Source: Strigamia acuminata (lineage: Eukaryota). From it: a stretch of DNA of 64,000 bases. The notes beneath the pieces are model-generated. The model searched no databases. It was not told where the DNA came from and saw nothing but the letters and a program-made list of their open reading frames with translations. The translations under genes and the position numbers were made by a program. The first letter of the stretch is position 1. Each line of letters opens with the position of its first letter. Of the stretch, positions 1 through 64,000 are shown one piece after another. The stretch covers positions 11,842,001 to 11,906,000 of the forward strand of contig OX442314.1 in assembly GCA_949358305.1 (NCBI GenBank), written 5' to 3'.

Positions 1-2203
1 ATTTTTCTTGGCAGTTCCCCCTAAAACCGTGTCGGAGCCGTTACTAGAGTAAAATGTGTTTAAAAAACAAGTTAGAAATTGATTAAAATATCTCTTAATG
101 ATGTTTAAAATACCAGAACCAATGGCAATGGAATAATTTGGCGTTATTCTTATTTTCCCACAAGTACACCACTTTTCCTACTAATATTGAATCGATTGAT
201 TGGTCGGGAGTGACAATCACGGAATCGCCAACTTTAATCTAAATTTATAAATTAAATAAATAATTTTAATTTATTATTATTATTATTATTATTATTTTGT
301 AATTTCTTACCACTTCACCATTAACCTTCACTGCACTGTAAAACGATTTATCAGCAATAGTTAATTCCTTTTTTCCCACCCAAGCCACCCGAGCACTGCA
401 CGAGTCGGAATTTCGCTGCCGTGTAAGTTTGGGAAAATTTACTTCACTTTCAATCTAAAAATCGAATAAAAAATTATAATTAAATAAATCGTAAAACTTA
501 ATTAAGGTATTACGTCTTTTAGAAATTCATCTTCGGAATCGCTGAATTCATTTTCACTACTATCACTTTGTTGCTAAAATAAAAAAAGGTAAAACAAAAA
601 TTAATTTCTATACTAAATATAAAATATTTCCTTCTAACTCACTTTGCCGCGCCCGTTTTCCACTAATTTCGGACTGGTTTTTAGTTCACGCGCAATTTGG
701 TCTCTGAACATCGTTTCAAAAACTTTTCTAACTACAGGTGTCGTTGTAGCTTTCGATCCTTTCTGTTTCTCTCTAACAACTCTCGGCAACCGATCAACTT
801 TCTGTGAGCTGACCTTCTGCTTAGTTTCAGGAGATTCAGCTGCCTCGTGTCTATCTCGTATTGTAACTCCAGCGAGTCGCGTCAGTGTTTTCATACACTT
901 CGTTTGGCACAAAGAATTTTCGTCGTATTCGGCAGCGTCGTCGTAACTGGAGAGATGATCAGCTATGAATTGAGCATGATGAATTAAATTCTCTTCACTA
1001 AAATTACTGAATCCTTTCGGTGGCGTGTGTACCTACAAGTACAATAATCATTTAGAATAAAGTACATAAACGAACAATTTTTGTCTGACTTGTATTTTAT
1101 TTATTAGATCTTCGTACGTTCCATTCTCATTATCCTCCAGAAATTCAATCACCAATTTACTTAAATACACTTTAATCATGGTGGATTTCATAAAAGGTGC
1201 GTACGACGTGTTGGGTGTTCCCAAATAATAATTGGCAAATTCTAAAAAAAAAAAAAATAATAATAAAAATTAGAATAAAATAAAATAAATTGATCTAGAA
1301 ATTCTTACCGGATGAAATCCCTATGATTACATCACTACCTCCGTCGTAGCCACTGCTCCACCACTCAGTAATAGGCCCAATCAACGAAACACACACACCA
1401 CCTGTAATCGAAAAATATTGATTTTCCATTTCGTAACAGCGAATTAAAAATTGACCTTCTGGACTGAGATCATCATCAAATATCGGTTTAACACAACCGC
1501 TGAGAGAGAGAATTTGTCCATCCTCTATTAATCCGGAATCAAAAGGACATAAATGCATTTTTTTGTCGTACACGCTAAAATCAACGATTTTATAATCGGG
1601 TTTGGAGTCTTCGTCGTAGTTGAAAGCGCCACCAGTGTCCACGCTCAACTTTGCGTCAAAAATTACGTCGGTTTCACTCAACTATATAAAAATAAACACC
1701 AGATTAATCTATTCAAACTGTTAGAAATAAAAAATTAAAAAAAAATCGATCGTTTACTCCATTATCTGTATTCTCTGTATATGTAACCAGATTATCGTCT
1801 AAAAATTGCAAACAACTAGAACATCTGGAAGGTCGCGATTTTTTGCACTCGTTTAGTTCTAGTTCTTCATATTTCATTTTTTTGGTAATTAAGTTGTTGG
1901 TACCACTAGATTTACGTTTGGAAGAGCTGAAATTAAAAAATGAATGATTATATCTTTTGGAAATTGATATTAAGCAGTAAATTAAACACTCACAAGCAAT
2001 CTTCTAGCACGATGCGGAGTTCTTTCAATTCTAGTTCATTTGTGTCTGTATTGTCTGTATTGTGGTTGTTCTTTAAATAGTTTTCTACTTCATTTCTATC
2101 TAGCAGAACTTCGACTGATTTCATTCTGAAATCACAGCAAGGTGGAATATGTGCAAGAATGTCAATACTAGAAAGCCTACCTCAATTTCTCTATTTCTTG
2201 CAT
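1..2203 (-). CDS. DNMT1: DNA (cytosine-5)-methyltransferase 1, 5' part (multi-exon; continues beyond window start)
   Basis: Spliced minus-strand exons give the RFTS domain (RCSSCLQFLDD, FSVYDKKMHLCPFDSGLIE, GPITEWWSSGYDGG, TYEDLINKIQ, KATTTPVVRKVFE) and BAH1 (VAWVGK, IKVGDSVIV, FHCHWF, GSDTVLG). The ATG at 2203 is inferred from a GT-AG-consistent exon chain. Confidence 0.93.
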
Positions 2204-2613
2204 TGGAGAAAATCTAGAACAGAGAATAAATATGATTCAAAATGTTACACTATTTTTAAACTGCAGTTTCTGGCATTTAATTATTCGACATTTCTTTTGC
2301 CGCGCTTTTCAAGGCACAAAGCGGGAAAGTGACACAGATCGACAAAAATTAGCTCCACGTTCCAATAACCAATAGAATTTAACTATTTGGTCACGTGATC
2401 AAATGAATTCTAACGATTTTGTGCTTTTATTTCTCGTTTTATTTTTATAAAATATATTTTCAATATATTATTTTATTTTATGCTTAAAATTCTGCTAAAT
2501 AAATTATTTTAAGCAATAAAAATATCATTGCAAATTTTTCAGCATCGAGCGGGCGCTAACCTTAGTTCGAATTTTTCCCACTATAATTCTCTTTTCCACG
2601 TGTGTGCAGCAAA
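2204..2613. promoter_or_regulatory. Putative bidirectional promoter DNMT1/NOP53
   Basis: ~410 bp between divergent start codons; E2F-like GCGGGAAA (2321-2328) and E-box TCACGTGA (~2391-2398). Confidence 0.5.
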
Positions 2614-4409
2614 ATGGCGCCGGTGAAGGAGTCCAAGTCTCCGCAAAAAGCAAAGAAAGTTCGTGTTCGTGGTAGTAAACATAAAAAGAAGAATTGGCGT
2701 CGTGAAAGTAACATTAAAGATGTTGAGGACTTTTTGGACGAAAAGCGAAAAGATGATAGATTTAGGTAAAATAGACATGTTCTCATATTTTTGCGCAATA
2801 ATCAAATTTCACTTTTCTTACCAGGTCGAAATCGCAGAGAACTGACGACGAACTGTTCCAAATCCAACGAAAAATTTCTAAACGAGGAAAACTTGTCAGC
2901 GATTTGAAAAAAAGAAACGCCGGACCAAAATTTACATGTTTGGATATTGATGATGGAATAGAACCAATCCTTAAACCGTAAATTTCGTTTTTAACTTTAA
3001 ATTCCATGGAAAACCTTAAAATTGATTCGATTTCAGGAACACCAGTAGTAAAGCATCGAAAATAACGCGTAATCCGATACAGAAAGCTAAATTCAAGTTG
3101 GCGCAGAGCAAAAATAAGACAGATCGCAGTGGAAATCATTTTATTTCATTGTGGACACCAAATAAAGATATTTGGCAAGACGGTATTACATATTTTAATT
3201 AATCTCGTCCGATTTAAATGACATATTCTCATATTTAATTTAATTAGACAAGAAAACATTTGAAAATCAATATTTACAAGAGGCGGACGAATATTTCCAG
3301 CAGCAAACGTGTAAAGTACAAGTAAAGGTAATGAAACAACAAAAGAAACGTTAAAACAACATCCAGAAAAATTAATAAATTGATTCTAATTGCAGCCGCC
3401 GTCGTCTTATTACGCGAAACCAAGCACTTTACCTGCTGTAGAGGTACCCGACCCGGGAGCATCTTATAACCCCGTTTACGAAGATCATCAAAAATTATTG
3501 CTAAAAGCGCGCGAAATTGAAGTTAAAAAGAGGAAAGAGGAACAACATTTAAATCGAGTGTTAACGCAACAGTTTCCCACAATAAAAGACGCTCCCACTG
3601 AAGTATGCCGTGTTTTTGACGATAATTATCCGGTATTAATTCCGATTTATTTATTTAGGCAACTTGGCTGCAAGAAATGTCTCAGGGAATGAACCCGAAC
3701 GAAGCCAATGAAAGCGGAAGTGAAGTTGAAGATTTCGACTTAGATTTTCTGAGTGTTAATCCGCCAACTTTAAATAACAAAAAAACAAAAGCGAAAAGAA
3801 ATAAAGAGAAGAAACAGAAAATGCTCGAGTCCAAGTTAAAGAAGGAAAAAGGCGAACGGAAACGGGAGAATGAAGTTTATAAGTAAAAAAAATTAATAAA
3901 TAAAGAGATAAAACATTACCGGGTATTTATATAAATATTTTCTTTTCTTTGTTTAGGATAAAATCGTTTCTAACGACCATAAAGAAGAAGGAAAGATTGA
4001 CGAAAGAACGTCTAATCCGTCGCAGAAAACGTAACATCAAAGCAATGGCTTTACCTGGCAGATTAGGTCGCGTTAAATATGAAGATCCTCATATAGAATT
4101 AACGTTAACGAACGAATTGCAGGGCTCGTTACGCGAAATGAAGGTGAGTTTTAATTAAAAGGGGTAACTAATAAATATTTGTACTAATTTAGTTGTAATT
4201 TTTGCCACCAGCCGAAAGGTAGTTTGTTGGAGGACAGGATGAAGAGTCTTCAAAGGAGAAATATGATCGAACCGATGGTTCGGCAGAAGTACGTTTCGTT
4301 TTTAAAACATTTTACTCAACTCATATTAACACATTCATTAAAATTTTTCAGGAACAAACGAAAATATAAACTCAAAAAATTCGTTAAAAAAAGCCATAAA
4401 GACGAATAA
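2614..4409 (+). CDS. NOP53: Ribosome biogenesis protein NOP53 (GLTSCR2/PICT1), multi-exon
   Basis: SKHKKKNWRR..IKDVEDFL, LPAVEVPDPGASYNP, RLGRVKYE..ELQGSLR, LLEDRMKSLQRRNMIEP are Nop53-family motifs; GT-AG introns; stop at 4407-4409. Confidence 0.92.
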
Positions 4410-4497
4410 TTATACAATATTTGTATACAGATGAAATAAATCTCAAATATCCATAATTTCATTTTGATTATTATAATTATTATGATGAAATGTGAAA

Positions 4498-7400
4498 TCA
4501 CGTGTTAAACTGTTTATATCCAGCTGGTTTGTTCACTTTTTTATCCCCATTTAACAAAGCGATCACTTCTCCGGCACAATTCGATGCGAACAATGTCTGA
4601 CTGTCTGCTGAATATGATAAACTGAAGAAGAAATAATGGAAATTGAAGTACCGCGATGATAATTTAATATTCTCATTCTCACCTGATAACAGGGTGAATA
4701 AACTTATCTTGTTTGATGATATTTACTGGTCTTAAGTCCCAAGTGCTCCACAAACTGAATTTTAGACAGAAATATTAAGTTTAGCTTTAAAAAATTGCTA
4801 TTTCGCTGCTAAATTACTGTATTTCTCCATTATCCATTCCGGTGGCGATGGAATTTACGGACGAGCCCTCCGGTGCGCAGGAAAAGCAAAGCGAATGAAT
4901 CGTGGCAGAAATCGATATTTCTCCAACAAGTTGGCAGTTAATAGTGTACAATCGCAGATCAAATCTGTTATTTGACTCGCAAACTACGGCGATGTCGCCA
5001 GTTGTTTTACTAATAGATACAAATTTAGCCGGCACGCCTGGTGTTATACTACGAACATAATTCAAACTGAAAAAAATATAAATAAATTATTATTTTTAAT
5101 TATTTTATAAAGTATCAATTTACCTAATTAAATCCCATAAAATACAAGTGCCGTCCAAACTGGCGCTTACCATTACCCCAAACATGGGACAAATTGTTAA
5201 ACTAGTTACGGCAGCGTGGTGCCCGTACACGCAAATCGGTCTCTAAAATAATGAAATTAATTAAAAAGTTACATTAAAAACATTAATACGGTGTACCGAT
5301 TTGTTTATCGTCGCTTTTGAAGCTTCAAATTCGATTTTATAGCGAGTTATTAGTCCGGATTCGTGCCCGACGTACAAATACGAGCTATCTGGTACAGTTG
5401 TGCAGCAAGTGACCTAAAAATGCGCAGTAAATAATCGGAAATCGTAACAAAATACCACACAAAAAAAAATTACTTCATCCGTCAAGCTCTTCCTCAAAAG
5501 CCAATAGGGTTTCTGGTCCGGTTCGGTGCGCACTCTGACCGTCCCATCGTGATATTTCCAAGAAATAATCGCATTTACATTCGCTATTAAAATAACAACA
5601 AAATGTTAACATTTCCTCTATTTATTCGCCCAAATAAAATCACCTTTAGATTTAATAACGTTGCACAAAACGCAACAGTTCTCCGCCAAACCGAAAACAT
5701 CGTTCGTGATATTCAAAGACACAAACGACGTGGCCACAAAATTTTCCTGGTTTTTCCAAAGTAAAGTAAACTTGTCACAAGCCGGAGATCCGACGTAATT
5801 ACCCCACTGCAGACCTTGAATCTGCGGCAGCACTGACTGAATTAAAATAATACAATTAAAATAAAATATATTAATAATAATTAATAAATTCACACGTCAG
5901 AACAAAATGGCGTACTGGGATATTATTTTTGCTTCCCGTTTTACTGTCTCCCATTAAACTACGCAAAACCATTGGATGCGGACACGTAAACAATTGTTTC
6001 GGAGTTTGACCCAGTGTTCTAATCATTGTTTTAATTGCAGCCATTTGGATAGGATCGGTAATATGATCCTTCTTAAATCCGTAATAAGTCTGAAAGAAAA
6101 ATTAGAGAAATATTGATCGATTAAATTAAAAAAGTCGTCTGTGATCTTACGGTCGGGTAATAGACATTGCAACCATCAATGGCGGCTTTTCCGGTTTGTT
6201 TGTAGCCGAAAATGAGGTCGATCCATTCGTTCAAGTGTTCCGTCACGTACTCGGATTCCAACGCTTGGCGATGAATTAAAATGAACAAACGAGGATCGTT
6301 AAGAGACCAAGGAGGCAGAATAACGTTGTCCACTTTTTCGCCGTTTTGACGAATTCCCATGTCAAATCCTATTTAAATACAGTTTGCTTTATTCAACGCT
6401 ACATTCGACTGAGTGGGTCTAACTTCCAACCTTCCGCATTTGTGAATAATTCAGGCAAATAGAATAATTCGGGTATCAGTTCCTTCATGTCGGTGCTCGA
6501 CTCTGAGCTCGACAACCGCCACGCTGTGTTGACCGAGTGAAAAGAACGATCGGGGATGTCGAAATTTGAATCTGTAAGAAATAAATAATTTAATTCAATA
6601 ATAAAATGACAATTTTAAAAAAGAAAATTGTTATTTTACCTTGATATTTAACGAATACGCCGGTATACGGCGGCAACCGAACCAAAAAATACAGAACTGT
6701 CATGCTGTTAGAGTAATGCGAACCGTAATGAAATGGGCCTAAAACGGGCATCAAACGTGAATCAAGAAGTACATCTTGTTTTTGTTTCTCGTTTTTCCAA
6801 TACTAAAAATAATTATTTACAAAAAAATCAGTCTCATTTTTTTTTTAAAAGTTTTATATTCACTTGGTAAGTTTCCATGTAATGTTTTTCCCTCTTTTTA
6901 TCCTGTATCGCAACCGGCCGCTGCAAATCCCTTCAGATTAAATAAATAAACAAAATAAACAAATTTCCTTAATATCTTTTTTTATGTTTGATTATTTCAC
7001 CTGTAATTTACTGGATCCAATAGATTCAACGAATCACTCGTGTAATTAGAAAGTAAAAATGGAAACACGGGATACTGCATCAAATCGTTGTGCGAACGAC
7101 CGGCGAATTTATTTAAATTCGTCAAATATTCAAAGTTCGTCATGCGCCCAGATCGCCAAAATTCAGTTACCAGAGCCAGCTCGGATGGTTTAATCGAATT
7201 AAGTGATGGATTATTAACAATTATCGTTTGATATAACGTATCACGATCCTGTTAACAAATTATCACGCGTTGTAAAAATAAATCCCCCGTTTTAATCAAA
7301 CGTTACTTCACTTTTTCGCTGCGAAAATTCAAAAAATAAGTTTCTCCATTTCGGAGGAATATTTCAATCGCCGTGTCTTCCAAACTATAGCGCCGTTGAA

Positions 7401-10400
7401 CGATCTCTTTCAACTCCTTAAAATCCCATTCGTGTAAAATTTTACTTTCCATCTGAAAATAAAACCAATCCGACCAAATAAATAATTTCAACAGCGAAAT
7501 AATAAAATAATCCAATTACCCTTATGTTTATTGACTTGTATTCCACCTTTTCCTTATCACCCAGAAAATACAAGCAAACATTGCCAACCAATATCTCGCC
7601 CTCGACATCATGCGCCGGCGTAATGACGGTACAAGCCGACGAATGCCTAATTTTATCATCAGAATGGAACCGATCACAACCGGCGGAACAGCCAAAGCTT
7701 AAATCGTCGTCTTCCAACAAAAAAGAAAATGGCCGCTTCTTCGTAGCGGGTTCTAAATTTAAAAAATTAAAAAAAAAATTAAAAACTCTTCGATAATAAT
7801 CAGAGAACTGACAGCACCGAGTTTGTACTGATGCGAAGGCAATAAAAATCGAGAATCTAAATGAAGATGGGTCCTTTGGAGCCGTCTTCGTTCTCTCAAA
7901 GGTCCCTCGGTGTTACACAACTGCCAAGTGTCGGGATAGCAGTCAGCGAAATGCCAAACCGCTCTATTTAAAGATTAAAAGAAGTCGCATTTAATTATCT
8001 TCGATTATTCAATTAAATTATTCAATATAGTAACTGCTTGCTGCAACCTTTCATGACATAAACGTGCAGTTATTTGTTCCCAAGAGTTACGCACTTGACG
8101 TATTTCGTTGTGGAGGGTCTTAATGTTTGTCATTAAATCTTTCTGAAGATTGTTTTTCGTAATAAACATTGATTTTGTTACGTTTCTCGCGTGGTCACCC
8201 ACCGTACGCACCAAACGCTCGTGTTGAGTGAGTATTCTAGCAAAGAAAAATAAATTTACGTTAACAATTCACGTTTTTTAATCGTTTAATCAACGTTACG
8301 AGTCCTCCTCGATTTCATTCAGCGACAACCAATGTTTCTTTTCCATTTTATCCTCGCGGATCCATTTCTCTTCGATCTTTAACCGATATAAACCAATTAG
8401 AATTAATTCATGTGATTCCATCGATTGATATTCACTTCTTTGGTGACGGGTGACAAACTGTAATGACGATCAACCATGTCCAACAAGAATTCGCAATCCT
8501 TTTTCTCCGATCGGTTTATCAGCTCGTCTTGAACGACCAATAGTCGACGCAGGTAGAACCAGAATCTCTGACGTAACTTGTGTCAAATAATAAAAGAATT
8601 AATAGAATAAAGGGATTGAATGTGAATTCACTTTTACTTCTTTGCTCGCTCTTAAAATCATGTTTAAAAGCGGGTGAGGACGGTCTTCCTTAACTAGCAC
8701 AGTTACGGCAAATAATCGTTGCTCGATTGGCTGTGACGGAGAAAGTAGAAACACGAGCAACCTCAACAACGCCAAACAAGTCGAATTTCGGATGTCAAAT
8801 ATGCCGGATTTATTGTTTCTCATTGGTTTCTTAGGTTCGGCCTGCGAAAAGATGAAGAAAAGTCAAGATTTTGTTGTAATTTACGCTTAAAAAATTACTT
8901 TTTTTACGTACCAAAATGATGTTTGCAGTTTGGATATGCAACTGGACTAGATCACGAATAAAATGTTTCTCGTAATTTGAAGTGTTCTCAATAGCATCTG
9001 AAAACAAATGAATTTAGGTGAAATTTCGGAAAGTTAAAAATATTTCAAATTTTATTTACCTGCATGAATGAGGAAATCCGTCGATCTGGTAATGATTTTG
9101 TTGAAATTTATTCGTTTTGTACTTAGATTACCCATTCCTCTATTTCGATTTTCTAATAAAATGAGATTTTAATTTTTTTTTCAATGATTATCGGATCACT
9201 TTAGTACCTCGACGAAATTTGTAATGTTGATGTATGAACTCGATTGCTTTTTGTAAACAAGAACACTGGAAAAACCGAAGTCTGTTTATAAACCTAATAT
9301 TTGAATCTGCAAAGAAAAAAATATTAAATTAAATGAAATTAGCGAAGTTATAAACAAAATAACAAATTACCTTGACGTTTCGTCTCCTGTTTTTCAGTAT
9401 ACGATAACAAAACCGTCAAATCCGTCAGAGATTTAAAGTGGGGGCCGCTGAAACCAAAAAAATAATCAAATTTGACGTTATAATTTTAAAAAATATTTAA
9501 AAAAATTTAAATTACCTGATTGCACATATCGCAATTTTGTCTAAAATCTTTTTTATATCGTCACAAAGTAAGTGCTGCTCTTCGGAATCAACACCGGCAG
9601 TGGTTCTTGGCTCGGAGTTCAATACATTCATAATAACTTGAATCATAACCTCTAGAAACGCTTTGTTGGTGAAATGAAACATAAACGGATAAATGGACAA
9701 CATCTGGAAAAGAAAATACAAATAAAATTAACCAAAAAAAAAACAAAAAAAAACAAAAAACCTACGTCCAACATGAAATTAAGAAGTTTATGACACAAAA
9801 CCGTGTTGTTCGTAGTAGTTGGCAGAAGAGCAAAAACTAAAACGAGAGATTCTTCTTGTACGGCGTTTAAAGACCCGATTTCACAACCGCTACAACTGAA
9901 AATACAATAAATACCGATATATATATATATTAAAAACGACAAATTACAAGAGAAAAATTCAATTTACTCGTCAAAAACAAAGTTTTTATCAAGCAGCAAG
10001 GACAACGTCGCTTCCACAAGTTCAACGCTCGAAGAATGTTTTCTTATCTGATTAGCCAACATCACAAAACCCTTCATCTTCAAAAAAGAATTCCTCTGCT
10101 CCTCCGTGCCTTGTTTCAGACAAGAATGCAACAACTAAAAAATAAAATAAAATTAATAAAAAAAATAATTTAACAAATGTAAATGTCAAAAATACTTTAA
10201 TAACTGCCGTTCGAATCGAATTACTGTTGTTATTAGCCAACACCAACAAATGTTCCGGTTGAATAACGGATAAACAGATATTAGCTGATCTTTCAATGGG
10301 TTCCACCAACAATTCCAGCAAACCCGAACACAAAATTATCATACTGTTTGGCTCATCGTGCGACGTACAGCAATTCTTTTCCGAACCATCCACAGTGAAC

Positions 10401-13400
10401 ACTTCCCAGTCGTCGCTGTGATCTTCGTGCGTCGATATATTATCGAGTACAAATGTATTTTGAAAGTTTTCAGTGATAATTTCGTAATCCTCATAAAATA
10501 TTGGTGATTCCTGCACGTTCGAACCCCGTCTCTTTGAATAATTTTTCCCGCTATCAAAATTATCGGACGCCGAATCGTTTTCCGCCAATTCGGACAACTC
10601 CTCGCTCCCGCAGCTGTACTCAGCGGACGTTACGTCTTTACCTGAAAGCAGTAAAATGAAAATTCCAGACCCGCATCCGATTAAATTCAATGATTTTTAA
10701 CCTAAGGTTTGCGACGAAGAAGCGACGGAGATGGGACGAAACCCTAGAAACATCAAACACGTTAATTAATTAATTATTAGTCGAGTTATTTGACTTACTC
10801 GCTGACGGATGAAGAGAAAAATAGAAATTGTGACAATCATCGGACAGGTTAGTGTTTGCAGCCGGATGAGCCAATAAGACGAAATTGTATATGGAATTAA
10901 GTACGGTCTGTTCGAGTGGAAAAGCGACGATTTTCCCCATTATCAGAATCAAAAGTCGGCATATATCGTGCGGAAGTGTCAATTTATCCTCCATGTAACG
11001 TTCCTAAGAATTAAATCAAGTTGCAATCGGCTTGAAACGACAAAAACTTGAATGTTCACTGACTTCAAATGACATAAGTAAATTGTTAACGAAATTGTGA
11101 GAGAGTTGAGATCTGTTGAAGACGTGATGTGGATGTCCATCTGAGATCAGCTCTTTTATGGCTAGAAGAAATGTTTTGTAGACGTTAAAATCGTATTTTT
11201 CCCAAGTCTGAAAAATGCAAAGAGGTAAGAGCACATCATTTTACTCGTATGTAAAATTAATTTCTTACTTTCCATTGCCTCAGAGTGGCGGTCAAAACCT
11301 CGGGATCGAGAATCACCGCTTGGCTTTTTTCAATAATAATTGGTTTGGCGAGAATGCTGGCACATTTTATAATCGGTGCACTTAAACAAGAATTTACAAC
11401 CGTCTAGATAAAAAAAATAATCAATTTTAGTCTATCACTTTGCTGGAAATTTTATACACAAAATTGCAATTTAATCTACAATTTTATCCACAAAACTGAA
11501 ATTTTATGCACAAAACTGGAATTTTATGCACAAAACTGGAATTTTTAGGCCCAAAACTGTACTTTTTAGGCCCGTAACGGTATTTTTCGGTCCCGTAACG
11601 GTATTTTTCGGTCCCGTAACGGTACTTTTCGATCCCGTAACGGTACTTTTCGGTCCCGTAACGGTACTTTTCGGTCCCGTAACGGTACTTTTCGGTCCCG
11701 TAACGGTACTTTTCGGTCCCGTAACGGTACTTTTCGGTCCCGTAACGGTACTTTTCGGTCCCGTAACGGTACTTTTCGGTCCCGTAACGGTACTTTTCGG
11801 TCCCGTAACGGTACTTTTCGGTCCCGTAACGGTACTTTTCGGTCCCGTAACGGTACTTTTCGGTCCCGTAACGGTACTTTTCGGTCCCGTAACGGTACTT
11901 TTCGGTCCCGTAACGGTACTTTTCGGTCCCGTAACGGTACTTTTCGGTCCCGTAACGGTACTTTTCGGTCCCGTAACGGTACTTTTCGGTCCCGTAACGG
12001 TACTTTTCGGTCCCGTAACGGTACTTTTCGGTCGCGAAACGGTACTTTTCGGTCCCGAAACGGTACTTTTTAGTCCCAAAACTGAAATTTTATGCACAAA
12101 ATTGTTCTTTTTAGGCCCAAACTAAAATTTTATGTACAAAACTGAACTTTTCCCGCCCAGAACTAAAATTGTATGCACTTTTGATGCCAAAATATGACAT
12201 TTTTGGACTCATTTGTAACTTATACACGTTAAGTGCACGACCCCTGGTGCTTAAATGGGCACAGGCCACTACACCGACCTGGCCACAGTTCGGAACTTAC
12301 GATAGTCGTACCTTAAGCGTCATATATTTAGCGCAAAAACGGCTCGTGGAAATTAATTTCGCGACGAGTGAAGGCCCATTGAGATCCAAAAATCCTTGTC
12401 TGTACGTGTAATTACTGTCGACAAAATTCAACAGCAAATGCAGCGCTTGAGCTTGAGTTTCTTCGTCGGAGGAACATTCCACAACCTGGAATAAAAAATA
12501 AAAAAAATAAAAAAAGTAATAAAATCATTGCCGTTCTTACAATTTCATTCATTTTCTCGTTTATATTTCAGTTATATTCCTTACTCTGCATACTAGCAGA
12601 AGCATCAGAGACACGCCGCCCAGCTGGTCAAGCACGGAATAGATAATATTGGCTCGTTGCAATTTGAGATTAGTTGAGCATTGAATTGGAACCGGTTTAA
12701 CATCATGTCCGCTCAAAAACTGAGTGACCATGTCGAATTTATGCGGCGAATAAATGACCGCGATTAATTCCTGCAGACACGATAAATCCGTCTTCAGCGC
12801 TTGGTGAACCACTGGAACACCAACACCTGAACCGATTAATTTAGCCACTAGCTGGACAGGGAAACAAATCTTGTCACTTTTGGTCAAACTCGTAAAAAAA
12901 TTCGTGTTATTTGGGCCTAAAACGTACAGTACAAGATTAAGATCCCGACTTAAAACAACATCTGTTGCATAAATAATAAAAAGAAATTAGTAAAGTTGAA
13001 ATTACGACATTAATTAATTAGATTTACCTTTTAAAAGCATAAGACTACCTAAGTAATACGAGTTTTTCATCTGCTCTTCGTGCGTGTGACCGATTAATAT
13101 CCGATTTATGGGCGCTGTTATGTAGGAACGTTTTGTTTTCAGTTCGAATTTCATCGTTTCGTTCGTTATGTGCGCATCTGCAATTATTGTAACCTAGAAA
13201 AATCAATTATATTAAGTTTCCGTGATAATAAATTTAAAAAAACAATATTTTTACTCGGCCAAACACTTTATCCTCTTCTTGCACGCACGTGTAATTGACA
13301 GTCATGTGATTCCACTCGTGCAGGCGCAACACGGACCTGCAGAGCGATTCTGACACAATTGTATATTTTCCATCATCGGAAGTCGATATCCTTAAAACCA

Positions 13401-16400
13401 GACTTTCGTACGACGGTAACGACCAAATCTCAAACAACATACGATCGTGTCCAACGCTAAACACGTGAACAGCTTGGTTAGTTTTAACGAACGAATTTAA
13501 TATTTCACCATTTTCACTCATATACGACGTAAAAACACCTAAAATAAATTAAAACAACAAAAATTTAGACTCAATTAACCTAAAATAAGACGATTTTTAC
13601 TCACCTGACGTATCGATGCTACTGTCAGTTAAATTCTTAGATAGAAAATTCGATTTGTAAAACCTCTTATTAAAGCCTAAAAAAAACATAAAAATGAATG
13701 TTTAACTCACTAATCGGTCACATAGTTGTATTTTGTACATTGTTTGATGTCGGCAGTTGTTTTCAACCAAAGACAAACAGAAAAATTGGAGCAAAACGAA
13801 ATATCAGACGTGTCCTGAACAGGCAATAAACAAGCTGCTTTGCTCAACGACGAATGGATTCCTCGTTTTGCATGCTGGGATTGAATCGCTCTCATTTCCG
13901 AATCGGAAAATATCACATGGTTCGGGCCGAAATAATCATTTTGCAGATTTTCTTCTATGGAGTCGTCGTCGGACATAAACTGAGTATCGGGTGAACTATC
14001 GGGAGATGAAATCTCTGGCGGAGTTAGAAAATGTAAAAACAAATTTGGCTCGAAAAAAGGATTCGAAATAAGCTGCCGAAAAGCCACGAGTAAAACACTC
14101 TAAAATTTAAGAAATGTAAAAATTATTGTTAGTATTTAGATTAATTAAATCGATTTAATTAAATTCTCTACCAGTGGAGGATCGGGTAATTTAAATAAAT
14201 TTATAAACAACGAAAATTCTTCGCTCGTGATCGACTGTTGAGCCACGACGACGAACAAATCCAATAAACTGGCTTGGAGATCTAAAAAATAAATAAATAA
14301 ATAAATAAATAAATTAGATTAAATTATATAATATTTATAAACAAACCTTTTAACAGTGAATTTTTTGTAAAGAATTTTTTAAAATTTTTAAACAGAATCG
14401 TTATAATTCCCTAAAAAAAGACGAAAGAATTATCAGCGTCAAAAGATGAACAAAATAAATGGCGTAAAATACTTGTTGATATAAACAGAGAGAATTATAA
14501 GCACTTTTTTTGCCTAATATCACTAAACGATAAATAACGGAAGTTAAAACTCGAATATTTTCATCGTCTTCTTCGCAAACCAAAACAGCAAACTTTTTAA
14601 AGAAACTTAAAATGAGGCCAATGATCGCCGGATAAGTGACATTGCTGTCAGTGGTCGAAGTGCGCGTTTTACAACCTCGGATTAAATCTGACGATTCTTC
14701 GTCGGCGTCGTAGCCACGATCGAAGAAAGAAACTGCTGGACTCAAACTCATGTCTAATTCTAGTTCCGACATATCCGCCTCTTCGTACAACACCGAAGTT
14801 GTCTATCAAAATTAATCAAAATCCACATTTATTTTGCGAAATAACTTTAAAAAAATAAAAAAAACTTACAGCAATTTCTTTCGATAACACTTTTCGATTA
14901 AAAAACGATCCTTGAGCGGTGCTTAAAAGCGTTTCCAACAGCGAAGTGACAACTTCTGACGGCCATTCGATGCACAGTCTCGAAAAAACTTCCATTTCCT
15001 CCACCAATTTTTCCTGATTAATTAACTACAATATTTTTTAAATAAATTAGTATCAAATTTCAAACGTCAAAATTGTATTTATAAATCTAAACAAACCTGT
15101 TTCGTGGAATTATCCCCGACCGTGAACGGACTGACGTGCAGACAAACGGATAACAAAATTCCCAACGTTGTAAAAGCCGTTTTCAAAAACTTCCCATCTA
15201 ATAATTCCGCCTCACTTTTCACGGCTGAAATAAATTTCAAAATCAATTATTCAATTACCAGAAATGCTCTCATTGAGCGCGGGATACTGATTGGACGCGG
15301 TATCCCTTACAACGCGGCTGGAACGTGCAAAATGCATTTTGCAAACCAAAAAATCTATTTTTAAGTGCAAAAATGCATATTTTATGTGCAAAAATCGACT
15401 TTGAAAGTGCAAAAATGCATTTAATGGTGCATAATGCACTTTTCATGTGCAAAATGCTCTTTTTTGCAATTTTTATGTGCAAAAATCAACCTTTTGAAAT
15501 TGAAAATCAATTTTAATTATTGCCTAATCATTTCGTATGCAGGGAAAATCCAATATCGCGTGGCTATTCTATGTGAGCATTTATGGTAACCAATTTAATA
15601 ACACAATACCTGAGAAAAAATGTTTGGTCATTGTTTTCAAGAGATAGGTAAATGCTAGATACGCCGTAACGCATGTACTTCCTTTCTGCGCGTGATCTCT
15701 ATACGACTTGCATTTCTTCATCAAAAACAGCGACGTGCTCCAGATATCGTTTTGATATTCCAATTGCTGTTGGATGTGCAAACGGTTCGAAATTCCCCGA
15801 TCGCTGTCGTTAAAAACGGACGAAATGGTCGCGCACTGATCGACGATGATCTCTTCCAGCGCTTGAACCGAGATCAAATCTGCCAAACCGTTACAACCGA
15901 TCAATTTATTCGTTTCGGTCATGATCAAAACGTTTATAGTTCGCAAAATCAACGGTCCGTAAATACCCTTCTTCAACTGTATCTTGAGTAACTCCAACCC
16001 GCCGCTCTGCAGGAAAATGTCGGCCAAATCGTCGCGCTTGAGTAAATGCGCGAAACTTCGCAGACAAAACAACGTCAAATGTTCCGCGCGTCGAGGCTTG
16101 AAAAATATCGGACAAATCACGTTCAAAAATATCTCTCGCGCGACTACTGATTTCTCACAAAGGCACAACTGCAGAATGTGTTTTTCCAATTGGTGCGTGA
16201 AGAGCGAATCTTCGGACGAGAATAGAAAATTCGTGTAAAGATTCGACGATTCCGACATCGTCAAACCGTTTTTAATCGCTTCCGTCGAAACTTTCTCCTC
16301 GATTTCTTTCTTCCCACAAACATCGCAGCATTTGTTCGTCGAAAAATCGTCCGCGACCAACTGGTCCAACGCGCACGTTTCGATGAAATTAAAAACCGTC

Positions 16401-18630
16401 TCGCGAACAAAGACCGCTTGCGAGTAAACATTGGACAACAGACTGGTCAAGATCGAATCGAGTCTCAAACAGCAGCAAAACCCGACTTTCTGCAGCGAAG
16501 ACAAGACGACACGATGCGTCGACGAATTGCGCGATTTCTCGTAAATCTGCAGCAGAACTTGCACGTAATTGGCCACGCTGCATTTCTCGCTGCCGAAGTT
16601 GTCGTAATGGTGATAACTATACGTCTTAAAATCGCATCGTTTGTGCAGAATCTTGTTGCAGTCCTTCGCGTGCCACTGCGCGGCTCTCCTCTTCTTGATC
16701 TTCGATATCGTTTCCGTCACCTTGGAAATTATATTTTCAATTTTACTCGAAATTGACGCATCTCCCTCGCAAAATCTCTCGTGTTCAACGAAATTAGCCG
16801 CGATGACGACCCGTTGGGAGCGCGTGAAGTGCGCCACGTGCGATAAACGTTCGTAACTCTCCGAAGCGAGACATTGAGCACTCACGATGCACGATAAAAT
16901 GAGACAACCGCACACGACGTTAAAGTTTAACAGCGAAAACTCTTCCAAACATTTATCTTCTTCTTCTTCTTCGCCCAATAATCCCTCGTTTCTGCCAAGA
17001 AGAGCCAACAGATTCTCGATCACGCAGTTTTTCTCGCCGTGGACGTTCATTCCGTTCAATCCGTTCACCAAAACGTCGGACGAGGTGAAAATCAACGAAA
17101 GCAACTGTTGTTTGATGCGGTAAGCGTCTTCCGGCGACCAATCGGTCAGGCTAGAATCGGTGTAAATCGATTCGAACATGTTTAAAGCGAATGCCAGAAT
17201 GTCGGCCGAAATGGGTTGGTTTAAAATCATCTTGCTTTTCACGCGGTCGTCTTGTAAACTGATTTTCAACAATAATTCGATAACGCAGTCGCAGAATTGG
17301 ACGAAACTCAACGATTTGGGCACGGAGTCCTGCACGTAAGAATTTTTCTCCGATGGAATTTCTTCGTCGCTTTCAACGTCGGAGCTCTTTACGTTCGGCA
17401 ACGAAAAATATTTCCACGGGGTCGGATTGGAGACGTCCAACTGCTGAATCGAAGTTTCTAATTTCCTCGTGTCCTTTACCGACTCGTTCTCGCTCGATGA
17501 AAGTATCAATACTTTCGGAGAAGATCCGGGCATTTTTGAAACACGATTCGCTTTTTTCAGAGTGAAATTATCCCTTTTGGACAGTGACGATGGAGATCGG
17601 TGTTTAGCGAATGTGCGGAAACAATCTTCGATGTTGTTAAAACGTGGTTGAGCCATTGGATTTGATAAATAATCTAAAACGGATTAAAAAATACACGTTA
17701 AAACACGATTTTTTAAGTGTTTATTTTGTTGATTTTTACTTGTTTGAGTCAATGAATAGAGATAAAATTGTTTGCTCAATGGAAACAGTGATAAAAGCAA
17801 CTTCGCGAGATCATTATTACAGGGCAATGTCTAAAGAAAAAAAAAAAATATTTAAAAACGTAAAAAAATAAAAGTGACCAGTTCTCAGGGTTTCTTATAA
17901 TTTCTCGGGGTGACTGAATTTCCGTTATTTAATGCATAAATAACACGACTTTTAACATTTAAACGGTAGAATAATCACCGTAGATTTGAATCGATTCGTT
18001 ATTTTTATTATTTTTCATTATTTTTCGATGTTTTTCAATTTTTTCCCGATTTTTTCGGATCGATGCGGTGCAGTTTGGAGCCGTGTCGTTTTCTACGGTT
18101 TTATTTTGTATTTTTGTTCCCCGGGTTGTGTCAGGGTTTACAAAAACTGAAATTTGGTCACCCTACGAAAAATGTACAAAAAATATAAATAAATCGAGCA
18201 AAATATTATTCCAAACCTGAACACCGACTAGTTTGATTAACCATAAAATTTTCCAGCCGCGTCCTTCGAGCAGATAATGAATTAAAGGTGTGATATCTTC
18301 GTTTTCCAAAGAGCATTCCGTACACAGACGATGAACGTCGCTCAAAAACTGACTCGTTAAAATGTTGCCGCAGCTCGTCAAATCGTCAAATTCGGGACAT
18401 TTTTCAAAATCGTGTTTTTCTTTCAGATGTAAAAAAGTGTCCAAAAATCGATCCAATTTGTCATTCTTTTGCTGTGACAATGCAAAAAGATAATCAATGT
18501 TACACAAACGATATATAAATACACATTAGCGCATAAAATGACGTTAACTCACATCCGATAGATGAATGTTTACATTGAGGTAATCCTTCCATTTCTTCCT
18601 CAACGCACTAACAAATTGATGCGAGCTCAT
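4498..18630 (-). CDS. LYST: Lysosomal trafficking regulator (BEACH/WD40 protein), multi-exon
   Basis: LYST-type N-terminus ([17 protein letters not shown]); PH-BEACH ([58 protein letters not shown]); C-terminal WD40 repeats. Start and stop inferred from exon reading. Confidence 0.9.
11559..12071. repeat. 21-bp minisatellite (GTACTTTTCGGTCCCGTAACG, about 24 units) in a LYST intron
   Basis: Directly visible near-perfect tandem array with degenerate units at both edges. Confidence 0.97.
15258..15586. mobile_element. MITE, Tc1/pogo-like (TA target site), in a LYST intron
   Basis: Imperfect TIRs CCAGAAATGCTCTCAT / ATGTGAGCATTTATGG, each flanked by TA; internal AAAATGCATTTT-type repeats. Confidence 0.65.
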
Positions 18631-18967
18631 CTTGCCAGAATCGAGTGATTATCAACATATCAGTTATAAAACCGAAGGAGGGTGAATTTATCTCAGTCTG
18701 TAACATTACCATGAGTAACGTCATATGACTTCGGCGGTTATCTAGAAGAAATAGAGCACAAGCGAGCATAAAATCACGCACGCTCGTCTACAAACAGACT
18801 CGAAGGTTAGGGCTAGCCCGCGCACCATACCCAGATGCGATGCGGCACGATGCGGGCGTTAGGTGCTATGAAATAGAAATCGCTAATTTTTGTTGTGTTT
18901 CTATGGTAATGGAAAAAACTAAGTTATCGCTCCGTATTTATTATTCTTACAATTTCACAATTTTGAT

Positions 18968-19696
18968 ATGATGGACGATGTGGGGTATAGTAATGAAACT
19001 GTCACCAATCACTCGGACTCGAATCCCCAACCGCAACCTTTGGAGTTGACCTGCATGAAGAAGCGCCGTAAAAGAACGAGCATCACTTCATCGCAGCTGC
19101 AGAAATTGGAACAACTTTTCAAAGAAGAACCATGGCCGAGTCGAGAAAGCAAGGAAAACCTGGCCGAAGAAATCGGGATGTCCCCGCAATTTGTTAACAT
19201 CTGGTTCCAGAATAAACGCGCGAGAATTAAAAAAGAATCGCACGACGAAGAAACCGATCCAACGGCGTCGCCTCAGAAATCACCACGAACCAAATCCCAT
19301 CTTTTGGAGAACAAAAAGTTGCGAATACCACACCTCTATTCTCCTAGATCGACACTAACGAGCAAAGATGACCCAACAACCGATAAAATGGTAAAAAAAA
19401 TATATACTGTATTCTCCAGGCGTTTATTCAGAGCTTTAAGGTAAAAACAATTCGATACAATTTTCCATTTATTCCACATTTAGATCGGCGTGGACGGCCA
19501 AGAAAGTCAAGAAGTTCCATCAACTGTGACGTTATTTCAGTGTTTGACCGATATGATGGCCGTCGAAGAGGGAATTTTGACCAGTAAAGACCAACCGAGG
19601 TTCAACGATGCAGTTAACGACGCTCTGTACGGCATTTACTTAAAAGACAAAACCGTTTTCATGTATTCATCGAGCAGCGGCCTGGAATTTATTTAA
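18968..19696 (+). CDS. Divergent homeodomain protein, 2 exons (18968-19390, 19484-19696; ~211 aa)
   Basis: RRKRTSITSSQLQKLEQLF..WPSRESKENLAEEIGMSPQFVNIWFQNKRARIKK (Q50 homeodomain); a GT-AG intron joins the exons in frame. Confidence 0.88.
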
Positions 19697-19730
19697 ACAA
19701 AAAATACTAATTTCTAATTATTTATTAAAT

Positions 19731-20309
19731 TCAAATTTCATCATTTTCCCTCTTCAATTTCTCAATATCTGCGAGTAACCCCTGAATGGTGCCTGAATGC
19801 GCTTTCATTTTCCTCTGAATTGCCATCGCGCGAACATTTTCAGCCGTCAATTCGACGTCCGCACCATCAACTCGAACAAAACACTGTCGTCCATCCCTCA
19901 ATGAATACAAAACGTCCATTTGCGGTTTGAGACGGATTTCGACGATGAAAATGTCTTCCTGTCTTTTGAGGGTTGTATTGGCCAAAACCGGTACGAAATA
20001 AATGGCGGCGTATTGATGAATTAGACGCGGGAATATTTTTTCGCTGGTGATTCGGTCCCACGCTAAACGAACTTCGTCCCGTTGCTGGCGGTTCAACTCT
20101 ATTCCCACAGCGATTCTGTACTCGCTAAATCCGAAAAGAATCATCGACTCGAAATTGAGGTTCAGAGAGGCGCAAATGGCGCGGGTCACGTGCTGAGATC
20201 CCAATCCGTTTTGAGTTGAATTTAGTAAAGAAGCGGCTGTTGTGAGCGGTATCAAAACGCACGAGTTAGCTTGTGGTAGAGTTGTACCCATTTCGTAGTA
20301 TTCGGGCAT
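19731..20309 (-). CDS. Schlafen/AlbA_2-like domain protein (192 aa, single coding exon)
   Basis: AICASLN..MILFGF..VGIEL..RDEVRL..D..IYFVPV..IVEI..CFVRVDG resembles the SLFNL1-type AlbA_2 pattern (recalled, not searched); C-terminal coiled-coil-like segment. Confidence 0.7.
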   Translation of the reverse strand: MPEYYEMGTTLPQANSCVLIPLTTAASLLNSTQNGLGSQHVTRAICASLNLNFESMILFGFSEYRIAVGIELNRQQRDEVRLAWDRITSEKIFPRLIHQYAAIYFVPVLANTTLKRQEDIFIVEIRLKPQMDVLYSLRDGRQCFVRVDGADVELTAENVRAMAIQRKMKAHSGTIQGLLADIEKLKRENDEI

Positions 20310-20616
20310 TTTTAATGCGCAGAAAACCTGTATTGACAGTTAACGTTGAATTATTGAAGATTAAATTCAGCGCTCTTTGTTTTACCTCAAGCCGCCTGAG
20401 CCGGTATCGGTGGGTTTTGATTGGTTGCGACTTATGACGTCAGAAGTTCCTGTCGCCTCGCCGAGTCTCCTTAAGCGGGGACATCGCGAACTAAATTATG
20501 CTGGAATATAGTTACCTTGAAATTATGCAGTAAATATCCGGACGTTCAAAAAACGGGTTCACTTTGATTGAATTACGACTCTGTATATCATTTTACGACA
20601 TATAAATTAAAAAAAT

Positions 20617-22890
20617 ATGGCGCTATTAACGCAGATGGCAAGGTCCATAGTCCGATTAGGTCATTGCAATGTTAGCCAATTACAGCTTGGACAACTTCCT
20701 ATTGATTTGCGAGGAAGCAGGCGGCTTTTGCACATTTCCGCAGTCATGGTAAGTTGGAAATAAAAATAAATTAAATTAAATTAAAAAAAAAACAAACGTA
20801 TGCGTGCAATTTCTTTATTTTTGTTTAGGAACAACATCGAATTGAAACCGATACGTTTGGAGAACTCAAAGTCCCTTCGGAAAAATATTATGGAGCTCAA
20901 ACCGTTCGATCTCAGATGAATTTTCCTATCGGAGATGACACGGAACGCATGCCAGTACACATTTAAATTATAAAATATTAAAAACAATTATTAACCAACG
21001 TTTATTTACAGCTGCCAGTCATTAAAGCTTTTGGAATCCTGAAAAAATCAGCGGCATTGGTCAATAAAGAATACGGGTTGGACGCAAAACTTTGTGATGC
21101 GATCTGCAAAGCGGCTGACGAGGTTCAATGATGAACAGAATATTAATTTTAGGGCCGGATTAAGGTTTCGGGGAACCCGGAGCACTTACGACAGGGACCC
21201 CCATGATTATCCAGAAATAACATCTGCAGAAAAAAATGCATTTACAGGCTGAAAAATGCATTTTTTTGAGAAACAAATTGGTTTTGAACCGGAAAAATTG
21301 CATTTGCAGGCTGAAAAATGCATTTTTTGAGAAAGAAATTGCTTTTGAACCGAAAAAATTGCATTTTCATGCAAAACGATGCACTTTTTGGTGATATAAA
21401 TGAATTTTTTAATGTGTACCAGGGAGCCCTTAATCCACTTAATCCGGCCTTGATTAAATTCAAATTACTTAGTTGCAATACTCGCATATTAGGTGATCAG
21501 TGGTGCATTGTACAAAGATCACTTCCCACTCGTGATATGGCAAACGGGGTCCGGCACCCAGAGTAACATGAACGTGAACGAAGTAATCAGCAATAAAGCC
21601 ATCGAAATCATGGGCGGGGAATTGGGGAGTAAAAAACCGGTCCATCCGAACGACCACGTTAATATGAGTCAGGTATTTTCGTAAAAATATAATTAATTAA
21701 TTTGATTTTATTAATTTTTGTTATCTTTCTTAAGAGTTCGAACGACACTTACCCGACCGCCATGCACATAGCCGTGGCTTTGGAAATAAACAATTTATTA
21801 CTACCGAGTCTTAAGAAAATCCACGGCGCTTTGAACCAAAAAGCGATTGATTTCAAGGATATAATTAAGATTGGCCGGACCCACACGCAAGATGCAACAC
21901 CACTCACGTTGGGTCAAGAATTCAGCGGATACGTCACTCAACTCGCGTTTGGAATGGAACGAATACAGGCCACGTTACCTCGCTTGTATTTCCTAGCTGC
22001 TGGTGGAACCGCTGTGGGAACGGGATTAAACACGAGAAAGGGTTTTGCCGAGAAAGTCGCTGCAAAAGTGTCCGAATTAACAGGTTTAATTGGATTTTGT
22101 AGTCGATGACGTATATATTTATTTTTGTTATTTGTTTAGGTTTGCCGTTTAAAACCGCTCCGAACAAATTCGAAGCTTTAGCGAGCAACGATTCAATGGC
22201 GGAAGTGCACGGCGCATTGAACGTGATTGCTTGCAGTATCATGAGAATCGCCAACGATATTCGTTTTCTCGGTTCCGGACCGCGATCTGGGCTCGGAGAA
22301 CTCATTTTACCCGAAAACGAACCGGGCAGTAGCATCATGCCTGGTAAAATGTCGAATTTTTAAAACATTTAAACGAAATTTCAACGAAAAATGATTTTTT
22401 TTTTAGGAAAAGTAAACCCAACCCAATGCGAAGCCATTACTATGGTCGCCTGCCAAGTTATGGGAAACAACGTCGCAGTAACAGTCGGCGCAAGTAACGG
22501 TCACTTCGAATTAAACGTGTTCAAACCAATGATGGTTGCGAACGTGCTTCGGTAAAGGACGAAAAAATCGAACCGAAATCGATAGAATTTTAACCTTTTT
22601 CCTTTTATAGGTCAATTCGATTACTCAGCGACAGCATGGTCTCTTTCACCGACCGATGCGTGGTCGGCATCCAAGCCAATCGCGAAAGAATCGACAAACT
22701 TATGCAAGAATCTCTAATGCTCGTAACTGCCTTAAATCCTCACATCGGCTATGACAAAGCGGCGCAGATCGCAAAAACCGCGCACAAGGAAGGAACGACA
22801 TTGAAGCAGGCGGCGTTGAAACTCGGTCATTTGACCGAAGCGCAATTTGACGAATGGGTCAAACCCGCAGAAATGCTCGGTCCTAAATAA
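20617..22890 (+). CDS. FH: Fumarate hydratase (class II), mitochondrial precursor, multi-exon
   Basis: [70 protein letters not shown]-rich presequence in exon 1. Confidence 0.97.
21150..21452. mobile_element. hAT-like MITE in an FH intron
   Basis: TIRs AGGGCCGGATTAAG / CTTAATCCGGCCTT; near 8-bp TSD ATTAATTT/ATTAAATT; internal AAAATGCATTT repeats. Confidence 0.7.
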
Positions 22891-22992
22891 CTTTTTCTAT
22901 ATTCGAGCGTTTTTAATTAGTCAAAATAATGTGTAAAAATCAAAGATTAAGAGAATAAAACTCCTCATCCCGTACATCGTTCAAAACATCGA

Positions 22993-25718
22993 TTAATAAT
23001 CCCATTTGAAATTCATTTTCAAAAGGTATTTAACGTTGATCTGCGAAACATCGTACACAATGTACTCATTATACGACAAAGACGTATTTGGTACTGTGCT
23101 TTTAACGCCTTGACCCAAAGGAATCTCCACTCCATCCGCATCAACGTATGTGGCAGCCGGATCCGGTTCTATGGCTCCAATACCCTTAGTACTATCTTTT
23201 CCAGCAGGCAATTTAGTATTAAAATCTGCCTCTTTCAACTCGTGCCTAAAAAAATAATACAAAAATCAATAAATTATTTGATTATATGAATAATAATTAA
23301 AACGTACATATTGCCCAACGCAACCTCGCACAACATCATCAGTCCAATCGGATTGGATTTGTCGGTGTAACAGTAGCCGGCACTTTTCGACACCATGTCG
23401 GCGAAATAAACACCTTTGCCGAAGTTGTAACCCGACTAAATAAAGATAAAAGTTAAAAATACGTTCCGGGTTTGTATATAAAACTGTTTAATCTACCGGT
23501 GGCGCTTCCGGTGGAGCGATGCGTAATCCTTGCGACAGTATCCCCGCGTAATTAGTGACGCGAGATCCATGCCATAGCAGTTTGCGGTTATGGAGTTTCT
23601 TAAACGGCTTGTAGCGTTTGTTTTCGCCATGACGGACCACTTTGAACACGTCGATTATCTCCAATCCGTATTTGTTGTGCGTTTTATCGTGAGTGTTCTT
23701 CACGTATTTCTTAATCAAATCAAATTCTTTGGATTTACGATCAAGAACCTGAAATAAAATTTCAAATTAAGCAAAACAAAGAAATATTTTCATTTATTTT
23801 ATTTTTTACTTCAATGTCGGTTTTGAGTTTCTCGTAATGGGCATCGATGGGGTCCTTCGAGCCGTCGTCCACGCCCTGCAGCAAACTGTACGCGACTTCG
23901 ATTTCCAACAAGTTGTCCAACATTTCTATTTTCTGTTTAATAATTTCTTCGTTATCGAGAGAAGTTGGTTTTTTAATGCCAAAATCGTGCGGAATAAGAG
24001 TGTAAAATCTATTAGATGCGTCCAAGAACTTCGAAGCGGGCGCTTTAGTTCGAATCAACTATTAAAAAATAAAATACAAGTTAAATTATATTTCAACGTT
24101 TTAATTAATTAAAAAATCACCTGCAGCAGTTCGGTTAAAATAGAATAAGCCTTTTCGATCTGTTTTCGCGACAATTTACCCAGCGGCATCTTTTTCAAAT
24201 CGATCTAGAAGACAAAAATTAAAAATATACTTAAAATTTACTAATTTACTTCAATCTATACCTCGAATTCCACTAAAGCCTTTTGCATACTTTCTAAGTC
24301 GAATATCATGCGAATTAACTTCTGAATCTGTTGCTTGTGTTTTGATTTGGTGTTTTCAAAATCCTCTTTCAGACGTTTAATTTTCTCGTCATCCTAGACC
24401 GAAAATTTGTTATTAAATGCTCATTAATTGGCAATAAGTTTCCATACTTGCAGGGGCGGATCTAGCTTTTCGGGGGCCCGGGGCTTGCGATTTTTTCGGG
24501 GCCTCTTTCTCAAAATATTTACTAGCAACCGACCTTTTTTTTTTTTTTTAGTACATGGCCCAGAGTCTCGGGGGTCCCAAGGCTCAAACCCCAATAGCCC
24601 GATGCTAGATAAAAAGTTTCCATACTTGGCCATAATCGATATCCACAGGATAAAACTTATACGGGTGCTTGATAAAATGTTTGCGATTTTTCCATTCGTT
24701 TCTCGTTTTTGTTAAATACAACGCTTGAAACGAATTGATGGCATCCTCTCTATCAGTCATTTGCTTGACTTTATTACCGCCAATCGTGGTTCCCACACGA
24801 CCCCACGACTTGAACAACCAAAACCTATTAAAAAATAGACAAAAATTAATGAAAATCGCTCAAAAAACCGAGAAAACAAAATATTTCGACCTATTTTTCT
24901 TGTCTCCTTCCAAAATCTGAAGCTTATAAAACGAATTGGTTCCACGAGATATATCCACCATTCCGAGAATAGCGTTGTAGATTTCGCTACGCTCTTCCAA
25001 AACATGAGCTACGTCTTGTAAACCTATAGAAAATAAAAATAAAACCATTTAAAATCAAGAGTAAATTAATCGAAGAATTAAATTAAATAATCACCTGACG
25101 CTGGATCCACAGCAGCGCTCCATTTAACCGTCATTTTTAACTTCGAAGGCATACTTCTCGTGTACACAGATTCCTTCTCTATAGAATTTAAATTAAAAAA
25201 AGTAATTTAAAAATTTAAAAAGAAATTGTACAATAATATAATGAATTAAATTTGTCCATTTTTTGTCCGCTCCGTAACTGTCCAAAACCTGGTTCTTAAT
25301 CAGTTTTGGTCATCAGAAAGCAAATTTTGATTTTGGTAGATTTCGTGCCAGTTTTGCCAACTTTTGATAAACCAGGTATCTGCTCCCTTTCCACTATTCA
25401 AATCTTATTTCATTTTCACCTTTAGCGCCGCTCTTTTTCGACTTTACTCCTCCTGGAACGTGTTTAGATGAAAAAATTCTGTCCCTTTTAACATATTCAT
25501 ATGTTTTTCTAAATTTAAACAATAAAAATTATAATAAATTGTTTTAAATTGTCAATTTTGTTTAGTTTACAAAAAATTAAATTTTTCCTTCATTTGATCA
25601 GGTACTGTGAACGGTATTCTCTCCGGTTCTTTTGTAACGAAAGTGCATTTGGTCCATCTGGTCATATTACCATGACACCTATATCCCTCGGTCCTTAAAT
25701 TTAAAAAAAATTAATACA

Positions 25719-25750
<32 letters not shown>

Positions 25751-27462
25751 ATGTATATAAAGATATATATATGTATATAAAGTTAAAATAAAAAATTTAC
25801 TATTACTGATAAAATAATTGTCCTCCAGAACATTCTTTGCACCGCTTGGGAACGCCAAACGCCATAGCATCCGCCAAACAATCGAGCATCTAAATTATAA
25901 ATTAAATTTAATAATTTGTTTTATATAATTAATTAATTAATTATTAATTACTCGACTGTTTCCCTTTTGAACTGCTCGTTTATTATGTTTCAACAGCTCT
26001 TGAAGATCTTTCTTTTTCAATTGGTTTTCAAGTTTATCTCGAAAATCAAAAATGATTTTATTTTGCTCCTAAATTAAATATACATATAAAAAAAATTAGT
26101 AGGAATTATCATAATTTATGTAGAATATTCGAGATATCTCACTTTAAGTTGCGTTTCTTCTGCATTGTCCTCTTCTTTGGCTTTTTTACTCTTGGGGCCG
26201 TCTTTGTTAGACTCGGCTACCCGTTTCCTATTGACAAAATGTGAAATTTTAAAACACGAATAAAAAATTATTACCAAAATTTATTAATTACAAGGCGCTT
26301 TTCATCATTGGCAACTTCTTTTTCAAACTGGCTTGATCTCCCGGTTTGAGAGATGAAAAACCAGCAAGTCTAGATTCAGTAGTGTAAAAAATTAATGGAA
26401 AAAATTGTCAAAATCAATTAAATAAACAAATAAATACACGTACACATCAGCAGATCCAAAGAATTCTAAATCTTCACGATTCGAAACGAAGCAGTCCTCG
26501 TGGTACCACAAATCCGCAGGACCAAATCTAGCTGCTTCTCCTTCAAAAGCCTTTTTAGATATTCGTACCAAATCCTATGGTTGGAAAAAAAATATTTTTT
26601 ATTAAAAAAAATTCATTTTTAACTTCAAACGCATTAATTGTACGCAATCTCAGTACAGAATTTACAAAATAGAAAAATTGTAAATATAAAATCAAAGAGT
26701 TTTGCAATTATTTTACCAGAAATTAATTATCACAGATGTTAGAAGAAAAAACATTGTGAAACTCAACTTCCTGGAGAAAAAATAAATTATTTTTTCACAA
26801 AATTTTATTTTTACCTTCGGTATTTTTCTGTTACAACCTCTGCAAAAACTTCGACTAGACTTCGCATATTCGGTAGCAAAATCGCTAAGTCCTTTCTGTG
26901 TGTCGTCTAAACAAAATTTAAACTAACATTTGTTAAAATAAATAAATAAAATTTATTTTTCGATTTTTCTAATTACCAACGGCTTTTTCAATTTTTTCCT
27001 GATCTTCCCATCGCAGTTGATCGACGTGAGCGATATCGCCAACGGTCTTTGGTCGACTGTTTGCAAAAAAACAGTCGAAATGATACCAATTTTGTTTCTA
27101 TGAATTTAAAAAGTGGAATAAAATTAGCACAAAAATCGGATTAAGCATTTTCTAACATTTGCGTACTTTTCCATCAAAGCGCCCACACTTCATTTCATAA
27201 AAAAATAGAATTAGAAAAATACATTCTTAGTCATAAATCTCATCAATTTTAATTACTAACTCACTTGAATCATAATAGCAAGTCTTAACGATGCTAAGGA
27301 TAAAAACAGGCATAAATTCATTAATTCGGCGTCCAACATTTTTGTAGACCATAGGTGGGGACCACTTTTAAACTTACCTTTTTCAATAGCTGCATTACAT
27401 CCTTTACAAGATGCTCTGCTACTTTTCGCATATTCTGCCCGGTATGGAAGGTCGTCAGACAT
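22993..27462 (-). CDS. PARP1: PARP1 paralog A (derived copy lacking BRCT), multi-exon
   Basis: Zn1 ([16 protein letters not shown]), Zn2, Zn3, WGR (SWGRVGT), helical domain ([13 protein letters not shown]) and catalytic H-Y-E (WHGSR, GVYFAD, YNEYIVY) present. No stop or frameshift seen. BRCT exons absent. Confidence 0.9.
24451..24610. mobile_element. Truncated MITE in a PARP1-A intron
   Basis: CAGGGGCGGATCTAGC...GCTAGAT partial TIRs; absent from PARP1-B; flanked by a 15-bp duplication AAGTTTCCATACTTG. Confidence 0.7.
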
Positions 27463-27600
27463 GATTTAATAAATAATAAATAGGCCCAGAAATACAGCAC
27501 ACTTTACTCGACGGCCCCACTTCAGATTTAAGGCGGGAAAGAAGTGAATGAAAGCGCATGCGCGACAGAATTGAAAACTGAAAAGCTGAATCCCGCAAAC
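27463..27600 (-). promoter_or_regulatory. PARP1-A proximal promoter candidate (paralogous to 41272-41400)
   Basis: E2F-like GGCGGGAAA (27532-27540) and NRF1-type GCGCATGCGC (27554-27563; also at 41359-41368). Confidence 0.45.
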
Positions 27601-27756
27601 TCGAAAACCTGATCAACCAAGTGATAAACCCACTTGCACAGAAAAAAATAAACAAGAAATTTTATTTTAAAAAACAAGTAAATATCAGTAATGCATGGAA
27701 GCATTACATATTAGACTTCTAAACCCCTTCTATACTTTTCTGTATAGAAACATATC

Positions 27757-30700
27757 TGTTGAGTATTTAATAAATGGTAATCACACATGTTGTGCACAAT
27801 GTTCACTATCACTTTATTGCTGTGGTCAGCCTGAAGGTTAACACTTAAGTGAGTGATGGCTCATCACTAACATGACACGTGGTTTCTACATTCCTCAGTG
27901 ATTGCCACTAGAGGGCGATACATAAAACCTTACTTCAATACATAACAATATTCCCCCCTTATAATGAATAAAAATGTCACAATATATAAGTTTCAATGTT
28001 TCATAAATTCAGTCTATCTGGTCCTTTTAATAACTCCCTCGGGCGCAAACCCTCGCGCCTCGGTGCACCAACATTTGGGTTGTTTTGGATGTTATCATTT
28101 ACTCGGTGTTCCGTCACATCCCCAACCGGTTCCGGCACTTGATCCTCTTCGATCTCGACAATCTCCACATCCGATGTCCCCTGCTCCAAATCTATATCGT
28201 GATCCTCAATGTCGGTCCGGCCATCCCCACAAGTCCGCGTTGCTCCGTCGCTGGATATCTCGCGATCCAGACGCATCTGATCGACGTGAACCGTTCTGGA
28301 AACCGCACCGACGTCTACAATATACGTCCTTGAACTCTGCACAGAACTAACGATTCCGCGCACCCATTCTGGGCCGCGTGTGTGATGTCTTTTTATCCAT
28401 ACCGCCTGGCCGACCTCAAAGGTACGGGCACAACGTCCGGTCTGCGCATTATGGATCTTGTCCAACCGTTCGTGGACGTGACGTCTCATATTCGGCCTCA
28501 CCAACGAAAACCGTGTTCGCATGTTCCTACAAATAAACAATTCCGCAGGAGTCTTACCCGTTATTGCATGCGGAGTGTTTCGGTATCGCAATAAGAATCT
28601 CGTAATTTTGTGACTCGTAGTCGTATTGTCCTTCTCATCGGTCATCATACGCTCAAGCGACTCCTTAAACGTTCGCACAGCCCTCTCGGCAGCACCGTTA
28701 GAGGCGGGATGGTATGCCGGCACCAACGTCTGCTTAATTCCATTAAGCGCCAAAAACGTCGCAAATTCTACAGAAGAAAACTGAGGACCATTGTCCGACA
28801 CCAACTCGACCGGCACTCCAAAATCCGCGAACTTCCACCGTAACACCTCTATAGTCCGCTCAGATGTAGTTGTGGTCATCGGAATAACGTCAATCCACTT
28901 CGAAAAGCTATCATAAATAATCAAATAATGTATTTTCCGCAATTCGGCAAAGTCAATATGTATGCGCTCATATGGGCCAGATGGCCACGACCATGATCTG
29001 AAGGGCGCCTCCGGAGGATCAGCTTGGCACTGCTGGCATGCATGACATTTCCTCGCAACGCTCTCTATCTCCGCGTCCAAACCCGGCCACCACACGTACG
29101 CGCGCGCAATCGACTTCATTTTCACCATCCCCGAATGCGTATCGTGCAATAAATCCAAAATGTGCGGACGATATTTAGTCGGAATCACCACACGCATTCC
29201 CCATACAATACATCCGTCATCGATAGATAATTCCTCTCGCCGACGTGAAAACGGCATAATGTCCGGATCCTTCACATCACTCGGCCAACCATCCCCAAGA
29301 TAACGCAAAACCGATCCCAACACCCTATCGTTCCTCGTAGCGGCACCAATATTCTTCGCCACGATCGGCATCTCATCGATGAACGACAACTTAAATATGT
29401 GCGATTCCACACCAACGACGCCATCCAGTATCGGCATGCGGGATAAAACGTCCGCATTCACATTTTCACACCCGCGCTTGTATTCGATTTTATACCTAAA
29501 TGTAGACAATAATAATGCCCATCGGCGAATACGCTCAGCAGCCAACGTCGGGATTCCCCGCTTGTCACCAAATATTGCCACCAAAGGAAGATGGTCGGTT
29601 ACCAAAGTAAATTCTCTCCCGACGAGGTACTGATAAAACTTTTGCACGCCGCAGACAATTGCCAAGGCCTCTCTTTCGCCTTGTGGATAGCCCCGCTGGG
29701 CCGGCGTCAAAGTCTGGGATGAATAACCAATAGGGCGCTCCTCGCCATTTGCCATGATATGCGACAAAATGGCACCAACCCCGACCGGTGATGCGTCGCA
29801 CGTCAAACGAAGCGGTTTGCGAACGTCGTAATGCACTAAAACCGCCTCAGATGTTAAAGCGCTCTTGCATTGCTGAAATGTTCGCTCACATTCCTCGGTC
29901 CATTTCCATTCCACTTTATCCTGCAAAAGACTGTATAAAGGGGTTAATTTAGTTGACAAATCCTTTAAAAATTTACAATAATAGTTCAAAAGTCCCAAGA
30001 AAGAACGCAGTTCAGACACATTGTTCGGTGATGGCACTTTGTTTATCGCATCGACTTTATCAGTCGTAGGATGAATTCCTTCCTTATCTATAATATGTCC
30101 CAAATATTTAATTTTCTTCTGCAAAAACTTGCATTTCTTTCGGTTCAGACAAACATTATATTTTCTAAATCGCTCAAATAACGTTCTCAAAACCGCCAAA
30201 TGTTCACTTCTTGACGGCGCAGTAGTCATGGTATCGTCCTGAAATGCCACAACCCGCTTAACACCTTGAATAATTTGATCGATTGCCCGCTGGAAGATAG
30301 CCGATGCCCCAGCAAATCCGTATACCAAACGTTTGGGGCGCATCAAACCCATATGCGTGTTTAAAGTCAAAATTTCCTGTGCCTGTTTATCAAGCTCGAT
30401 CTGCTCATAAGCGTCCGAGCAATCAACGGAAGAAAATTCCTCCCCTCCGCATAATGTCGCAAAAATGTCCTGTTGGGTAGGCAAAGGATATTGATTAATG
30501 TCCAAGCACGGGTTTACCGTGATCTTAAAATCGCCGCAACATCGCACCGATCCATTTGGTTTTACGACGTTTACCAATGGTGTGGCCCACTCGGAATGCT
30601 CCACACGCTCCCAAATCCCTGCATCTAAATGTCGTTGAATCTGGGCCTCCACTGCCTGTTTTAACGCATATGGCACTGGCCGATGCTTGCAAAATACAGG

Positions 30701-32350
30701 CTTTGCGTCTTTACGTAACTTGATGGTCGCCTTAAAATCCTTTATTGGATCCTTTTTTGGCTCAAATAAACTGGAATAATCTCTTAATAAGTTCTCAACA
30801 GTATCCGGCTGATCAGATTTAATCTCGGTCACCGCAAAAATACTTTTCCAGTCCAAACTCACTTTTTCAATCCAATTTCGACCGAATAATCCCGGGCGAT
30901 CCCCTTTTACCACCACCAACGGCAAAACATATGTCCTTTCCTTATATTTGATTGTGACATCGGTCTGTCCCTCGATCTCCACAATGCCACCGCTATATGA
31001 AAGTAACGTTATCCTGCATGGATTTAATGTCATTAATGGAAAATTCGCTTTAAACCACTTTTCGCCCACAACAGCTACATCCGCCGCGGTATCCAATTCC
31101 ATCTCCATCCGTACACCGGCAATTTCAACAGGAACCATATATTTCTTACAATTTCCGACCTTACCGATCGAGTATACTGGATACAATTCGAACGTTGGCT
31201 GTTCATCATCGCTTTCCGGTCCCCGGGCCTCGATCTTCTTCGCGAATTTTTGTTCGGGTCGAAACGTCTGCCTTTTCTGGCTTACACCTTTGGTTGTCCT
31301 CGATTTACATACTGGGGAAATGTGTCCAATTTTCCCACATGAATGACACGTCGCACCGACGTATTTGCACCTGTCCGCGGAATGTTCGTATCCACAACGA
31401 TAGCACGCCTCCCTGTCTCTATTTTTATCAAATCTTTGCCTTACCGGATGTCTCTCGTCCAATTTACTCACGGTAACGACTGGTGGCACTTTTATTTGCG
31501 TTGAATCTCGATCCACCATCTCCATGGCGGCCGCCGTGTCAACTGCATCAGTCAATTTTAAATCCTTTTTTGACAGTAAACGTTTCTGGATCGTCTCATT
31601 CGCCAAACCGCATACGAATTTATCACGCAATGCGTCGTTCAAAAATGATCCATAGTCACATGTCGACGCCAATCGTCTCAGCTCGACGACGTACTCTGCA
31701 ATCGATTCAACAGTATTTTGATCTCTTTTTAAAAACCTGAACCGCTCCGCGATGATTATTGGAGCTGGTTTGTAATGGTCGGACAACTTCTTAACAATGT
31801 CATCCCACGTCCAATCTTTTGGCTCTGTCGGTTGCATGAGGTTTCTCAGCAACTTATATGCGGTTCGACCCATTACCGCCATTAATGTGGATGACTGTTT
31901 ATCCGCCTTTATCCCGTTAGCCAAGAAAAAATGTTGGAGACGCTCCAAATATAAGCAGAATTCTTCTTTCGTTTCATCGAACTCGCCAATTTCACCAATA
32001 ATCGACATTTCTACTCACGTGAATCACCAACGTCCTTGCGAAGGTCGCGACAAACACAAATGGCGCACTCACGCAAAGTTGTTCACTCAATTTATTGTGT
32101 ACACGAGAGAGCACAAAAGCTCATACACCACACAAAATTTATCCTATTCTCGTCGCCATTGTTGAGTATTTAATAAATGGTAATCACACATGTTGTGCAC
32201 AATGTTCACTATCACTTTATTGCTGTGGTCAGCCTGAAGGTTAACACTTAAGTGAGTGATGGCTCATCACTAACATGACACGTGGTTTCTACATTCCTCA
32301 GTGATTGCCACTAGAGGGCGATACATAAAACCTTACTTCAATACATAACA
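27757..32350 (-). mobile_element. Full-length Ty3/gypsy LTR retrotransposon (Mag-like)
   Basis: Two identical 191-bp TG..CA LTRs (27757-27947, 32160-32350); 5-bp TSD ATATC; PBS TGGCGACGAG (tRNA-Ser type); polypurine tract next to the 3' LTR. Confidence 0.97.
28001..32008 (-). CDS. Gag-Pol polyprotein (1335 aa)
   Basis: Two CCHC knuckles, protease LDTAA, RT (FQDD), RNase H (CDAS, EREAL), integrase HHCC plus D-D-E; uninterrupted ORF. Confidence 0.96.
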   Translation of the reverse strand: MSIIGEIGEFDETKEEFCLYLERLQHFFLANGIKADKQSSTLMAVMGRTAYKLLRNLMQPTEPKDWTWDDIVKKLSDHYKPAPIIIAERFRFLKRDQNTVESIAEYVVELRRLASTCDYGSFLNDALRDKFVCGLANETIQKRLLSKKDLKLTDAVDTAAAMEMVDRDSTQIKVPPVVTVSKLDERHPVRQRFDKNRDREACYRCGYEHSADRCKYVGATCHSCGKIGHISPVCKSRTTKGVSQKRQTFRPEQKFAKKIEARGPESDDEQPTFELYPVYSIGKVGNCKKYMVPVEIAGVRMEMELDTAADVAVVGEKWFKANFPLMTLNPCRITLLSYSGGIVEIEGQTDVTIKYKERTYVLPLVVVKGDRPGLFGRNWIEKVSLDWKSIFAVTEIKSDQPDTVENLLRDYSSLFEPKKDPIKDFKATIKLRKDAKPVFCKHRPVPYALKQAVEAQIQRHLDAGIWERVEHSEWATPLVNVVKPNGSVRCCGDFKITVNPCLDINQYPLPTQQDIFATLCGGEEFSSVDCSDAYEQIELDKQAQEILTLNTHMGLMRPKRLVYGFAGASAIFQRAIDQIIQGVKRVVAFQDDTMTTAPSRSEHLAVLRTLFERFRKYNVCLNRKKCKFLQKKIKYLGHIIDKEGIHPTTDKVDAINKVPSPNNVSELRSFLGLLNYYCKFLKDLSTKLTPLYSLLQDKVEWKWTEECERTFQQCKSALTSEAVLVHYDVRKPLRLTCDASPVGVGAILSHIMANGEERPIGYSSQTLTPAQRGYPQGEREALAIVCGVQKFYQYLVGREFTLVTDHLPLVAIFGDKRGIPTLAAERIRRWALLLSTFRYKIEYKRGCENVNADVLSRMPILDGVVGVESHIFKLSFIDEMPIVAKNIGAATRNDRVLGSVLRYLGDGWPSDVKDPDIMPFSRRREELSIDDGCIVWGMRVVIPTKYRPHILDLLHDTHSGMVKMKSIARAYVWWPGLDAEIESVARKCHACQQCQADPPEAPFRSWSWPSGPYERIHIDFAELRKIHYLIIYDSFSKWIDVIPMTTTTSERTIEVLRWKFADFGVPVELVSDNGPQFSSVEFATFLALNGIKQTLVPAYHPASNGAAERAVRTFKESLERMMTDEKDNTTTSHKITRFLLRYRNTPHAITGKTPAELFICRNMRTRFSLVRPNMRRHVHERLDKIHNAQTGRCARTFEVGQAVWIKRHHTRGPEWVRGIVSSVQSSRTYIVDVGAVSRTVHVDQMRLDREISSDGATRTCGDGRTDIEDHDIDLEQGTSDVEIVEIEEDQVPEPVGDVTEHRVNDNIQNNPNVGAPRREGLRPRELLKGPDRLNL

Positions 32351-33228
32351 ATATCTGTCTCTAAATTAAACACCAAAATAAAAGAAAATGTTGAGTCGAT
32401 TCTTTTTATTCGTTTTATTCAATTTAGACATTTAAAATAGATAATAATTCAGATTCATTTAAATGAATTTTTTATGAAATTTATTTCTTTATTATTTAAT
32501 TTATTTATTTAATTACAAAACAGGAAGTAGAAATATTACATTTCCGGTTTGACAGGAAGTGCGGAAAGACGGACAGACGGACATGACCGTTTTATTATTA
32601 TTATTATTATTAGACTTTCTAAACATAGAACATAGGAGTCTAAAAAAACGGAAAAAAAAAAACAGAAACTTAAAATAATTTTAATTTAGGTTGGACACAC
32701 CACAATCTTACGGTAAAATATGTATTTATTTTCCTCGGTACAGTCCGCCAGAGGAGTACAGTGGCGGCAAAATTACGTTCTTCATATTTGTAAATTAGGG
32801 TTATTTATTTCCATTTCATACAAATAGTTCTATCTTGCAGCAGTATTTTTAGGAGCTAGGAAATTCCTTCTGACTAATAAGTTTGGAATAAGTGACAGTT
32901 GTCAGTTTCGCAGTGGATATTTGATTCAGTTGAGTTTCTATATTGCCGTATTCATTTTTAAATTGTATGAAATTTACATATCACAATTTTTCCCATACAT
33001 ATCACGAGTCAATAAGTGCCCAATTCCCATCACATTAATAAATCCAGTTAAGGTCAGGTTCGCGGGGGGGGGGGGAAGGGTCGAGGGGGGGCGCTAGCCC
33101 CACTTGTTACGAACAAAAAAAAAAATACTCGTCATTATCATTAACAGCAAGAACAATGAAAATTCGGATGATCGGTAGTGACGATTCGCCCGTAAAGTGT
33201 AGTTCTACCGTGATTTCTTCACTCAGAA

Positions 33229-34215
33229 ATGGAAAAACTTTCAGGAACATTCGCTCGCTTTCAGGAAAATCTAAAAGCCGCGAACTCGTGTCCCAGCTTG
33301 ATGAAAATATCATTATTAACTCTCGCAATTTCATTTTGGCGAAAAGATGCGGTTAGATTGAAAATAGGGAATTATTTAGGAAGAAATGTCGTGGGAACGA
33401 CAGGAAATAAAAAATAATAATCAAAGGGTTAAAGGTATAAATAAACCACTGTACTCAGACAGGGGTTGGGTAAAGGAGTGTTGGAACAAGGACACTCATT
33501 TGAGCAGCAGCAAATGCCTAAGGGCATAGACAACAAAAATCATTTATCGGAAAGGCAATTGGAATGGACATTTGATGAGCACTACTTGAACTTGGATTTT
33601 TGTGACATGCAGATATTAGAGTGTTTACTGTGGTCAAACAGATGTTGGAATGAGTGTTTTTATTCAAGTTTGATCGATGTGCTTGATTTTATTGATACAC
33701 TGCATCGTTCCGTGGAGTATTTTGTAAGGATGTTAGTTGAGATTTTCCGGAGTGGTCTTTCTAGTTACCCAAAAAAAAAGTTTTTCGAAAAATTGTGGTA
33801 CAGTCTTTCCAGCGATAAAAAACTGTCTATATTCAAGTATAAGTTTACCATAATGGATCTGTTTAACTATCAGGATCTTGATTTTCTTAAGATGCTGATG
33901 AAAAGTGCGGATGAAGAGATGAAATTGGATTTTTTGGTGTCCAAAAGATCTACCTGCGTGTTAATGGTTGTGAATGATGGAGGAGCCGTGTTGGATGAGT
34001 TTCTGCGTGAAATTTTCCAAAGTGATGGCATCTTGCGACGTTTTAAGCAACATGTTTGTGATTTTGGGATTGAATACCTCAGAAAATTAACTGAGGATGA
34101 ATACGAATCTGATTCAGACGATGGCAATCCACTAACTGAAGAAAGGATTTTTAAAACTGATTTATCGTCTATTGAATTGCTAGAAGGTAAACTTATGGCT
34201 TTTTGCAATCATTAA
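33229..34215 (+). pseudogene. Disrupted copy of the BC-box-like gene family (partner of PARP1-A)
   Basis: Near-identical to 41777-43255, but ~640 bp of coding sequence is replaced by a 149-bp insert that brings a stop. Confidence 0.85.
33387..33535. mobile_element. Possible solo LTR (149 bp)
   Basis: TGTCGT...ACAACA inverted termini; contains TATAAATAAA; absent from the paralog; no clear TSD. Confidence 0.5.
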
Positions 34216-34707
34216 GCATTGGAAGAAAACTATTCAATGGTGAGTTGTGTTGGAAGCTTCAACAACTGAAATAATAATTAATATTTTTTCTTCTTCAAGC
34301 ATTTTGTATAAGTTTATTGATGTTAAGAAAATTTGATTTTTATATAGTTGTTGCTGAAAATTGCGCATTTACTATTAACATTGATATTAAAATAAAACAA
34401 ATACTAAATTTAATGAAAAAGCAAGGGCAAAAATTAAACAAACACACGTGACACATCACAACAATGCCACTTTGTCAGTGAAATGATAAAAGGTAAATCC
34501 AGTCAGACTCCGCCATATCAGTTTTTCCTTCAGAATCATCATCATCGAATCTCTGAATTCACGGACAAGCTAGACCGAGAATTACACACAAAATCGGAAA
34601 AATTGAGAAATTATAAACTTAAAATAATTTTACTTTAGGTTGGATAAGTCGCCAACTTTCTGTAAAATAAATATTTAGTTTCTTCGGATGCTGGCTATTG
34701 TGGGTCC

Positions 34708-35993
34708 GGGGTTGGACCTATTCCGCCCCGCCCAAAACCGCCACTTGGTCCATTTCCGCCCCATCCCGATTCCGCGGCGAATTTTTCTATTTAAATTAAA
34801 TAAAAATTATTTAAATAAAAATAAAATATAATAAAATTTCGCAGAGCCCAATTCCGCCTAAACACATTGCGGAGTGGAATTGGGACTGGGCGGAATTGGG
34901 ACTGGGGCGGAATTGGGACGAGCGGATTTGGATTGCATCAAGGCAGAGCCCAATTCCGCCTAAATACATTGCGGGGCGGAATTGGTTTACAACTACCCGA
35001 ACTGGATCGCTCGGACGGAGTGTCGAATAAAACAGTGTACGATCACAAAATCACCGAAAATTCAACTTACTCGCCGATCGTCGAAGAGAACGTTGCGGAT
35101 CGTTGTTTGGAGTTCGCGTCCAAGATTTATTTGGGCTCGGCGGCGACGGCGTTTAATTGTCGCGGGACGAGCGTGCACACTACGAAAACGCCGGATAAGT
35201 GGCGCGAGCGAGAGTCGATGTTGCTGGCCGACCAGCTCGGTGACTTGGACGGCGTTGCACCGTGTTCGTCGTCGCCCAAAGCCGTTTACAATGGGATACA
35301 GCCGTACAAGTTCTATCAGGATGCTCCACGACTGCCAAGTGATCCGACAAGTCGACTGCAAATTAATCGCGTGCAAACTGAGTGGCGGTATCATCGTTTT
35401 GTTCGACCAACACGCGGTGCACGAACGAATCCGACTAGAACAACTCCAAGCCGAGATGGACTTTCTTTTTAAGCGAGGACGATTTGGTCAACGTGAAACG
35501 CCGTTCGCTCAATCCGCCGATGAAATTCTCCAGTTCGGGTCGTTGTAAACGTTCTGTGGCTCTCTCTTCGGTATTTTCTGTCTGAGCGATGCAGTTCGGG
35601 TCGGTTTCAACATTTTCCGTCGCGAATTATTTCAACAATGCGGAGAAAGTGCTCTCGAACATTTCGCGACGGCTGCAATTCCAGTGTTAATTCGTTAATT
35701 TGTTTATTCCTGTATGTATTGTTTATTACATAACAGAAATAAAACAAATTTAAGGCATCAAATATTTTGGAGTGGAATTGGAACGCGGCGGAATTGGGAC
35801 CGGGGCTGAATTGGGACAGGAGCGGAATTGGGACTGGGGTGGAATTGGAATTGGGCGGAATTGGGAAGGACGGAATTCTGAGGGGCGGAATTGGGACGAG
35901 TGGATTGCATCAGGACAGAATTGCAACCTTTTTTACCAAGAGGGGCGGTTTTGGAACCGGTGGAATTGGTTCTGGCGGAAATGAACCCCGTCC
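34708..35993. mobile_element. Mutator-like non-autonomous TIR element carrying captured gene fragment(s)
   Basis: TSD GTGGGTCC (34700-34707, 35994-36001); degenerate GG-start TIRs sharing TTCCGCC and CCAAAACCGCC-CTTGGT; arrays of GGCGGAATTGG; empty site at ~43701. Confidence 0.75.
34984..35455 (+). pseudogene. MLH3: MLH3 fragment (MutL C-terminal endonuclease motif), frameshifted
   Basis: [10 protein letters not shown] /frameshift/ [35 protein letters not shown] matches the MLH3 [27 protein letters not shown] segment. Confidence 0.85.
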
Positions 35994-36106
35994 GTGGGTC
36001 CTTAGGTATGGCATGGATTATAAGCTCTGGAGTTCCTAGACCGACAGGTTTGCCGTAATAATTTTTCAATCGTATTAAATAATCTATTTGATTTCTTTAC
36101 ACAGAA

Positions 36107-36350
36107 ATGTACAAAATCCACATAATATATGCCCGTCTTCAAGAAAAGCTGCAGAACGCGAAATCGTGCAACAACTTGGATTTTTTCGCGCTAGATGACG
36201 CCCCGGAAAATCAACTGGAATTTGCACTCAGAAAATGCGAATTGAAAAGTATTTCATGATGGATCTGTTGAACTATGAGGATCTTAATTCTTAAGTTGAT
36301 GAATAGTATGGATGAAGAGATGAAATACAAATTGACTTTGGAGAAAACAT
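36107..36350 (+). pseudogene. Degenerate fragment of the BC-box-like family
   Basis: MYKIHIIYARLQEKLQNAKSC start homologous to 45274; large deletions; ends at the duplication junction. Confidence 0.7.
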
Positions 36351-36454
36351 AACTTTTTCTATACTCGAGTGTTTTTAATTAGTCAAAATAATGTGTAAAA
36401 ATCAAAGATTAACAGAATTAAACTCCTCTTCCCGTAAATCGTTCAAAACATCGA

Positions 36455-39400
36455 TTAATAATCCCATTTGAAATTCATTTTCAAAAGGTATTTCACGTTG
36501 ATCTGCGAAACATCGTACACAATGTACTCATTATACAGCAAAGACGTATTTGGTACTGTGCTTTTAACGCCTTGACCCAAAGGAATCTCCACTCCATCCG
36601 CATCAACGTGTGTGACAGCCGGATCCGGTTCTGTGGTTCCAATACCCTTAGTACTTTGTTTTCCAGCCGGCAATTTAGTAATAAAATCTGCGTTTTTCAA
36701 CTCGTGCCTAAAAAATAACACGAAAATCAATAAATTATTTCATTATATGAATAATAATTAAAACTTACATATTCCCCAATGCAACTTCGCACAACAACAT
36801 CAGTCCGATCGGATTGGATTTGTTGGTGCAACAGTAGTTGGCACTTTTCGACACCATGTCGGCGAAATAAACACCTTTGCCGAACATGTAACCGGTCTAA
36901 ATAAAGATAAAAGTTAAAAATACGTTCCGGGTTTGTATATAAAACTGTTAAATCTACCGATGGCGCTTCCGGTGGAGCGATGCGTAATCCTTGCGACAGT
37001 ATCCCCGCGTAATTAGTGACGCGAGATCCATGCCATAACAGTTTGCGATTGTGGAGTTTCTTAAACGGCTTGTAGCGTTTGTTTTCGCCATGACGGACCA
37101 CTTTGAACACGTCGATAATCTCCAATCCGTATTGGTTGTGCGTTTTAGCGTGAGTGTTCTTCACGTATTTCTTAATCAAATCAAACTCTTTGGATTTACG
37201 ATCAAGAACCTGAAATAAAATTTCACATTAAGCAAAACAAAGAAATATTTTCATTTATTTTATTTTTTACTTCAATGTCGGTTTTGAGTTTCTCGTAATG
37301 AGCATCGATGGGGTCCTTCGAGCCGTCGTCCTCGCCCTGCAGCAAGCTATACGCGACTTCGATTTCCAACAAGTTGTCCAACATTTCGATTTTCTGTTTA
37401 ATAATTTCTTCGTTATCGAGAGAAGTTGGTTTTTTAATGCCAAAATCGTGCGGAATAAGAGTGTAAAATCTATTAGATGCGTCCAAGAACTTCGAAGCGG
37501 GCGCTTTAGTTTGGATCAGCTATTAAAAAATAAAATAAAAGTTAAATTATATTTCAACGTTTTAATTAATTAAAAAATCACCTGCAGCAGTTCGGTTAAA
37601 ATAGAATAAGCCTTTTCGATCTGTTTTCGCGACAATTTACCCAACGGCATCTTTTTCAAATCGATCTAGAAGACAAAATTTAAAAATTATATACCTATAA
37701 AATTTACTAATTTACTTCAATCCATACCTCGAATTCCACTAAAGCCTTTTGCATACTTTCTACGTCGAATATCATGCGAATTAAATTCTGAATCTGTTCC
37801 TCGAGTTTTGATTTGCTGTTTTTAAAATCCTCTTTCAGACGTTTAATTTTCTCGTCATCCTAGACCGAAAAATTGTTATTAAATGCTCATTAATTGTCCA
37901 ACAAGTTTCCATACTTGGCCATAATCGATATCCAAAGGATAAAACCTATTCGGCTGCTTGACAAAATGTTTGCGATTTTTCCATTCATTTCCCGTTTTTT
38001 CTAAATACAACGCTTGAAACGAATCGATGGCATCCTCTCTGTCAGTCATCTGCTCGACTTTATTACCGCCAATCGTGGTTCCCACACGACCCCACGACCT
38101 GAACAACCAATACCTATTTAAAAAGAGACAAAAATTAATGAAAATCGCTCGAAAAACAGAGAAAAAAAATATTTATACCTATTTTTCTTGTCTCCTTCCA
38201 AAATCTGAAGCTTATAAAACGAATTGGTTCCACGAGATATATCCACCATTCCAAGAATAGCGTTGTAGATTTCGCTATGTACTTCCAAAACATGAGCCAC
38301 GTCTTGCAAATCTACAGAAAATAAAAATAAAACCATTTTAAGTCATCAATAAATTAATCGAAGAATTAAATTAAATAATCACCTGACGCTGGATCCACAG
38401 CAGCGCCCCCTTTAACCGTCATTTTTAACGTCGAAGGCATACTCTTCGTGTACACAGATTCCTTCTCTATAAAATTGAAATTAAAAGAATTAATTTAAAA
38501 AAAATATAATTTAACAATAATAAAATGAATTAAATTTGTCAATTTTTTGTCCGCTCCGTAACTGTCCAAAACCTGGTTCTTAATCAGTTTTGGTCATCAG
38601 AAAGCAAATTTTGATTTTGGGAGATTTCGTGCCAGTTTTGCCAACTTTTGATAAACCGGGTATCTGCTCCCTTTCCACTATTCAAATCTCATTCCATTTA
38701 TACCTTTAGCGCCGCTCTTTTTCGACTTCACTCCTCCTGGTTCCTGCACGCGTAAATGGGGCTGTAAAAATTAAATATTATAAATATTTTTCACAAAAAT
38801 TTAATTGACAACTCACATCTGATCCCCAATCACAAATGCTTTTCTCGACGATAAGTAGAATCGCTCCACCATTTTTCACAGAATCAACATAATCTTCAGA
38901 AACGACGTGAACGTCCGCATCTTTCGCTTCTTCGATCTTTTTGCTCATTTTATTCACCTCCGCTGTCAAAATTATCATGATTAACAACAGAAAAACACTT
39001 TTTTACTCAAAAAAATTGATAACTACCTTCATTACTGATCACAGCTGCCACAGTTTTATCGATTTTCGTTACAACTTTTCCTCCGAGAGACTCAATCGTC
39101 TTGACTAATGCTGGTTTTCCTTTGGATAGCTTACCAACAGTCACAAAATTCATGTTAGATAATGGCAAATCGGCGCTAAAAGAAAAGAAATAAAATTATT
39201 TCCCCGTTTATTTACATTATTGTTTACTAATTACGAGGGTGGTTTGCTGCCGGATGACGATGAGGCGACGGCTGCAGATGGAACGTGTTTAGATGAAAAA
39301 ATTCGGTCCCTTTTAACATATTTATATTTTTTTCTAAATTTAAATAATAAAAATTATAATAAATTGCTTCTAAAGTGTCAATTTTGTTTCGTTTACAAGA

Positions 39401-41271
39401 AATCAAATCTTTCCTTCATCTCATCAGGTACTGTGAACGGTTTTCTCTCCGGTTTCTTTGTAACAAAAGTGCATTTGGTCCATTCGGTCATATTACCATG
39501 ACACCTATATCCCTCGGTCCTTAAATTAAAAAAAAATTAATACATTAAAAAAAAATATATGTATAAAATTAAAATAAAAAATTTACTATTACTGATAAAT
39601 TAATTGTCCTCCAGAACATTCTGTGCACGGCTTGGGAACTCCAAACGCCATAGCATCCGCCAAACAATCGAGCATCTAAATTATAAATTAAATTTAATAA
39701 TTTGTGTTATATAATTAATTAATTATTAATTACTCGACTGTCTCCCGATTGAACTACTCGTTTATTATGTTCCAACAGCTCTTGAAGATCTTTCTTTTTC
39801 AATTGGTTTTCAAGTTTATCTCGAAAATCAAAAATGATTTTATTTTGCTTCTAAAATAAATATATATAAAAAATTACTAGTAATTATCATAATTTATGTA
39901 GTACATTCGAGATATCTCACTTTAAGCTGAGTTTCTTCTGCGTTGTCTTCTTCTTTGGCTTTTTTACTCTTGGGGCCGTCTTTGTTAGACTCGGCTACCC
40001 GTTTCCTAGCGACAAAATTTAAAATTTTAAAACCCGAATCAAAAATTATTACCAAAATGTTTAATTACAAGGCGCTTTTCATCATTGGCAACTTCTTTTT
40101 CAAACTGGCTTGATCTTCCGGTTTGAGAGACGAAAAACCAGCAAGTCTAGATTCAGTGGTGTAAAAAATTAATGGAAAAAATTGTCAAAATCAATTAAAT
40201 TAACAAATAAATACACGTACACATCAGCAGATCCAAAGAATTCTAAATCTTCACGATTCGAAACGAAGCAGTCCTCGTGGTACCACAAATCCGCAGGACC
40301 AAATCTAGCTGCTTCTCCTTCAAAATCTTTTTTAGAGATTCGTACCAAGTTCTATGGTTGGAAAAAAATTATTTTTTATTAAAAAAAATTCATTATTAAC
40401 TTCAAACGCATTAAATGTACGCAATCTCAGTACAGAATTTACAAAATAGAAAAATTGTAAATATAAAATCAAAGAGTTTTGCAATTATTTTACCAGAAAT
40501 TAATTATCACAGATGTTAGAAGAAAAAACATTGTGAAACTCAACGTTCTGGAGAAAAAGGCAATTATTTTTTCATAAAATTTTATTTTTACCTTTGTGAT
40601 TTTTTCGTTACAACCTCTGCAAGTACTTCGACTAGATTTCGCATATTCAGTAGCAAAATCGCTCAGCTCTTTCTTCGTTGACAATTGGTTCTTAATAAAC
40701 GACGCACCAGTGTCGTCTGAACAAAATTTAAACAAAAATTAGTTAAAATAAATAAATAAAATTTATTTTTTGATTTTTCAAATTACCAACGGCTTTTTTT
40801 ATTTTTTCCTGATCTTCCCATCGCAGTTGATCGAAGTGAGCGATATCGCCAACGGTCTTTGGTCGACTTTTTGCAAAAAAGCAGTTGAAATGAAACCAAT
40901 TTGGTTGCTATGAATTTAAAAAGTGGAATAAAATTAACACAAAAATCGGATTAAGCATTTTCTAACATTTGCGTACTTTTCCGTCAAAGCGTGAAGACTT
41001 CATTTCATAAAAAAATAGAATTAGAGAAATACATTCTTAGTCATAAATCTCATCAATTTTAATTACTAACTCACTTGGATCATAACAGCAAGTCTTAACG
41101 ATGCTAAGGATAAAAACAGGCATAAATTCATTAATTCGGCGTCCAACATTTTTATAGATCATAGGTGGGACCACCTTTAAACTTACCTTTTTCAATAGCT
41201 GCTTTACATGCTTTACAAGATGCTCTGCCACTTTTCGCATATTCTGCCCGGAATGGAAGGTCGTCAGACAT
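36455..41271 (-). CDS. PARP1: PARP1 paralog B (canonical), multi-exon
   Basis: Zn1-Zn2-Zn3-BRCT ([32 protein letters not shown])-WGR-HD-ART with [28 protein letters not shown]. Confidence 0.95.
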
Positions 41272-41776
41272 GATTTAATATTAAATAGGCCCAGAAATAC
41301 AGCACACTTTACTCGACGGGCCGACTTAAGATTTAAGGCGGCAAAGAAGTGAATGAAAGCGCATGCGCGACGTAATTGAAAACTGAAAACCTGAATCCCG
41401 ATAACTCGAAAACCTGATGAATCAAGTGATAAACCCTCTTGTACAGAAAAAAAAAACATGAAATGTTTTGTTTTAAAAAAGAAAAAGAAAAAGTGCCTCG
41501 AAAAAGCAGAAAATTAAAATAATTTTAATTTAGGTCGGACACACCACCATCTTACGGTAAGAAATGTATTTATTTTCTTCGGTACAGACCGCCAGAGGAG
41601 TACAGTGGCGCCAAAATTACGTTCTTAGGAGCTAGGAAATTCCTTCTGAGCAATAAGTTTGGAATAAGCGACAGTTGTCAGTTTCGCAGAGGATATTTGA
41701 TTCAGTTAAGTTTCTATATTGCCGTATTCATTTTTAAATTCTATGAAATTTACATATTTGATTTCTTCACTCAGAA

Positions 41777-43255
41777 ATGGAAAAACTTCCAGAAATATTC
41801 GCTCGCCTTCAAGAAAATCTAAAAGCCGCGAACTCGTGCCCCAGCTTGATGAAAATATCACTATTAACTCTCGCAATTTCATTTTGGCGAAAAGATGCGG
41901 TTAGATTGAAAATAGGGAATTATTTAGGAAGAAAGAAAACTCTGCAATCCAGGGAATGGCATCGAATTGAAGACGAAGCGATGAAAAATGAAAATTTGTG
42001 CTTACCGCCACACCTTAAGGACGAACTAAAATGTGCCGTTGCAATGATTGGTATCCAGATACACGAATGGATCAAATATCTCGAAGATTTCACTTTCACT
42101 CATGCAGTCTATCCACTAGATTTTGTTAGTGACATTGCTTGGACGGTTCATGGAGCAATTGACAAAAAAGCAACGTTCATGTTGCTTTACAACGGCGAAA
42201 ATAGCAAAGCCTTGAGGACCAATGGGAGTCTCTACGTCATGGCAGTCCATTTTGGTTTAGTAAACTACGAGAAGATTTTATGGAAGAAGGTGCCACGGGA
42301 CTTAAAAACAACCGACTATACTCAAGGCTATGACGAAGTAAATTTTGACCTTACAGCCTCGATGAACTTTGAATTAACATTAAAAATTAGAAAATTATTT
42401 CGCCACCAACACTGCAATATAAACGAAATTGTCCAGTTGGCGATGGATTACGATCTTGATTTAATATTACAGTACATGTGGGATTCCACGGATGATGCGG
42501 CTGAGAGGAATCGATTGGTAGATCTATGTTGCCAGTGTTTGGAAGCCAAAGGCTCGGATACAATGTATTTTCTAATAAATCATTTATCGGAAAAGCAATT
42601 GGTATGGACATTTGATGAGTACTACTGGAACTTGGATTTTTGTGGCATGCAGATATTAGAGTGTTTGCTGAGGTCAAACAGATGTTGGAATGAGTTTTTC
42701 TATTCAAGTTTGATCGATGTGCTTGATTTTATTGATACACCGCATCGTTCCGTGGAGTATTTTGTAATGATGTTAGACGAGATTAGCCAGAGTGGTCTGT
42801 CTAGTTACCCAAAAAAAAAACTTTTTGAAAAATTGTGGTACAGTCTTTCCAGCGATAAAAAACTGTCTATATTCAAGTATAAGTATACCATAAAGAATCT
42901 GTTTAACTATCAGGATCTTGATTTTCTTAAGATGCTGATGAAAAGTGCGGATGAAGAGATGAAATTGGATTTTTTGGTGTCCAAAAGATCTACCTGCGTG
43001 TTAATGGTTGTGAATGATGGAGGAGCCGTGTTGGATGAGTTTTTGCATGAAATTTTCCCAAGTGATGGCACTTTGCGACGTTTCAAGAAAAATGTTTGTG
43101 ATTTTGGGATTGAATACGTCAGAAAATTAACTGAGGATGAATACGAAGATGATTCAGACGATGGCAGGCCACTAACTGAAGAAAGGATTTTTAAAACTGA
43201 TTTATCGTCTATTGAATTGCTAGAAGGTAAACTTATGGCTTTTTGCAATCATTAA
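41777..43255 (+). CDS. Uncharacterised 492-aa protein, single coding exon, N-terminal BC-box/SOCS-box-like motif
   Basis: Long ORF with an ATG just after a splice acceptor; paralogs at 33229 and 45274; motifs CPSLMKISLLTLA, LPPHLKDEL, IAWTVHGAIDKKAT. Confidence 0.8.
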   Translation: MEKLPEIFARLQENLKAANSCPSLMKISLLTLAISFWRKDAVRLKIGNYLGRKKTLQSREWHRIEDEAMKNENLCLPPHLKDELKCAVAMIGIQIHEWIKYLEDFTFTHAVYPLDFVSDIAWTVHGAIDKKATFMLLYNGENSKALRTNGSLYVMAVHFGLVNYEKILWKKVPRDLKTTDYTQGYDEVNFDLTASMNFELTLKIRKLFRHQHCNINEIVQLAMDYDLDLILQYMWDSTDDAAERNRLVDLCCQCLEAKGSDTMYFLINHLSEKQLVWTFDEYYWNLDFCGMQILECLLRSNRCWNEFFYSSLIDVLDFIDTPHRSVEYFVMMLDEISQSGLSSYPKKKLFEKLWYSLSSDKKLSIFKYKYTIKNLFNYQDLDFLKMLMKSADEEMKLDFLVSKRSTCVLMVVNDGGAVLDEFLHEIFPSDGTLRRFKKNVCDFGIEYVRKLTEDEYEDDSDDGRPLTEERIFKTDLSSIELLEGKLMAFCNH

Positions 43256-43817
43256 GCATTGGAAGAAAATTATTCAATGTGTGTTGTGTTGGAAGCTTCA
43301 ACTACTGAAATAATAATTAATATTTTTTCTTCTTCAAGTATTTTGTGTAAGTTTATTGATGTTAAGAAAACTTGATTTTTATATAGTTGTTACTGAAAAT
43401 TGCGCATTTACTATTAACATTGATATTAAAATAAAACAAATACTAAATTTAATGAAAAAGCAAGGGCAAAAATTAAACAAATACACGCGGCACATCACAA
43501 CAATGCCACTTTGTCAGTGAAATGATAAAATGTAAATCCAGTCAGATTCCGTCATATCGGTTTTTCCTTCACAATCATTATCACCGAATCTCTGAATTCA
43601 CGGTCAAGCTAACCGAGAATTACACATAAAATCAGAAAAATTACATGGAAAAATCAGAAACTTAAAATAATTTTACTTTAGATTGGACAAGTCGCCAACT
43701 GTGGGTCCTTAGGTATGGCATGGATTATAAGCTCTCGAGTTCCTAAACTGACAGGTTTGCCGTAATCATTTTTCAATCATATCGTATTAAATAATCTATT
43801 TGATTTCTTTACACAGA

Positions 43818-44360
43818 AAGGGACAAAATGCACATAATATATGCTCGTCTTCAAGAAAAGCTGCAGAACGCGAAATCGTTCCCTAACTTGGAAAAATTAT
43901 CATTACCGTATTAACAATCGCAATTTTTCGCGCTAGATGACGCCCCGGAAAATCAACTCAGACAAGTATTTCATAATGGATCTGTTGAACTATTAGGATC
44001 TTAATTCTTATGTTGATAAATAGTATGGATGAAGAGAAGAAATACAAATTGATTTTGGAGAAAACATTCACGTGGTTGTTAATAATGGAGGATCCTTGAT
44101 GGAAGACTTAACGATACCCGTGTCGTAAGACTTCATCCGTTTGGAAAATTTCACTCAAAAACTGAGTTTTCGCGTGAAATTTTCCAAAATGATAAAGTCT
44201 TGCGACGTTTTTAGCGAGTGGTTTGTGATTTTGGGATTCAATATATCAGAAATTTAAATCTTCATAAATACGAATGCTCACTGAGGAAAGCTATTTTAAA
44301 ACTGATTTATCTTGTTATGAATCGCTGGAAAAATAAAACTTTTGCTTTTTCCAATCATTA
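43818..44360 (+). pseudogene. Degenerate fragment of the BC-box-like family
   Basis: IYARLQEKLQNAKSFPNL start plus C-terminal similarity (LRRF, FKTDLS); stops and deletions. Confidence 0.7.
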
Positions 44361-45273
44361 ACCAGCGTAAGAAAATTACTAAACGTATTGGAGAATACTA
44401 TTGTTTGTTTGCAATAATTAATACACAAGTGGACGGGCAGTTAAGTGTCATGTCTGAATCAGCTATCTGAGCACTGTCTGCTCCTCCTCTTCTCTTGTTC
44501 TGGGAACTCCCTGTTTTTTTGTACAGCCCACAAGGTTGTTATTGGTCAGTTTAAATCGCTGGCCCACCTCCTTTGTGATACGAGCACCACTCCATCCTTG
44601 GACTCGCCTCCCTTTTGTGGGTTCTCAGGTTCCAATTGGGGCTGCACCTTTTTGTGATTGATGGATTTAAGTTGTCCTTTCTACACCATAAACACCACCA
44701 CACAGCACACACGCTCGGATAAGTACACAATTATGCATTAGAATAAGATATTAAAATTATAAAAATATAAAGGTACTTATGTGTTTTCAATCAAAGTTGG
44801 AGCTTGGTTTGGAGTGAAATGAATGTGGACCTCATTTGCATAAGTTGAAAATCACATCCGTTAACACGGTTGGGGGTTCAGATCAATGGTCAAACAACAG
44901 CTGTGAAAATTAATAAAATGATGCATCATGAAAAAATAAATAAATAAAGCCTTGAAAAAAGCAGAAAAAGCATCAAAAAAAATTATTTTTGGTTGGATAC
45001 ATCGCCATCTTTAAGCTAAATGATTTATTTCATTTCTTCAGATTCTTCTCACCAGAGGAGTGGTGGAAAAGGCAAACATACGAACATCCGAGCTGTGAGC
45101 CGTCGAACGTTTTTCGTATTTGTAAATTACAGTTTTTCGATTATTTCTGTTTCATCCAAATAGTCGTATTTTATAGCAGAAAGTTTGCAATATCGATATT
45201 TAATGCAGGTATGTTTCGACATTATCGTAATAATATTTTAATTGTAATAAAAGCTATATTTCTTTACACAGAA

Positions 45274-46491
45274 ATGGACAAAATTGCAAAAATATACGCT
45301 CGCCTTCAAGAAAACCTGAAAAACGTGAAATCGTGCCCCAGCTTGAAAGAAATATCATTATTAGCCGTCGCAATTTCATTTTGGCGAAAAGATGCGGTTA
45401 AATTGCAAATAAGCAATTATTTTGACAAAAAGAAAAGTCTGAAATCACCGGAATGGCATCGAATTGAAGACGAAGCGATGACAGGAGCAAATCTGTACTT
45501 ACCACCAGGCCTGAATGACGAACTAAAGTATGCCGTTGCAATGATCGGTGTTCAGATACACGAATGGATCAAATATCTCGAAGGATTCACTTTTACTGAC
45601 AATGTCACTTCGTACGCTTTTGTTAATGACATTGCTTGGACGGTTCACGGATCAATTGACAAAAAAGCAACGTTTTTTTTGCTTTGCAACGACGAAAACA
45701 ACGAAGCCTTGAGGACCAATGGGAGTCTGTACATTCTCGCGAGTCATTTTTGTCTAGTAGATTACGTGAAGATTTTATGGAACAAGTTGCCATTGCTCTT
45801 TAAATCAATCAGCTGTGAGGACGAATTAGATTTGGACAAAGAAACCAGGCAGAAGTTTAAACTGGCGACAAAAATTTGGGAATTAATCAACGGCAAACAC
45901 TGCAATTTAAAGCAAATTGTCGAGCTGGCGATGTATTACAACTTTGATTTAGTTTTACAGTACTTATGGGATACTAAGGATGGTGCGGATGAGAGGAATC
46001 AATTGATAAATCTTTGTTGGGAGTATGTGAACTCCGAGCAATCGGATGTTACGTACTTTCTAATAAGTCATTTATCGGAAAAGCAACTGGAAGTGATATT
46101 CAGTCATGGCGGCATCTGGGGCTTGCGATTCTCCAGCGTGCTAGACAGTCTGCTAAATTCGAACAGGTTTTGGAGTGACTTTTTGTATTCTACTTTGATC
46201 GATCTGGTTGATTTTTCGGATGTACAATACGCAACGACTTTTTATATTCTGTCAAAACATAGTCATCGGAGTGGCCTTGTTGGTTTTCTAAAGAAAAAAC
46301 TTTTCGATAAATTGTGGAACGATTTTTCAAGCGAACTAAAACGGGTCTTGTTGGAAGAAGAGCGAACCTTGATGAATTTGGTCAAGTTTTCGAGACTGAT
46401 GCGCTCTGGCGACGCTTTAGGTTACCAGGCTGTGTTTTCGGAATTGCTTGAATCAGCCCAACGTTATGCTGATAAGAATGAGATTCAGTAA
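45274..46491 (+). CDS. Older paralog of the BC-box-like family (405 aa)
   Basis: MDKIAKIYARLQENLK..CPSLKEISLLAVAISFW..LPPGLNDEL..WTVHGSIDKKAT aligns with 41777; ATG follows the acceptor TTTACACAG. Confidence 0.78.
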   Translation: MDKIAKIYARLQENLKNVKSCPSLKEISLLAVAISFWRKDAVKLQISNYFDKKKSLKSPEWHRIEDEAMTGANLYLPPGLNDELKYAVAMIGVQIHEWIKYLEGFTFTDNVTSYAFVNDIAWTVHGSIDKKATFFLLCNDENNEALRTNGSLYILASHFCLVDYVKILWNKLPLLFKSISCEDELDLDKETRQKFKLATKIWELINGKHCNLKQIVELAMYYNFDLVLQYLWDTKDGADERNQLINLCWEYVNSEQSDVTYFLISHLSEKQLEVIFSHGGIWGLRFSSVLDSLLNSNRFWSDFLYSTLIDLVDFSDVQYATTFYILSKHSHRSGLVGFLKKKLFDKLWNDFSSELKRVLLEEERTLMNLVKFSRLMRSGDALGYQAVFSELLESAQRYADKNEIQ

Positions 46492-46885
46492 ATGCCAAGT
46501 GACTGCAGAAAGCATTTTTTTTAAAAACAATCATTAACCAGCGCAAGAAAATTATTAAATGTGTTTTAACGTTAAATATTGTAGAAATTTATTGAGGATA
46601 AAAAAATTGAATTTTTTTTATAAATTGTTGCAAAATATTGCCAAAAATTTGAATCTCTGATACGCCGATTCTGATCGCTGTATCCCTCGCGCATATATCA
46701 TCCGCCAGACATCTATAAGCGATCAACGCCCATTTCGCACTTATTTTCGTACCGCGCATTGCGAGTTTGGTATAAAAATGAGTGCGAAAGCGGCTTTGAT
46801 CGCTTAACGTGTCTGTCGATCGGTAGTGTCGCTGTGGAAAAAACATATATGCGCGCGCAGCGCATGGTACACTTTTCTTTTTCAG

Positions 46886-48477
46886 ATCGTGTGAAAAAAA
46901 TTAATTATGGCCGTTGAAATTGTGATGAACGAAGCGGCCGATCATCAACAGAGAATGCGAGCAAATGAGTTTTGCGAAAATTTTAAGGAAACGTCGCCGT
47001 ATTGCGTGCAATGCAGTCTGTATCTATCCGCTATTTGTATTATAATTCAATAAAAAAAAACCTAAGACGAAACACAAGACGCTTATTATTTTTTAGTTAA
47101 ATCACAGACCTAAATACTACTAGACTGCGAACTGAGGGATTGTGGGTAAGAAGCTTGTGAATACAGGAAGTGATGACACTGGCGAATCTGTGACTTCCTG
47201 CCAACGCTATGGCTGCCTGAAATCAGCATACAAGCAAAATTTCCCAACAAAAATGACTCGAATTTTGATGAAAATGAATCCAATTTGAAAATGACTGAAA
47301 TTTTGATGAAAATAACTCGAATTTTGATTAAAATGAATTTTATTTTGATGAAAATAACTTGAATTTGGTGAAAACGAATCGAATTTTGATGAAACTGAAT
47401 TGAATTTTGATGAAAATGACTCGAATTTTAAAATAACTCGAATTTGAAAATGACTCAAAATTAAGTGAAACTTACGAATTTCAGTTGTTAATGACTCAAA
47501 ATTATATTTTATTTACAAATTTAACCCGCAAATAACACAAAATTTTATTAAATTCACAAATTTAAGACAACAGGAAGTTGGAGCGGAGTAGTGACGTCAC
47601 TATCTGACAACAATGCCTCCTCCGCTCACAAGCTAGGCCCAATGTAAAGTTCGCAGTCTAGTGTATTTAGGTCTGTGGTTAAATTAACGCATACCATCGC
47701 CACAGTCCATAGAATATGGCTGATTTGTGTCGCCGCTGATTTGTGTCGCCATTTGCAATAATCTTTCTTTTTTAAATTTACTCAAGAATTTATAATTGTA
47801 ATTAATTTCATTTTATTTATTCCTAGGAAAAGCAAACGGAATTGGTTTTGTTGATCCTCGTTCGGTTGGCCGAAGACACGGTGACTTCGCACCGGCGACG
47901 CGAACTGCACCAAGCTTTGACTCACAATTTGGGATTCGTTTTAAACTTTTTCATTCAACTCTTGTTCAATCACACCAACAAGTTCTTTCGTGCCAACCAT
48001 CATTTTCATCAGCAAGTGAGACAATAATATTAATCAAATTTCTTGATGTTTCTTGATTTTTTTCTAGATTTTTCTTGGTTTTTCTTGGTTTTTCTTGGTT
48101 TTTCTTGGTTTTTCTTGATTTTTCTTGATTTTTTTAAAATTATTTTCTTAATTTTCTTGATTTTCTTCATTTCCAGACAGAAATTCACTGCCAAATGACC
48201 GTCGCCTGGCTGGAAACCTTCACGGCGTTCGCGGAATGGATTCCTTTCGCACACTTATGGTCGCACCAAGGGATTTTGCCGTCGCTTTGCTCGCTTTTGA
48301 CTGCGGAGAAACTTCAGCTGCAGGCGGCTTGAATCTTTGCTGCTATTCATCAGCCGAAAAGTAACAAGATACCACGCCAATTTTACAAACCTAAACAAGG
48401 AAATATATTTAATTTTTTCTTGCCAGGCTAAAATCGAAGAACAGAAGCCGTGTCTTGAGCTCTTCACGGACGAGCGA
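46886..48477 (+). pseudogene. XPO5: Exportin-5 N-terminal fragments
   Basis: AVEIVM..RMRANEFCENFKE, QTELVLLILVRLAED..RRRELHQAL, LQLQAA/ESLL..SRK, KIEEQKP. Intervening exons missing, frameshift at ~48330, truncated, MITE inserted. Confidence 0.85.
47103..47677. mobile_element. P-element-like MITE
   Basis: ~30-bp TIRs CACAGACCTAAATAC(T)ACTAGACTGCGAACT; 7-bp TSD GTTAAAT; internal AAAATGACTCGAATTTTGATG repeats. Confidence 0.85.
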
Positions 48478-50306
48478 CGGGTTTGCTGCTTTTCGACGAG
48501 GATGTCTAGCCTTGTTCATTGTTTCGTGGCAGTGGCAGCGGCTTTGTACGTAGGTACGTTTGATTGTTTCGTGGCTTTGTTTGGTTGGTTTGTTTGGTTT
48601 CCATGGTATCAGCGCGTGCTTGCTTTCCTTTCATTGTGTGTGTTGGTTTTGTTGAGTTGTGCCGTTCATTTCCGTGCGGCAATCCGAGGTTGAAAACTTT
48701 TTTTAAAAAAGGTGTTTTCAGGCTACAATCAGAACAAACTTGTGCGAATAATGATAAAATGCGGTAAAACTGAGGTAGGCCTGTACAACGAGCAAAAACG
48801 ACGTGGAAACGAACTGTTAAGTATGATTCGAAATTAGGCTTAAATCAGGTTTTATGGATTGAAAGTTGCATCATGCTGTTTATTTGAAAGTGGGGATGTA
48901 AAATCCAACTCTCTACCTCCTTGTGGTCATCCCTGGGTCATGCTAAAAGAGAGCTCTGGTTGAAATAATGTTTGTATTTGTAGGACTGCACTCCATATGT
49001 AAGGGTGTAGCATTTACCAATGTCATGAATTTTGCAGTTTGACTTGCTTATCCATTACAATAATTTCACTTAATTGCTTTCTTGTCTTTTCCTTATCTAA
49101 ATGGTCACTTGGTAAACCCCCATTTCTTTTGCTGTTTCTTGAATTCAAAGTTGCCAAAATCCTTTTCCATTGAATTGTGTACTTGTTCTGCCGAGAAATT
49201 ACAATCTAATCTGTCACGTAATTTCGTCTCATCAGCACAAGGCGAGGTGTGTGCACATGCTGTGTTCGTTTTTCACGTTATTTAATTCGGTTTTGATTTC
49301 CAAAAGGTTGATTAGTTTCATAAACATGGGATTTACATTTCCGCAAATTTCTCTGCAAGTTTGAATTGGTATTTCTAAATGATTCATTTATTTTCTTACA
49401 TATGTTCTTTTGATATTGGCGACATTTTAGGCCTACTATAAGCCTAGTTCGAATTTTATTATTTTCTGTATTTTTTCAGTTATGTGGCGGTTGAGTATTT
49501 ATTTGGCAAGAATATTATTTGATGCACCTTTTGGAGCTTTTTGGTAGTTTTTGGTGGTTTTTCAAAGTTTGGTTTGAATTTTTCATTTGAAATTGAATTT
49601 GTCTTGTGTGTTTTCATGAATGAAACCTGGTTTTTATTTTCAAAGTAATCAGTAGCTGAGAGGATGGTCAAGGTTCTTGCTCTATTAATTGTAATCAATC
49701 GTTTCAAATGCTCTTGGTTGGACTTCTCTGGGACTGTGGAAAAATTTTCAGTCACCTTTTTTTGGATGACCCATGGAACAGGACTTGGCCAGCCAGGAGT
49801 GGTTATTTGTCTTCATCTTTGAAAAATGCCACGTTTTCTGTTTTATGATGTAAAGCATCAAAAAACACTATTGGAAACCCATTAGGTCATTTTGACCAGT
49901 CTAGCTGACGTTAAACTAAAATATTTGTAAACCTTTGAGAAGCTTTCACTTTTTTCAAAATGATTTTCTCCAGAGTTTCAAAAATCGTCATAAGATTTTT
50001 TTGCTGTTGGAAAACAACATGGTGGAAAGTTGTTTTCGTTTCTTGTGTGTTGAGTTTGGTTAATATCCAACTCTTTATTATCTCTTATTGGAATCCTTTT
50101 ATCTCTCTTTTTTCTTTCTTTCTATTTCCACAATTTCTCCTGACTGTGCTTGTGTTGGGTTGCTATAGAATAGCTAGCATCTTTGGCAACTGTAATGAAG
50201 TTAAATTATTTCTTAATTTCAACTTCTTCATATTGTTTGTGATAATTTCAGCCAATGGCACTCTTTTATGATGTTAAAGCGATACATGGACAGATAAAAA
50301 AGAATC

Positions 50307-52262
50307 TCAACAATTTTCATTCCTTTAAAACTTCTTGGGCTAACCTTCCGATTGTCTTTCTGTTTGTATTTATATTTCTTGTTCAATATTAATAACTTGA
50401 TCTACTATTGCCTTTCTGATACAAAACCCCAATGCTGGAGGTGGAGGTGGCGATCTTGTGATATAATATGTGATTGCCAAAAAGTAAAGATATATTCGTT
50501 CGATATAATTCAAAATGAAATGAAAGTCGCCGCGGTTCATTCCAAAGATTTTATTGATCACTGGCGCTTTCATGCAAACTAATGTATTTCGTCCTTGCTG
50601 TTGCAGATTACTTTTGGCTGATATTTCTTCTGGTTCCTTGAGTGGTGGAGCCATTAGGAATGTGCGGTTCTACCACGATTAAAAAACTAGAAAAAGGCAT
50701 GATTGATAGAATTACAATCCCTGAATTACAATCCCGGAATAAAGAAAATTAATTTCCATTAAAATTTAAGCTGCTGCTGTTGTTGTTGCTGGTGATTTCA
50801 GATAATGTTATGCGCCACTATGTTAGGGATAAGATTTTTTTGCTGTTGGAAAGCAACAACATGGTGTTTTCGTAAAACACATTCACACCTAATACGTATA
50901 CAATAGTTAAAATTCTGACTATGTACACAAATTTGTTTGTTGGAAAGTTGTTTTTGTTTCTTGTGTGTTGAGTTTGGTTAATATCTAACTCTTTATTATC
51001 TCTTATTGGAATTCTTTTATCTCTTTCTTGACTATTTCCACAATTTCTTCTGACACTGCTTGTGTTGGGTTGCCATAGAATAGCTGGCATCTTTGGCAAC
51101 TGCAATGAAGTTAAATTATTTCAGCCAAATGGCAGCGTTTTATGAAGCTAAAAACTCCACGACTCCGTTTAGGGACCTGTGTTTGTGCCAATTGTAAAAT
51201 CTTTTAACGGTAAAAGCAATTCCCTGATACATAAGCTTAGACAGAAAAAAAATAATTTTTCAACAATTTTCATTCCTTTAAAACTTCTTGGGCTAACCGT
51301 CCAATTGTCTTTCTGTTTGTATTTATATTTCTTGTTCAATATTAATAACTTGTTCTACTATTGCCTTTCTGATACAAAACCCCAATGCTGGACTGGCCAA
51401 GTGGCAGGTGACTCATGTGGGCACGTAAAGCTTCATTTGAAACTCAGAAAAAATGAAGACAAATAACCCATTCCCATTTGGGAATTCTACCTTTGGGATA
51501 TTTTTTATTCATTTGTTTATCGAATTTCTCGATGAGGTCATTTTCTTTGTTTGTGTAGGCATGGTTGCCAGACTGGACTAATGTATAATACAATACATAT
51601 GGTATGGTACAAATTCCAAGAAGATAAATGCATTGTTATCAGGAATGAATAGAATGAATGACAGGTTAGATCAATGGTCCACTAATAAAATCTTTTAACG
51701 GTAAAAGCAATTCCTCGATACATAGACAGAAAAAAAAAATCTTTCAACAATTTTCATTCCTTTAAAACTTCTTGGGCTAACCTTCCGATTGTCTTTCTGC
51801 TTGTATTTATATTTCTTGTTCATATTAATAACTTGATCTACTATTGCCTATCTGATACAAAACCTTCTCCAATTACGAAATGGTCTTAGCGTACGTAAAT
51901 GCCTTATGTGGGCGCGTAACGCTTCTTTTGATACTCATATACAATTTTTAAGCAGGAATAATATGTACTCCCACTTCGGTATTTTGCCAGACGGGTATTT
52001 CTTGCTCATTCTGTTGTCAAATTCATCAATCAGATCGTCGTCTTCGTTAGTATAGATGTGGTTGCGACCCCAGAAAAATTTGACCAAAGCTTAAAAGCAA
52101 TTCCCCGATACATAGACAGAAAAAAAATAATCTTTCAACAATTTTCATTCCTTTAAAACTTCTTGGGCTAACCTTTCGATTGTCTTTCTGCTTGTATTTA
52201 TATTTCTTGTTCAATATTAATAACTTGTTCTACTATTGCCTATCTGATACAAAACCCCAATG
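50307..52262. repeat. Four copies of a ~125-bp segment (~50307, ~51260, ~51744, ~52135) defining a tandem array
   Basis: TCAACAATTTTCATTCCTTTAAAACTTCTTGGGCTAACC...CTGATACAAAACC is repeated four times. Confidence 0.9.
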
Positions 52263-52561
52263 CTGGACTGGCCGGGTGGGATATTGGGAATTTCCTTGTG
52301 GCTCGGTATAAATTTGTTCCCGTGGCCCGGCCTATCCAGATTTCCCGGTACTAAATTTATTTCCAGTCCAGCACTGTTCCACAGGCGGAATAACTGCCGC
52401 CTCCACCACGGAATTGTACCTCGAGGATACTCATTTCTCATTTGCTTTCCAAAGTCTTTCAGTGCTCTCTTGGTCTTGCTATAAACGTAACATCGGGTGA
52501 ACACAAATAATACGGCAATGGTTCCAATTAAATAAAGCAATCCCTTCAACATTTGGTACAT
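52217..52561 (-). CDS. Small putative membrane-anchored protein (114 aa), member of a tandem micro-ORF family
   Basis: N-terminal hydrophobic stretch; the motif F..QM...YP.G.IP.W is shared with degenerate neighbours at ~51935-52090 and ~51445-51575. Confidence 0.45.
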   Translation of the reverse strand: MYQMLKGLLYLIGTIAVLFVFTRCYVYSKTKRALKDFGKQMRNEYPRGTIPWWRRQLFRLWNSAGLEINLVPGNLDRPGHGNKFIPSHKEIPNIPPGQSSIGVLYQIGNSRTSY

Positions 52562-52806
52562 TTGCTTAGCGAGCTTGCCCCAAAATAAAAATAATTAGCA
52601 TGCAAAATGAAAAAGGTATCAAATGGGGAAATCGACTTTTTTCCTTTTGACAAGAGCATGTAGTTTCATTCAATTTGCGCGAGTTATTCTTGCCAGGGAC
52701 ATTGAATTCGTAGCCAAAAAATTTACGTGCTCAGAGGGAAAAATCAAGAATAGCTTGAAGATAACAAAGACTTAATTTATTTTAAATAAAAAAAAAACTT
52801 TAGACA

Positions 52807-53340
52807 TCAGAAATCCAACTTGAGGGGAAAAAAAACCAGATTCGACTGTTGTGTAGGGCACTGTTGTTCGTTGTTGCGACACACATTTGATTTTACTTTC
52901 TTCTTTTTAGGTGTTCGGGTGGTTGTAGGATCTTCTATGTCTCTCAGTAAATGCATGCAAGGTAAAGGGAGATGATTTTCCTTCTTGCACATTCTGCACG
53001 TCTCCCTCAAACATACAGTAAAGGATTTTCACAATAAAAAACCTTGCTGTCGTTGACCACTAGCATGCGAAAATGGCAATACCGACAAGATTCTGCTCGT
53101 TTAGTTTGTTCAATCAGAAATATGGAGTAAATTTTCGGAGATAGCACTGCTGTTAGAACTGTCTCGGGATATTCTTCGGCACAGTCTACGTGTGAACAAC
53201 CAAACAGGCTGATATGCTGGTTTACGAACGCAATTGCTTTGCCTCGTATACATGAACAACATGTTCTGTGTCCGGCATTACACTGTAGGAAGTCATGATT
53301 CAATAGGTTTTCCTCGTGACAAACGCTGCAGACTTGCTAA
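52807..53340 (-). pseudogene. RNF216-like RING1-IBR (RBR E3 ligase) fragment, intronless, frameshifted
   Basis: CSVC..QCNAGHRTCCSCI..CSHVDC..ESCRYCHF..VFYCENPLC/RETCRMCKKENHLPLPC; frameshift near 53007. Confidence 0.75.
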
Positions 53341-53818
53341 ATTGACTTCCTCCAAACGCTCTAGTTGTTTGCATTGCATGTATTCATTTATTCTTTCTCT
53401 TTCTTCAACGTAAAACTTTTCATAGAAAAATCTTCTGTTCGTTTAACTTGATTTTCTGAAGTATTCATCGATGATGGCTTCGATAATAACTTTGCAGAAC
53501 TTTTGAATTTCAGCTGCTGGCGACTGTTCTAGAAGCACTTGGCGACAGGGGGCCCCAGACCAATGAAATTACAGATACAAACCAGGAATGACTAATGCAT
53601 ACTAACCATATTGCAACTAAGTAAGTGTCAAATTTTCTACCACTTTGAAAAAAATCAATTTAGGTGAGATTTGTAGGGAGGAGGGTCAAAGAAGCGTTGT
53701 CTCCTCCTTTTTTGAAACACCATTCCCCAAGACCTTTTGAATGACTCGAGAGCGATTGATATTCAACGTTCAACGTGATTTTCTGTAAAGTATTCATCCT
53801 TTATCACTTTAGTTATAA

Positions 53819-54074
53819 CAGCGGTCGGCAACTGGCGGCCCGCGGTCCGAATACGGACCGCGGAAGGTCGAAACTTGGACCGCCAGATATTTTTTATTGT
53901 ATATTTTTTTGGTGTTTTTGATGTTTTTGGGTGTTTTTTTGTTTTTTTTGGTTTTTTTTGGGTGTTTTTGATGTTTTTTGTGTTCTTTTTGTTTTATTTT
54001 GTTGTCTTTTTCTGGCCCTCGATAAAAATTTTTAATTTTTCCGGACCCCACTTAAAATTACTTGCCGACTCCTG
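53819..54074. mobile_element. hAT (Charlie-like) MITE
   Basis: TIRs CAGCGGTCGGCAA / TTGCCGACTCCTG; perfect 8-bp TSD AGTTATAA. Confidence 0.9.
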
Positions 54075-54199
54075 AGTTATAACCTTAAAAACTTAAAGAT
54101 TTCTTCCTTTGAAAACTTTGTTCTATCCACCGTCGTCACCGGCAACGACTGGCCGACTGTTCACATTGGGTCATATTGACCAGTCTAGCTGTTCTAGTG

Positions 54200-55851
54200 T
54201 GTGACGATGACCTTTCGATGACGCTATCCGCTCAAAATGTGTATTTTGGCATAACAAGCTAGTCTATCTATTCAGTAGTTGAGAGATAGGATTGACAAAA
54301 CCTAAAGTGTGAACTGGGTAAAATAATGACACATGCGGTTATCAAGACATAACATGTTTAGTTATACATTAACTATGCCGACAATTGGCCGTATAAATGG
54401 GTCGATTAACTATACATACAGTCGCCTAAACGGCGCTATGATAATATCAAGTCGGTTTCATCGGGTGGGTAAGATGTCGTCTGAATCGGTTGATTATTTG
54501 GTCCTAATTGTACATCGGGGTCTGGTTCAAATCTATAATGAAAAGGTTAGTATCCGAGGACTTCCGGTTGACGGTATCTGCATCGCCACAAACTTGGGGC
54601 GGTTATTGGTTTAAATGGCTTGTGAGAGCCATTTACCAATTGACCTCTTATAAATGTTTTAAGACATTTATAATTGGTGTGATACGTCAAATTGGTTCTT
54701 CATACGAGAGTAAACTGTTGCGAGTTTACAATCATAACTTCTGGTTCCGTGTAATGGATGTATTTATTAGAGTATTACTTTTCAGTAAATACTCGTAATA
54801 ATTCTGCTTACATAAAGTTGGCAATTTAGCTACACATTTACTGGCAAGTAAATGCTAATGTAGCTAGTCTTCAGTTTTGTACAGTTCTGGAAGAAGTATC
54901 CGTGTTTATGCACAATGTTGAGTTGTGACATAAACTAGCTGGGGATTTAATCTAACTAAACTTTTCCGAGTTTAGTTATTTCAACCCTAATGTTACATTT
55001 TCGACACGCTGTTCGGCAGCCGTGGTTTACTGTAACTGGCAGGCCTTGTGGAACACTTGTTGAATTATATCCGGCCCGACGGGATTCTTACTACTCATCG
55101 CCGCGACCTGATCTCCTCACGGCCACACAGCCGTCATCGGGCACCCGGACATGGAGGCATCATATCACCCATCTCCACGTCAAGTGTACGCCGTATGTAT
55201 GTTCTCATAGGCCCGCAGTATAAGGGGCATTGGCTGCGCAATCAACAGGCAAGCTTGTGTTTGCGCAATCAACATAACACCGAAGTAGTAGAATGGGCTC
55301 AAGAAAACATATAGTCAAAATATCTGGTCAAGAGCGAGCTACTTCCTGTTGCGAGGAAGTATATACTCGGGGAAAACAATAGCTTGGCCATTGCTCCAAT
55401 GAGAGCAATGGTCCTGCAAATCCCCCCAATCACTGGTCCAGGTGATGGGATACTCAGGACACATTTTCAGTCCAGGTGGTCATCAGGGCAGACCATAGCT
55501 CTCTGCTAGGTCGGGACAGGAACTGGATAGCGAGGAACACTTTTGGATTAAGTCTTTCAACTTGATCCGCGGGGGTCCACGCTTGGAGCAGGTGCGAGGG
55601 GAAGATTTAATCCCCTAGGCCTAGTTTTGGGGTAACTTTGCAGAGTTACCACAAAACAACCTAATATCTATATTTATTGTCATAAACATAAGATAACGTT
55701 GATTCTCTGCCTTAAAATCACATAAAAGTTGTATTTTATGTGGTTTTACGTCAAGTGACAAATTCTATTCGAATTTGCCGCTTTTGGTCGTCAGCGCCAT
55801 CTATTGGCGTAATTTGTCGCTATATCGATGAGCGACTGCATGATCGTCATA
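54200..55851 (-). mobile_element. Solo LTR (~1.65 kb) related to the LTR at 59486-61141
   Basis: Termini TGTGACGAT..ATCGTCATA; 4-bp TSD AGTG; interrupts a repeat that is contiguous at ~49880-49920; shares AATAGATGGCGC..GCGGCAAATTC and CCGAGTATA..CAACAGGAAGTA blocks with the other LTR. Confidence 0.75.
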
Positions 55852-56088
55852 AGTGTTAAACTAAAATATTTTTAAACCTCTGAGAAGCTTTCACTTTTTT
55901 CAAAATGACTTTCTCCAGAGTGGCAAAAATCCTTATAAGATTACAAATGCAAGAAAATGTTTTTGCTGTTGGAAAACAACAACATGGTGGAAAGTTGTTT
56001 TCGTTTCTTGTGTGTTCAGTTTAGTTAATATCCTACTTTTTATTGTCTCTTATTGGAATCCTTTTATCTCTTTCTCTTGACTATTTCC

Positions 56089-58588
56089 CAGTGTTGTATC
56101 GAACTAGAACTAATAGTTCGCGTTCGCGAACTTAGTTCGTAGTTTGCGAACTATGAACGCGAACTAGTTCCCCGTTTTTAAAGAACGTGAAAAACGAACA
56201 AAGTTTGTTTTTTTGACGCGAACTACGTTCTAGTTCAGTTCTAGTTCGTTCACCGGACGTTTTTCAAAAATCGACAATGATTGGCTGAGACCAAAAACGT
56301 TTTTTGGTCTCAGCCAATCATTGTCGATTTCTTTAATATTAAGGCGGATTTGCAACAACAGTTTGCAAATTAATTCTTGAGACTCTGTATCGTAATATGG
56401 AAGCTGAAACTGTGGACTTGACCGAAATTTGTAAGAAACCAGTATATGACGGTACATTTTTCCTTTGCTTGTCGTTCAATGGGAAGAACTTTTTTGCCAA
56501 ATGTGTTATTTGCGAAAAGTCGATTTCGGTAGCAGTTGGAACCACTGCTAATTTGAAACGGCATATTACCACTAAGCATGGGGCTCGATTGGAGGAGTTT
56601 ATCAAACACACGAAATCAATTACGCCTGCGCGAAAACAAAAAGCAGTTGAAGTTGATCCGGAATCGCACGGCAGCCAGAGAACTCTGAATTTCCCCATTT
56701 CAGATCGAACTTCTAATAGTCAAAAGAATTGTGAAGAAGCTGTTATTCGTTTCATCATCATGCGTTGGCAACCTTTGCGATTAGTTGAAGATGATGAGTT
56801 TCGGCGACTTCTTAAAACTTTTAATCCGACGTATAAACCAATGAACCGTGTAACACTTGTCAAACGAATTTCGGATAAGTACGATCAAATATTTGACCAG
56901 TTGAAAATTACTCTGGAAGCACTTGATTACGTATGTACGACAGCAGACATCTGGACCTCTCATCGTAAAAGCTTTTTGGGGATGACCGTTCACTGGTTAA
57001 ATGAAAATCTCGAAAGGAAATCAGCCGCAATCGCAGTTCAACGATTCACAGGAGCGCACAACTATCTTGAAATAGCCAGAAAATTGGTTTCAATTTACAA
57101 CAAGTACGGCCTGGATCCATCGAAAGTTACGAAAACAATAACCGACAATGCCAGCAACTTTGTCAAAGCATTTCGGTTGTTTGAACACACCGAGTCCGAT
57201 CCGGAAGAAGTTGAAGATGAAGATGAACCGATCATTCTTCAATCGGTTGGAGATATATTGACTGGGCCAGAATCTGTACCCGAAGTAGACAGTGATTTCG
57301 ATTTCGATTTAGATTTACCATCGCATCTCCGCTGCAGTGCACATTCGCTCAACTTAATCGCTACAACGGATGCTGCTACAGCCTTAAAAACGAACGCATA
57401 CAACAGTGCAATGTCCAAATTTCAATCGATTTGCAATAAGATGAATCGTAGCGCACAGGTAGCTGAAAAACTACATGAACTTTGTAATCGTTTCATTCCA
57501 ACACCCGGAATCACAAGATGGAATTCGTATTTCGACAGCATTTCTGTTTTTATCTCGCTGGAATCCAAAGTACCGAGTATCTGTGAAATTACGAATGTTG
57601 ATGTTTTCACAAATCCAGAATTAGATTTTCTGAAAAGCTGGTTGCGTGTGATGCGACCTATTGCGATTGCTCTGGATCTAATGCAAGGCGAAAATGCGTA
57701 CTTAGGAATACTGTTGCCCACTTTAAAAGGCATCCAAGTTAATCTGTTAAATTTACAGAATTTTTTACATTCCAATGATGTGATTTTACATCTTGTTGCT
57801 GCTCTTTTGAAAGGACTGACTAAGCGATACGACCATTTGCTTAATTACATCGATTCCGACGGACAGATAAAACGTAATTGTTGTGAGTACATTCTTGCAA
57901 CGTGCTCATTGCCGAAATACAAGCTAATTTGGGAAACTAACCTGATCAAACGAGCAAAGTGCAGAGAACTTCTTTCGAACGCAATGACACAGTTCAATGC
58001 ACCTGCATTAACATTACCCAACCAATCTTTAAGTCAAGATCTAGAACCAGACAATTGTCTTGATTATTTCTCTAATGGAAGTATAAATTCTGAGACCGAT
58101 GCGGTTGAGGACGAATTGAGTGGCTACTTAAGTAATCGGAGTTCGGAAGTGTCATCTCTTTTTAACTTTCCTTTGGTAATGAAAGTATTCAGAAAACACA
58201 ACACGGCAATTGCATCATCAGCCCCCGTCGAGAGGCTTTTCAGCCGAGCAAGCTTAGTCGCAATTCCTAGGCGCAGCTTATTATCAGACGAAAATTTCGA
58301 CAATTTAATTCTTTCAATGATAAATTTATTAATTTAATAATTATTACAGTAAATTAATGTCTTATTCCAATATGAAATGGTGTAAATAAAAATTTGAATT
58401 CAGAAAAAAAAAGCCTGTAAAGTGAACTGAACTAGAACTGAACTAGAACTGAACTAGAACTGAACTAGAACTTAGTTCACTTTGAGATTTCGGGGTGAAC
58501 GGGAACTAGAACTAGTTCCGTAAATTGAAAATGGTGATGAACGAGAACTAGAACTAGTTCGCGATTTAGTGAACTAGATACAACACTG
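56089..58588 (+). mobile_element. Intact autonomous hAT DNA transposon
   Basis: Perfect 12-bp TIRs CAGTGTTGTATC/GATACAACACTG; perfect 8-bp TSD CTATTTCC; GAACTAG subterminal repeats. Confidence 0.97.
56397..58337 (+). CDS. hAT transposase (646 aa)
   Basis: BED finger (CVIC..NLKRHITTKH), TADIWT, TDNASN, CSAHSLNL, TRWNS, SSAPVERLFS. Confidence 0.96.
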   Translation: MEAETVDLTEICKKPVYDGTFFLCLSFNGKNFFAKCVICEKSISVAVGTTANLKRHITTKHGARLEEFIKHTKSITPARKQKAVEVDPESHGSQRTLNFPISDRTSNSQKNCEEAVIRFIIMRWQPLRLVEDDEFRRLLKTFNPTYKPMNRVTLVKRISDKYDQIFDQLKITLEALDYVCTTADIWTSHRKSFLGMTVHWLNENLERKSAAIAVQRFTGAHNYLEIARKLVSIYNKYGLDPSKVTKTITDNASNFVKAFRLFEHTESDPEEVEDEDEPIILQSVGDILTGPESVPEVDSDFDFDLDLPSHLRCSAHSLNLIATTDAATALKTNAYNSAMSKFQSICNKMNRSAQVAEKLHELCNRFIPTPGITRWNSYFDSISVFISLESKVPSICEITNVDVFTNPELDFLKSWLRVMRPIAIALDLMQGENAYLGILLPTLKGIQVNLLNLQNFLHSNDVILHLVAALLKGLTKRYDHLLNYIDSDGQIKRNCCEYILATCSLPKYKLIWETNLIKRAKCRELLSNAMTQFNAPALTLPNQSLSQDLEPDNCLDYFSNGSINSETDAVEDELSGYLSNRSSEVSSLFNFPLVMKVFRKHNTAIASSAPVERLFSRASLVAIPRRSLLSDENFDNLILSMINLLI

Positions 58589-58779
58589 CTATTTCCACAT
58601 CATCTGGTCGTCCAGGTACAAGGATAACTGTTTCTTGATGTGTCACAAGGCCACGAAATATGACTTTTTTCTTTACAATCCCTGTATAAAGAAACTTAAT
58701 TTCCATTATTATTTTATTTATAATTCTTTTTTATATATTTTTAAAATATATAAAAAAAACTTTTTTGGTGCTTGAATCC

Positions 58780-59060
58780 AAATACCTCAGGCAGACGTGC
58801 AGGTAAAATAATATTTTACCTGCACGTATGCCTTAAGCATTCCGGATTCAAACACCAAAAGTTTTTCCCTATCACGTTCGTCATTATTGTCGAGAAGGAA
58901 CATTGAGGACAAGACTCCACATTAGAAATGTGCGGTTCTTCCATGATTAAAAAACTAGAAAAAGTCATGATTGATAGAATTTCTTGAAGTTCTACTGTCG
59001 AGTATTGTCCTCGACCATCAGGAAGTAGGCACTCGATTTGACAGTTTCCCCTGGTCACTT
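58780..59060 (-). pseudogene. Second RNF216-like IBR fragment
   Basis: ESCPQCSF..FWCLNPECLRHTCR followed by a stop; a piece of it is also copied at ~50656-50712. Confidence 0.7.
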
Positions 59061-59485
59061 CGGCGGAACCAGTGGTTGTTTCTGCACTTTCTCAAGTCTT
59101 CTTTGAGTAAATCTTCTTTCTTGCACATAACTTTTAACGTGTGTTTTATATAAAGCACATTCGATTCAATCTTTTTCATTAAAGTGATCGTCTAAGTTTG
59201 GGTATAATTTCAAGAATGATTCCACTCCGAAGTCCCTGCAATTCAAACACGAACAAAGCGGTAAATATTTTCTCTATAATCTTTCCTCCTCTTATTAATT
59301 TTTTAGCATAAAAAAACCTGTCTTTTGGGGAACGTTTGATGGAATCCATAAATACACTGGAAAAGTGCAGTTAATTAAAGAATTGTAGTTGGCAGCAAAA
59401 AGAGGAGTTGCAGCGAATTAAAGTTGTAAAACGAAACGAACATATTTACTTTCATTAGAATACATGAATAACAACAAGAACAGCT

Positions 59486-62400
59486 TGTGACAAATTAGCA
59501 ATAGATGGCGCCACTAGTACTAGCGGCAAATTCAACCTCGAACTTACTATTTTACATAGAAATGGTTCACAAAACATATTGTTATGTTTGCTATGACTAA
59601 ATATAATTTAGATCGATAATATAAAGTTATATTATCAATACTCAATAAGACAAAGCAGGTATTCTTGCTTTATCACGGGTACGCGACCTGAAACCCATTT
59701 TCAGAATGTATTTCCGTTCTGTGTATCCATTTCCTGTCCCCGGTATCCCGTTCCGGTTTATGCTAAAAGATTAGCATAATCCCAATTTGCGTCTCCATAT
59801 CCACTTCCTGCGATACGAGATTGGTGGAACCTAATCCCACCGAGTATAAAACTCCCTGACAACAGGAAGTAAAGCTAGTTCTTGATTTCTGGTTATTTGG
59901 TATGTTCCGCATGTCAAATAACTGTTTCTTACTCAGGGCATGGGCCTACCGGTCCATGCATAGCATGGCTCTGCTGAGCCATGCAACCCCCGTCAACTGA
60001 AGGCGAAGTTCGGACTGTTAATGTTTCCGTCAAACGGTCTTGCCGAGGAGAAAGCCTCCCGCATAAGTATCCTCGTGGTCGGACAATAGAATCACGTGTG
60101 ATACCAAAGTATTTAGTAACCGTTAGTAGCACTGTTACTGAAAGAGATTGACTCCATCACTTGATGGTGCCAAAGCAGTCTGCATGCAAAACATGCAGTT
60201 ACCGCCAGTAGCACTATGTGTTTGGGAAAGTTATATCTCTTCGGTGATGGTGCCAAAGCAGTCTACTTATGAGTAGTATCTCGGGTGATTAATTCTGTTG
60301 TGCAGAACTGCGGGCTATATCCCCCTGAATACCAGTGCCGTCTCTCACCGCACTGTTATTTAGGGCACGCGCGATACTGTTCTGCTCAGCAAGGCGAACT
60401 TTGACGGCAATTGTGTGTTGCGATGTTTAACCTTTATTATATTTTGTAGTTGATAAATACACCCTAATTGTTTAAACTTGGCAACAAGTTAACAACCGAA
60501 GTAAGTCACGAGACTTATTTCACTGTATGACGAATCAAATTCGTGACAATAAATTGAATACAATTTATTGAGTTAATTTATTAAACTCACAACATCCCGA
60601 ATTAATTATAATTCAGAAGTGGAACCTTGAAGAATAAATGACTTCATTTATTCATTACCAATTTCCAACCCTAGTTGTGGCGGTGCACATGAGTCAACCG
60701 CACCTCTCGGATCGAACCAAGAAGCATTACACGATACGAACCAGGAACACGAAGGAGCGCGAAGGAACCAGTTTCACGATTACGGAGCGCCGACGGAAGC
60801 CGCGAGGACACAGCCAGCCCGGCTACGCGTAGATGACATCTTTAACTCGGTCGAGCGGGCGTTTTGCCGTTCCCGAACCCCGGATCACCAATAACCGTAA
60901 TCATATTATTTTAGGGCTGTTCCACAGCCAATTATTTGTATAGTTTAACTTGTAAATTAACTTGCCAAATGTCGGCATTAGAATTTGTATAACTTTTAGA
61001 TTTGATTCTATTGTTTGACAACAATAAATGTTATGTTTTGAGAAACTTGTTGTCTTTATTTTATCTCGTATTATTCACTATTTCACGCGACTTATACCCG
61101 GTACTATCATGCGATAAGGAGTTGTGGTCGTCACCGTCACACGTGGAGGTCCCACCGAGATAGGTTGCAAAGTTTAAATTTACCGAATTTAATAGAAAGT
61201 GAAAATTGAGATAAATAAAGATTATAACATTTTGAAACGAATTATATATTTCTACTTTTACGAAGTAAGAAAATGTCTTTAAAAACGTTGGAATTCATAA
61301 GAATATCTAACATTAAAGGGAATGTTATGTTGTGTTATAAAACACTCCAACAATTGAAAGAATTTATTTTCTAAATTTTCACGGAAGGTCTGTAAAAACA
61401 GTTTCAATGTTGATTGAATATTTTCGAAAGAATTATCCAATCAATAACGAGATTGACCAGACCAAAGTGCGGACGTAGTAGAAAACTACTGTAAGTAAAG
61501 GATTAGTCTCCATTTTATCATTGGATAAAAAGATTTTCCACCAATAAAGTATCGAGGGATTAAAGGATTATCGATCCTCGATACCACGCGGATCCAGACT
61601 GCAGAGGACCATTCGTATCCAGACCAGACCCGCGTACACGTGTTCCAGTAGCCATCTTGACCACGCCGTCCCGTTTAGTCCCGATTCGAAATTTCCACGC
61701 CGTAGACCAGCAAAGTTAAGTGTATTCCATCTACTATTCTAATAATAGTTTAAAGCGTATTTCTTTCCAAACGCTAGTTTACCTGTAGAAGATTTCGTTT
61801 GATTTTGTTCTAGTTTGATAATAGTTTAACGCGTATTAAACCACGCGAAATTTAATTTTCTTTTGTTTAAAGTTTGTCGATAGTTTAACACGTTTAACCA
61901 CCGCGTGGAGTTTAAGCTTAACCTTATCGAAGTGTATTGTTATTTTGAAGTGTATATTTTATAAAGTGTGTTATCGTTCTTTAGTAATAAAGAATTTAAA
62001 ACTTTTATTATGTCTGACGAAAACATTCATATGAATGAACTCGAAGACCAAACGGATTTAATTCCGGACGATTTAACAGAGTATTGTCAACTCTATAATC
62101 TGAATCGGGTTGATTTCAAAACAATAACCGAAGCGGTTAATCATGTACGCGTACTTGAGAAAAGAAATCAGAGAATTAGACCCGATGAAGATGAAGATTC
62201 GGAGAACGAAAGTCGGCATTCGCGGACTTCACACCGAACCCCACGGAAAACGATTCCCACGAATCGTAAGCTGGACTTTCCCTCTCCTAAAAAGAGGTTG
62301 GGATATCAAGCCCGGATAGGGTCGACTCCCCAGCTAAACGATAGAATGGTACGCGAGCCATCGTTTAGCCGATCCCGTAGTCAACAAAGTTCTGGACAAA

Positions 62401-64000
62401 GAACACCCAGTTCTAATAGTCCTTTAAATCTAGCCAAACCAAGGTCTAGATCGACTAGTGTTAATCGAATGATTAACAATAGTAATTCGGGTTTTATCCC
62501 CCAAACTTCAGGGAATAGACAAAATGTCTCCCAAAACTCGGGACATAGACAGTATGTTACTCCAACATCTGGAAATAGACATTATGCCCCTCCGACACCG
62601 GGGAAAGGACAGTTTGTCCCCCCAACGCAGTCAAAAAGAGTGTCAAATCGAACTCCAAGGAGATCCGATCCGATCTCACCGTCCCCCGTTATTCAAAATT
62701 TACCGGCGGGAAGAACTCGTTCAAATCAGACACCCCCAGAACGTGTACAAAATAAAAGTAGTGTTCCACATGGACAACATGTACCATCTGGCAATCATAC
62801 ACAGCATGAAAATTATGTTCCTCCGAGGAGAGAAATCCCCCAGGACAATCAGGTCCCTAAGGGAAATCTGCCCAATTTTGAACAAAATTCTGGTTCGGCA
62901 TCCTCCGCTGGTAGTTCATCTCAAGCGAGATTTTCTACCGACGACTTGGGAACCATCCTTACCTATGTGCGAAATATTCAAACTGATTGTGCACAGCAAG
63001 TACAACAATTTATGCAGAATAATGCACAGCAAAATAATAATGCAAACAATTCAAATAAAACCTTTTTCAAAGGTCAAGATATGCCTGTTTTTGATGGAAA
63101 ACAGAAGGACGTGGCTAAATTTTTAGCTACAGCCAAAACAGTCGCTGTCGCTAAAGGTTTAACTCTAGATGAGATGGTAAAACGCGGAATACCAACTTAT
63201 TTATCTGGTATAGCCCACGAATGGCATACCGATAACCTCGACAAATTTGTTGACTGGAAAACTTTCGAAAAGATGTTTTTGGCGGAGTTTGACATGATCC
63301 CTGTCACCCGAGCCCGAAAGCTTCGAAATTTAATCCAGGGCCCAGAAGAGCCACTCTATACATTTCTTTTGAGATTTAAACAAGCTCAAGGATCTTATTC
63401 AAAAAGAGATGAAGCTCCTACTCTTCTCGAGAATTTGAACTTAGTTAGTTACAATCGAATAATCGATAGAGGTCTCTATGAAGAATCATTTAATGACATA
63501 TTTCAATTTGTCCGACAAAATAGGGCCCTTTTTGAAGCCCAAAATGCTAGTGTGGACACTATTGCCAATAAAGAGGACGAAACTGTCCCGTCAAATACTC
63601 AAAAAGGTAAAGACGCCAGGAGTTCGCGCCCACTCATACGCTCTACTCAGACGTTGAACGCCGAACCAGAAGTTGTACCTATGGAATCTGACGAGACAGA
63701 CAATCTTGAAAACGATGTTGGATTCAGCAACATGGTATGTGCCCTATCGGAGAAAGCAACTGGAAAATGTTTCCATTGCAATCAACCAGGACACTTTAAG
63801 AGGGAATGTCCTTTGTTACAAAAAAGAAAATTTGTTCAGGACAAGCCCCAAGGTACTGGTAATAATACCAATTCCAATCCCACCTCTGATCTTTTTAAAC
63901 GACAGAGGCAAAATTGGGTGACCGCTGAATCTTTGGACCAAAAACTTGAAGACTTCAAAACTACTATGCAAACTAGTATGACAAAATCCATGTCGGACTT
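59486..64000 (+). mobile_element. Ty3/gypsy-type LTR retrotransposon, 5' part (LTR 59486-61141, PBS 61144-61161)
   Basis: TGTGAC..GTCACA termini; 18-nt PBS TGGAGGTCCCACCGAGAT complementary to the tRNA-Gln 3' end; downstream gag ORF. The LTR start is less certain than its end. Confidence 0.88.
62010..64000 (+). CDS. Gag (open to the window end; missing from the ORF track)
   Basis: Open frame from ATG 62010; capsid motifs MPVFDG..FL..LSGIAHEW..WKTFEKMFLAEF..QGPEE; CCHC knuckle CFHCNQPGHFKREC. Confidence 0.9.
   Translation, partial: MSDENIHMNELEDQTDLIPDDLTEYCQLYNLNRVDFKTITEAVNHVRVLEKRNQRIRPDEDEDSENESRHSRTSHRTPRKTIPTNRKLDFPSPKKRLGYQARIGSTPQLNDRMVREPSFSRSRSQQSSGQRTPSSNSPLNLAKPRSRSTSVNRMINNSNSGFIPQTSGNRQNVSQNSGHRQYVTPTSGNRHYAPPTPGKGQFVPPTQSKRVSNRTPRRSDPISPSPVIQNLPAGRTRSNQTPPERVQNKSSVPHGQHVPSGNHTQHENYVPPRREIPQDNQVPKGNLPNFEQNSGSASSAGSSSQARFSTDDLGTILTYVRNIQTDCAQQVQQFMQNNAQQNNNANNSNKTFFKGQDMPVFDGKQKDVAKFLATAKTVAVAKGLTLDEMVKRGIPTYLSGIAHEWHTDNLDKFVDWKTFEKMFLAEFDMIPVTRARKLRNLIQGPEEPLYTFLLRFKQAQGSYSKRDEAPTLLENLNLVSYNRIIDRGLYEESFNDIFQFVRQNRALFEAQNASVDTIANKEDETVPSNTQKGKDARSSRPLIRSTQTLNAEPEVVPMESDETDNLENDVGFSNMVCALSEKATGKCFHCNQPGHFKRECPLLQKRKFVQDKPQGTGNNTNSNPTSDLFKRQRQNWVTAESLDQKLEDFKTTMQTSMTKSMSD

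What the first reader, a model, noticed from the sequence alone, without database searches (positions are those of the whole stretch)
25420..25517. PARP1-A lost its whole BRCT domain by an exact in-frame, exon-fusing deletion
Relative to PARP1-B, 541 bp (38741-39281) are missing and the ends are joined at a 3-bp microhomology (TGG at 25454-25456), which is the Pro codon CCA in both parent exons. [10 protein letters not shown]...[10 protein letters not shown] becomes [13 protein letters not shown], removing ~120 aa and three introns. Zn1-3, the KS-rich linker, WGR, HD and the H-Y-E triad remain. A second in-frame deletion (33 nt) shortens the Zn1-Zn2 linker at ~26900. Two frame-preserving deletions and no disabling lesion suggest a functional BRCT-less PARP1 beside a canonical one.
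Basis: partly seen in the sequence, partly recalled or inferred. Interest (0 to 1): 0.85.

Follow-up and report, generated by a model that had tools for sequence, protein, structure and literature searches.

The report
BRCT-less tandem duplicate of centipede PARP1
A centipede genome carries two side-by-side copies of the DNA-repair gene PARP1; one copy has lost its whole BRCT domain through a single in-frame deletion and still has an open reading frame, but it is changing so fast, including at a key catalytic-pocket residue, that it is likely a diverging (or possibly decaying) spare copy and not a second normal PARP1.

Summary
The window holds a tandem duplication of a geophilomorph-centipede PARP1, on the minus strand. 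Copy B (36455-41271; 24 exons, 987 aa) is canonical. Copy A (22993-27462; 21 exons, 855 aa) lacks 541 bp (B 38741-39281). The ends are joined at a 3-bp TGG/CCA microhomology (25454-25456). This fuses exons 12 and 15 in frame and removes 121 codons, three introns and the whole BRCT domain. A 33-nt in-frame deletion shortens the Zn1-Zn2 linker.

A has no stop or frameshift, and all 20 introns are GT-AG. That is improbable under neutral drift (P about 0.0004-0.005 for stops alone).

- A carries 58 lineage-specific amino-acid changes against 4 in B, so its replacement rate is near neutral.
- A has replaced residues invariant in 64 orthologues, notably acceptor-site Met890 (to Asn).
- An intact Ty3/gypsy element sits about 295 bp upstream of A.
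- Transcription of A could not be shown.

Best reading: a young paralog that is still coding but under relaxed or altered selection, with predicted weakened polymer elongation. A duplicate on its way to becoming a pseudogene is a serious rival. Interest is moderate.

The parts
22993..27462 (-). PARP1-A, ATG to stop. 21 exons, 855 aa: Zn1, Zn2, NLS linker, PADR1/Zn3, fused linker, WGR, HD, ART. No BRCT.
   Evidence: Exon model transferred from B by alignment. Open frame and 20 of 20 GT-AG introns. Exon-wise Pfam hits to zf-PARP, PADR1_N, Zn_ribbon_PADR1, WGR, PARP_reg and PARP.
25420..25508 (-). Fused exon of A (5' part of ancestral exon 12 joined to 3' part of exon 15). Encodes (L)[29 protein letters not shown].
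   Evidence: No Pfam family.
25454..25456 (.). Deletion junction: 3-bp microhomology, TGG on the + strand, which is the CCA Pro codon on the coding strand.
   Evidence: Overlap of the two BLASTN segments; sequences read.
26815..26906 (-). A exon 5, which carries the 33-nt (11-codon) in-frame deletion in the Zn1-Zn2 linker.
   Evidence: gap at B 40711-40679; the Strigamia protein has the long form; contigs X1 26619-27020 and X3 26709-27020 span it.
23424..23426 (-). Codon for Asn733 of A, equivalent to Met890 of mammalian PARP1 (acceptor-site residue). It is Met in B, in Strigamia and in 64 of 64 orthologues.
36455..41271 (-). PARP1-B, ATG to stop. 24 exons, 987 aa, canonical architecture with BRCT.
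   Evidence: All 23 introns are GT-AG. Spliced X4 contigs skip its introns exactly.
38741..39281 (-). Segment of B with no counterpart in A: 3' part of exon 12, intron 12, exon 13, intron 13, exon 14, intron 14 and 5' part of exon 15. It covers 121 codons, including the BRCT domain.
   Evidence: DNA contigs of X1 and X2 (38821-39363) and X3 (38639-39321) cover it.
27757..32354 (-). Intact Ty3/gypsy-type LTR retrotransposon in the same orientation as A; its 3' LTR ends 295 bp upstream of A's ATG. It has 195-bp identical terminal repeats, a GATAT target-site duplication, a polypurine tract and a 1337-aa gag-pol ORF.
27463..27655 (-). Promoter-proximal region of A, still about 92% identical to B's and including a GCGCATGCGC palindrome. 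Homology to B ends near 27674.
   Evidence: Alignment; the identity was counted by me from that printout.
22887..36350 (.). Duplication unit A: PARP1-A, transposon insertions and a broken copy of the upstream orphan ORF.
36349..44067 (.). Duplication unit B: PARP1-B and an intact 497-aa orphan ORF at 41762-43255 on the + strand.

Best explanation
PARP1-A is a young tandem duplicate of a canonical centipede PARP1 that lost exactly its BRCT domain through one 541-bp, frame-preserving, exon-fusing genomic deletion. It is likely still a protein-coding but functionally diverged paralog, predicted to sense DNA breaks yet to make little or only short poly(ADP-ribose).

Shown:
- The duplication, the deletion and its 3-bp microhomology.
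- The open 855-codon frame and the intact splice sites.
- The kept Zn-finger ligands, F44/D45/R34, W589/R591, NLS linker, HD and H-Y-E triad.
- The 58:4 asymmetry of amino-acid change.
- The replacements M890N, N906G, L985S and T887S (mammalian numbering).

Inferred:
1. The deletion arose by end joining at microhomology after the duplication, which itself post-dates the split from the Strigamia maritima lineage.
2. Selection has kept the frame open while constraint on most residues was relaxed or redirected.
3. The protein would still be nuclear and DNA-break activated. Human PARP1 lacking BRCT is as active as wild type, and the automodification linker after BRCT is retained in A.
4. The remodelled acceptor pocket would curtail chain elongation.

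Expression of A is untested.
For: Structure.

Recent origin: B and A share 75 differences from the Strigamia protein, while B alone has 4. A-B intron divergence is 5.5% (91 of 1669) and dS is 0.113.

The frame has been kept by selection:
- Simulated neutral substitution of the CDS gives P(no stop) = 0.0052, 0.0006 and 0.0004 for 73, 114 and 145 substitutions.
- Only 2 exonic indels occur, both in frame. About 7.6 would be expected at the intron indel rate.
- 80 of 80 core splice bases are unchanged (P 0.01-0.10).
- In the same unit the neighbouring orphan ORF did get broken.
- No exonic indel or stop variant of A appears among the variants listed for four runs (list cut).

Residual constraint:
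- The replacement rate is 4.8% at columns at least 95% conserved, against 11.4% elsewhere (10 of 208 vs 71 of 623, Fisher p = 0.0044).
- The HD-region window has omega 0.07 and the Zn2 window 0.14, while the WGR window has 1.36.
- Domain heterogeneity gives chi2 p = 0.049.

Key DNA-sensing and catalytic residues are kept.

A exists in DNA contigs of two studies. X1 has a 448-nt piece with 0 differences over 26 A/B-diagnostic sites. X3 has a 918-nt piece with 25 of 30 diagnostic sites in the A state.

Literature (passages read):
- M890V lowers activity more than 200-fold, and PARP3 carries Arg at this site (PMC6486540).
Against: - The A-lineage replacement rate is about as high as neutral. About 86 nonsynonymous changes give omega_A of roughly 0.8 if dS is split evenly, or roughly 1.5 against half the intron distance (my arithmetic). 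Omega = 1 is not rejected by rate alone.
- Ten replacements hit columns at least 95% conserved, and several are radical (G529W, L665H, A823D, M890N, N906G, L985S).
- Variants of A not explained by B states are 7 nonsynonymous to 3 synonymous (small, truncated list).
- Unit A has taken many hits: a 541-bp deletion, a 33-bp deletion, insertions of 177 and 40 bp in introns, about 5 kb of nested transposons 215-295 bp upstream of the ATG, and a broken neighbour ORF.
- The effect of M890N itself has not been measured by anyone I could find.
Confidence: 0.5

Rival explanations
1. PARP1-A is a non-functional duplicate on its way to becoming a pseudogene. After duplication it lost constraint, lost BRCT and part of a linker, and accumulated damaging replacements and transposons. 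Its frame is still open because it is young, because most of its divergence is recent, or because truncated PARP1 fragments are harmful and get purged while missense changes are tolerated.
For: - 58:4 asymmetry of replacements.
- Near-neutral omega on the A branch.
- Replacement rates are equal (10.5-12.1%) in all conservation classes below 95%.
- Loss of invariant Met890, Asn906 and Leu985, with M890V reported more than 200-fold down (PMC6486540 passages).
- The neighbour ORF of the same unit is broken.
- Nested transposons lie next to the promoter.
- 7:3 nonsynonymous:synonymous private variants.
Against: - An open frame is unlikely under neutrality since duplication (P 0.0004-0.005).
- There is no frameshift despite an expected 7.6 indels, and all splice sites are intact.
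- Replacements are depleted 2.4-fold at invariant sites (p = 0.0044).
- The HD and Zn2 windows are strongly conserved.
- A late loss of constraint cannot by itself give about 86 replacements (my arithmetic).
Confidence: 0.33
2. One reading: A is a fully functional PARP1 that simply lacks BRCT, with normal DNA-dependent poly(ADP-ribosyl)ation, kept beside the canonical copy.
For: - Intact frame and splice sites.
- H-Y-E triad, Zn ligands, W589/R591 and HD kept.
- Human deltaBRCT PARP1 is fully active in vitro (PMC2699514 passages).
- The proximal promoter is about 92% conserved.
Against: - M890N, N906G, L985S and T887S in the catalytic pocket are each otherwise invariant in 64 orthologues.
- Protein evolution is 15-fold faster than in B, which is not what a copy doing the same job shows.
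Confidence: 0.12
3. Artefact: A and B are two haplotypes, or a collapsed or mis-joined assembly, and not two loci. Alternatively, the 541-bp gap is an assembly error.
For: No listed contig piece was seen across 25454-25456 (table cut). A few contigs laid on A carry B states in short tracts.
Against: - The window has no N.
- The two units are contiguous with a defined boundary at 36349/36350.
- A-type and B-type contigs both occur in each of X1, X2 and X3.
- dS of 0.11 with 58:4 asymmetric protein change is not allelic behaviour.
- A-specific transposon insertions and the 33-nt deletion are seen in independent contigs.
Confidence: 0.03

Closest known systems
Canonical animal PARP1 (clade 1B of Citarelli et al. 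2010, PMC2964712 passages). Here: copy B and Strigamia maritima T1IQQ9 (P0002).
   Same: Zn1, Zn2, NLS linker, PADR1/Zn3, WGR, HD (PRD) and ART with the H-Y-E triad. The exon-intron structure and the proximal promoter are shared with B.
   Different: - No BRCT: 121 residues gone.
- 11 residues shorter Zn1-Zn2 linker.
- Met890Asn and other changes at invariant catalytic-pocket residues.
- 58 lineage-specific replacements.
- None of 75 animal homologues of at least 800 aa in the sample lacks the BRCT region.
Engineered human PARP1 deltaBRCT (Altmeyer et al. 2009, PMC2699514, passages read).
   Same: The domain content is the same: Zn fingers, WGR and CAT, with the post-BRCT automodification linker retained. 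This shows such a protein can fold and be fully active in vitro.
   Different: That is a laboratory construct with a wild-type catalytic pocket. A is a natural gene with an altered acceptor site, and its activity is unmeasured.
PARP3 (and the PARP1 M890V mutant), as described in the review PMC6486540 (passages read).
   Same: A non-Met residue at the acceptor-site position equivalent to PARP1 Met890. The review links this to short-chain or mono-ADP-ribosylation, or to strongly reduced activity.
   Different: PARP3 has Arg there and lacks the zinc fingers. A has Asn on a full PARP1 DNA-sensing chassis. By sequence, A is a PARP1 duplicate and not a PARP3 relative.
Young tandem duplicates undergoing asymmetric divergence or pseudogenisation (general pattern; my own knowledge).
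   Same: One copy is conserved and the other fast-evolving, with deletions and transposon insertions concentrated in the fast unit.
   Different: No disabling lesion in 2565 coding nt and 40 splice sites, against neutral expectation.

Membership tests
PARP1 (clade 1B PARP) | Two N-terminal PARP-type zinc fingers (PF00645) with CCHC ligands | tested here: met
   A exons 4 and 5 hit PF00645 at 31.5 and 22.4 bits. These are fragments, below the 39.3-bit whole-protein cutoff. C21, C24, H53, C56, C125, C128, H159 and C162 are all kept.
PARP1 (clade 1B PARP) | PADR1 / third zinc finger | tested here: met
   PADR1_N at 40.9 bits and Zn_ribbon_PADR1 at 43.2 bits on A exons 9 and 11.
PARP1 (clade 1B PARP) | BRCT domain between Zn3 and WGR | tested here: not met
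   The 121 residues that hold BRCT in B and Strigamia are absent from A. The fused exon has no Pfam hit.
PARP1 (clade 1B PARP) | WGR domain with the conserved Trp and Arg | tested here: met
   PF05406 at 49.8 bits on A exon 15. W589 and R591 are kept.
PARP1 (clade 1B PARP) | Helical regulatory domain (PARP_reg / HD) | tested here: met
   PF02877 at 76.3 bits. The window covering HD has omega 0.07.
PARP1 (clade 1B PARP) | ART domain with the H-Y-E triad | tested here: met
   PF00644 at 103, 63.8 and 65 bits on three exons. H862, Y896 and E988 are kept.
PARP1 (clade 1B PARP) | Acceptor-site residues for polymer elongation (Met890, Tyr986) | tested here: not met
   Tyr986 is kept, but Met890 is Asn in A. 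Met is found in 64 of 64 orthologues.
PARP1 (clade 1B PARP) | DNA-break-stimulated poly(ADP-ribose) synthesis | not testable with these tools
   Needs recombinant protein assays.
PARP1 (clade 1B PARP) | Descent from the PARP1 orthologue of the lineage | tested here: met
   A is the tandem duplicate of B, with 92-95% DNA identity and shared introns. Both share 75 differences from the Strigamia protein.
Pseudogene (non-processed duplicate) | Stop codon, frameshift or destroyed splice site | tested here: not met
   None in 855 codons and 20 introns.
Pseudogene (non-processed duplicate) | Replacement rate equal to the neutral rate, uniform over sites | tested here: inconclusive
   The overall rate is near neutral, but it is depleted 2.4-fold at invariant columns (p = 0.0044) and is heterogeneous among domains.
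Pseudogene (non-processed duplicate) | No transcription | tested here: inconclusive
   One RNA-like run (X4) gave only ambiguous pieces on A.

The most novel reading that the evidence does not exclude
A natural 'PARP1 chassis with PARP3-like output'. This would be a BRCT-less, acceptor-site-remodelled PARP1 paralog kept by selection (partly positive, centred on WGR and the catalytic pocket). It would be recruited to DNA breaks like PARP1 but write mono- or short oligo-ADP-ribose, free of BRCT-mediated partners. It would be a newborn division of labour in DNA-damage signalling, caught within one centipede lineage.
Probability: 0.15. Interest if true: 0.7.

Novelty: new variant of a known kind. 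Interest (0 to 1): 0.4.

Why it matters
PARP1 is normally a single-copy gene with a fixed domain order, and none of the 75 animal homologues checked here lacks BRCT.

If A is expressed, it would be a natural experiment on two open questions. The first is what the BRCT domain is for in vivo, since it is dispensable for catalysis in vitro. The second is how the acceptor-site methionine tunes polymer length.

If A is not expressed, it is simply a well-preserved snapshot of an early stage of duplicate decay. In that case the lesson would be that an open frame and an intact catalytic triad are not sufficient to call a paralog functional.

Tried and rejected
- Own genome: not held. I could not look for further PARP copies or measure copy depth.
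- RNA evidence: no RNA holder was listed for A. Of the four runs laid, X4 behaves like a transcriptome, with contigs that skip B introns. Its pieces that landed on A lie in exons that differ from B by only 1-3%, and they mix A and B states. In the bin holding the fused exon X4 had next to no cover (0.1). None of this says anything about expression of A.
The second call used the stretch ending at 41440. No read-laying runs are left, so the A junction could not be examined at fine scale. No listed piece crosses 25454-25456, but 1698 pieces were not shown.
- Natural BRCT-less PARP1s: 0 of 75 animal homologues in the sample lacks the region (77 proteins of at least 800 aa examined; the other 2 are Phytophthora proteins without the N-terminal part). 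The sample is only the top 120 hits of one exon search.
- Literature searches found no paper on a natural BRCT-less or duplicated arthropod PARP1. In the listing the Strigamia genome paper shows zero occurrences of 'PARP'. Supplements were not read.
- Earlier scan notes: none.
- Branch-specific dN/dS with an outgroup CDS: not possible, because only the Strigamia protein was available, not its DNA.
- Structure prediction of the whole A protein: not attempted, because the spliced protein is not a contiguous translation of the window.
- Upstream divergence: I first read the 16.7% divergence of the 234 bp upstream of the ATG as promoter decay. The alignment shows it is caused by the distal about 45 bp where homology ends; the proximal about 190 bp are about 92% identical.
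Full report
**What is in the window**

A self-comparison shows a tandem segmental duplication.
- Unit A is 22887-36350 and unit B is 36349-44067.
- DNA identity is 92-95% over the PARP1 part.
- Unit A begins 3 bp before the stop of a fumarase gene on the + strand (FumaraseC_C).

Each unit carries a PARP1 gene on the minus strand. Upstream of it, on the + strand, each carries a single-exon orphan ORF with no Pfam family. The closest named protein is the Strigamia maritima PARP, T1IQQ9 (P0002; 91% over one exon). The organism is therefore a geophilomorph centipede related to, but not identical with, S. maritima. No whole genome is held for the window.

**Gene models**

I guided the models with tblastn of P0002, three-frame displays and a GT..AG frame-preserving search.
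- Copy B resolves into 24 exons (41271-36455) encoding 987 aa, and all 23 introns are GT-AG.
- I transferred the boundaries through a MAFFT alignment. Copy A has 21 exons (27462-22993) encoding 855 aa, with no stop or frameshift and 20 of 20 introns GT-AG.
- The only exonic length differences are 33 nt (B 40711-40679) and 541 nt (B 39281-38741).

**The finding itself**

The 541-bp gap runs from inside exon 12 (after ...SSKHVP) to inside exon 15 (before GGVKSKK...).
- It removes 363 coding nt (121 codons) and introns of 59, 64 and 55 bp.
- Both ends carry CCA (Pro), so the join is ambiguous over 3 bp (25454-25456).
- Pfam puts BRCT at residues 361-434 of P0002, wholly inside the lost part. B exon 13 alone passes the BRCT cutoff, and A's fused exon matches nothing.
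- The 33-nt loss removes 11 residues of the Zn1-Zn2 linker. Strigamia has the long form, so this is a deletion in A.

DNA contigs support copy A and the 33-nt form.
- X1 has 402 nt at 26619-27020 with 0 differences, across 29 A/B-diagnostic sites and the 33-nt site.
- X1 has 448 nt at 22976-23423 with 0 differences over 26 diagnostic sites.
- X3, from another study, has 313 nt across the 33-nt site, and 918 nt at 23379-24296 with 25 of 30 diagnostic sites in the A state.
- B's BRCT segment is covered by contigs of X1, X2 and X3.
- I saw no listed piece across the 541-bp junction itself, but that table was cut.

**Timing and mechanism of origin (inferred)**

A and B share 75 differences from the Strigamia protein, while B alone has 4. 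The duplication therefore post-dates the split from the S. maritima lineage. A-B divergence is 5.5% in introns and dS is 0.113. A single deletion with 3-bp microhomology fits end joining. Microhomology this short occurs by chance at about 5% of junctions, so the mechanism is plausible but not proven.

**Is A kept by selection?**

Arguments for:
1. Neutral simulation of the CDS, using the intron substitution spectrum, gives P(no stop) of 0.0052, 0.0006 and 0.0004 for 73, 114 and 145 substitutions.
2. Introns show 11 indel events in about 1.85 kb. That predicts about 7.6 indels in A's CDS on its own branch, yet there are two, both in frame. The intron rate is probably inflated by low-complexity sequence.
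3. All 80 core splice bases are unchanged (P 0.01-0.10).
4. Replacements are 2.4-fold rarer at columns at least 95% conserved among 64 full-length orthologues (10 of 208 against 71 of 623, p = 0.0044). They are also unevenly spread: omega is 0.07 over HD and 0.14 over Zn2, but 1.36 over the WGR window, and domain heterogeneity gives p = 0.049.
5. In the same unit the neighbouring orphan ORF was broken. Residues 58-272 are replaced by 153 nt that contain a stop. So unit A is not simply too young to have been hit.
6. The proximal about 190 bp of promoter are about 92% identical to B's.

Arguments against:
1. Polarised with Strigamia, 58 replacements fall on A and 4 on B, with 18 ambiguous, out of 848 columns.
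2. Pairwise dN/dS is 0.41 (CI 0.30-0.60). Nearly all of dN belongs to A, so omega on the A branch is about 0.8 if dS is split evenly, or about 1.5 against half the intron distance (my arithmetic). The rate alone does not reject neutrality.
3. Below 95% conservation the rate is flat (12.1, 10.9 and 10.5%). B against Strigamia shows 14.6, 14.2, 3.2 and 0% across the four bins.
4. Ten replacements hit near-invariant columns. In mammalian numbering they are S41C, G530S, R587K, L665H, A823D, T887S, M890N, N906G, H946D (B has Q) and L985S. G529W lies next to G530S.
5. Among listed variants of A in the four runs that are not B states, 7 are nonsynonymous and 3 synonymous; none is a stop (truncated list).
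6. Unit A carries extra insertions:
   - 177 bp (a high-copy repeat) and 40 bp in introns;
   - about 1.3 kb at 34658-35993;
   - an A-only insert of about 384 bp starting about 215 bp upstream of the ATG, which in turn holds an intact Ty3/gypsy element. That element has identical 195-bp LTRs, a GATAT duplication, a polypurine tract and a 1337-aa gag-RT-RNaseH-integrase ORF.

A high replacement count together with an unbroken frame is hard to obtain by pure relaxation. If A were neutral for long enough to collect about 86 replacements, the frame should have broken. The two readings that fit are a coding gene under relaxed plus some directional selection, or selection that acts only against truncations.

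**What the protein would do (inferred)**

These are kept:
- the Zn1 and Zn2 ligands, F44, D45 and R34;
- the Zn3 cysteines and the TxWTKC tryptophan (seen in the alignment);
- W589 and R591, an identical NLS linker, and HD;
- H862, G863, S864, Y889, Y896, K903, S904, Y907, Y986 and E988.

The linker after BRCT is also kept. Its human equivalent (aa 466-525) is needed for automodification, and human PARP1 without BRCT is as active as wild type (PMC2699514, passages). So DNA-break sensing and allosteric activation are predicted to be intact.

The acceptor pocket is not. Met890 is named as a key acceptor-site residue, M890V lowers activity more than 200-fold, and PARP3 carries Arg at that position (PMC6486540, passages). 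A has Asn there, plus L985S and N906G. I therefore predict reduced or short-chain ADP-ribosylation. Nothing here measures it.

**Transcription**

No run is on record as RNA. Run X4 nevertheless yields contigs that skip B's introns exactly (36706>36768, 36896>36958, 37665>37728, 37858>37914) and that cover BRCT exons 13 and 14. B, with BRCT, is therefore transcribed. For A the data are uninformative.

**Comparison with what is known**

By descent and by six of seven architectural features, A is a PARP1. It fails the BRCT feature and the acceptor-site Met feature. None of 75 animal homologues of at least 800 aa in my sample lacks the BRCT region. Five literature searches found no natural BRCT-less or duplicated arthropod PARP1. 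The closest analogue in function is the engineered human deltaBRCT enzyme. The closest analogue for the pocket change is PARP3 or the M890V mutant.

**Verdict**

- Best reading (0.5): a young, still-coding, BRCT-less PARP1 paralog under relaxed or redirected selection, with a remodelled elongation site.
- Main rival (0.33): a duplicate on the way to becoming a pseudogene.
- Artefact: 0.03.

I rate it a new variant of a known kind, with moderate interest (0.4). It would rise sharply if junction-spanning transcripts are found.

Noticed in passing
window 27757-32354 (minus strand): An apparently active Ty3/gypsy LTR retrotransposon. It has 195-bp terminal repeats that are 100% identical, a GATAT target-site duplication, a polypurine tract, a TGGCGACG-type primer-binding site and an uninterrupted 1337-aa gag-pol ORF. 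It is nested in another A-only insert (27675-27756 plus 32355-32656). Cover in X3 is patchy at 97% likeness, so the insertion may be polymorphic.
   Followed up: partly
window 41762-43255 (+), 44956-46491 (+), 33214-34215 (+), about 36092 (+): A small tandem family of single-exon orphan ORFs (497 and 511 aa, no Pfam family) lies upstream of each PARP1 copy. The unit-A copy is broken: residues 58-272 are replaced by 153 nt that contain a stop.
   Followed up: partly
window 11534-12077: A minisatellite-like array with a 21-bp period (self-matches at offsets stepping by 21, about 96% identity).
   Followed up: no
window 24433-24609 and about 27213-27831: A-specific 177-bp intron insertion, and a stretch upstream of A's ATG, both with contig word depth 20-30 times that of their neighbours in three DNA runs. 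These are high-copy repeats (MITE- or SINE-like).
   Followed up: no
window 23499-23590 and 26340-26381: Contigs that are otherwise A-type carry B states in short tracts: X3 at 23499, 23577, 23587 and 23590, and X1/X2 at 26340, 26354 and 26381. This suggests ongoing gene conversion between the two copies, or shared ancestral polymorphism.
   Followed up: partly
window 38731 (B exon 15, KS-rich linker): The RNA-like run X4 has a 3-nt in-frame omission relative to the window, pointing to a length polymorphism in the linker next to the deletion breakpoint.
   Followed up: no
window 40977-40997 (B) and 27167-27187 (A): A 21-nt micro-exon encoding SSRFDGK (CGRFDGK in A), which carries the Zn1 Phe and Asp equivalent to F44 and D45. 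The Strigamia maritima database protein T1IQQ9 lacks it, probably because of an annotation gap in that record.
   Followed up: partly
window 49900-56100: Several dispersed repeat families of 150-220 bp at 85-97% identity (for example 50280-50439, 51240-51392, 51716-51864 and 52106-52267).
   Followed up: no

Follow-up and report, generated by a model that had tools for sequence, protein, structure and literature searches.

A BRCT-less tandem copy of PARP1 in the centipede Strigamia acuminata with an open reading frame and altered acceptor-site residues

As a rule, PARP1 is present as one gene and is highly conserved. Among young asymmetric duplicates and unprocessed pseudogenes, the familiar pattern is a tandem origin with one conserved and one accelerated copy, a dN/dS of about 1 in the fast copy and a transposon nearby.

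A human PARP1 engineered to lack the BRCT domain is reported to be as active as the wild type, the BRCT being described there as non-essential for activity (Altmeyer et al. 2009, PMC2699514). Met890 and Tyr986 are given as acceptor-site residues, the activity of the human M890V variant is quoted as more than 200-fold lower, and PARP3 carries Arg at the 890 position, from which the review suggests that shortened products may follow (PMC6486540). Serines 499, 507 and 519 are reported as the main automodification sites of PARP1 (PMC8249464).

The window analysed here, meaning the whole 64,000-nt stretch of S. acuminata DNA, holds two PARP1 genes in tandem, both on the minus strand. Compared with canonical PARP1 (Strigamia maritima T1IQQ9, human and rat), copy B is an ordinary member. 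PARP1-A has the same order of Zn1, Zn2, Zn3/PADR1, linker, WGR, helical domain and ART, and has in common with it the zinc ligands, F44, W589/G590/R591, the H862-Y896-E988 triad, K903, Y907 and Y986; it differs by the missing BRCT, by 11 missing linker residues and by changes at invariant or near-invariant sites. As in the engineered human protein described in PMC2699514, the BRCT is gone and the downstream automodification loop is kept, whereas the deletion in PARP1-A is natural, genomic and 541 nt long, the linker upstream of the BRCT is gone as well, and there are many substitutions. The Met890 position is altered in PARP1-A as it is in human M890V and in PARP3 (PMC6486540); PARP1-A has Asn there and, unlike PARP3, it keeps the zinc fingers and is a PARP1 paralogue. 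With young asymmetric duplicates and unprocessed pseudogenes it shares the tandem origin, the fast copy with a dN/dS of about 1 and the nearby transposon but, unlike such pseudogenes, it carries no disabling mutation in 2568 nt and shows measurable residual constraint. Our main reading, to which we give a probability of about one half, is that PARP1-A is the derived member of a pair that arose by a recent tandem duplication of about 7.7 kb, and that it keeps an open frame, has lost its BRCT and is under strongly relaxed, but not absent, purifying selection, with positive selection not demonstrated.

The tandem pair and its gene models

The protein nearest to the pair is the S. maritima PARP (T1IQQ9, P0002) among the best 120 of 2052 matches. 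The translation of PARP1-B exon 23 is identical to it at 43 of 43 residues, and a search with PARP1-B exon 22 returned nothing nearer than S. maritima (93%) among the best 120 of 2052. The exon model of PARP1-A was obtained by transferring the exons of B through a MAFFT alignment, and single exons of the resulting gene match the Pfam families zf-PARP, PADR1, WGR, PARP_reg and PARP. The encoded domains are Zn1, Zn2, Zn3/PADR1, a KS-rich linker, WGR, the helical (regulatory) domain and the ART, without a BRCT. The coordinates of the genes, exons and residue changes are collected in Table 1. Micro-exon 3, which differs from its counterpart in B at 5 of 21 nt, restores the canonical Zn1 spacing and is missing from the S. 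maritima protein model P0002.

Table 1. Features of the PARP1 tandem locus, in positions of the window
Feature	Position	Strand	Remarks
A duplication unit	22887..36350		Gene and upstream region; broken at two places (retrotransposon; 1.3-kb insert, 34658-35993)
PARP1-A gene	22993..27462	-	21 coding exons, 2568-nt open frame, 855 aa
PARP1-A exon 21	22993..23245	-	Last exon including the stop; L985S, Y986 and E988 kept; PF00644
L985S	23074-23076	-	Exon 21
PARP1-A exon 20	23308..23435	-	'PARP signature' exon with T887S, M890N and N906G; PF00644
N906G	23376-23378	-	Exon 20
M890N	23424-23426	-	Exon 20
T887S	23433-23435	-	Exon 20
PARP1-A exon 19	23497..23748	-	First ART exon; H862 (LLWHGSR); PF00644 E=2e-29
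Insertion in PARP1-A intron	24433..24609		177 nt; absent from B; high-copy repeat
PARP1-A exon 12	25420..25508	-	Joins the start of B exon 12 to the end of B exon 15
PARP1-A exon 5	26815..26906	-	Lacks 33 nt in frame (11 aa, Zn1-Zn2 linker)
PARP1-A micro-exon 3	27167..27187	-	CGRFDGK; B has SSRFDGK at 40977-40997
Ty3/gypsy-type LTR retrotransposon	27757..32354	-	1337-aa gag-RT-RNaseH-integrase frame (32014..28004)
B duplication unit	36349-44067		Adjoins the A unit
PARP1-B gene	36455..41271	-	24 coding exons, 987 aa; conserved copy
PARP1-B exons 13-14	38817..39175	-	BRCT-encoding; PF00533 E=2.6e-5 on exon 13; no counterpart in A

The duplication unit originally measured about 7.7 kb. Assemblies are known to go wrong at near-identical tandem units, and A and B might be two haplotypes, or a collapsed or expanded repeat, misplaced in tandem. 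We consider such an artefact highly improbable, since A-specific sequence is covered at 97% likeness or more by DNA contigs of three runs from two studies, in all 30 bins (29 of 30 in run X3), and since the 541-nt and 33-nt deletions, the 177-nt insertion, the 4.6-kb retrotransposon and the 5.6% substitutions far exceed allelic variation. The two units also have distinct flanks, with a fumarase gene at the A end only.

A near-length protein search with the last exon of PARP1-A gave three candidates for A-type proteins, none at E≤1e-20. Neither this search nor the longer-length one with PARP1-B exon 22 (best 120 of 2052) returned an orthologue of PARP1-A or a spliced transcript of either copy. 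Among the titles listed in the literature search, none concerns arthropod PARP1 duplicates or PARP duplicates in Strigamia.

Domain loss and the acceptor site

Compared with B, a 541-nt gap in PARP1-A takes out exons 13-14 together with part of exon 12 and part of exon 15, and with them the whole BRCT. The junction lies at 25456/25457 with a 3-nt microhomology (CCA); although 363 coding nt (121 aa) are lost, the frame is preserved and the downstream KS motifs stay in place. Several other arthropod entries of the PARP1 orthogroup also lack a precomputed BRCT match, so the domain is not universal in PARP1 annotation. The second exonic deletion, in exon 5, shortens the Zn1-Zn2 linker, and this exon differs from B at 14 of 92 aligned nt.

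The remaining domains are recognisable throughout. All CCHC ligands of Zn1 and Zn2 are kept (positions aligned to C21, C24, H53, C56, C125, C128, H159 and C162), as are F44 and the WGR motif W589/G590/R591, with R587K and G623R changed in the WGR. The Zn1 exon matches PF00645 at E=3e-7 with 31.5 bits, under the cut-off of 39.3 bits because the exon holds half of the domain, and the exon with the second half of Zn2 gave no Pfam match at E≤0.01. Exon 11 is PADR1 (PF08063, E=3.3e-11, 43.2 bits, cut-off 25.1), exon 15 is the WGR (PF05406, E=3.7e-13), the helical domain matches PF02877 at E=3.1e-21, and the three ART exons match PF00644 at E=2e-29, 2e-17 and 8.9e-18. With these zinc ligands, F44 and the WGR motif, the product of PARP1-A would be expected to bind DNA breaks still. 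The stretch VKSKKSGAK, which aligns to automodification serines 499 and 507, is kept, and with it the two such serines present in the centipede proteins; at the position corresponding to 519, PARP1-A, PARP1-B and S. maritima all have Met.

The segment on which a sequence-only reading of this DNA had focused, 22993-23720, falls within coding exons 19-21 of PARP1-A (minus strand), the final three. The motifs described there are seen in both translations, SGYNFG, SAGYC and SLSYNE in A as against TGYMFG, SANYC and SLLYNE in B, and so are the two-base codon changes behind them (ACC>TCG, ATG>AAC, AAC>GGC and CTG>TCG). By alignment to rat PARP1 (P0103), which served as the number reference and whose residues at 862, 896, 988, 890, 903, 907 and 986 agree with human numbering, these are T887S, M890N, N906G and L985S. 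The catalytic residues H862, Y896, K903 and E988 are intact, as the same reading had stated, and Y907 and Y986 are kept as well; its changes of EKTGN to TKTRN in the WGR and of KGGAAVDP to KWSAAVDP are also present. It makes no mention of the BRCT loss, the linker deletion or the retrotransposon. Exon 20 carries C>Y, N>D and L>M in addition and differs from B at 13 of 128 nt, the highest proportion among the large exons, and exon 19 carries A>D, Q>K and S>P.

Among 68 full-length orthologues, the residues of B at positions 887, 890, 906 and 985 are present in 68, 68, 68 and 66, respectively, and those of A in none; M890, N906 and T887 are thus invariant from insects to mammals. Asn at the 890 position is found in 0 of the 120 relatives compared, and the A variants of the motifs are absent among the same 120 proteins. 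Further changes at sites invariant or nearly so in the 68 orthologues are S41C, G530S, L665H and R587K. As H862, Y896, Y907 and E988 are kept, PARP1-A would be predicted to bind NAD+ still. Judging from human M890V (PMC6486540), elongation of poly(ADP-ribose) is likely impaired: with Met890, its neighbours N906 and T887, and L985 beside Tyr986 all replaced by residues found in none of the 68 orthologues, the protein would extend the polymer poorly. Such an impairment could have arisen by drift or by an adaptive switch.

At its boldest, the second of these would make PARP1-A a new enzyme, a BRCT-less break sensor whose otherwise invariant acceptor pocket was remodelled under selection and which adds single or short ADP-ribose units or acts as a catalytically muted competitor of PARP1-B at DNA breaks. 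We would not expect this to be the case, although, if true, it would be a natural transition from PARP1 to a 'PARP3-like' enzyme in a geophilomorph centipede, caught within about 5% sequence divergence. PARP1-A in any event amounts to a small mutagenesis experiment made by nature, informative about what the individual parts of PARP1 are needed for; if it is expressed and active, it would show how a poly-ADP-ribose polymerase can be retuned.

Divergence, constraint and tests of selection

With the S. maritima protein as the outgroup, 58 of the 82 amino-acid differences between the copies are derived in A and 4 in B; the outgroup leaves 18 ambiguous and offers no residue for 2. The relative-rate test is clear (chi2 47, p=7e-12), and PARP1-A is the derived and faster copy, with 58 of 62 polarisable replacements, in agreement with the accelerated copy that had been proposed from the letters. 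At the protein level it has evolved about 15 times as fast as B (58 vs 4), with replacements spread over all domains.

The same proposal held that the introns were nearly identical, which they are not: 91 of 1669 intron nt differ (5.45%) as against 147 of 2568 exon nt (5.72%; Fisher p=0.73), and inside 22993-23720 the figures are 5/122 and 34/633 (p=0.66). By site class, divergence is 5.06% at 0-fold sites (84/1661), 5.84% at 4-fold sites (18/308) and 5.45% in introns (91/1669). The count made by hand in the last exon was right: 8 amino acids differ and, of the 13 nt that differ, 2 fall in silent-only codons (11+2); the replacement excess drawn from it was not, as 11:2 does not rise above the site ratio of N 196 to S 53 (Fisher p=0.74). 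Two measures were set aside. A comparison of exons and introns by composition class is biased, since A/T-to-G/C differences swell the 'GC' class to a greater extent in the AT-rich introns. The NG86 dS (0.113) was not used as the sole silent measure, being too high when set against 4-fold sites (5.8%) and introns (5.5%).

One tract, A 23497..24204 on the minus strand and B 36958-37665, stands out by its low divergence, with 20 of 769 nt differing as against 218 of 3468 in the rest of the gene (Fisher p=2e-5, for a tract chosen after inspection of the data), and with 3/184 against 88/1485 in introns alone (p=0.014). It is possibly a gene-conversion tract.

The positive selection suggested by the sequence-only reading has not been demonstrated. 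The pairwise dN/dS of A and B is 0.43 by NG86 and 0.62 by YN00 (bootstrap 95% CI 0.43-0.88), and on branch A it lies between about 0.6 and 1.7 depending on the method, that is around 1, assuming equal silent divergence on both branches. The catalytic domain is no outlier, with an NG86 ratio of 0.45 against 0.41 gene-wide and with 3 of 72 invariant ART sites replaced against 6 of 152 overall. A point against relaxed constraint is the middle conservation class, with a pairwise dN/dS of 1.1 (YN00). It is nevertheless conceivable that selection remodelled the acceptor site (T887S, M890N, N906G, L985S), Zn1 and the WGR and favoured the loss of the BRCT, yielding an enzyme that either transfers one or a few ADP-ribosyl units or acts on a new target. 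The replacement rate on branch A is 1.34-1.72 times that of introns and 4-fold sites (Poisson p=0.018 to 1e-5), but this excess vanishes with a neutral reference matched for transitions and transversions (observed/expected 0.97-1.24) or with the codon model. The four changes around the NAD+/acceptor pocket, at invariant or 97% conserved sites, speak for adaptation, as do a frame and splice sites that are intact despite about 115-125 branch-A substitutions, which would indicate selection for the product, and a BRCT excision that preserves the frame and the KS motifs downstream; PARP3, a maker of short products, is likewise described without Met at the 890 position (PMC6486540). Against it, the changes are scattered over all domains and the catalytic domain shows no enrichment in replacements. 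Differences at most 2 nt apart number 28 in exons against 16.0 expected and 18 in introns against 9.4 expected, and because the introns show an equal clustering excess, the two-base codon changes look mutational. Neither these changes nor raw replacement-to-silent counts should be taken as positive selection. An MK-like table (92:55 fixed, 7:3 polymorphic, p=0.75) also fails to favour adaptation, which we regard as unlikely.

Relaxed but persisting purifying selection on PARP1-A, which we prefer, is suggested by the integrity of the gene. There are no stops in 855 codons and no frameshifts, both exonic indels are in frame, and all 20 introns keep GT..AG (40 splice dinucleotides). The probability of seeing no stop after 60-120 random substitutions on the coding sequence of B is 0.002-0.06, that of two in-frame deletions is 1/9 if random, that of no change in the 80 splice-dinucleotide bases is 0.02-0.11, and that of no indel of a length other than a multiple of three in the exons, as against 10 in 1669 intron nt, is 0.0005-0.02. 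Changes are depleted at conserved sites, with 13 of 257 at sites of at least 90% conservation versus 68 of 573 elsewhere (Fisher p=0.002) and 6 of 152 at invariant sites versus 75 of 678 (p=0.006); with only the 58 securely A-derived changes, the depletion weakens to p=0.078. The gradient is shallow: with the classes ordered by rising conservation, from most variable to invariant, the replaced codons of PARP1-A amount to 15.2, 8.6, 9.7, 6.7 and 3.9%, as compared with 28, 10.5, 5.2, 1.9 and 0% for B versus S. maritima.

These same tests bear on whether PARP1-A is an unprocessed pseudogene in early decay, already dead, silenced perhaps through a diverged promoter or through the retrotransposon, with a frame that is open by chance or recency. 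By the mark of neutral decay given by the sequence-only reading, a branch-A dN/dS near 1 with exon divergence equal to intron divergence, PARP1-A would be classed as decaying, but the open frame, the splice sites and the depletion at conserved sites oppose pure decay, and the absence of stops and frameshifting indels, the in-frame deletions and the untouched splice dinucleotides are jointly improbable under neutrality since the duplication. The loss of a whole domain, and 13 replacements at sites of at least 90% conservation, including the invariant S41, G530, L665, T887, M890 and N906, are on the side of decay. We think it rather unlikely that the gene is such a pseudogene; a very recent death of PARP1-A after a constrained period is compatible with the frame, indel, splice and conserved-site tests. 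Under relaxed constraint, PARP1-A would be a protein-coding gene now or would have been one until recently.

The 5′ flank and the sequencing runs

The Ty3/gypsy element stands 295 nt upstream of the PARP1-A ATG, within the duplicated upstream region, and its two LTRs of 195 nt are 100% identical. The 5′ flank of PARP1-A differs from that of B at 26 of 209 nt (12.4%). Both observations favour decay, and after such a very recent insertion next to a diverged flank, PARP1-A may now be silent. Should it be dying, it offers a clean case, open to dating, of how gene death begins once a gene has been duplicated in tandem.

Variation on PARP1-A in runs X1-X3 was assessed on 40 of 50 variant rows; 26 of the 40 carry the letter of B and were dropped, since a short contig from B that reaches the 97% threshold would look the same, which leaves 14 non-B-like variants (10 exonic, 4 non-coding). 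The A-specific variants in another individual (run X3) comprise 7 non-synonymous and 3 synonymous changes and no stops; the proportion is near the site ratio, which speaks for decay, and the set as a whole is also in keeping with relaxed constraint. Run X4, whose kind is unrecorded, has no contigs on the exons of PARP1-A at 97% likeness or more, which weighs neither way on expression; it is probably RNA, judging from the size and number of its contigs (19.3 Mb in 61,566) and from a 1,623-nt contig that ends at the fumarase 3′ end, at 22907. In run X1, the contig word depth over the 177-nt intron insertion is 21,000-29,000, as against about 450-600 in its flanks.

A young PARP1 copy without the BRCT domain

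The window has a eukaryotic composition (short GT..AG introns, G+C ~35-40%) and carries a tandem duplication, identified by self-comparison, with one minus-strand PARP1 gene per unit, PARP1-A (A) and PARP1-B (B). As the match resumes upstream of both genes, the original duplicated unit was ~7.7 kb. In a search of 5.8 billion proteins, the nearest protein to the PARP1 query exon among the matches listed was the S. maritima PARP protein (P0002; 93% identity over that exon), which places the window in a relative of that species. B was modelled along P0002 with tblastn and by enumerating GT/AG junctions; the exons of A were carried over from B by MAFFT alignment. Both copies contain a 21-nt micro-exon that restores the canonical spacing of the zinc finger Zn1. 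Since its residues are missing from the public P0002 model, the S. maritima annotation probably misses this exon.

Two deletions distinguish A from B. An in-frame 33-nt deletion in A exon 5 shortens the Zn1-Zn2 linker by 11 residues, and a 541-nt genomic deletion (B 39281-38741), with a 3-nt microhomology (CCA) at its breakpoints, joins the 5' part of exon 12 to the 3' part of exon 15 and takes out 363 coding nt (121 residues), with the frame kept. The lost segment is the BRCT domain (PF00533 match on B exon 13) and the linker preceding it; VKSKKSGAK, which aligns with the rat and human automodification serines 499 and 507, is retained just after the deletion. Single-exon Pfam matches in A comprise zf-PARP, PADR1, WGR, PARP_reg and PARP, and the gene is covered by DNA contigs from three runs of two studies. 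A is a young, lineage-specific, BRCT-less PARP1 paralogue, a finding that we consider real.

Features of the duplicated PARP1 region (window positions)
Feature	Position	Strand	Details
PARP1-A	27462..22993	-	21 exons; open frame 2568 nt, 855 aa; 20/20 introns GT..AG
PARP1-B	41271..36455	-	24 coding exons; 987 aa, stop-free
Tandem duplication	36349-41480 = 22887-27674		91-95% identity
Upstream continuation	32657-34657 = 41501-43700; 35994-36350 = 43701-44067
Micro-exon, A	27167-27187	-	CGRFDGK; AG/GT borders
Micro-exon, B	40977-40997	-	SSRFDGK; AG/GT borders
Low-divergence tract	23497-24204 (A) = 36958-37665 (B)		~0.7 kb; three exons (B exons 20-22) and three introns
Class II fumarase C-terminal exon, convergent on PARP1-A	22702-22888	+	PF10415, E=1e-28
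Divergent open frame upstream of PARP1, A unit	33445-34215	+	256 aa
Divergent open frame upstream of PARP1, B unit	42302-43255	+	317 aa
1.3-kb insert, A unit only, absent from B unit	34658-35993		repetitive low-complexity open frames, GIG/NWD-rich translations
177-nt high-copy repeat in A intron	24433-24609		insertion relative to B
Ty3/gypsy-type LTR retrotransposon	27757-32354		195-nt LTRs 100% identical; uninterrupted 1337-aa gag-RT-RNaseH-integrase frame
Tandem array, 21-nt period	11408-12205		26 overlapping 273-nt copies spaced 21 nt, ~800 nt total

Rate and direction of change

When the S. maritima protein serves as outgroup, 58 of the 82 amino-acid differences between A and B are A-derived and 4 B-derived (18 ambiguous, 2 without an outgroup residue; relative-rate chi2 = 47), and B differs from S. 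maritima at 98/823 compared sites. That B has acquired few changes since the duplication suggests that the copies arose long after the two species had separated.

The sequence-only reading had proposed positive selection on A. Its observations mostly hold: the codon changes ACC>TCG, ATG>AAC, AAC>GGC and CTG>TCG give T887S, M890N, N906G and L985S (numbered from rat PARP1, P0103, identical at these positions to the human residues named in PMC6486540), H862, Y896, K903, Y907, Y986 and E988 are retained, TKTRN and KWSAAVDP are both found, and the last exon differs at 13 nt, of which 2 are silent, and at 8 amino acids. However, the introns, described as nearly identical, differ at 91/1669 nt (5.45%) compared to 147/2568 (5.72%) in exons, and within 22993..23720 at 5/122 compared to 34/633. 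The 11:2 ratio of replacement to silent changes in the last exon, taken as an excess, shows no departure from the site ratio (p=0.74).

Pairwise dN was 0.047-0.052 and dS 0.083-0.113, with an omega of 0.41-0.63 depending on the method (YN00, 0.62; bootstrap 95% CI 0.43-0.88). Differences were found at 84/1661 0-fold sites (5.06%), 18/308 4-fold sites (5.84%) and, as synonymous transitions, 28/552 2-fold sites (5.07%). The replacements lie nearly all on branch A, for which omega is ~0.6-1.7, assuming equal silent change on both branches; relative to a ts/tv-matched reference it is 0.97-1.24, and with introns plus 4-fold sites as the reference, 1.34-1.72. Branch-A omega is near 1, possibly above but not robustly so, which does not bear out the inference of positive selection. 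By NG86, with approximate domain limits, omega is 0.45 in the catalytic domain, 0.41 gene-wide and highest in Zn1 (0.74); the catalytic domain does not stand out. The 10 non-B-like exonic variants listed from sequencing run X3 comprise 7 non-synonymous and 3 synonymous changes and zero stops; used as polymorphism in an MK-like table for A, they gave p=0.75.

The earlier reading had also pointed out the two-base codon changes. Eighteen codons carry at least two differences, and differences within 2 nt of each other are in excess both in exons (28 vs 16.0 expected, p=0.002) and in introns (18 vs 9.4, p=0.005). Since this clustering is equal in the two, the two-base changes are a mutational feature here rather than a mark of selection.

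In the low-divergence tract, picked post hoc after the data had been seen, 20/769 positions differ (2.6%), compared to 218/3468 elsewhere (6.3%, p=2e-5; introns alone, p=0.014), which may reflect gene conversion between A and B.

Residual constraint and predicted activity

Neutral decay had been set against selection in the earlier reading. A dN/dS near 1 and the matching exon and intron divergence support a neutral rate, whereas frame, splice sites and conserved positions speak against pure decay. When 60-120 random substitutions were placed on the B coding sequence, the frame stayed open in just 0.2-6% of trials. The introns contain 11 indel events in 1669 nt, of which 10 have a length not divisible by three, while no frame-shifting indel was found in A exons (P=0.0005-0.02). 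In A, all 80 splice-dinucleotide bases are unaltered (P=0.02-0.11). With conservation scored across 68 aligned full-length orthologues, replacements are rarer at sites at least 90% conserved (13/257 vs 68/573 elsewhere, p=0.002) and at invariant sites (6/152, p=0.006), the depletion at conserved sites being weaker with securely A-derived changes alone (p=0.078). YN00 pairwise omega is 0.29, 1.11 and 0.78 at conserved, middle and variable sites, respectively. Across conservation classes, replacements fall off much less steeply between A and B than in the ordinary pattern of B versus S. maritima, a comparison partly circular in the top classes, as P0002 belongs to the 68 orthologues. Pure decay therefore does not seem to describe A either; the gene appears to remain coding-competent and to evolve at an approximately neutral rate with residual constraint.

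According to PMC2699514, human PARP1 without BRCT is as active as the wild type, so the loss of this domain by itself need not disable A. PMC6486540 places Met890 and Tyr986 in the acceptor site, reports a >200-fold lower activity for M890V and gives Arg at position 890 in PARP3. From these statements, A would probably be impaired in chain elongation through the combination of M890N with N906G, T887S and L985S. The residues of A at 887, 890, 906 and 985 occur in 0/68 orthologues, and the variants are absent among the 120 relatives compared. Drift and adaptive retuning would both be compatible with these data.

Mobile elements and flanks

The word depth of contigs across the 177-nt insertion is 21,000-29,000, compared to ~450-600 in its flanks (run X1), and this ~40-60x increase identifies it as a short, SINE/MITE-like repeat of high copy number. 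A single contig of run X2 jumps over it (joint 24430>24614) and may be B-derived or represent an insertion-free allele. The Ty3/gypsy element lies 295 nt upstream of the ATG of A; its sequence looks very recently inserted and is possibly still active. The 1.3-kb insert probably represents a further mobile or satellite element.

The upstream divergent open frame of the duplicated unit had no Pfam match, and unrelated sequence stands in place of its start in the A unit. The 5' flanks (27463-27674 in A, 41272-41480 in B) differ at 26/209 nt (12.4%), roughly double the divergence of introns and exons; divergence of the PARP1 promoters exceeds that of the genes. At the other end, the duplication breakpoint at 22887 coincides with the fumarase stop codon, and an X4 contig of 1,623 nt terminates at 22907.

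What the first reader, a model, noticed from the sequence alone, without database searches (positions are those of the whole stretch)
34708..35993. Pack-MULE-like element that captured the MLH3 endonuclease motif
A TSD-flanked TIR element, absent from the duplicate locus, contains ~700 bp of GC-rich, intron-free coding-like DNA between direct GGAATTGG-rich blocks. First comes an MLH3 piece with DQHA(X)2E(X)4E. Then an unrelated-looking segment ends ..RRLQFQC-stop (35690), followed by AATAAA (35738). Gene capture by TIR elements is well known in plants and less documented in animals. The lack of introns and the UTR-like end hint at an RNA template or a two-gene chimera (inference). It could produce small RNAs against a meiotic crossover gene.
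Basis: partly seen in the sequence, partly recalled or inferred. Interest (0 to 1): 0.7.

Follow-up and report, generated by a model that had tools for sequence, protein, structure and literature searches.

The report
Centipede transposon family carrying MLH3 fragments
A small jumping DNA element in a centipede carries a broken, partly flipped piece of the meiotic crossover gene MLH3 and exists in several rearranged copies; the piece was most likely copied from DNA rather than RNA, and this kind of gene capture is already known in animals.

Summary
The element is real: 34708-35993, exact 8-bp target duplication, and a precise empty site in 2 of 4 public runs. It is multi-copy, with cargo-less and rearranged relatives. 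The host is a Strigamia-like centipede.

(1) No second gene: the cargo is MLH3 codons ~641-836 in sense followed by upstream MLH3 codons (~603-647, probably more) inverted. 'RRLQFQC-stop' is the antisense reading of that piece, and the AATAAA is chance-level. (2) No sign of an RNA template: a contig at single-locus depth, most likely the parent gene, is colinear with 394 nt of the cargo without an intron and runs on in frame as MLH3.

The window copy has four frameshifts and a stop and lacks the other endonuclease motifs, so it is a dead fragment. Best reading: a non-autonomous foldback-type (Muta1-like) Pack-MULE that took a large exon by DNA template switching, then multiplied and rearranged. 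No transposase was seen. Small RNAs against MLH3 are untested; no RNA holder was listed. New member of a known kind; I found no myriapod case in print.

The parts
34700..34707 (+). left target site duplication (8 bp)
   Evidence: joint 34699->35994 with 8 letters fitting both sides in X2 and X3
34708..34770 (+). left end: 10-bp terminus, then TTCCGCC-type motifs in reverse orientation (degenerate TIR); first core motif 13 nt from the end, as at the right end
   Evidence: (I4); X1 contig bridges the left junction, 34462-34767 with 1 difference
34771..34869 (+). AT-rich spacer and a short block (34841-34883) with one reverse motif
   Evidence: (D4)
34870..34942 (+). left array, period 17, 3.5 units
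   Evidence: (D1-D3)
34943..34984 (+). 42-nt copy of 34841-34883; relatives have 9 nt of MLH3 here instead
   Evidence: D4, 93%; joint 34942->34985 in 3 of 4 runs (tables 5 and 5c)
34985..35522 (+). sense MLH3 cargo, codons ~641-836 (Strigamia maritima numbering): WW-like stretch and start of the MutL C-terminal domain; frameshifts near 35011, 35320, 35462
   Evidence: other contigs carry frame-restoring indels at these places
35405..35440 (+). DQHA(X)2E(X)4E motif
35529..35667 (-). inverted MLH3 cargo, codons ~603-647; overlaps the sense start by 22 nt; one stop and one frameshift
   Evidence: 12 of 16 residues identical at 606-621; score 61, 0 of 500 shuffles reach it, max 54; I11; junction bridged without differences in X1 and X2
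35668..35710 (-). probable further inverted MLH3 cargo after a deletion of about 31 nt in this copy; its + strand reads RRLQFQC-stop
   Evidence: sibling contig joins it in frame through 33 more letters (table 5c, read by hand); not significant by itself (51 of 500 shuffles)
35711..35768 (.). AT-rich internal block (19% GC) with the AATAAA; origin unassigned; also found beside other sequence
   Evidence: loose end before 35711 in one contig each of X1, X2, X3
35769..35920 (+). right array, period 17, 7.6 units; direct repeat of the left array
35921..35993 (+). right end (degenerate TIR); 35993 is also the end in 2 contigs with other flanks
   Evidence: (X3 loose end behind 35993)
35994..36001 (+). 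right target site duplication (8 bp)
43700..43708 (+). paralogous site with one copy of the target, no element and 42 flanking bases missing
   Evidence: joint 34657->35994 in 3 of 4 runs

Best explanation
This is a non-coding, multi-copy DNA element, likely a Mutator/foldback-type transposon moved by an enzyme encoded elsewhere, that carries a frameshifted fragment of one host gene, MLH3, partly in sense and partly inverted, likely copied from a large genomic exon by template switching during DNA repair. Shown: boundaries, TSD, filled and empty sites, cargo identity and orientation, relatives with deletions, inversions and no cargo. Inferred steps: (1) a roughly 310-bp cargo-less element (34708-34947 joined to 35921-35993) is the ancestral form; (2) synthesis stalled in its array, switched to the MLH3 locus and returned upstream of the array, which would explain direct arrays on both sides of the cargo; (3) the loaded element was amplified by a transposase binding the 17-bp units; (4) copies were further deleted, inverted and mutated (this copy is about 12% from the likely parent); (5) this copy inserted recently or excises precisely, since filled and empty alleles both exist. 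It most likely has no function for the host.
For: TSD and precise empty site. Summed contig depth over the cargo is a median 8-11 times (range 3-27) that of the single duplicate locus in 3 of 3 deep runs (a rough figure), with up to 12 contigs listed at single cargo bases. Cargo-less joints 34938->35918/35929 and a loose end joining 34947 to the right end. All assigned cargo is MLH3. Contig of 513-525 nt at single-locus depth in X1, X2, X3 is colinear over 35129-35522 with 12 gap letters, net -8, and continues DLTMREEEIR, 7 of 10 identical to residues 837-846 of P0001 (read by hand). 8-bp TSD plus 10-bp terminus plus short tandem units match Aedes Muta1, about 20% of whose derivatives carry host gene pieces (PMC5225508). 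7 of 11 A/T-for-G/C transitions sit in CpG-decay context against 22% expected, p 0.004 (taken from 20 in-element rows among the 40 of 215 shown), as expected for methylated copies.
Against: No transposase with these ends was seen (no genome held). TIRs are weak and the main arrays are direct, not inverted as in Muta1. Only one complete TSD pair was seen. The parent locus was not seen whole: other contigs also run past 35522 (2 in X1, 3 in X2), so the 514-nt contig could be a longer-cargo copy. An 866-nt X1 contig leaves the cargo at 34985 and was not listed as rejoining the inverted piece (tables cut), so contiguity of the parent upstream of codon 641 is not shown. The empty-site contig could be a further paralogue, although its depth is half that of the duplicate locus. 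X2 and X3 are one study, and X1 may be the window's own source.
Confidence: 0.8

Rival explanations
1. Same element and cargo, but mobilised by a non-MULE transposase (hAT, P/Galileo or Merlin), all of which make TSDs of about 8 bp (recalled).
For: TSD is 8 bp, not 9-10; hAT and Tc/mariner account for 323 of 370 animal Pack-TIRs (PMC8277862); an intact-looking hAT with an 8-bp TSD lies in the same window.
Against: That hAT has quite different, perfect 12-bp ends; the 10-bp terminus plus 17-bp arrays fit the Aedes MULEs, 14 of 14 families of which have 8-9-bp TSDs.
Confidence: 0.15
2. The cargo was copied from MLH3 mRNA or cDNA, and the intronless contig is only another, less decayed copy.
For: No intron in the cargo; vertebrate MLH3 has introns around this motif (recalled); the parent was not seen whole and 162 of 181 loose ends were not shown.
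Against: The single-locus-depth contig is the most divergent, its indel sum restores the frame and it continues as conserved MLH3; no poly(A); this genome has very large exons, e.g. a 700-codon open stretch 82% identical to a Strigamia BEACH-domain protein.
Confidence: 0.07
3. Two-gene chimera: the segment ending RRLQFQC-stop with AATAAA is the 3' end of another gene.
For: A stop followed by AATAAA exists; 35711-35768 is unassigned; 35668-35710 is not significant against P0001 by itself; the + strand reading has a weak likeness to MLH3's own later LPFQC region (score 31, at the shuffle mean).
Against: 35529-35667 is minus-strand MLH3; a sibling contig joins 35668 onward to it in frame; no credible protein hit; AATAAA is expected by chance.
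Confidence: 0.03
4. The family is transcribed and yields piRNA/siRNA that lowers MLH3 expression in the germ line, so it acts as a recombination modifier.
For: Cargo in both orientations; a 22-bp inverted overlap pairs in the predicted fold; one X1 contig holds a 91-105-nt inverted duplication of MLH3 sequence with a 58-nt gap (record 5); TEs are methylated in S. maritima (PMC7343188); similarity of Pack-MULEs to their parents is linked to siRNA in rice (PMC5861414 passage).
Against: About 12% divergence from the likely parent limits targeting; whole-cargo folding is unremarkable (z -1.6, 2 of 20 shuffles as good); no promoter or transcript evidence; the many different deletions look like neutral decay.
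Confidence: 0.08

Closest known systems
Muta1 non-autonomous derivatives of Aedes aegypti (type 2 foldback MULE; PMC5225508, passages and section 7 read)
   Same: 8-bp TSD, 10-bp terminus, short tandem units with a period near 16-17, variable interiors with host gene fragments, precise empty sites
   Different: ends here are degenerate, the main arrays are direct repeats around the cargo, no autonomous partner seen, cargo much older (about 88% against 97.5% in the Muta1NA3 example) and rearranged
Multicopy Pack-TIRs and Ssk-FB4 (PMC8277862; abstract, sections 7 and 9, passages read)
   Same: animal TIR element with GC-rich host cargo, several copies, polymorphic insertion, repetitive arms; template switching followed by transposition fits
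   Different: Ssk-FB4 holds a nearly whole, expressed gene; this is a dead internal fragment in two orientations. Only 4 multicopy cases were found in their reference genomes; 'Strigamia' does not occur in the main text (supplements not read)
Pack-MULEs of rice (PMC5861414, passages) and of the myxozoan Sphaerospora molnari (10.64898/2026.02.11.705288, abstract only)
   Same: host gene fragments inside non-autonomous MULE ends
   Different: plant Pack-MULEs have long, near-perfect TIRs (recalled); no expression or small-RNA data here

Membership tests
Pack-MULE (foldback/Muta1-type) | 8-10-bp TSD | tested here: met
   exact 8 bp; precise empty site
Pack-MULE (foldback/Muta1-type) | long terminal inverted repeats | tested here: inconclusive
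   12 of 20 and 22 of 40 ungapped; same motif register from both ends; opposite motif orientation at the two ends
Pack-MULE (foldback/Muta1-type) | subterminal short tandem repeats | tested here: met
   period-17 arrays, though the two large arrays are in direct orientation
Pack-MULE (foldback/Muta1-type) | host gene fragment inside, no transposase | tested here: met
   MLH3 codons ~603-836
Pack-MULE (foldback/Muta1-type) | cognate MULE transposase with the same ends | not testable with these tools
   no genome held
multicopy Pack-TIR (Tan et al. 2021) | several cargo-bearing copies | tested here: met
   many distinct contigs and joints over the cargo in 3 of 3 deep runs
multicopy Pack-TIR (Tan et al. 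2021) | distinct TSDs at different loci | tested here: inconclusive
   2 X3 contigs with other flanks after 35993; their left ends and cargo not seen
multicopy Pack-TIR (Tan et al. 2021) | parental copy not linked to the element | tested here: inconclusive
   candidate parent contig is only 513-525 nt
hAT derivative | short perfect TIRs like those of the local hAT | tested here: not met
   ends differ from the hAT at 56089-58588; other hAT families not tested
retrocopy / RNA-templated capture | precise loss of parental introns | tested here: not met
   no intron in the candidate parent over 35129-35522; rest of cargo untested
retrocopy / RNA-templated capture | gene 3' end with poly(A) | tested here: not met
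   cargo stops mid-domain at codon ~836; no A-tail
functional MutL-gamma endonuclease | DQHA(X)2E(X)4E plus the later ACR-like and CxHGRP motifs (motif list recalled) | tested here: not met
   only the first motif is present; the others lie near residues 900-955 of P0001, outside the cargo

The most novel reading that the evidence does not exclude
An active transposon family has amplified sense, antisense and hairpin pieces of MLH3 and turns the host's piRNA/siRNA and methylation systems against its own crossover gene, lowering recombination in carriers; insertion polymorphism would make this testable.
Probability: 0.07. Interest if true: 0.8.

Novelty: new member of a known kind. Interest (0 to 1): 0.36.

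Why it matters
As shown, it adds a myriapod example of a multi-copy, probably still mobile gene-capturing DNA transposon, a class with few described animal cases (4 multicopy cases in 100 reference genomes plus Ssk-FB4, PMC8277862; more in Aedes and myxozoans). The family keeps cargo-less, loaded, deleted and inverted forms side by side, so it could be used to reconstruct capture steps. It would matter much more only if small RNAs from it were shown to act on MLH3.

Tried and rejected
No whole genome was held, so copies could not be counted and the parent was not assembled. No RNA holder listed; this says nothing on expression. Pfam on the + strand readings of the second segment: 0 families for 2 of 2 pieces. 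HMMER over 1.84 billion proteins with the + strand reading: 2 hits, both repeat ORFs, rejected. I considered that AMQFG...LQFQC was MLH3's own C-terminal GAIKFG...LPFQC region after a deletion; rejected because it scores at the shuffle mean (31 against 33.8) while the minus strand scores 61. The sense tail 35463-35528 is not significant alone (30 of 500 shuffles) and rests on position, the 4-nt indel and the in-frame loose end. A minus-strand splice acceptor near 35710 (which would prove DNA capture) was considered but is not convincing. S. maritima gene structure: 'mlh3' not found, but only a few of the 57 supplementary files of PMC4244043 were searched, so its exon structure may stand in files I did not see. 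Literature: 'MLH3 + transposon + captured + gene fragment' gave 1 unrelated paper; 'centipede + Pack-MULE' gave 1 unrelated paper; listings only. Earlier scan notes by sequence and place: none. X4 is one contig at depth 2.3 and is weak.

Full report
Host and setting. No genome is held. The best hit of the motif piece is Strigamia maritima MLH3 (P0001, 72% identity, 94% of the query; 18 hits among 91 candidates), and a 691-residue open stretch elsewhere in the window is 82% identical to a S. maritima BEACH-domain protein (1 hit among 7982 candidates scored). The host is therefore a Strigamia-like centipede, probably not S. maritima itself. The element sits between fragments of an unnamed tandem gene family inside a segmental duplication.

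The element is real. GTGGGTCC flanks 34708-35993 on both sides; its only other + strand occurrence in the window is the paralogous site at 43701. That paralogue also lacks 42 flanking bases that two further paralogues appear to retain, so it is an imperfect control. The better control comes from public contigs: a joint 34699->35994 with 8 letters fitting both sides in X2 and X3 (2 of 4 runs, one study), at half the depth of the duplicate locus (44 against 87; 148 against 305), and a 10-letter loose end in X4 that fits the same empty site. An X1 contig bridges the filled left junction. Filled and empty alleles thus probably coexist; a further paralogue is not excluded. In Muta1 about 90% of excisions from TSD-flanked donors are precise (PMC5225508 passage), so an empty allele means either recent insertion or excision.

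Anatomy of the arms. The ends are degenerate (12 of 20, 22 of 40), but the first TTCCGCC core lies 13 nt from each end, in opposite orientation. Period-17 arrays lie at 34876-34931 and 35774-35897 in direct orientation. Other contigs join the left array directly to the right end (34938->35918 and ->35929; loose end after 34947), which defines a cargo-less form, and two X3 contigs leave at 35993 into other flanks. Summed depth over the cargo is a median 11, 10 and 8 times the single-locus figure in X1, X2, X3 (range 3-27). The tool warns that this is no copy number, and contig overlaps inflate it; 'several to a few tens of copies' is all it supports. Relatives show at least six internal deletions and two inversions (15 of 20 joints shown).

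The cargo is one gene. tblastn with P0001 gives residues 639-817 over 34979-35461 in three frames (E 3e-35), a weak continuation from 821 at 35475, and residues 606-621 on the minus strand at 35656-35609. Against shuffles, the minus-strand reading of 35529-35710 scores 61 (0 of 500 reach it; mean 33.8, max 54), and 60 with the overlap left out. The 22-nt inverted repeat 34985-35006 / 35529-35550 is the overlap of the two pieces (VYN.PNW in both). Other contigs carry insertions of 4, 12 and 2 nt at 35011, 35072 and 35320, a 4-nt loss at 35462 and two substitutions at 35629-30 that remove the minus-strand stop (12 of 67 indel rows shown). The inversion junction is bridged without differences in X1 and X2, so it is not an assembly error. 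Beyond 35667, loose ends read on the minus strand as PVIGRCDVSS, colinear with PIIGRSEELC of P0001, and one contig adds 33 letters and rejoins at 35666 in frame (hand readings; 12 of 27 loose ends shown). RRLQFQC-stop (35667-35690) is then the antisense of ELTLELQPS. 35711-35768 stays unassigned; an AATAAA is present in 51 of 142 equally AT-rich windows.

Intron question. A contig of 514, 525 and 513 nt in X1, X2, X3, at depth 19.5, 119 and 321 (single-locus reference 17, 87, 305), aligns to 35129-35522 with 43-46 other letters and 12 gap letters, net -8, which fits a +2 and a -10 (or -4 and -6) and would restore the frame; it runs on for 128-140 letters. The first 30 read DLTMREEEIR against DLSMRSEDIR at 837-846 of P0001 (by hand). 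This is most likely the parent: no intron over 394 nt that include the motif. Against: per-record gaps are not listed, other contigs share the continuation, and the parent upstream of codon 690 was not traced.

Mechanism. Shown: structure, cargo, polymorphism, family. Inferred: capture by template switching in the array, then transposition (the FoSTeST model of PMC8277862, sections 7 and 9 read), later slips at short homologies (5 nt at 34943-47; 2 nt at 35666-67), and CpG decay (7 of 11, p 0.004, from a cut table) in line with TE methylation in S. maritima (PMC7343188 passages). The cargo cannot encode an endonuclease: four frameshifts, one stop, later motifs absent. A 75-codon ATG frame with the motif exists at 35321-35548; nothing suggests it is used.

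Small RNA. Untested. The fold pairs the overlap but is not unusual overall (z -1.6). One sibling contig has a longer inverted duplication whose arms differ by 8 substitutions and 12 gap letters, the best candidate for a hairpin RNA.

Known kinds. It works like the Aedes Muta1 derivatives and Ssk-FB4; membership of the MULE superfamily is likely but lacks the transposase test. Pack-type elements are described in mosquito, fly, frog, alligator and a myxozoan. Two searches found no centipede or MLH3 case; subscription papers and most supplements were not searched. Verdict: new member of a known kind, interest 0.36.

Noticed in passing
window 56089-58588: hAT-like element: perfect 12-bp TIRs, 8-bp TSD (56081-88 / 58589-96), 664-codon open frame with a BED zinc finger; looks recent.
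   Followed up: partly
window 27757-32354: LTR retrotransposon with identical 195-bp LTRs, an apparent 5-bp TSD and a 1337-codon gag-pol-like frame on the minus strand; family not tested.
   Followed up: partly
window 22887-27677 and 36349-41483: Segmental duplication at 90-95% identity that includes PARP-like exons (label recalled from the translation).
   Followed up: no
window 41762-43255, 44956-46491 and fragments at 33211-34215, 36054-36350, 43757-44400: Tandem family of roughly 500-codon single-frame genes without a Pfam match (2 of 2 tested), with several truncated copies.
   Followed up: partly
run X1 contig, record 5 (713 nt): Sibling with a 91-105-nt inverted duplication of MLH3 sequence, 58 nt apart; one arm is identical to window 35529-35619.
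   Followed up: no
P0001 residues 645-673; window 35000-35075: Centipede MLH3 has a WW-like stretch (Pfam E 0.0016, below the cut-off), which lies at the start of the sense cargo.
   Followed up: partly
window 35531-35553 and 35592-35614: Internal 23-nt near-repeat inside the inverted cargo (D17); whether it is in the parent is unknown.
   Followed up: no
window 11482-12151; 44122-44206; 46703-46818; 56268-56330; 58755-58866; 49910-52279: A 21-bp tandem array, four long palindromes and a cluster of short dispersed repeats.
   Followed up: no
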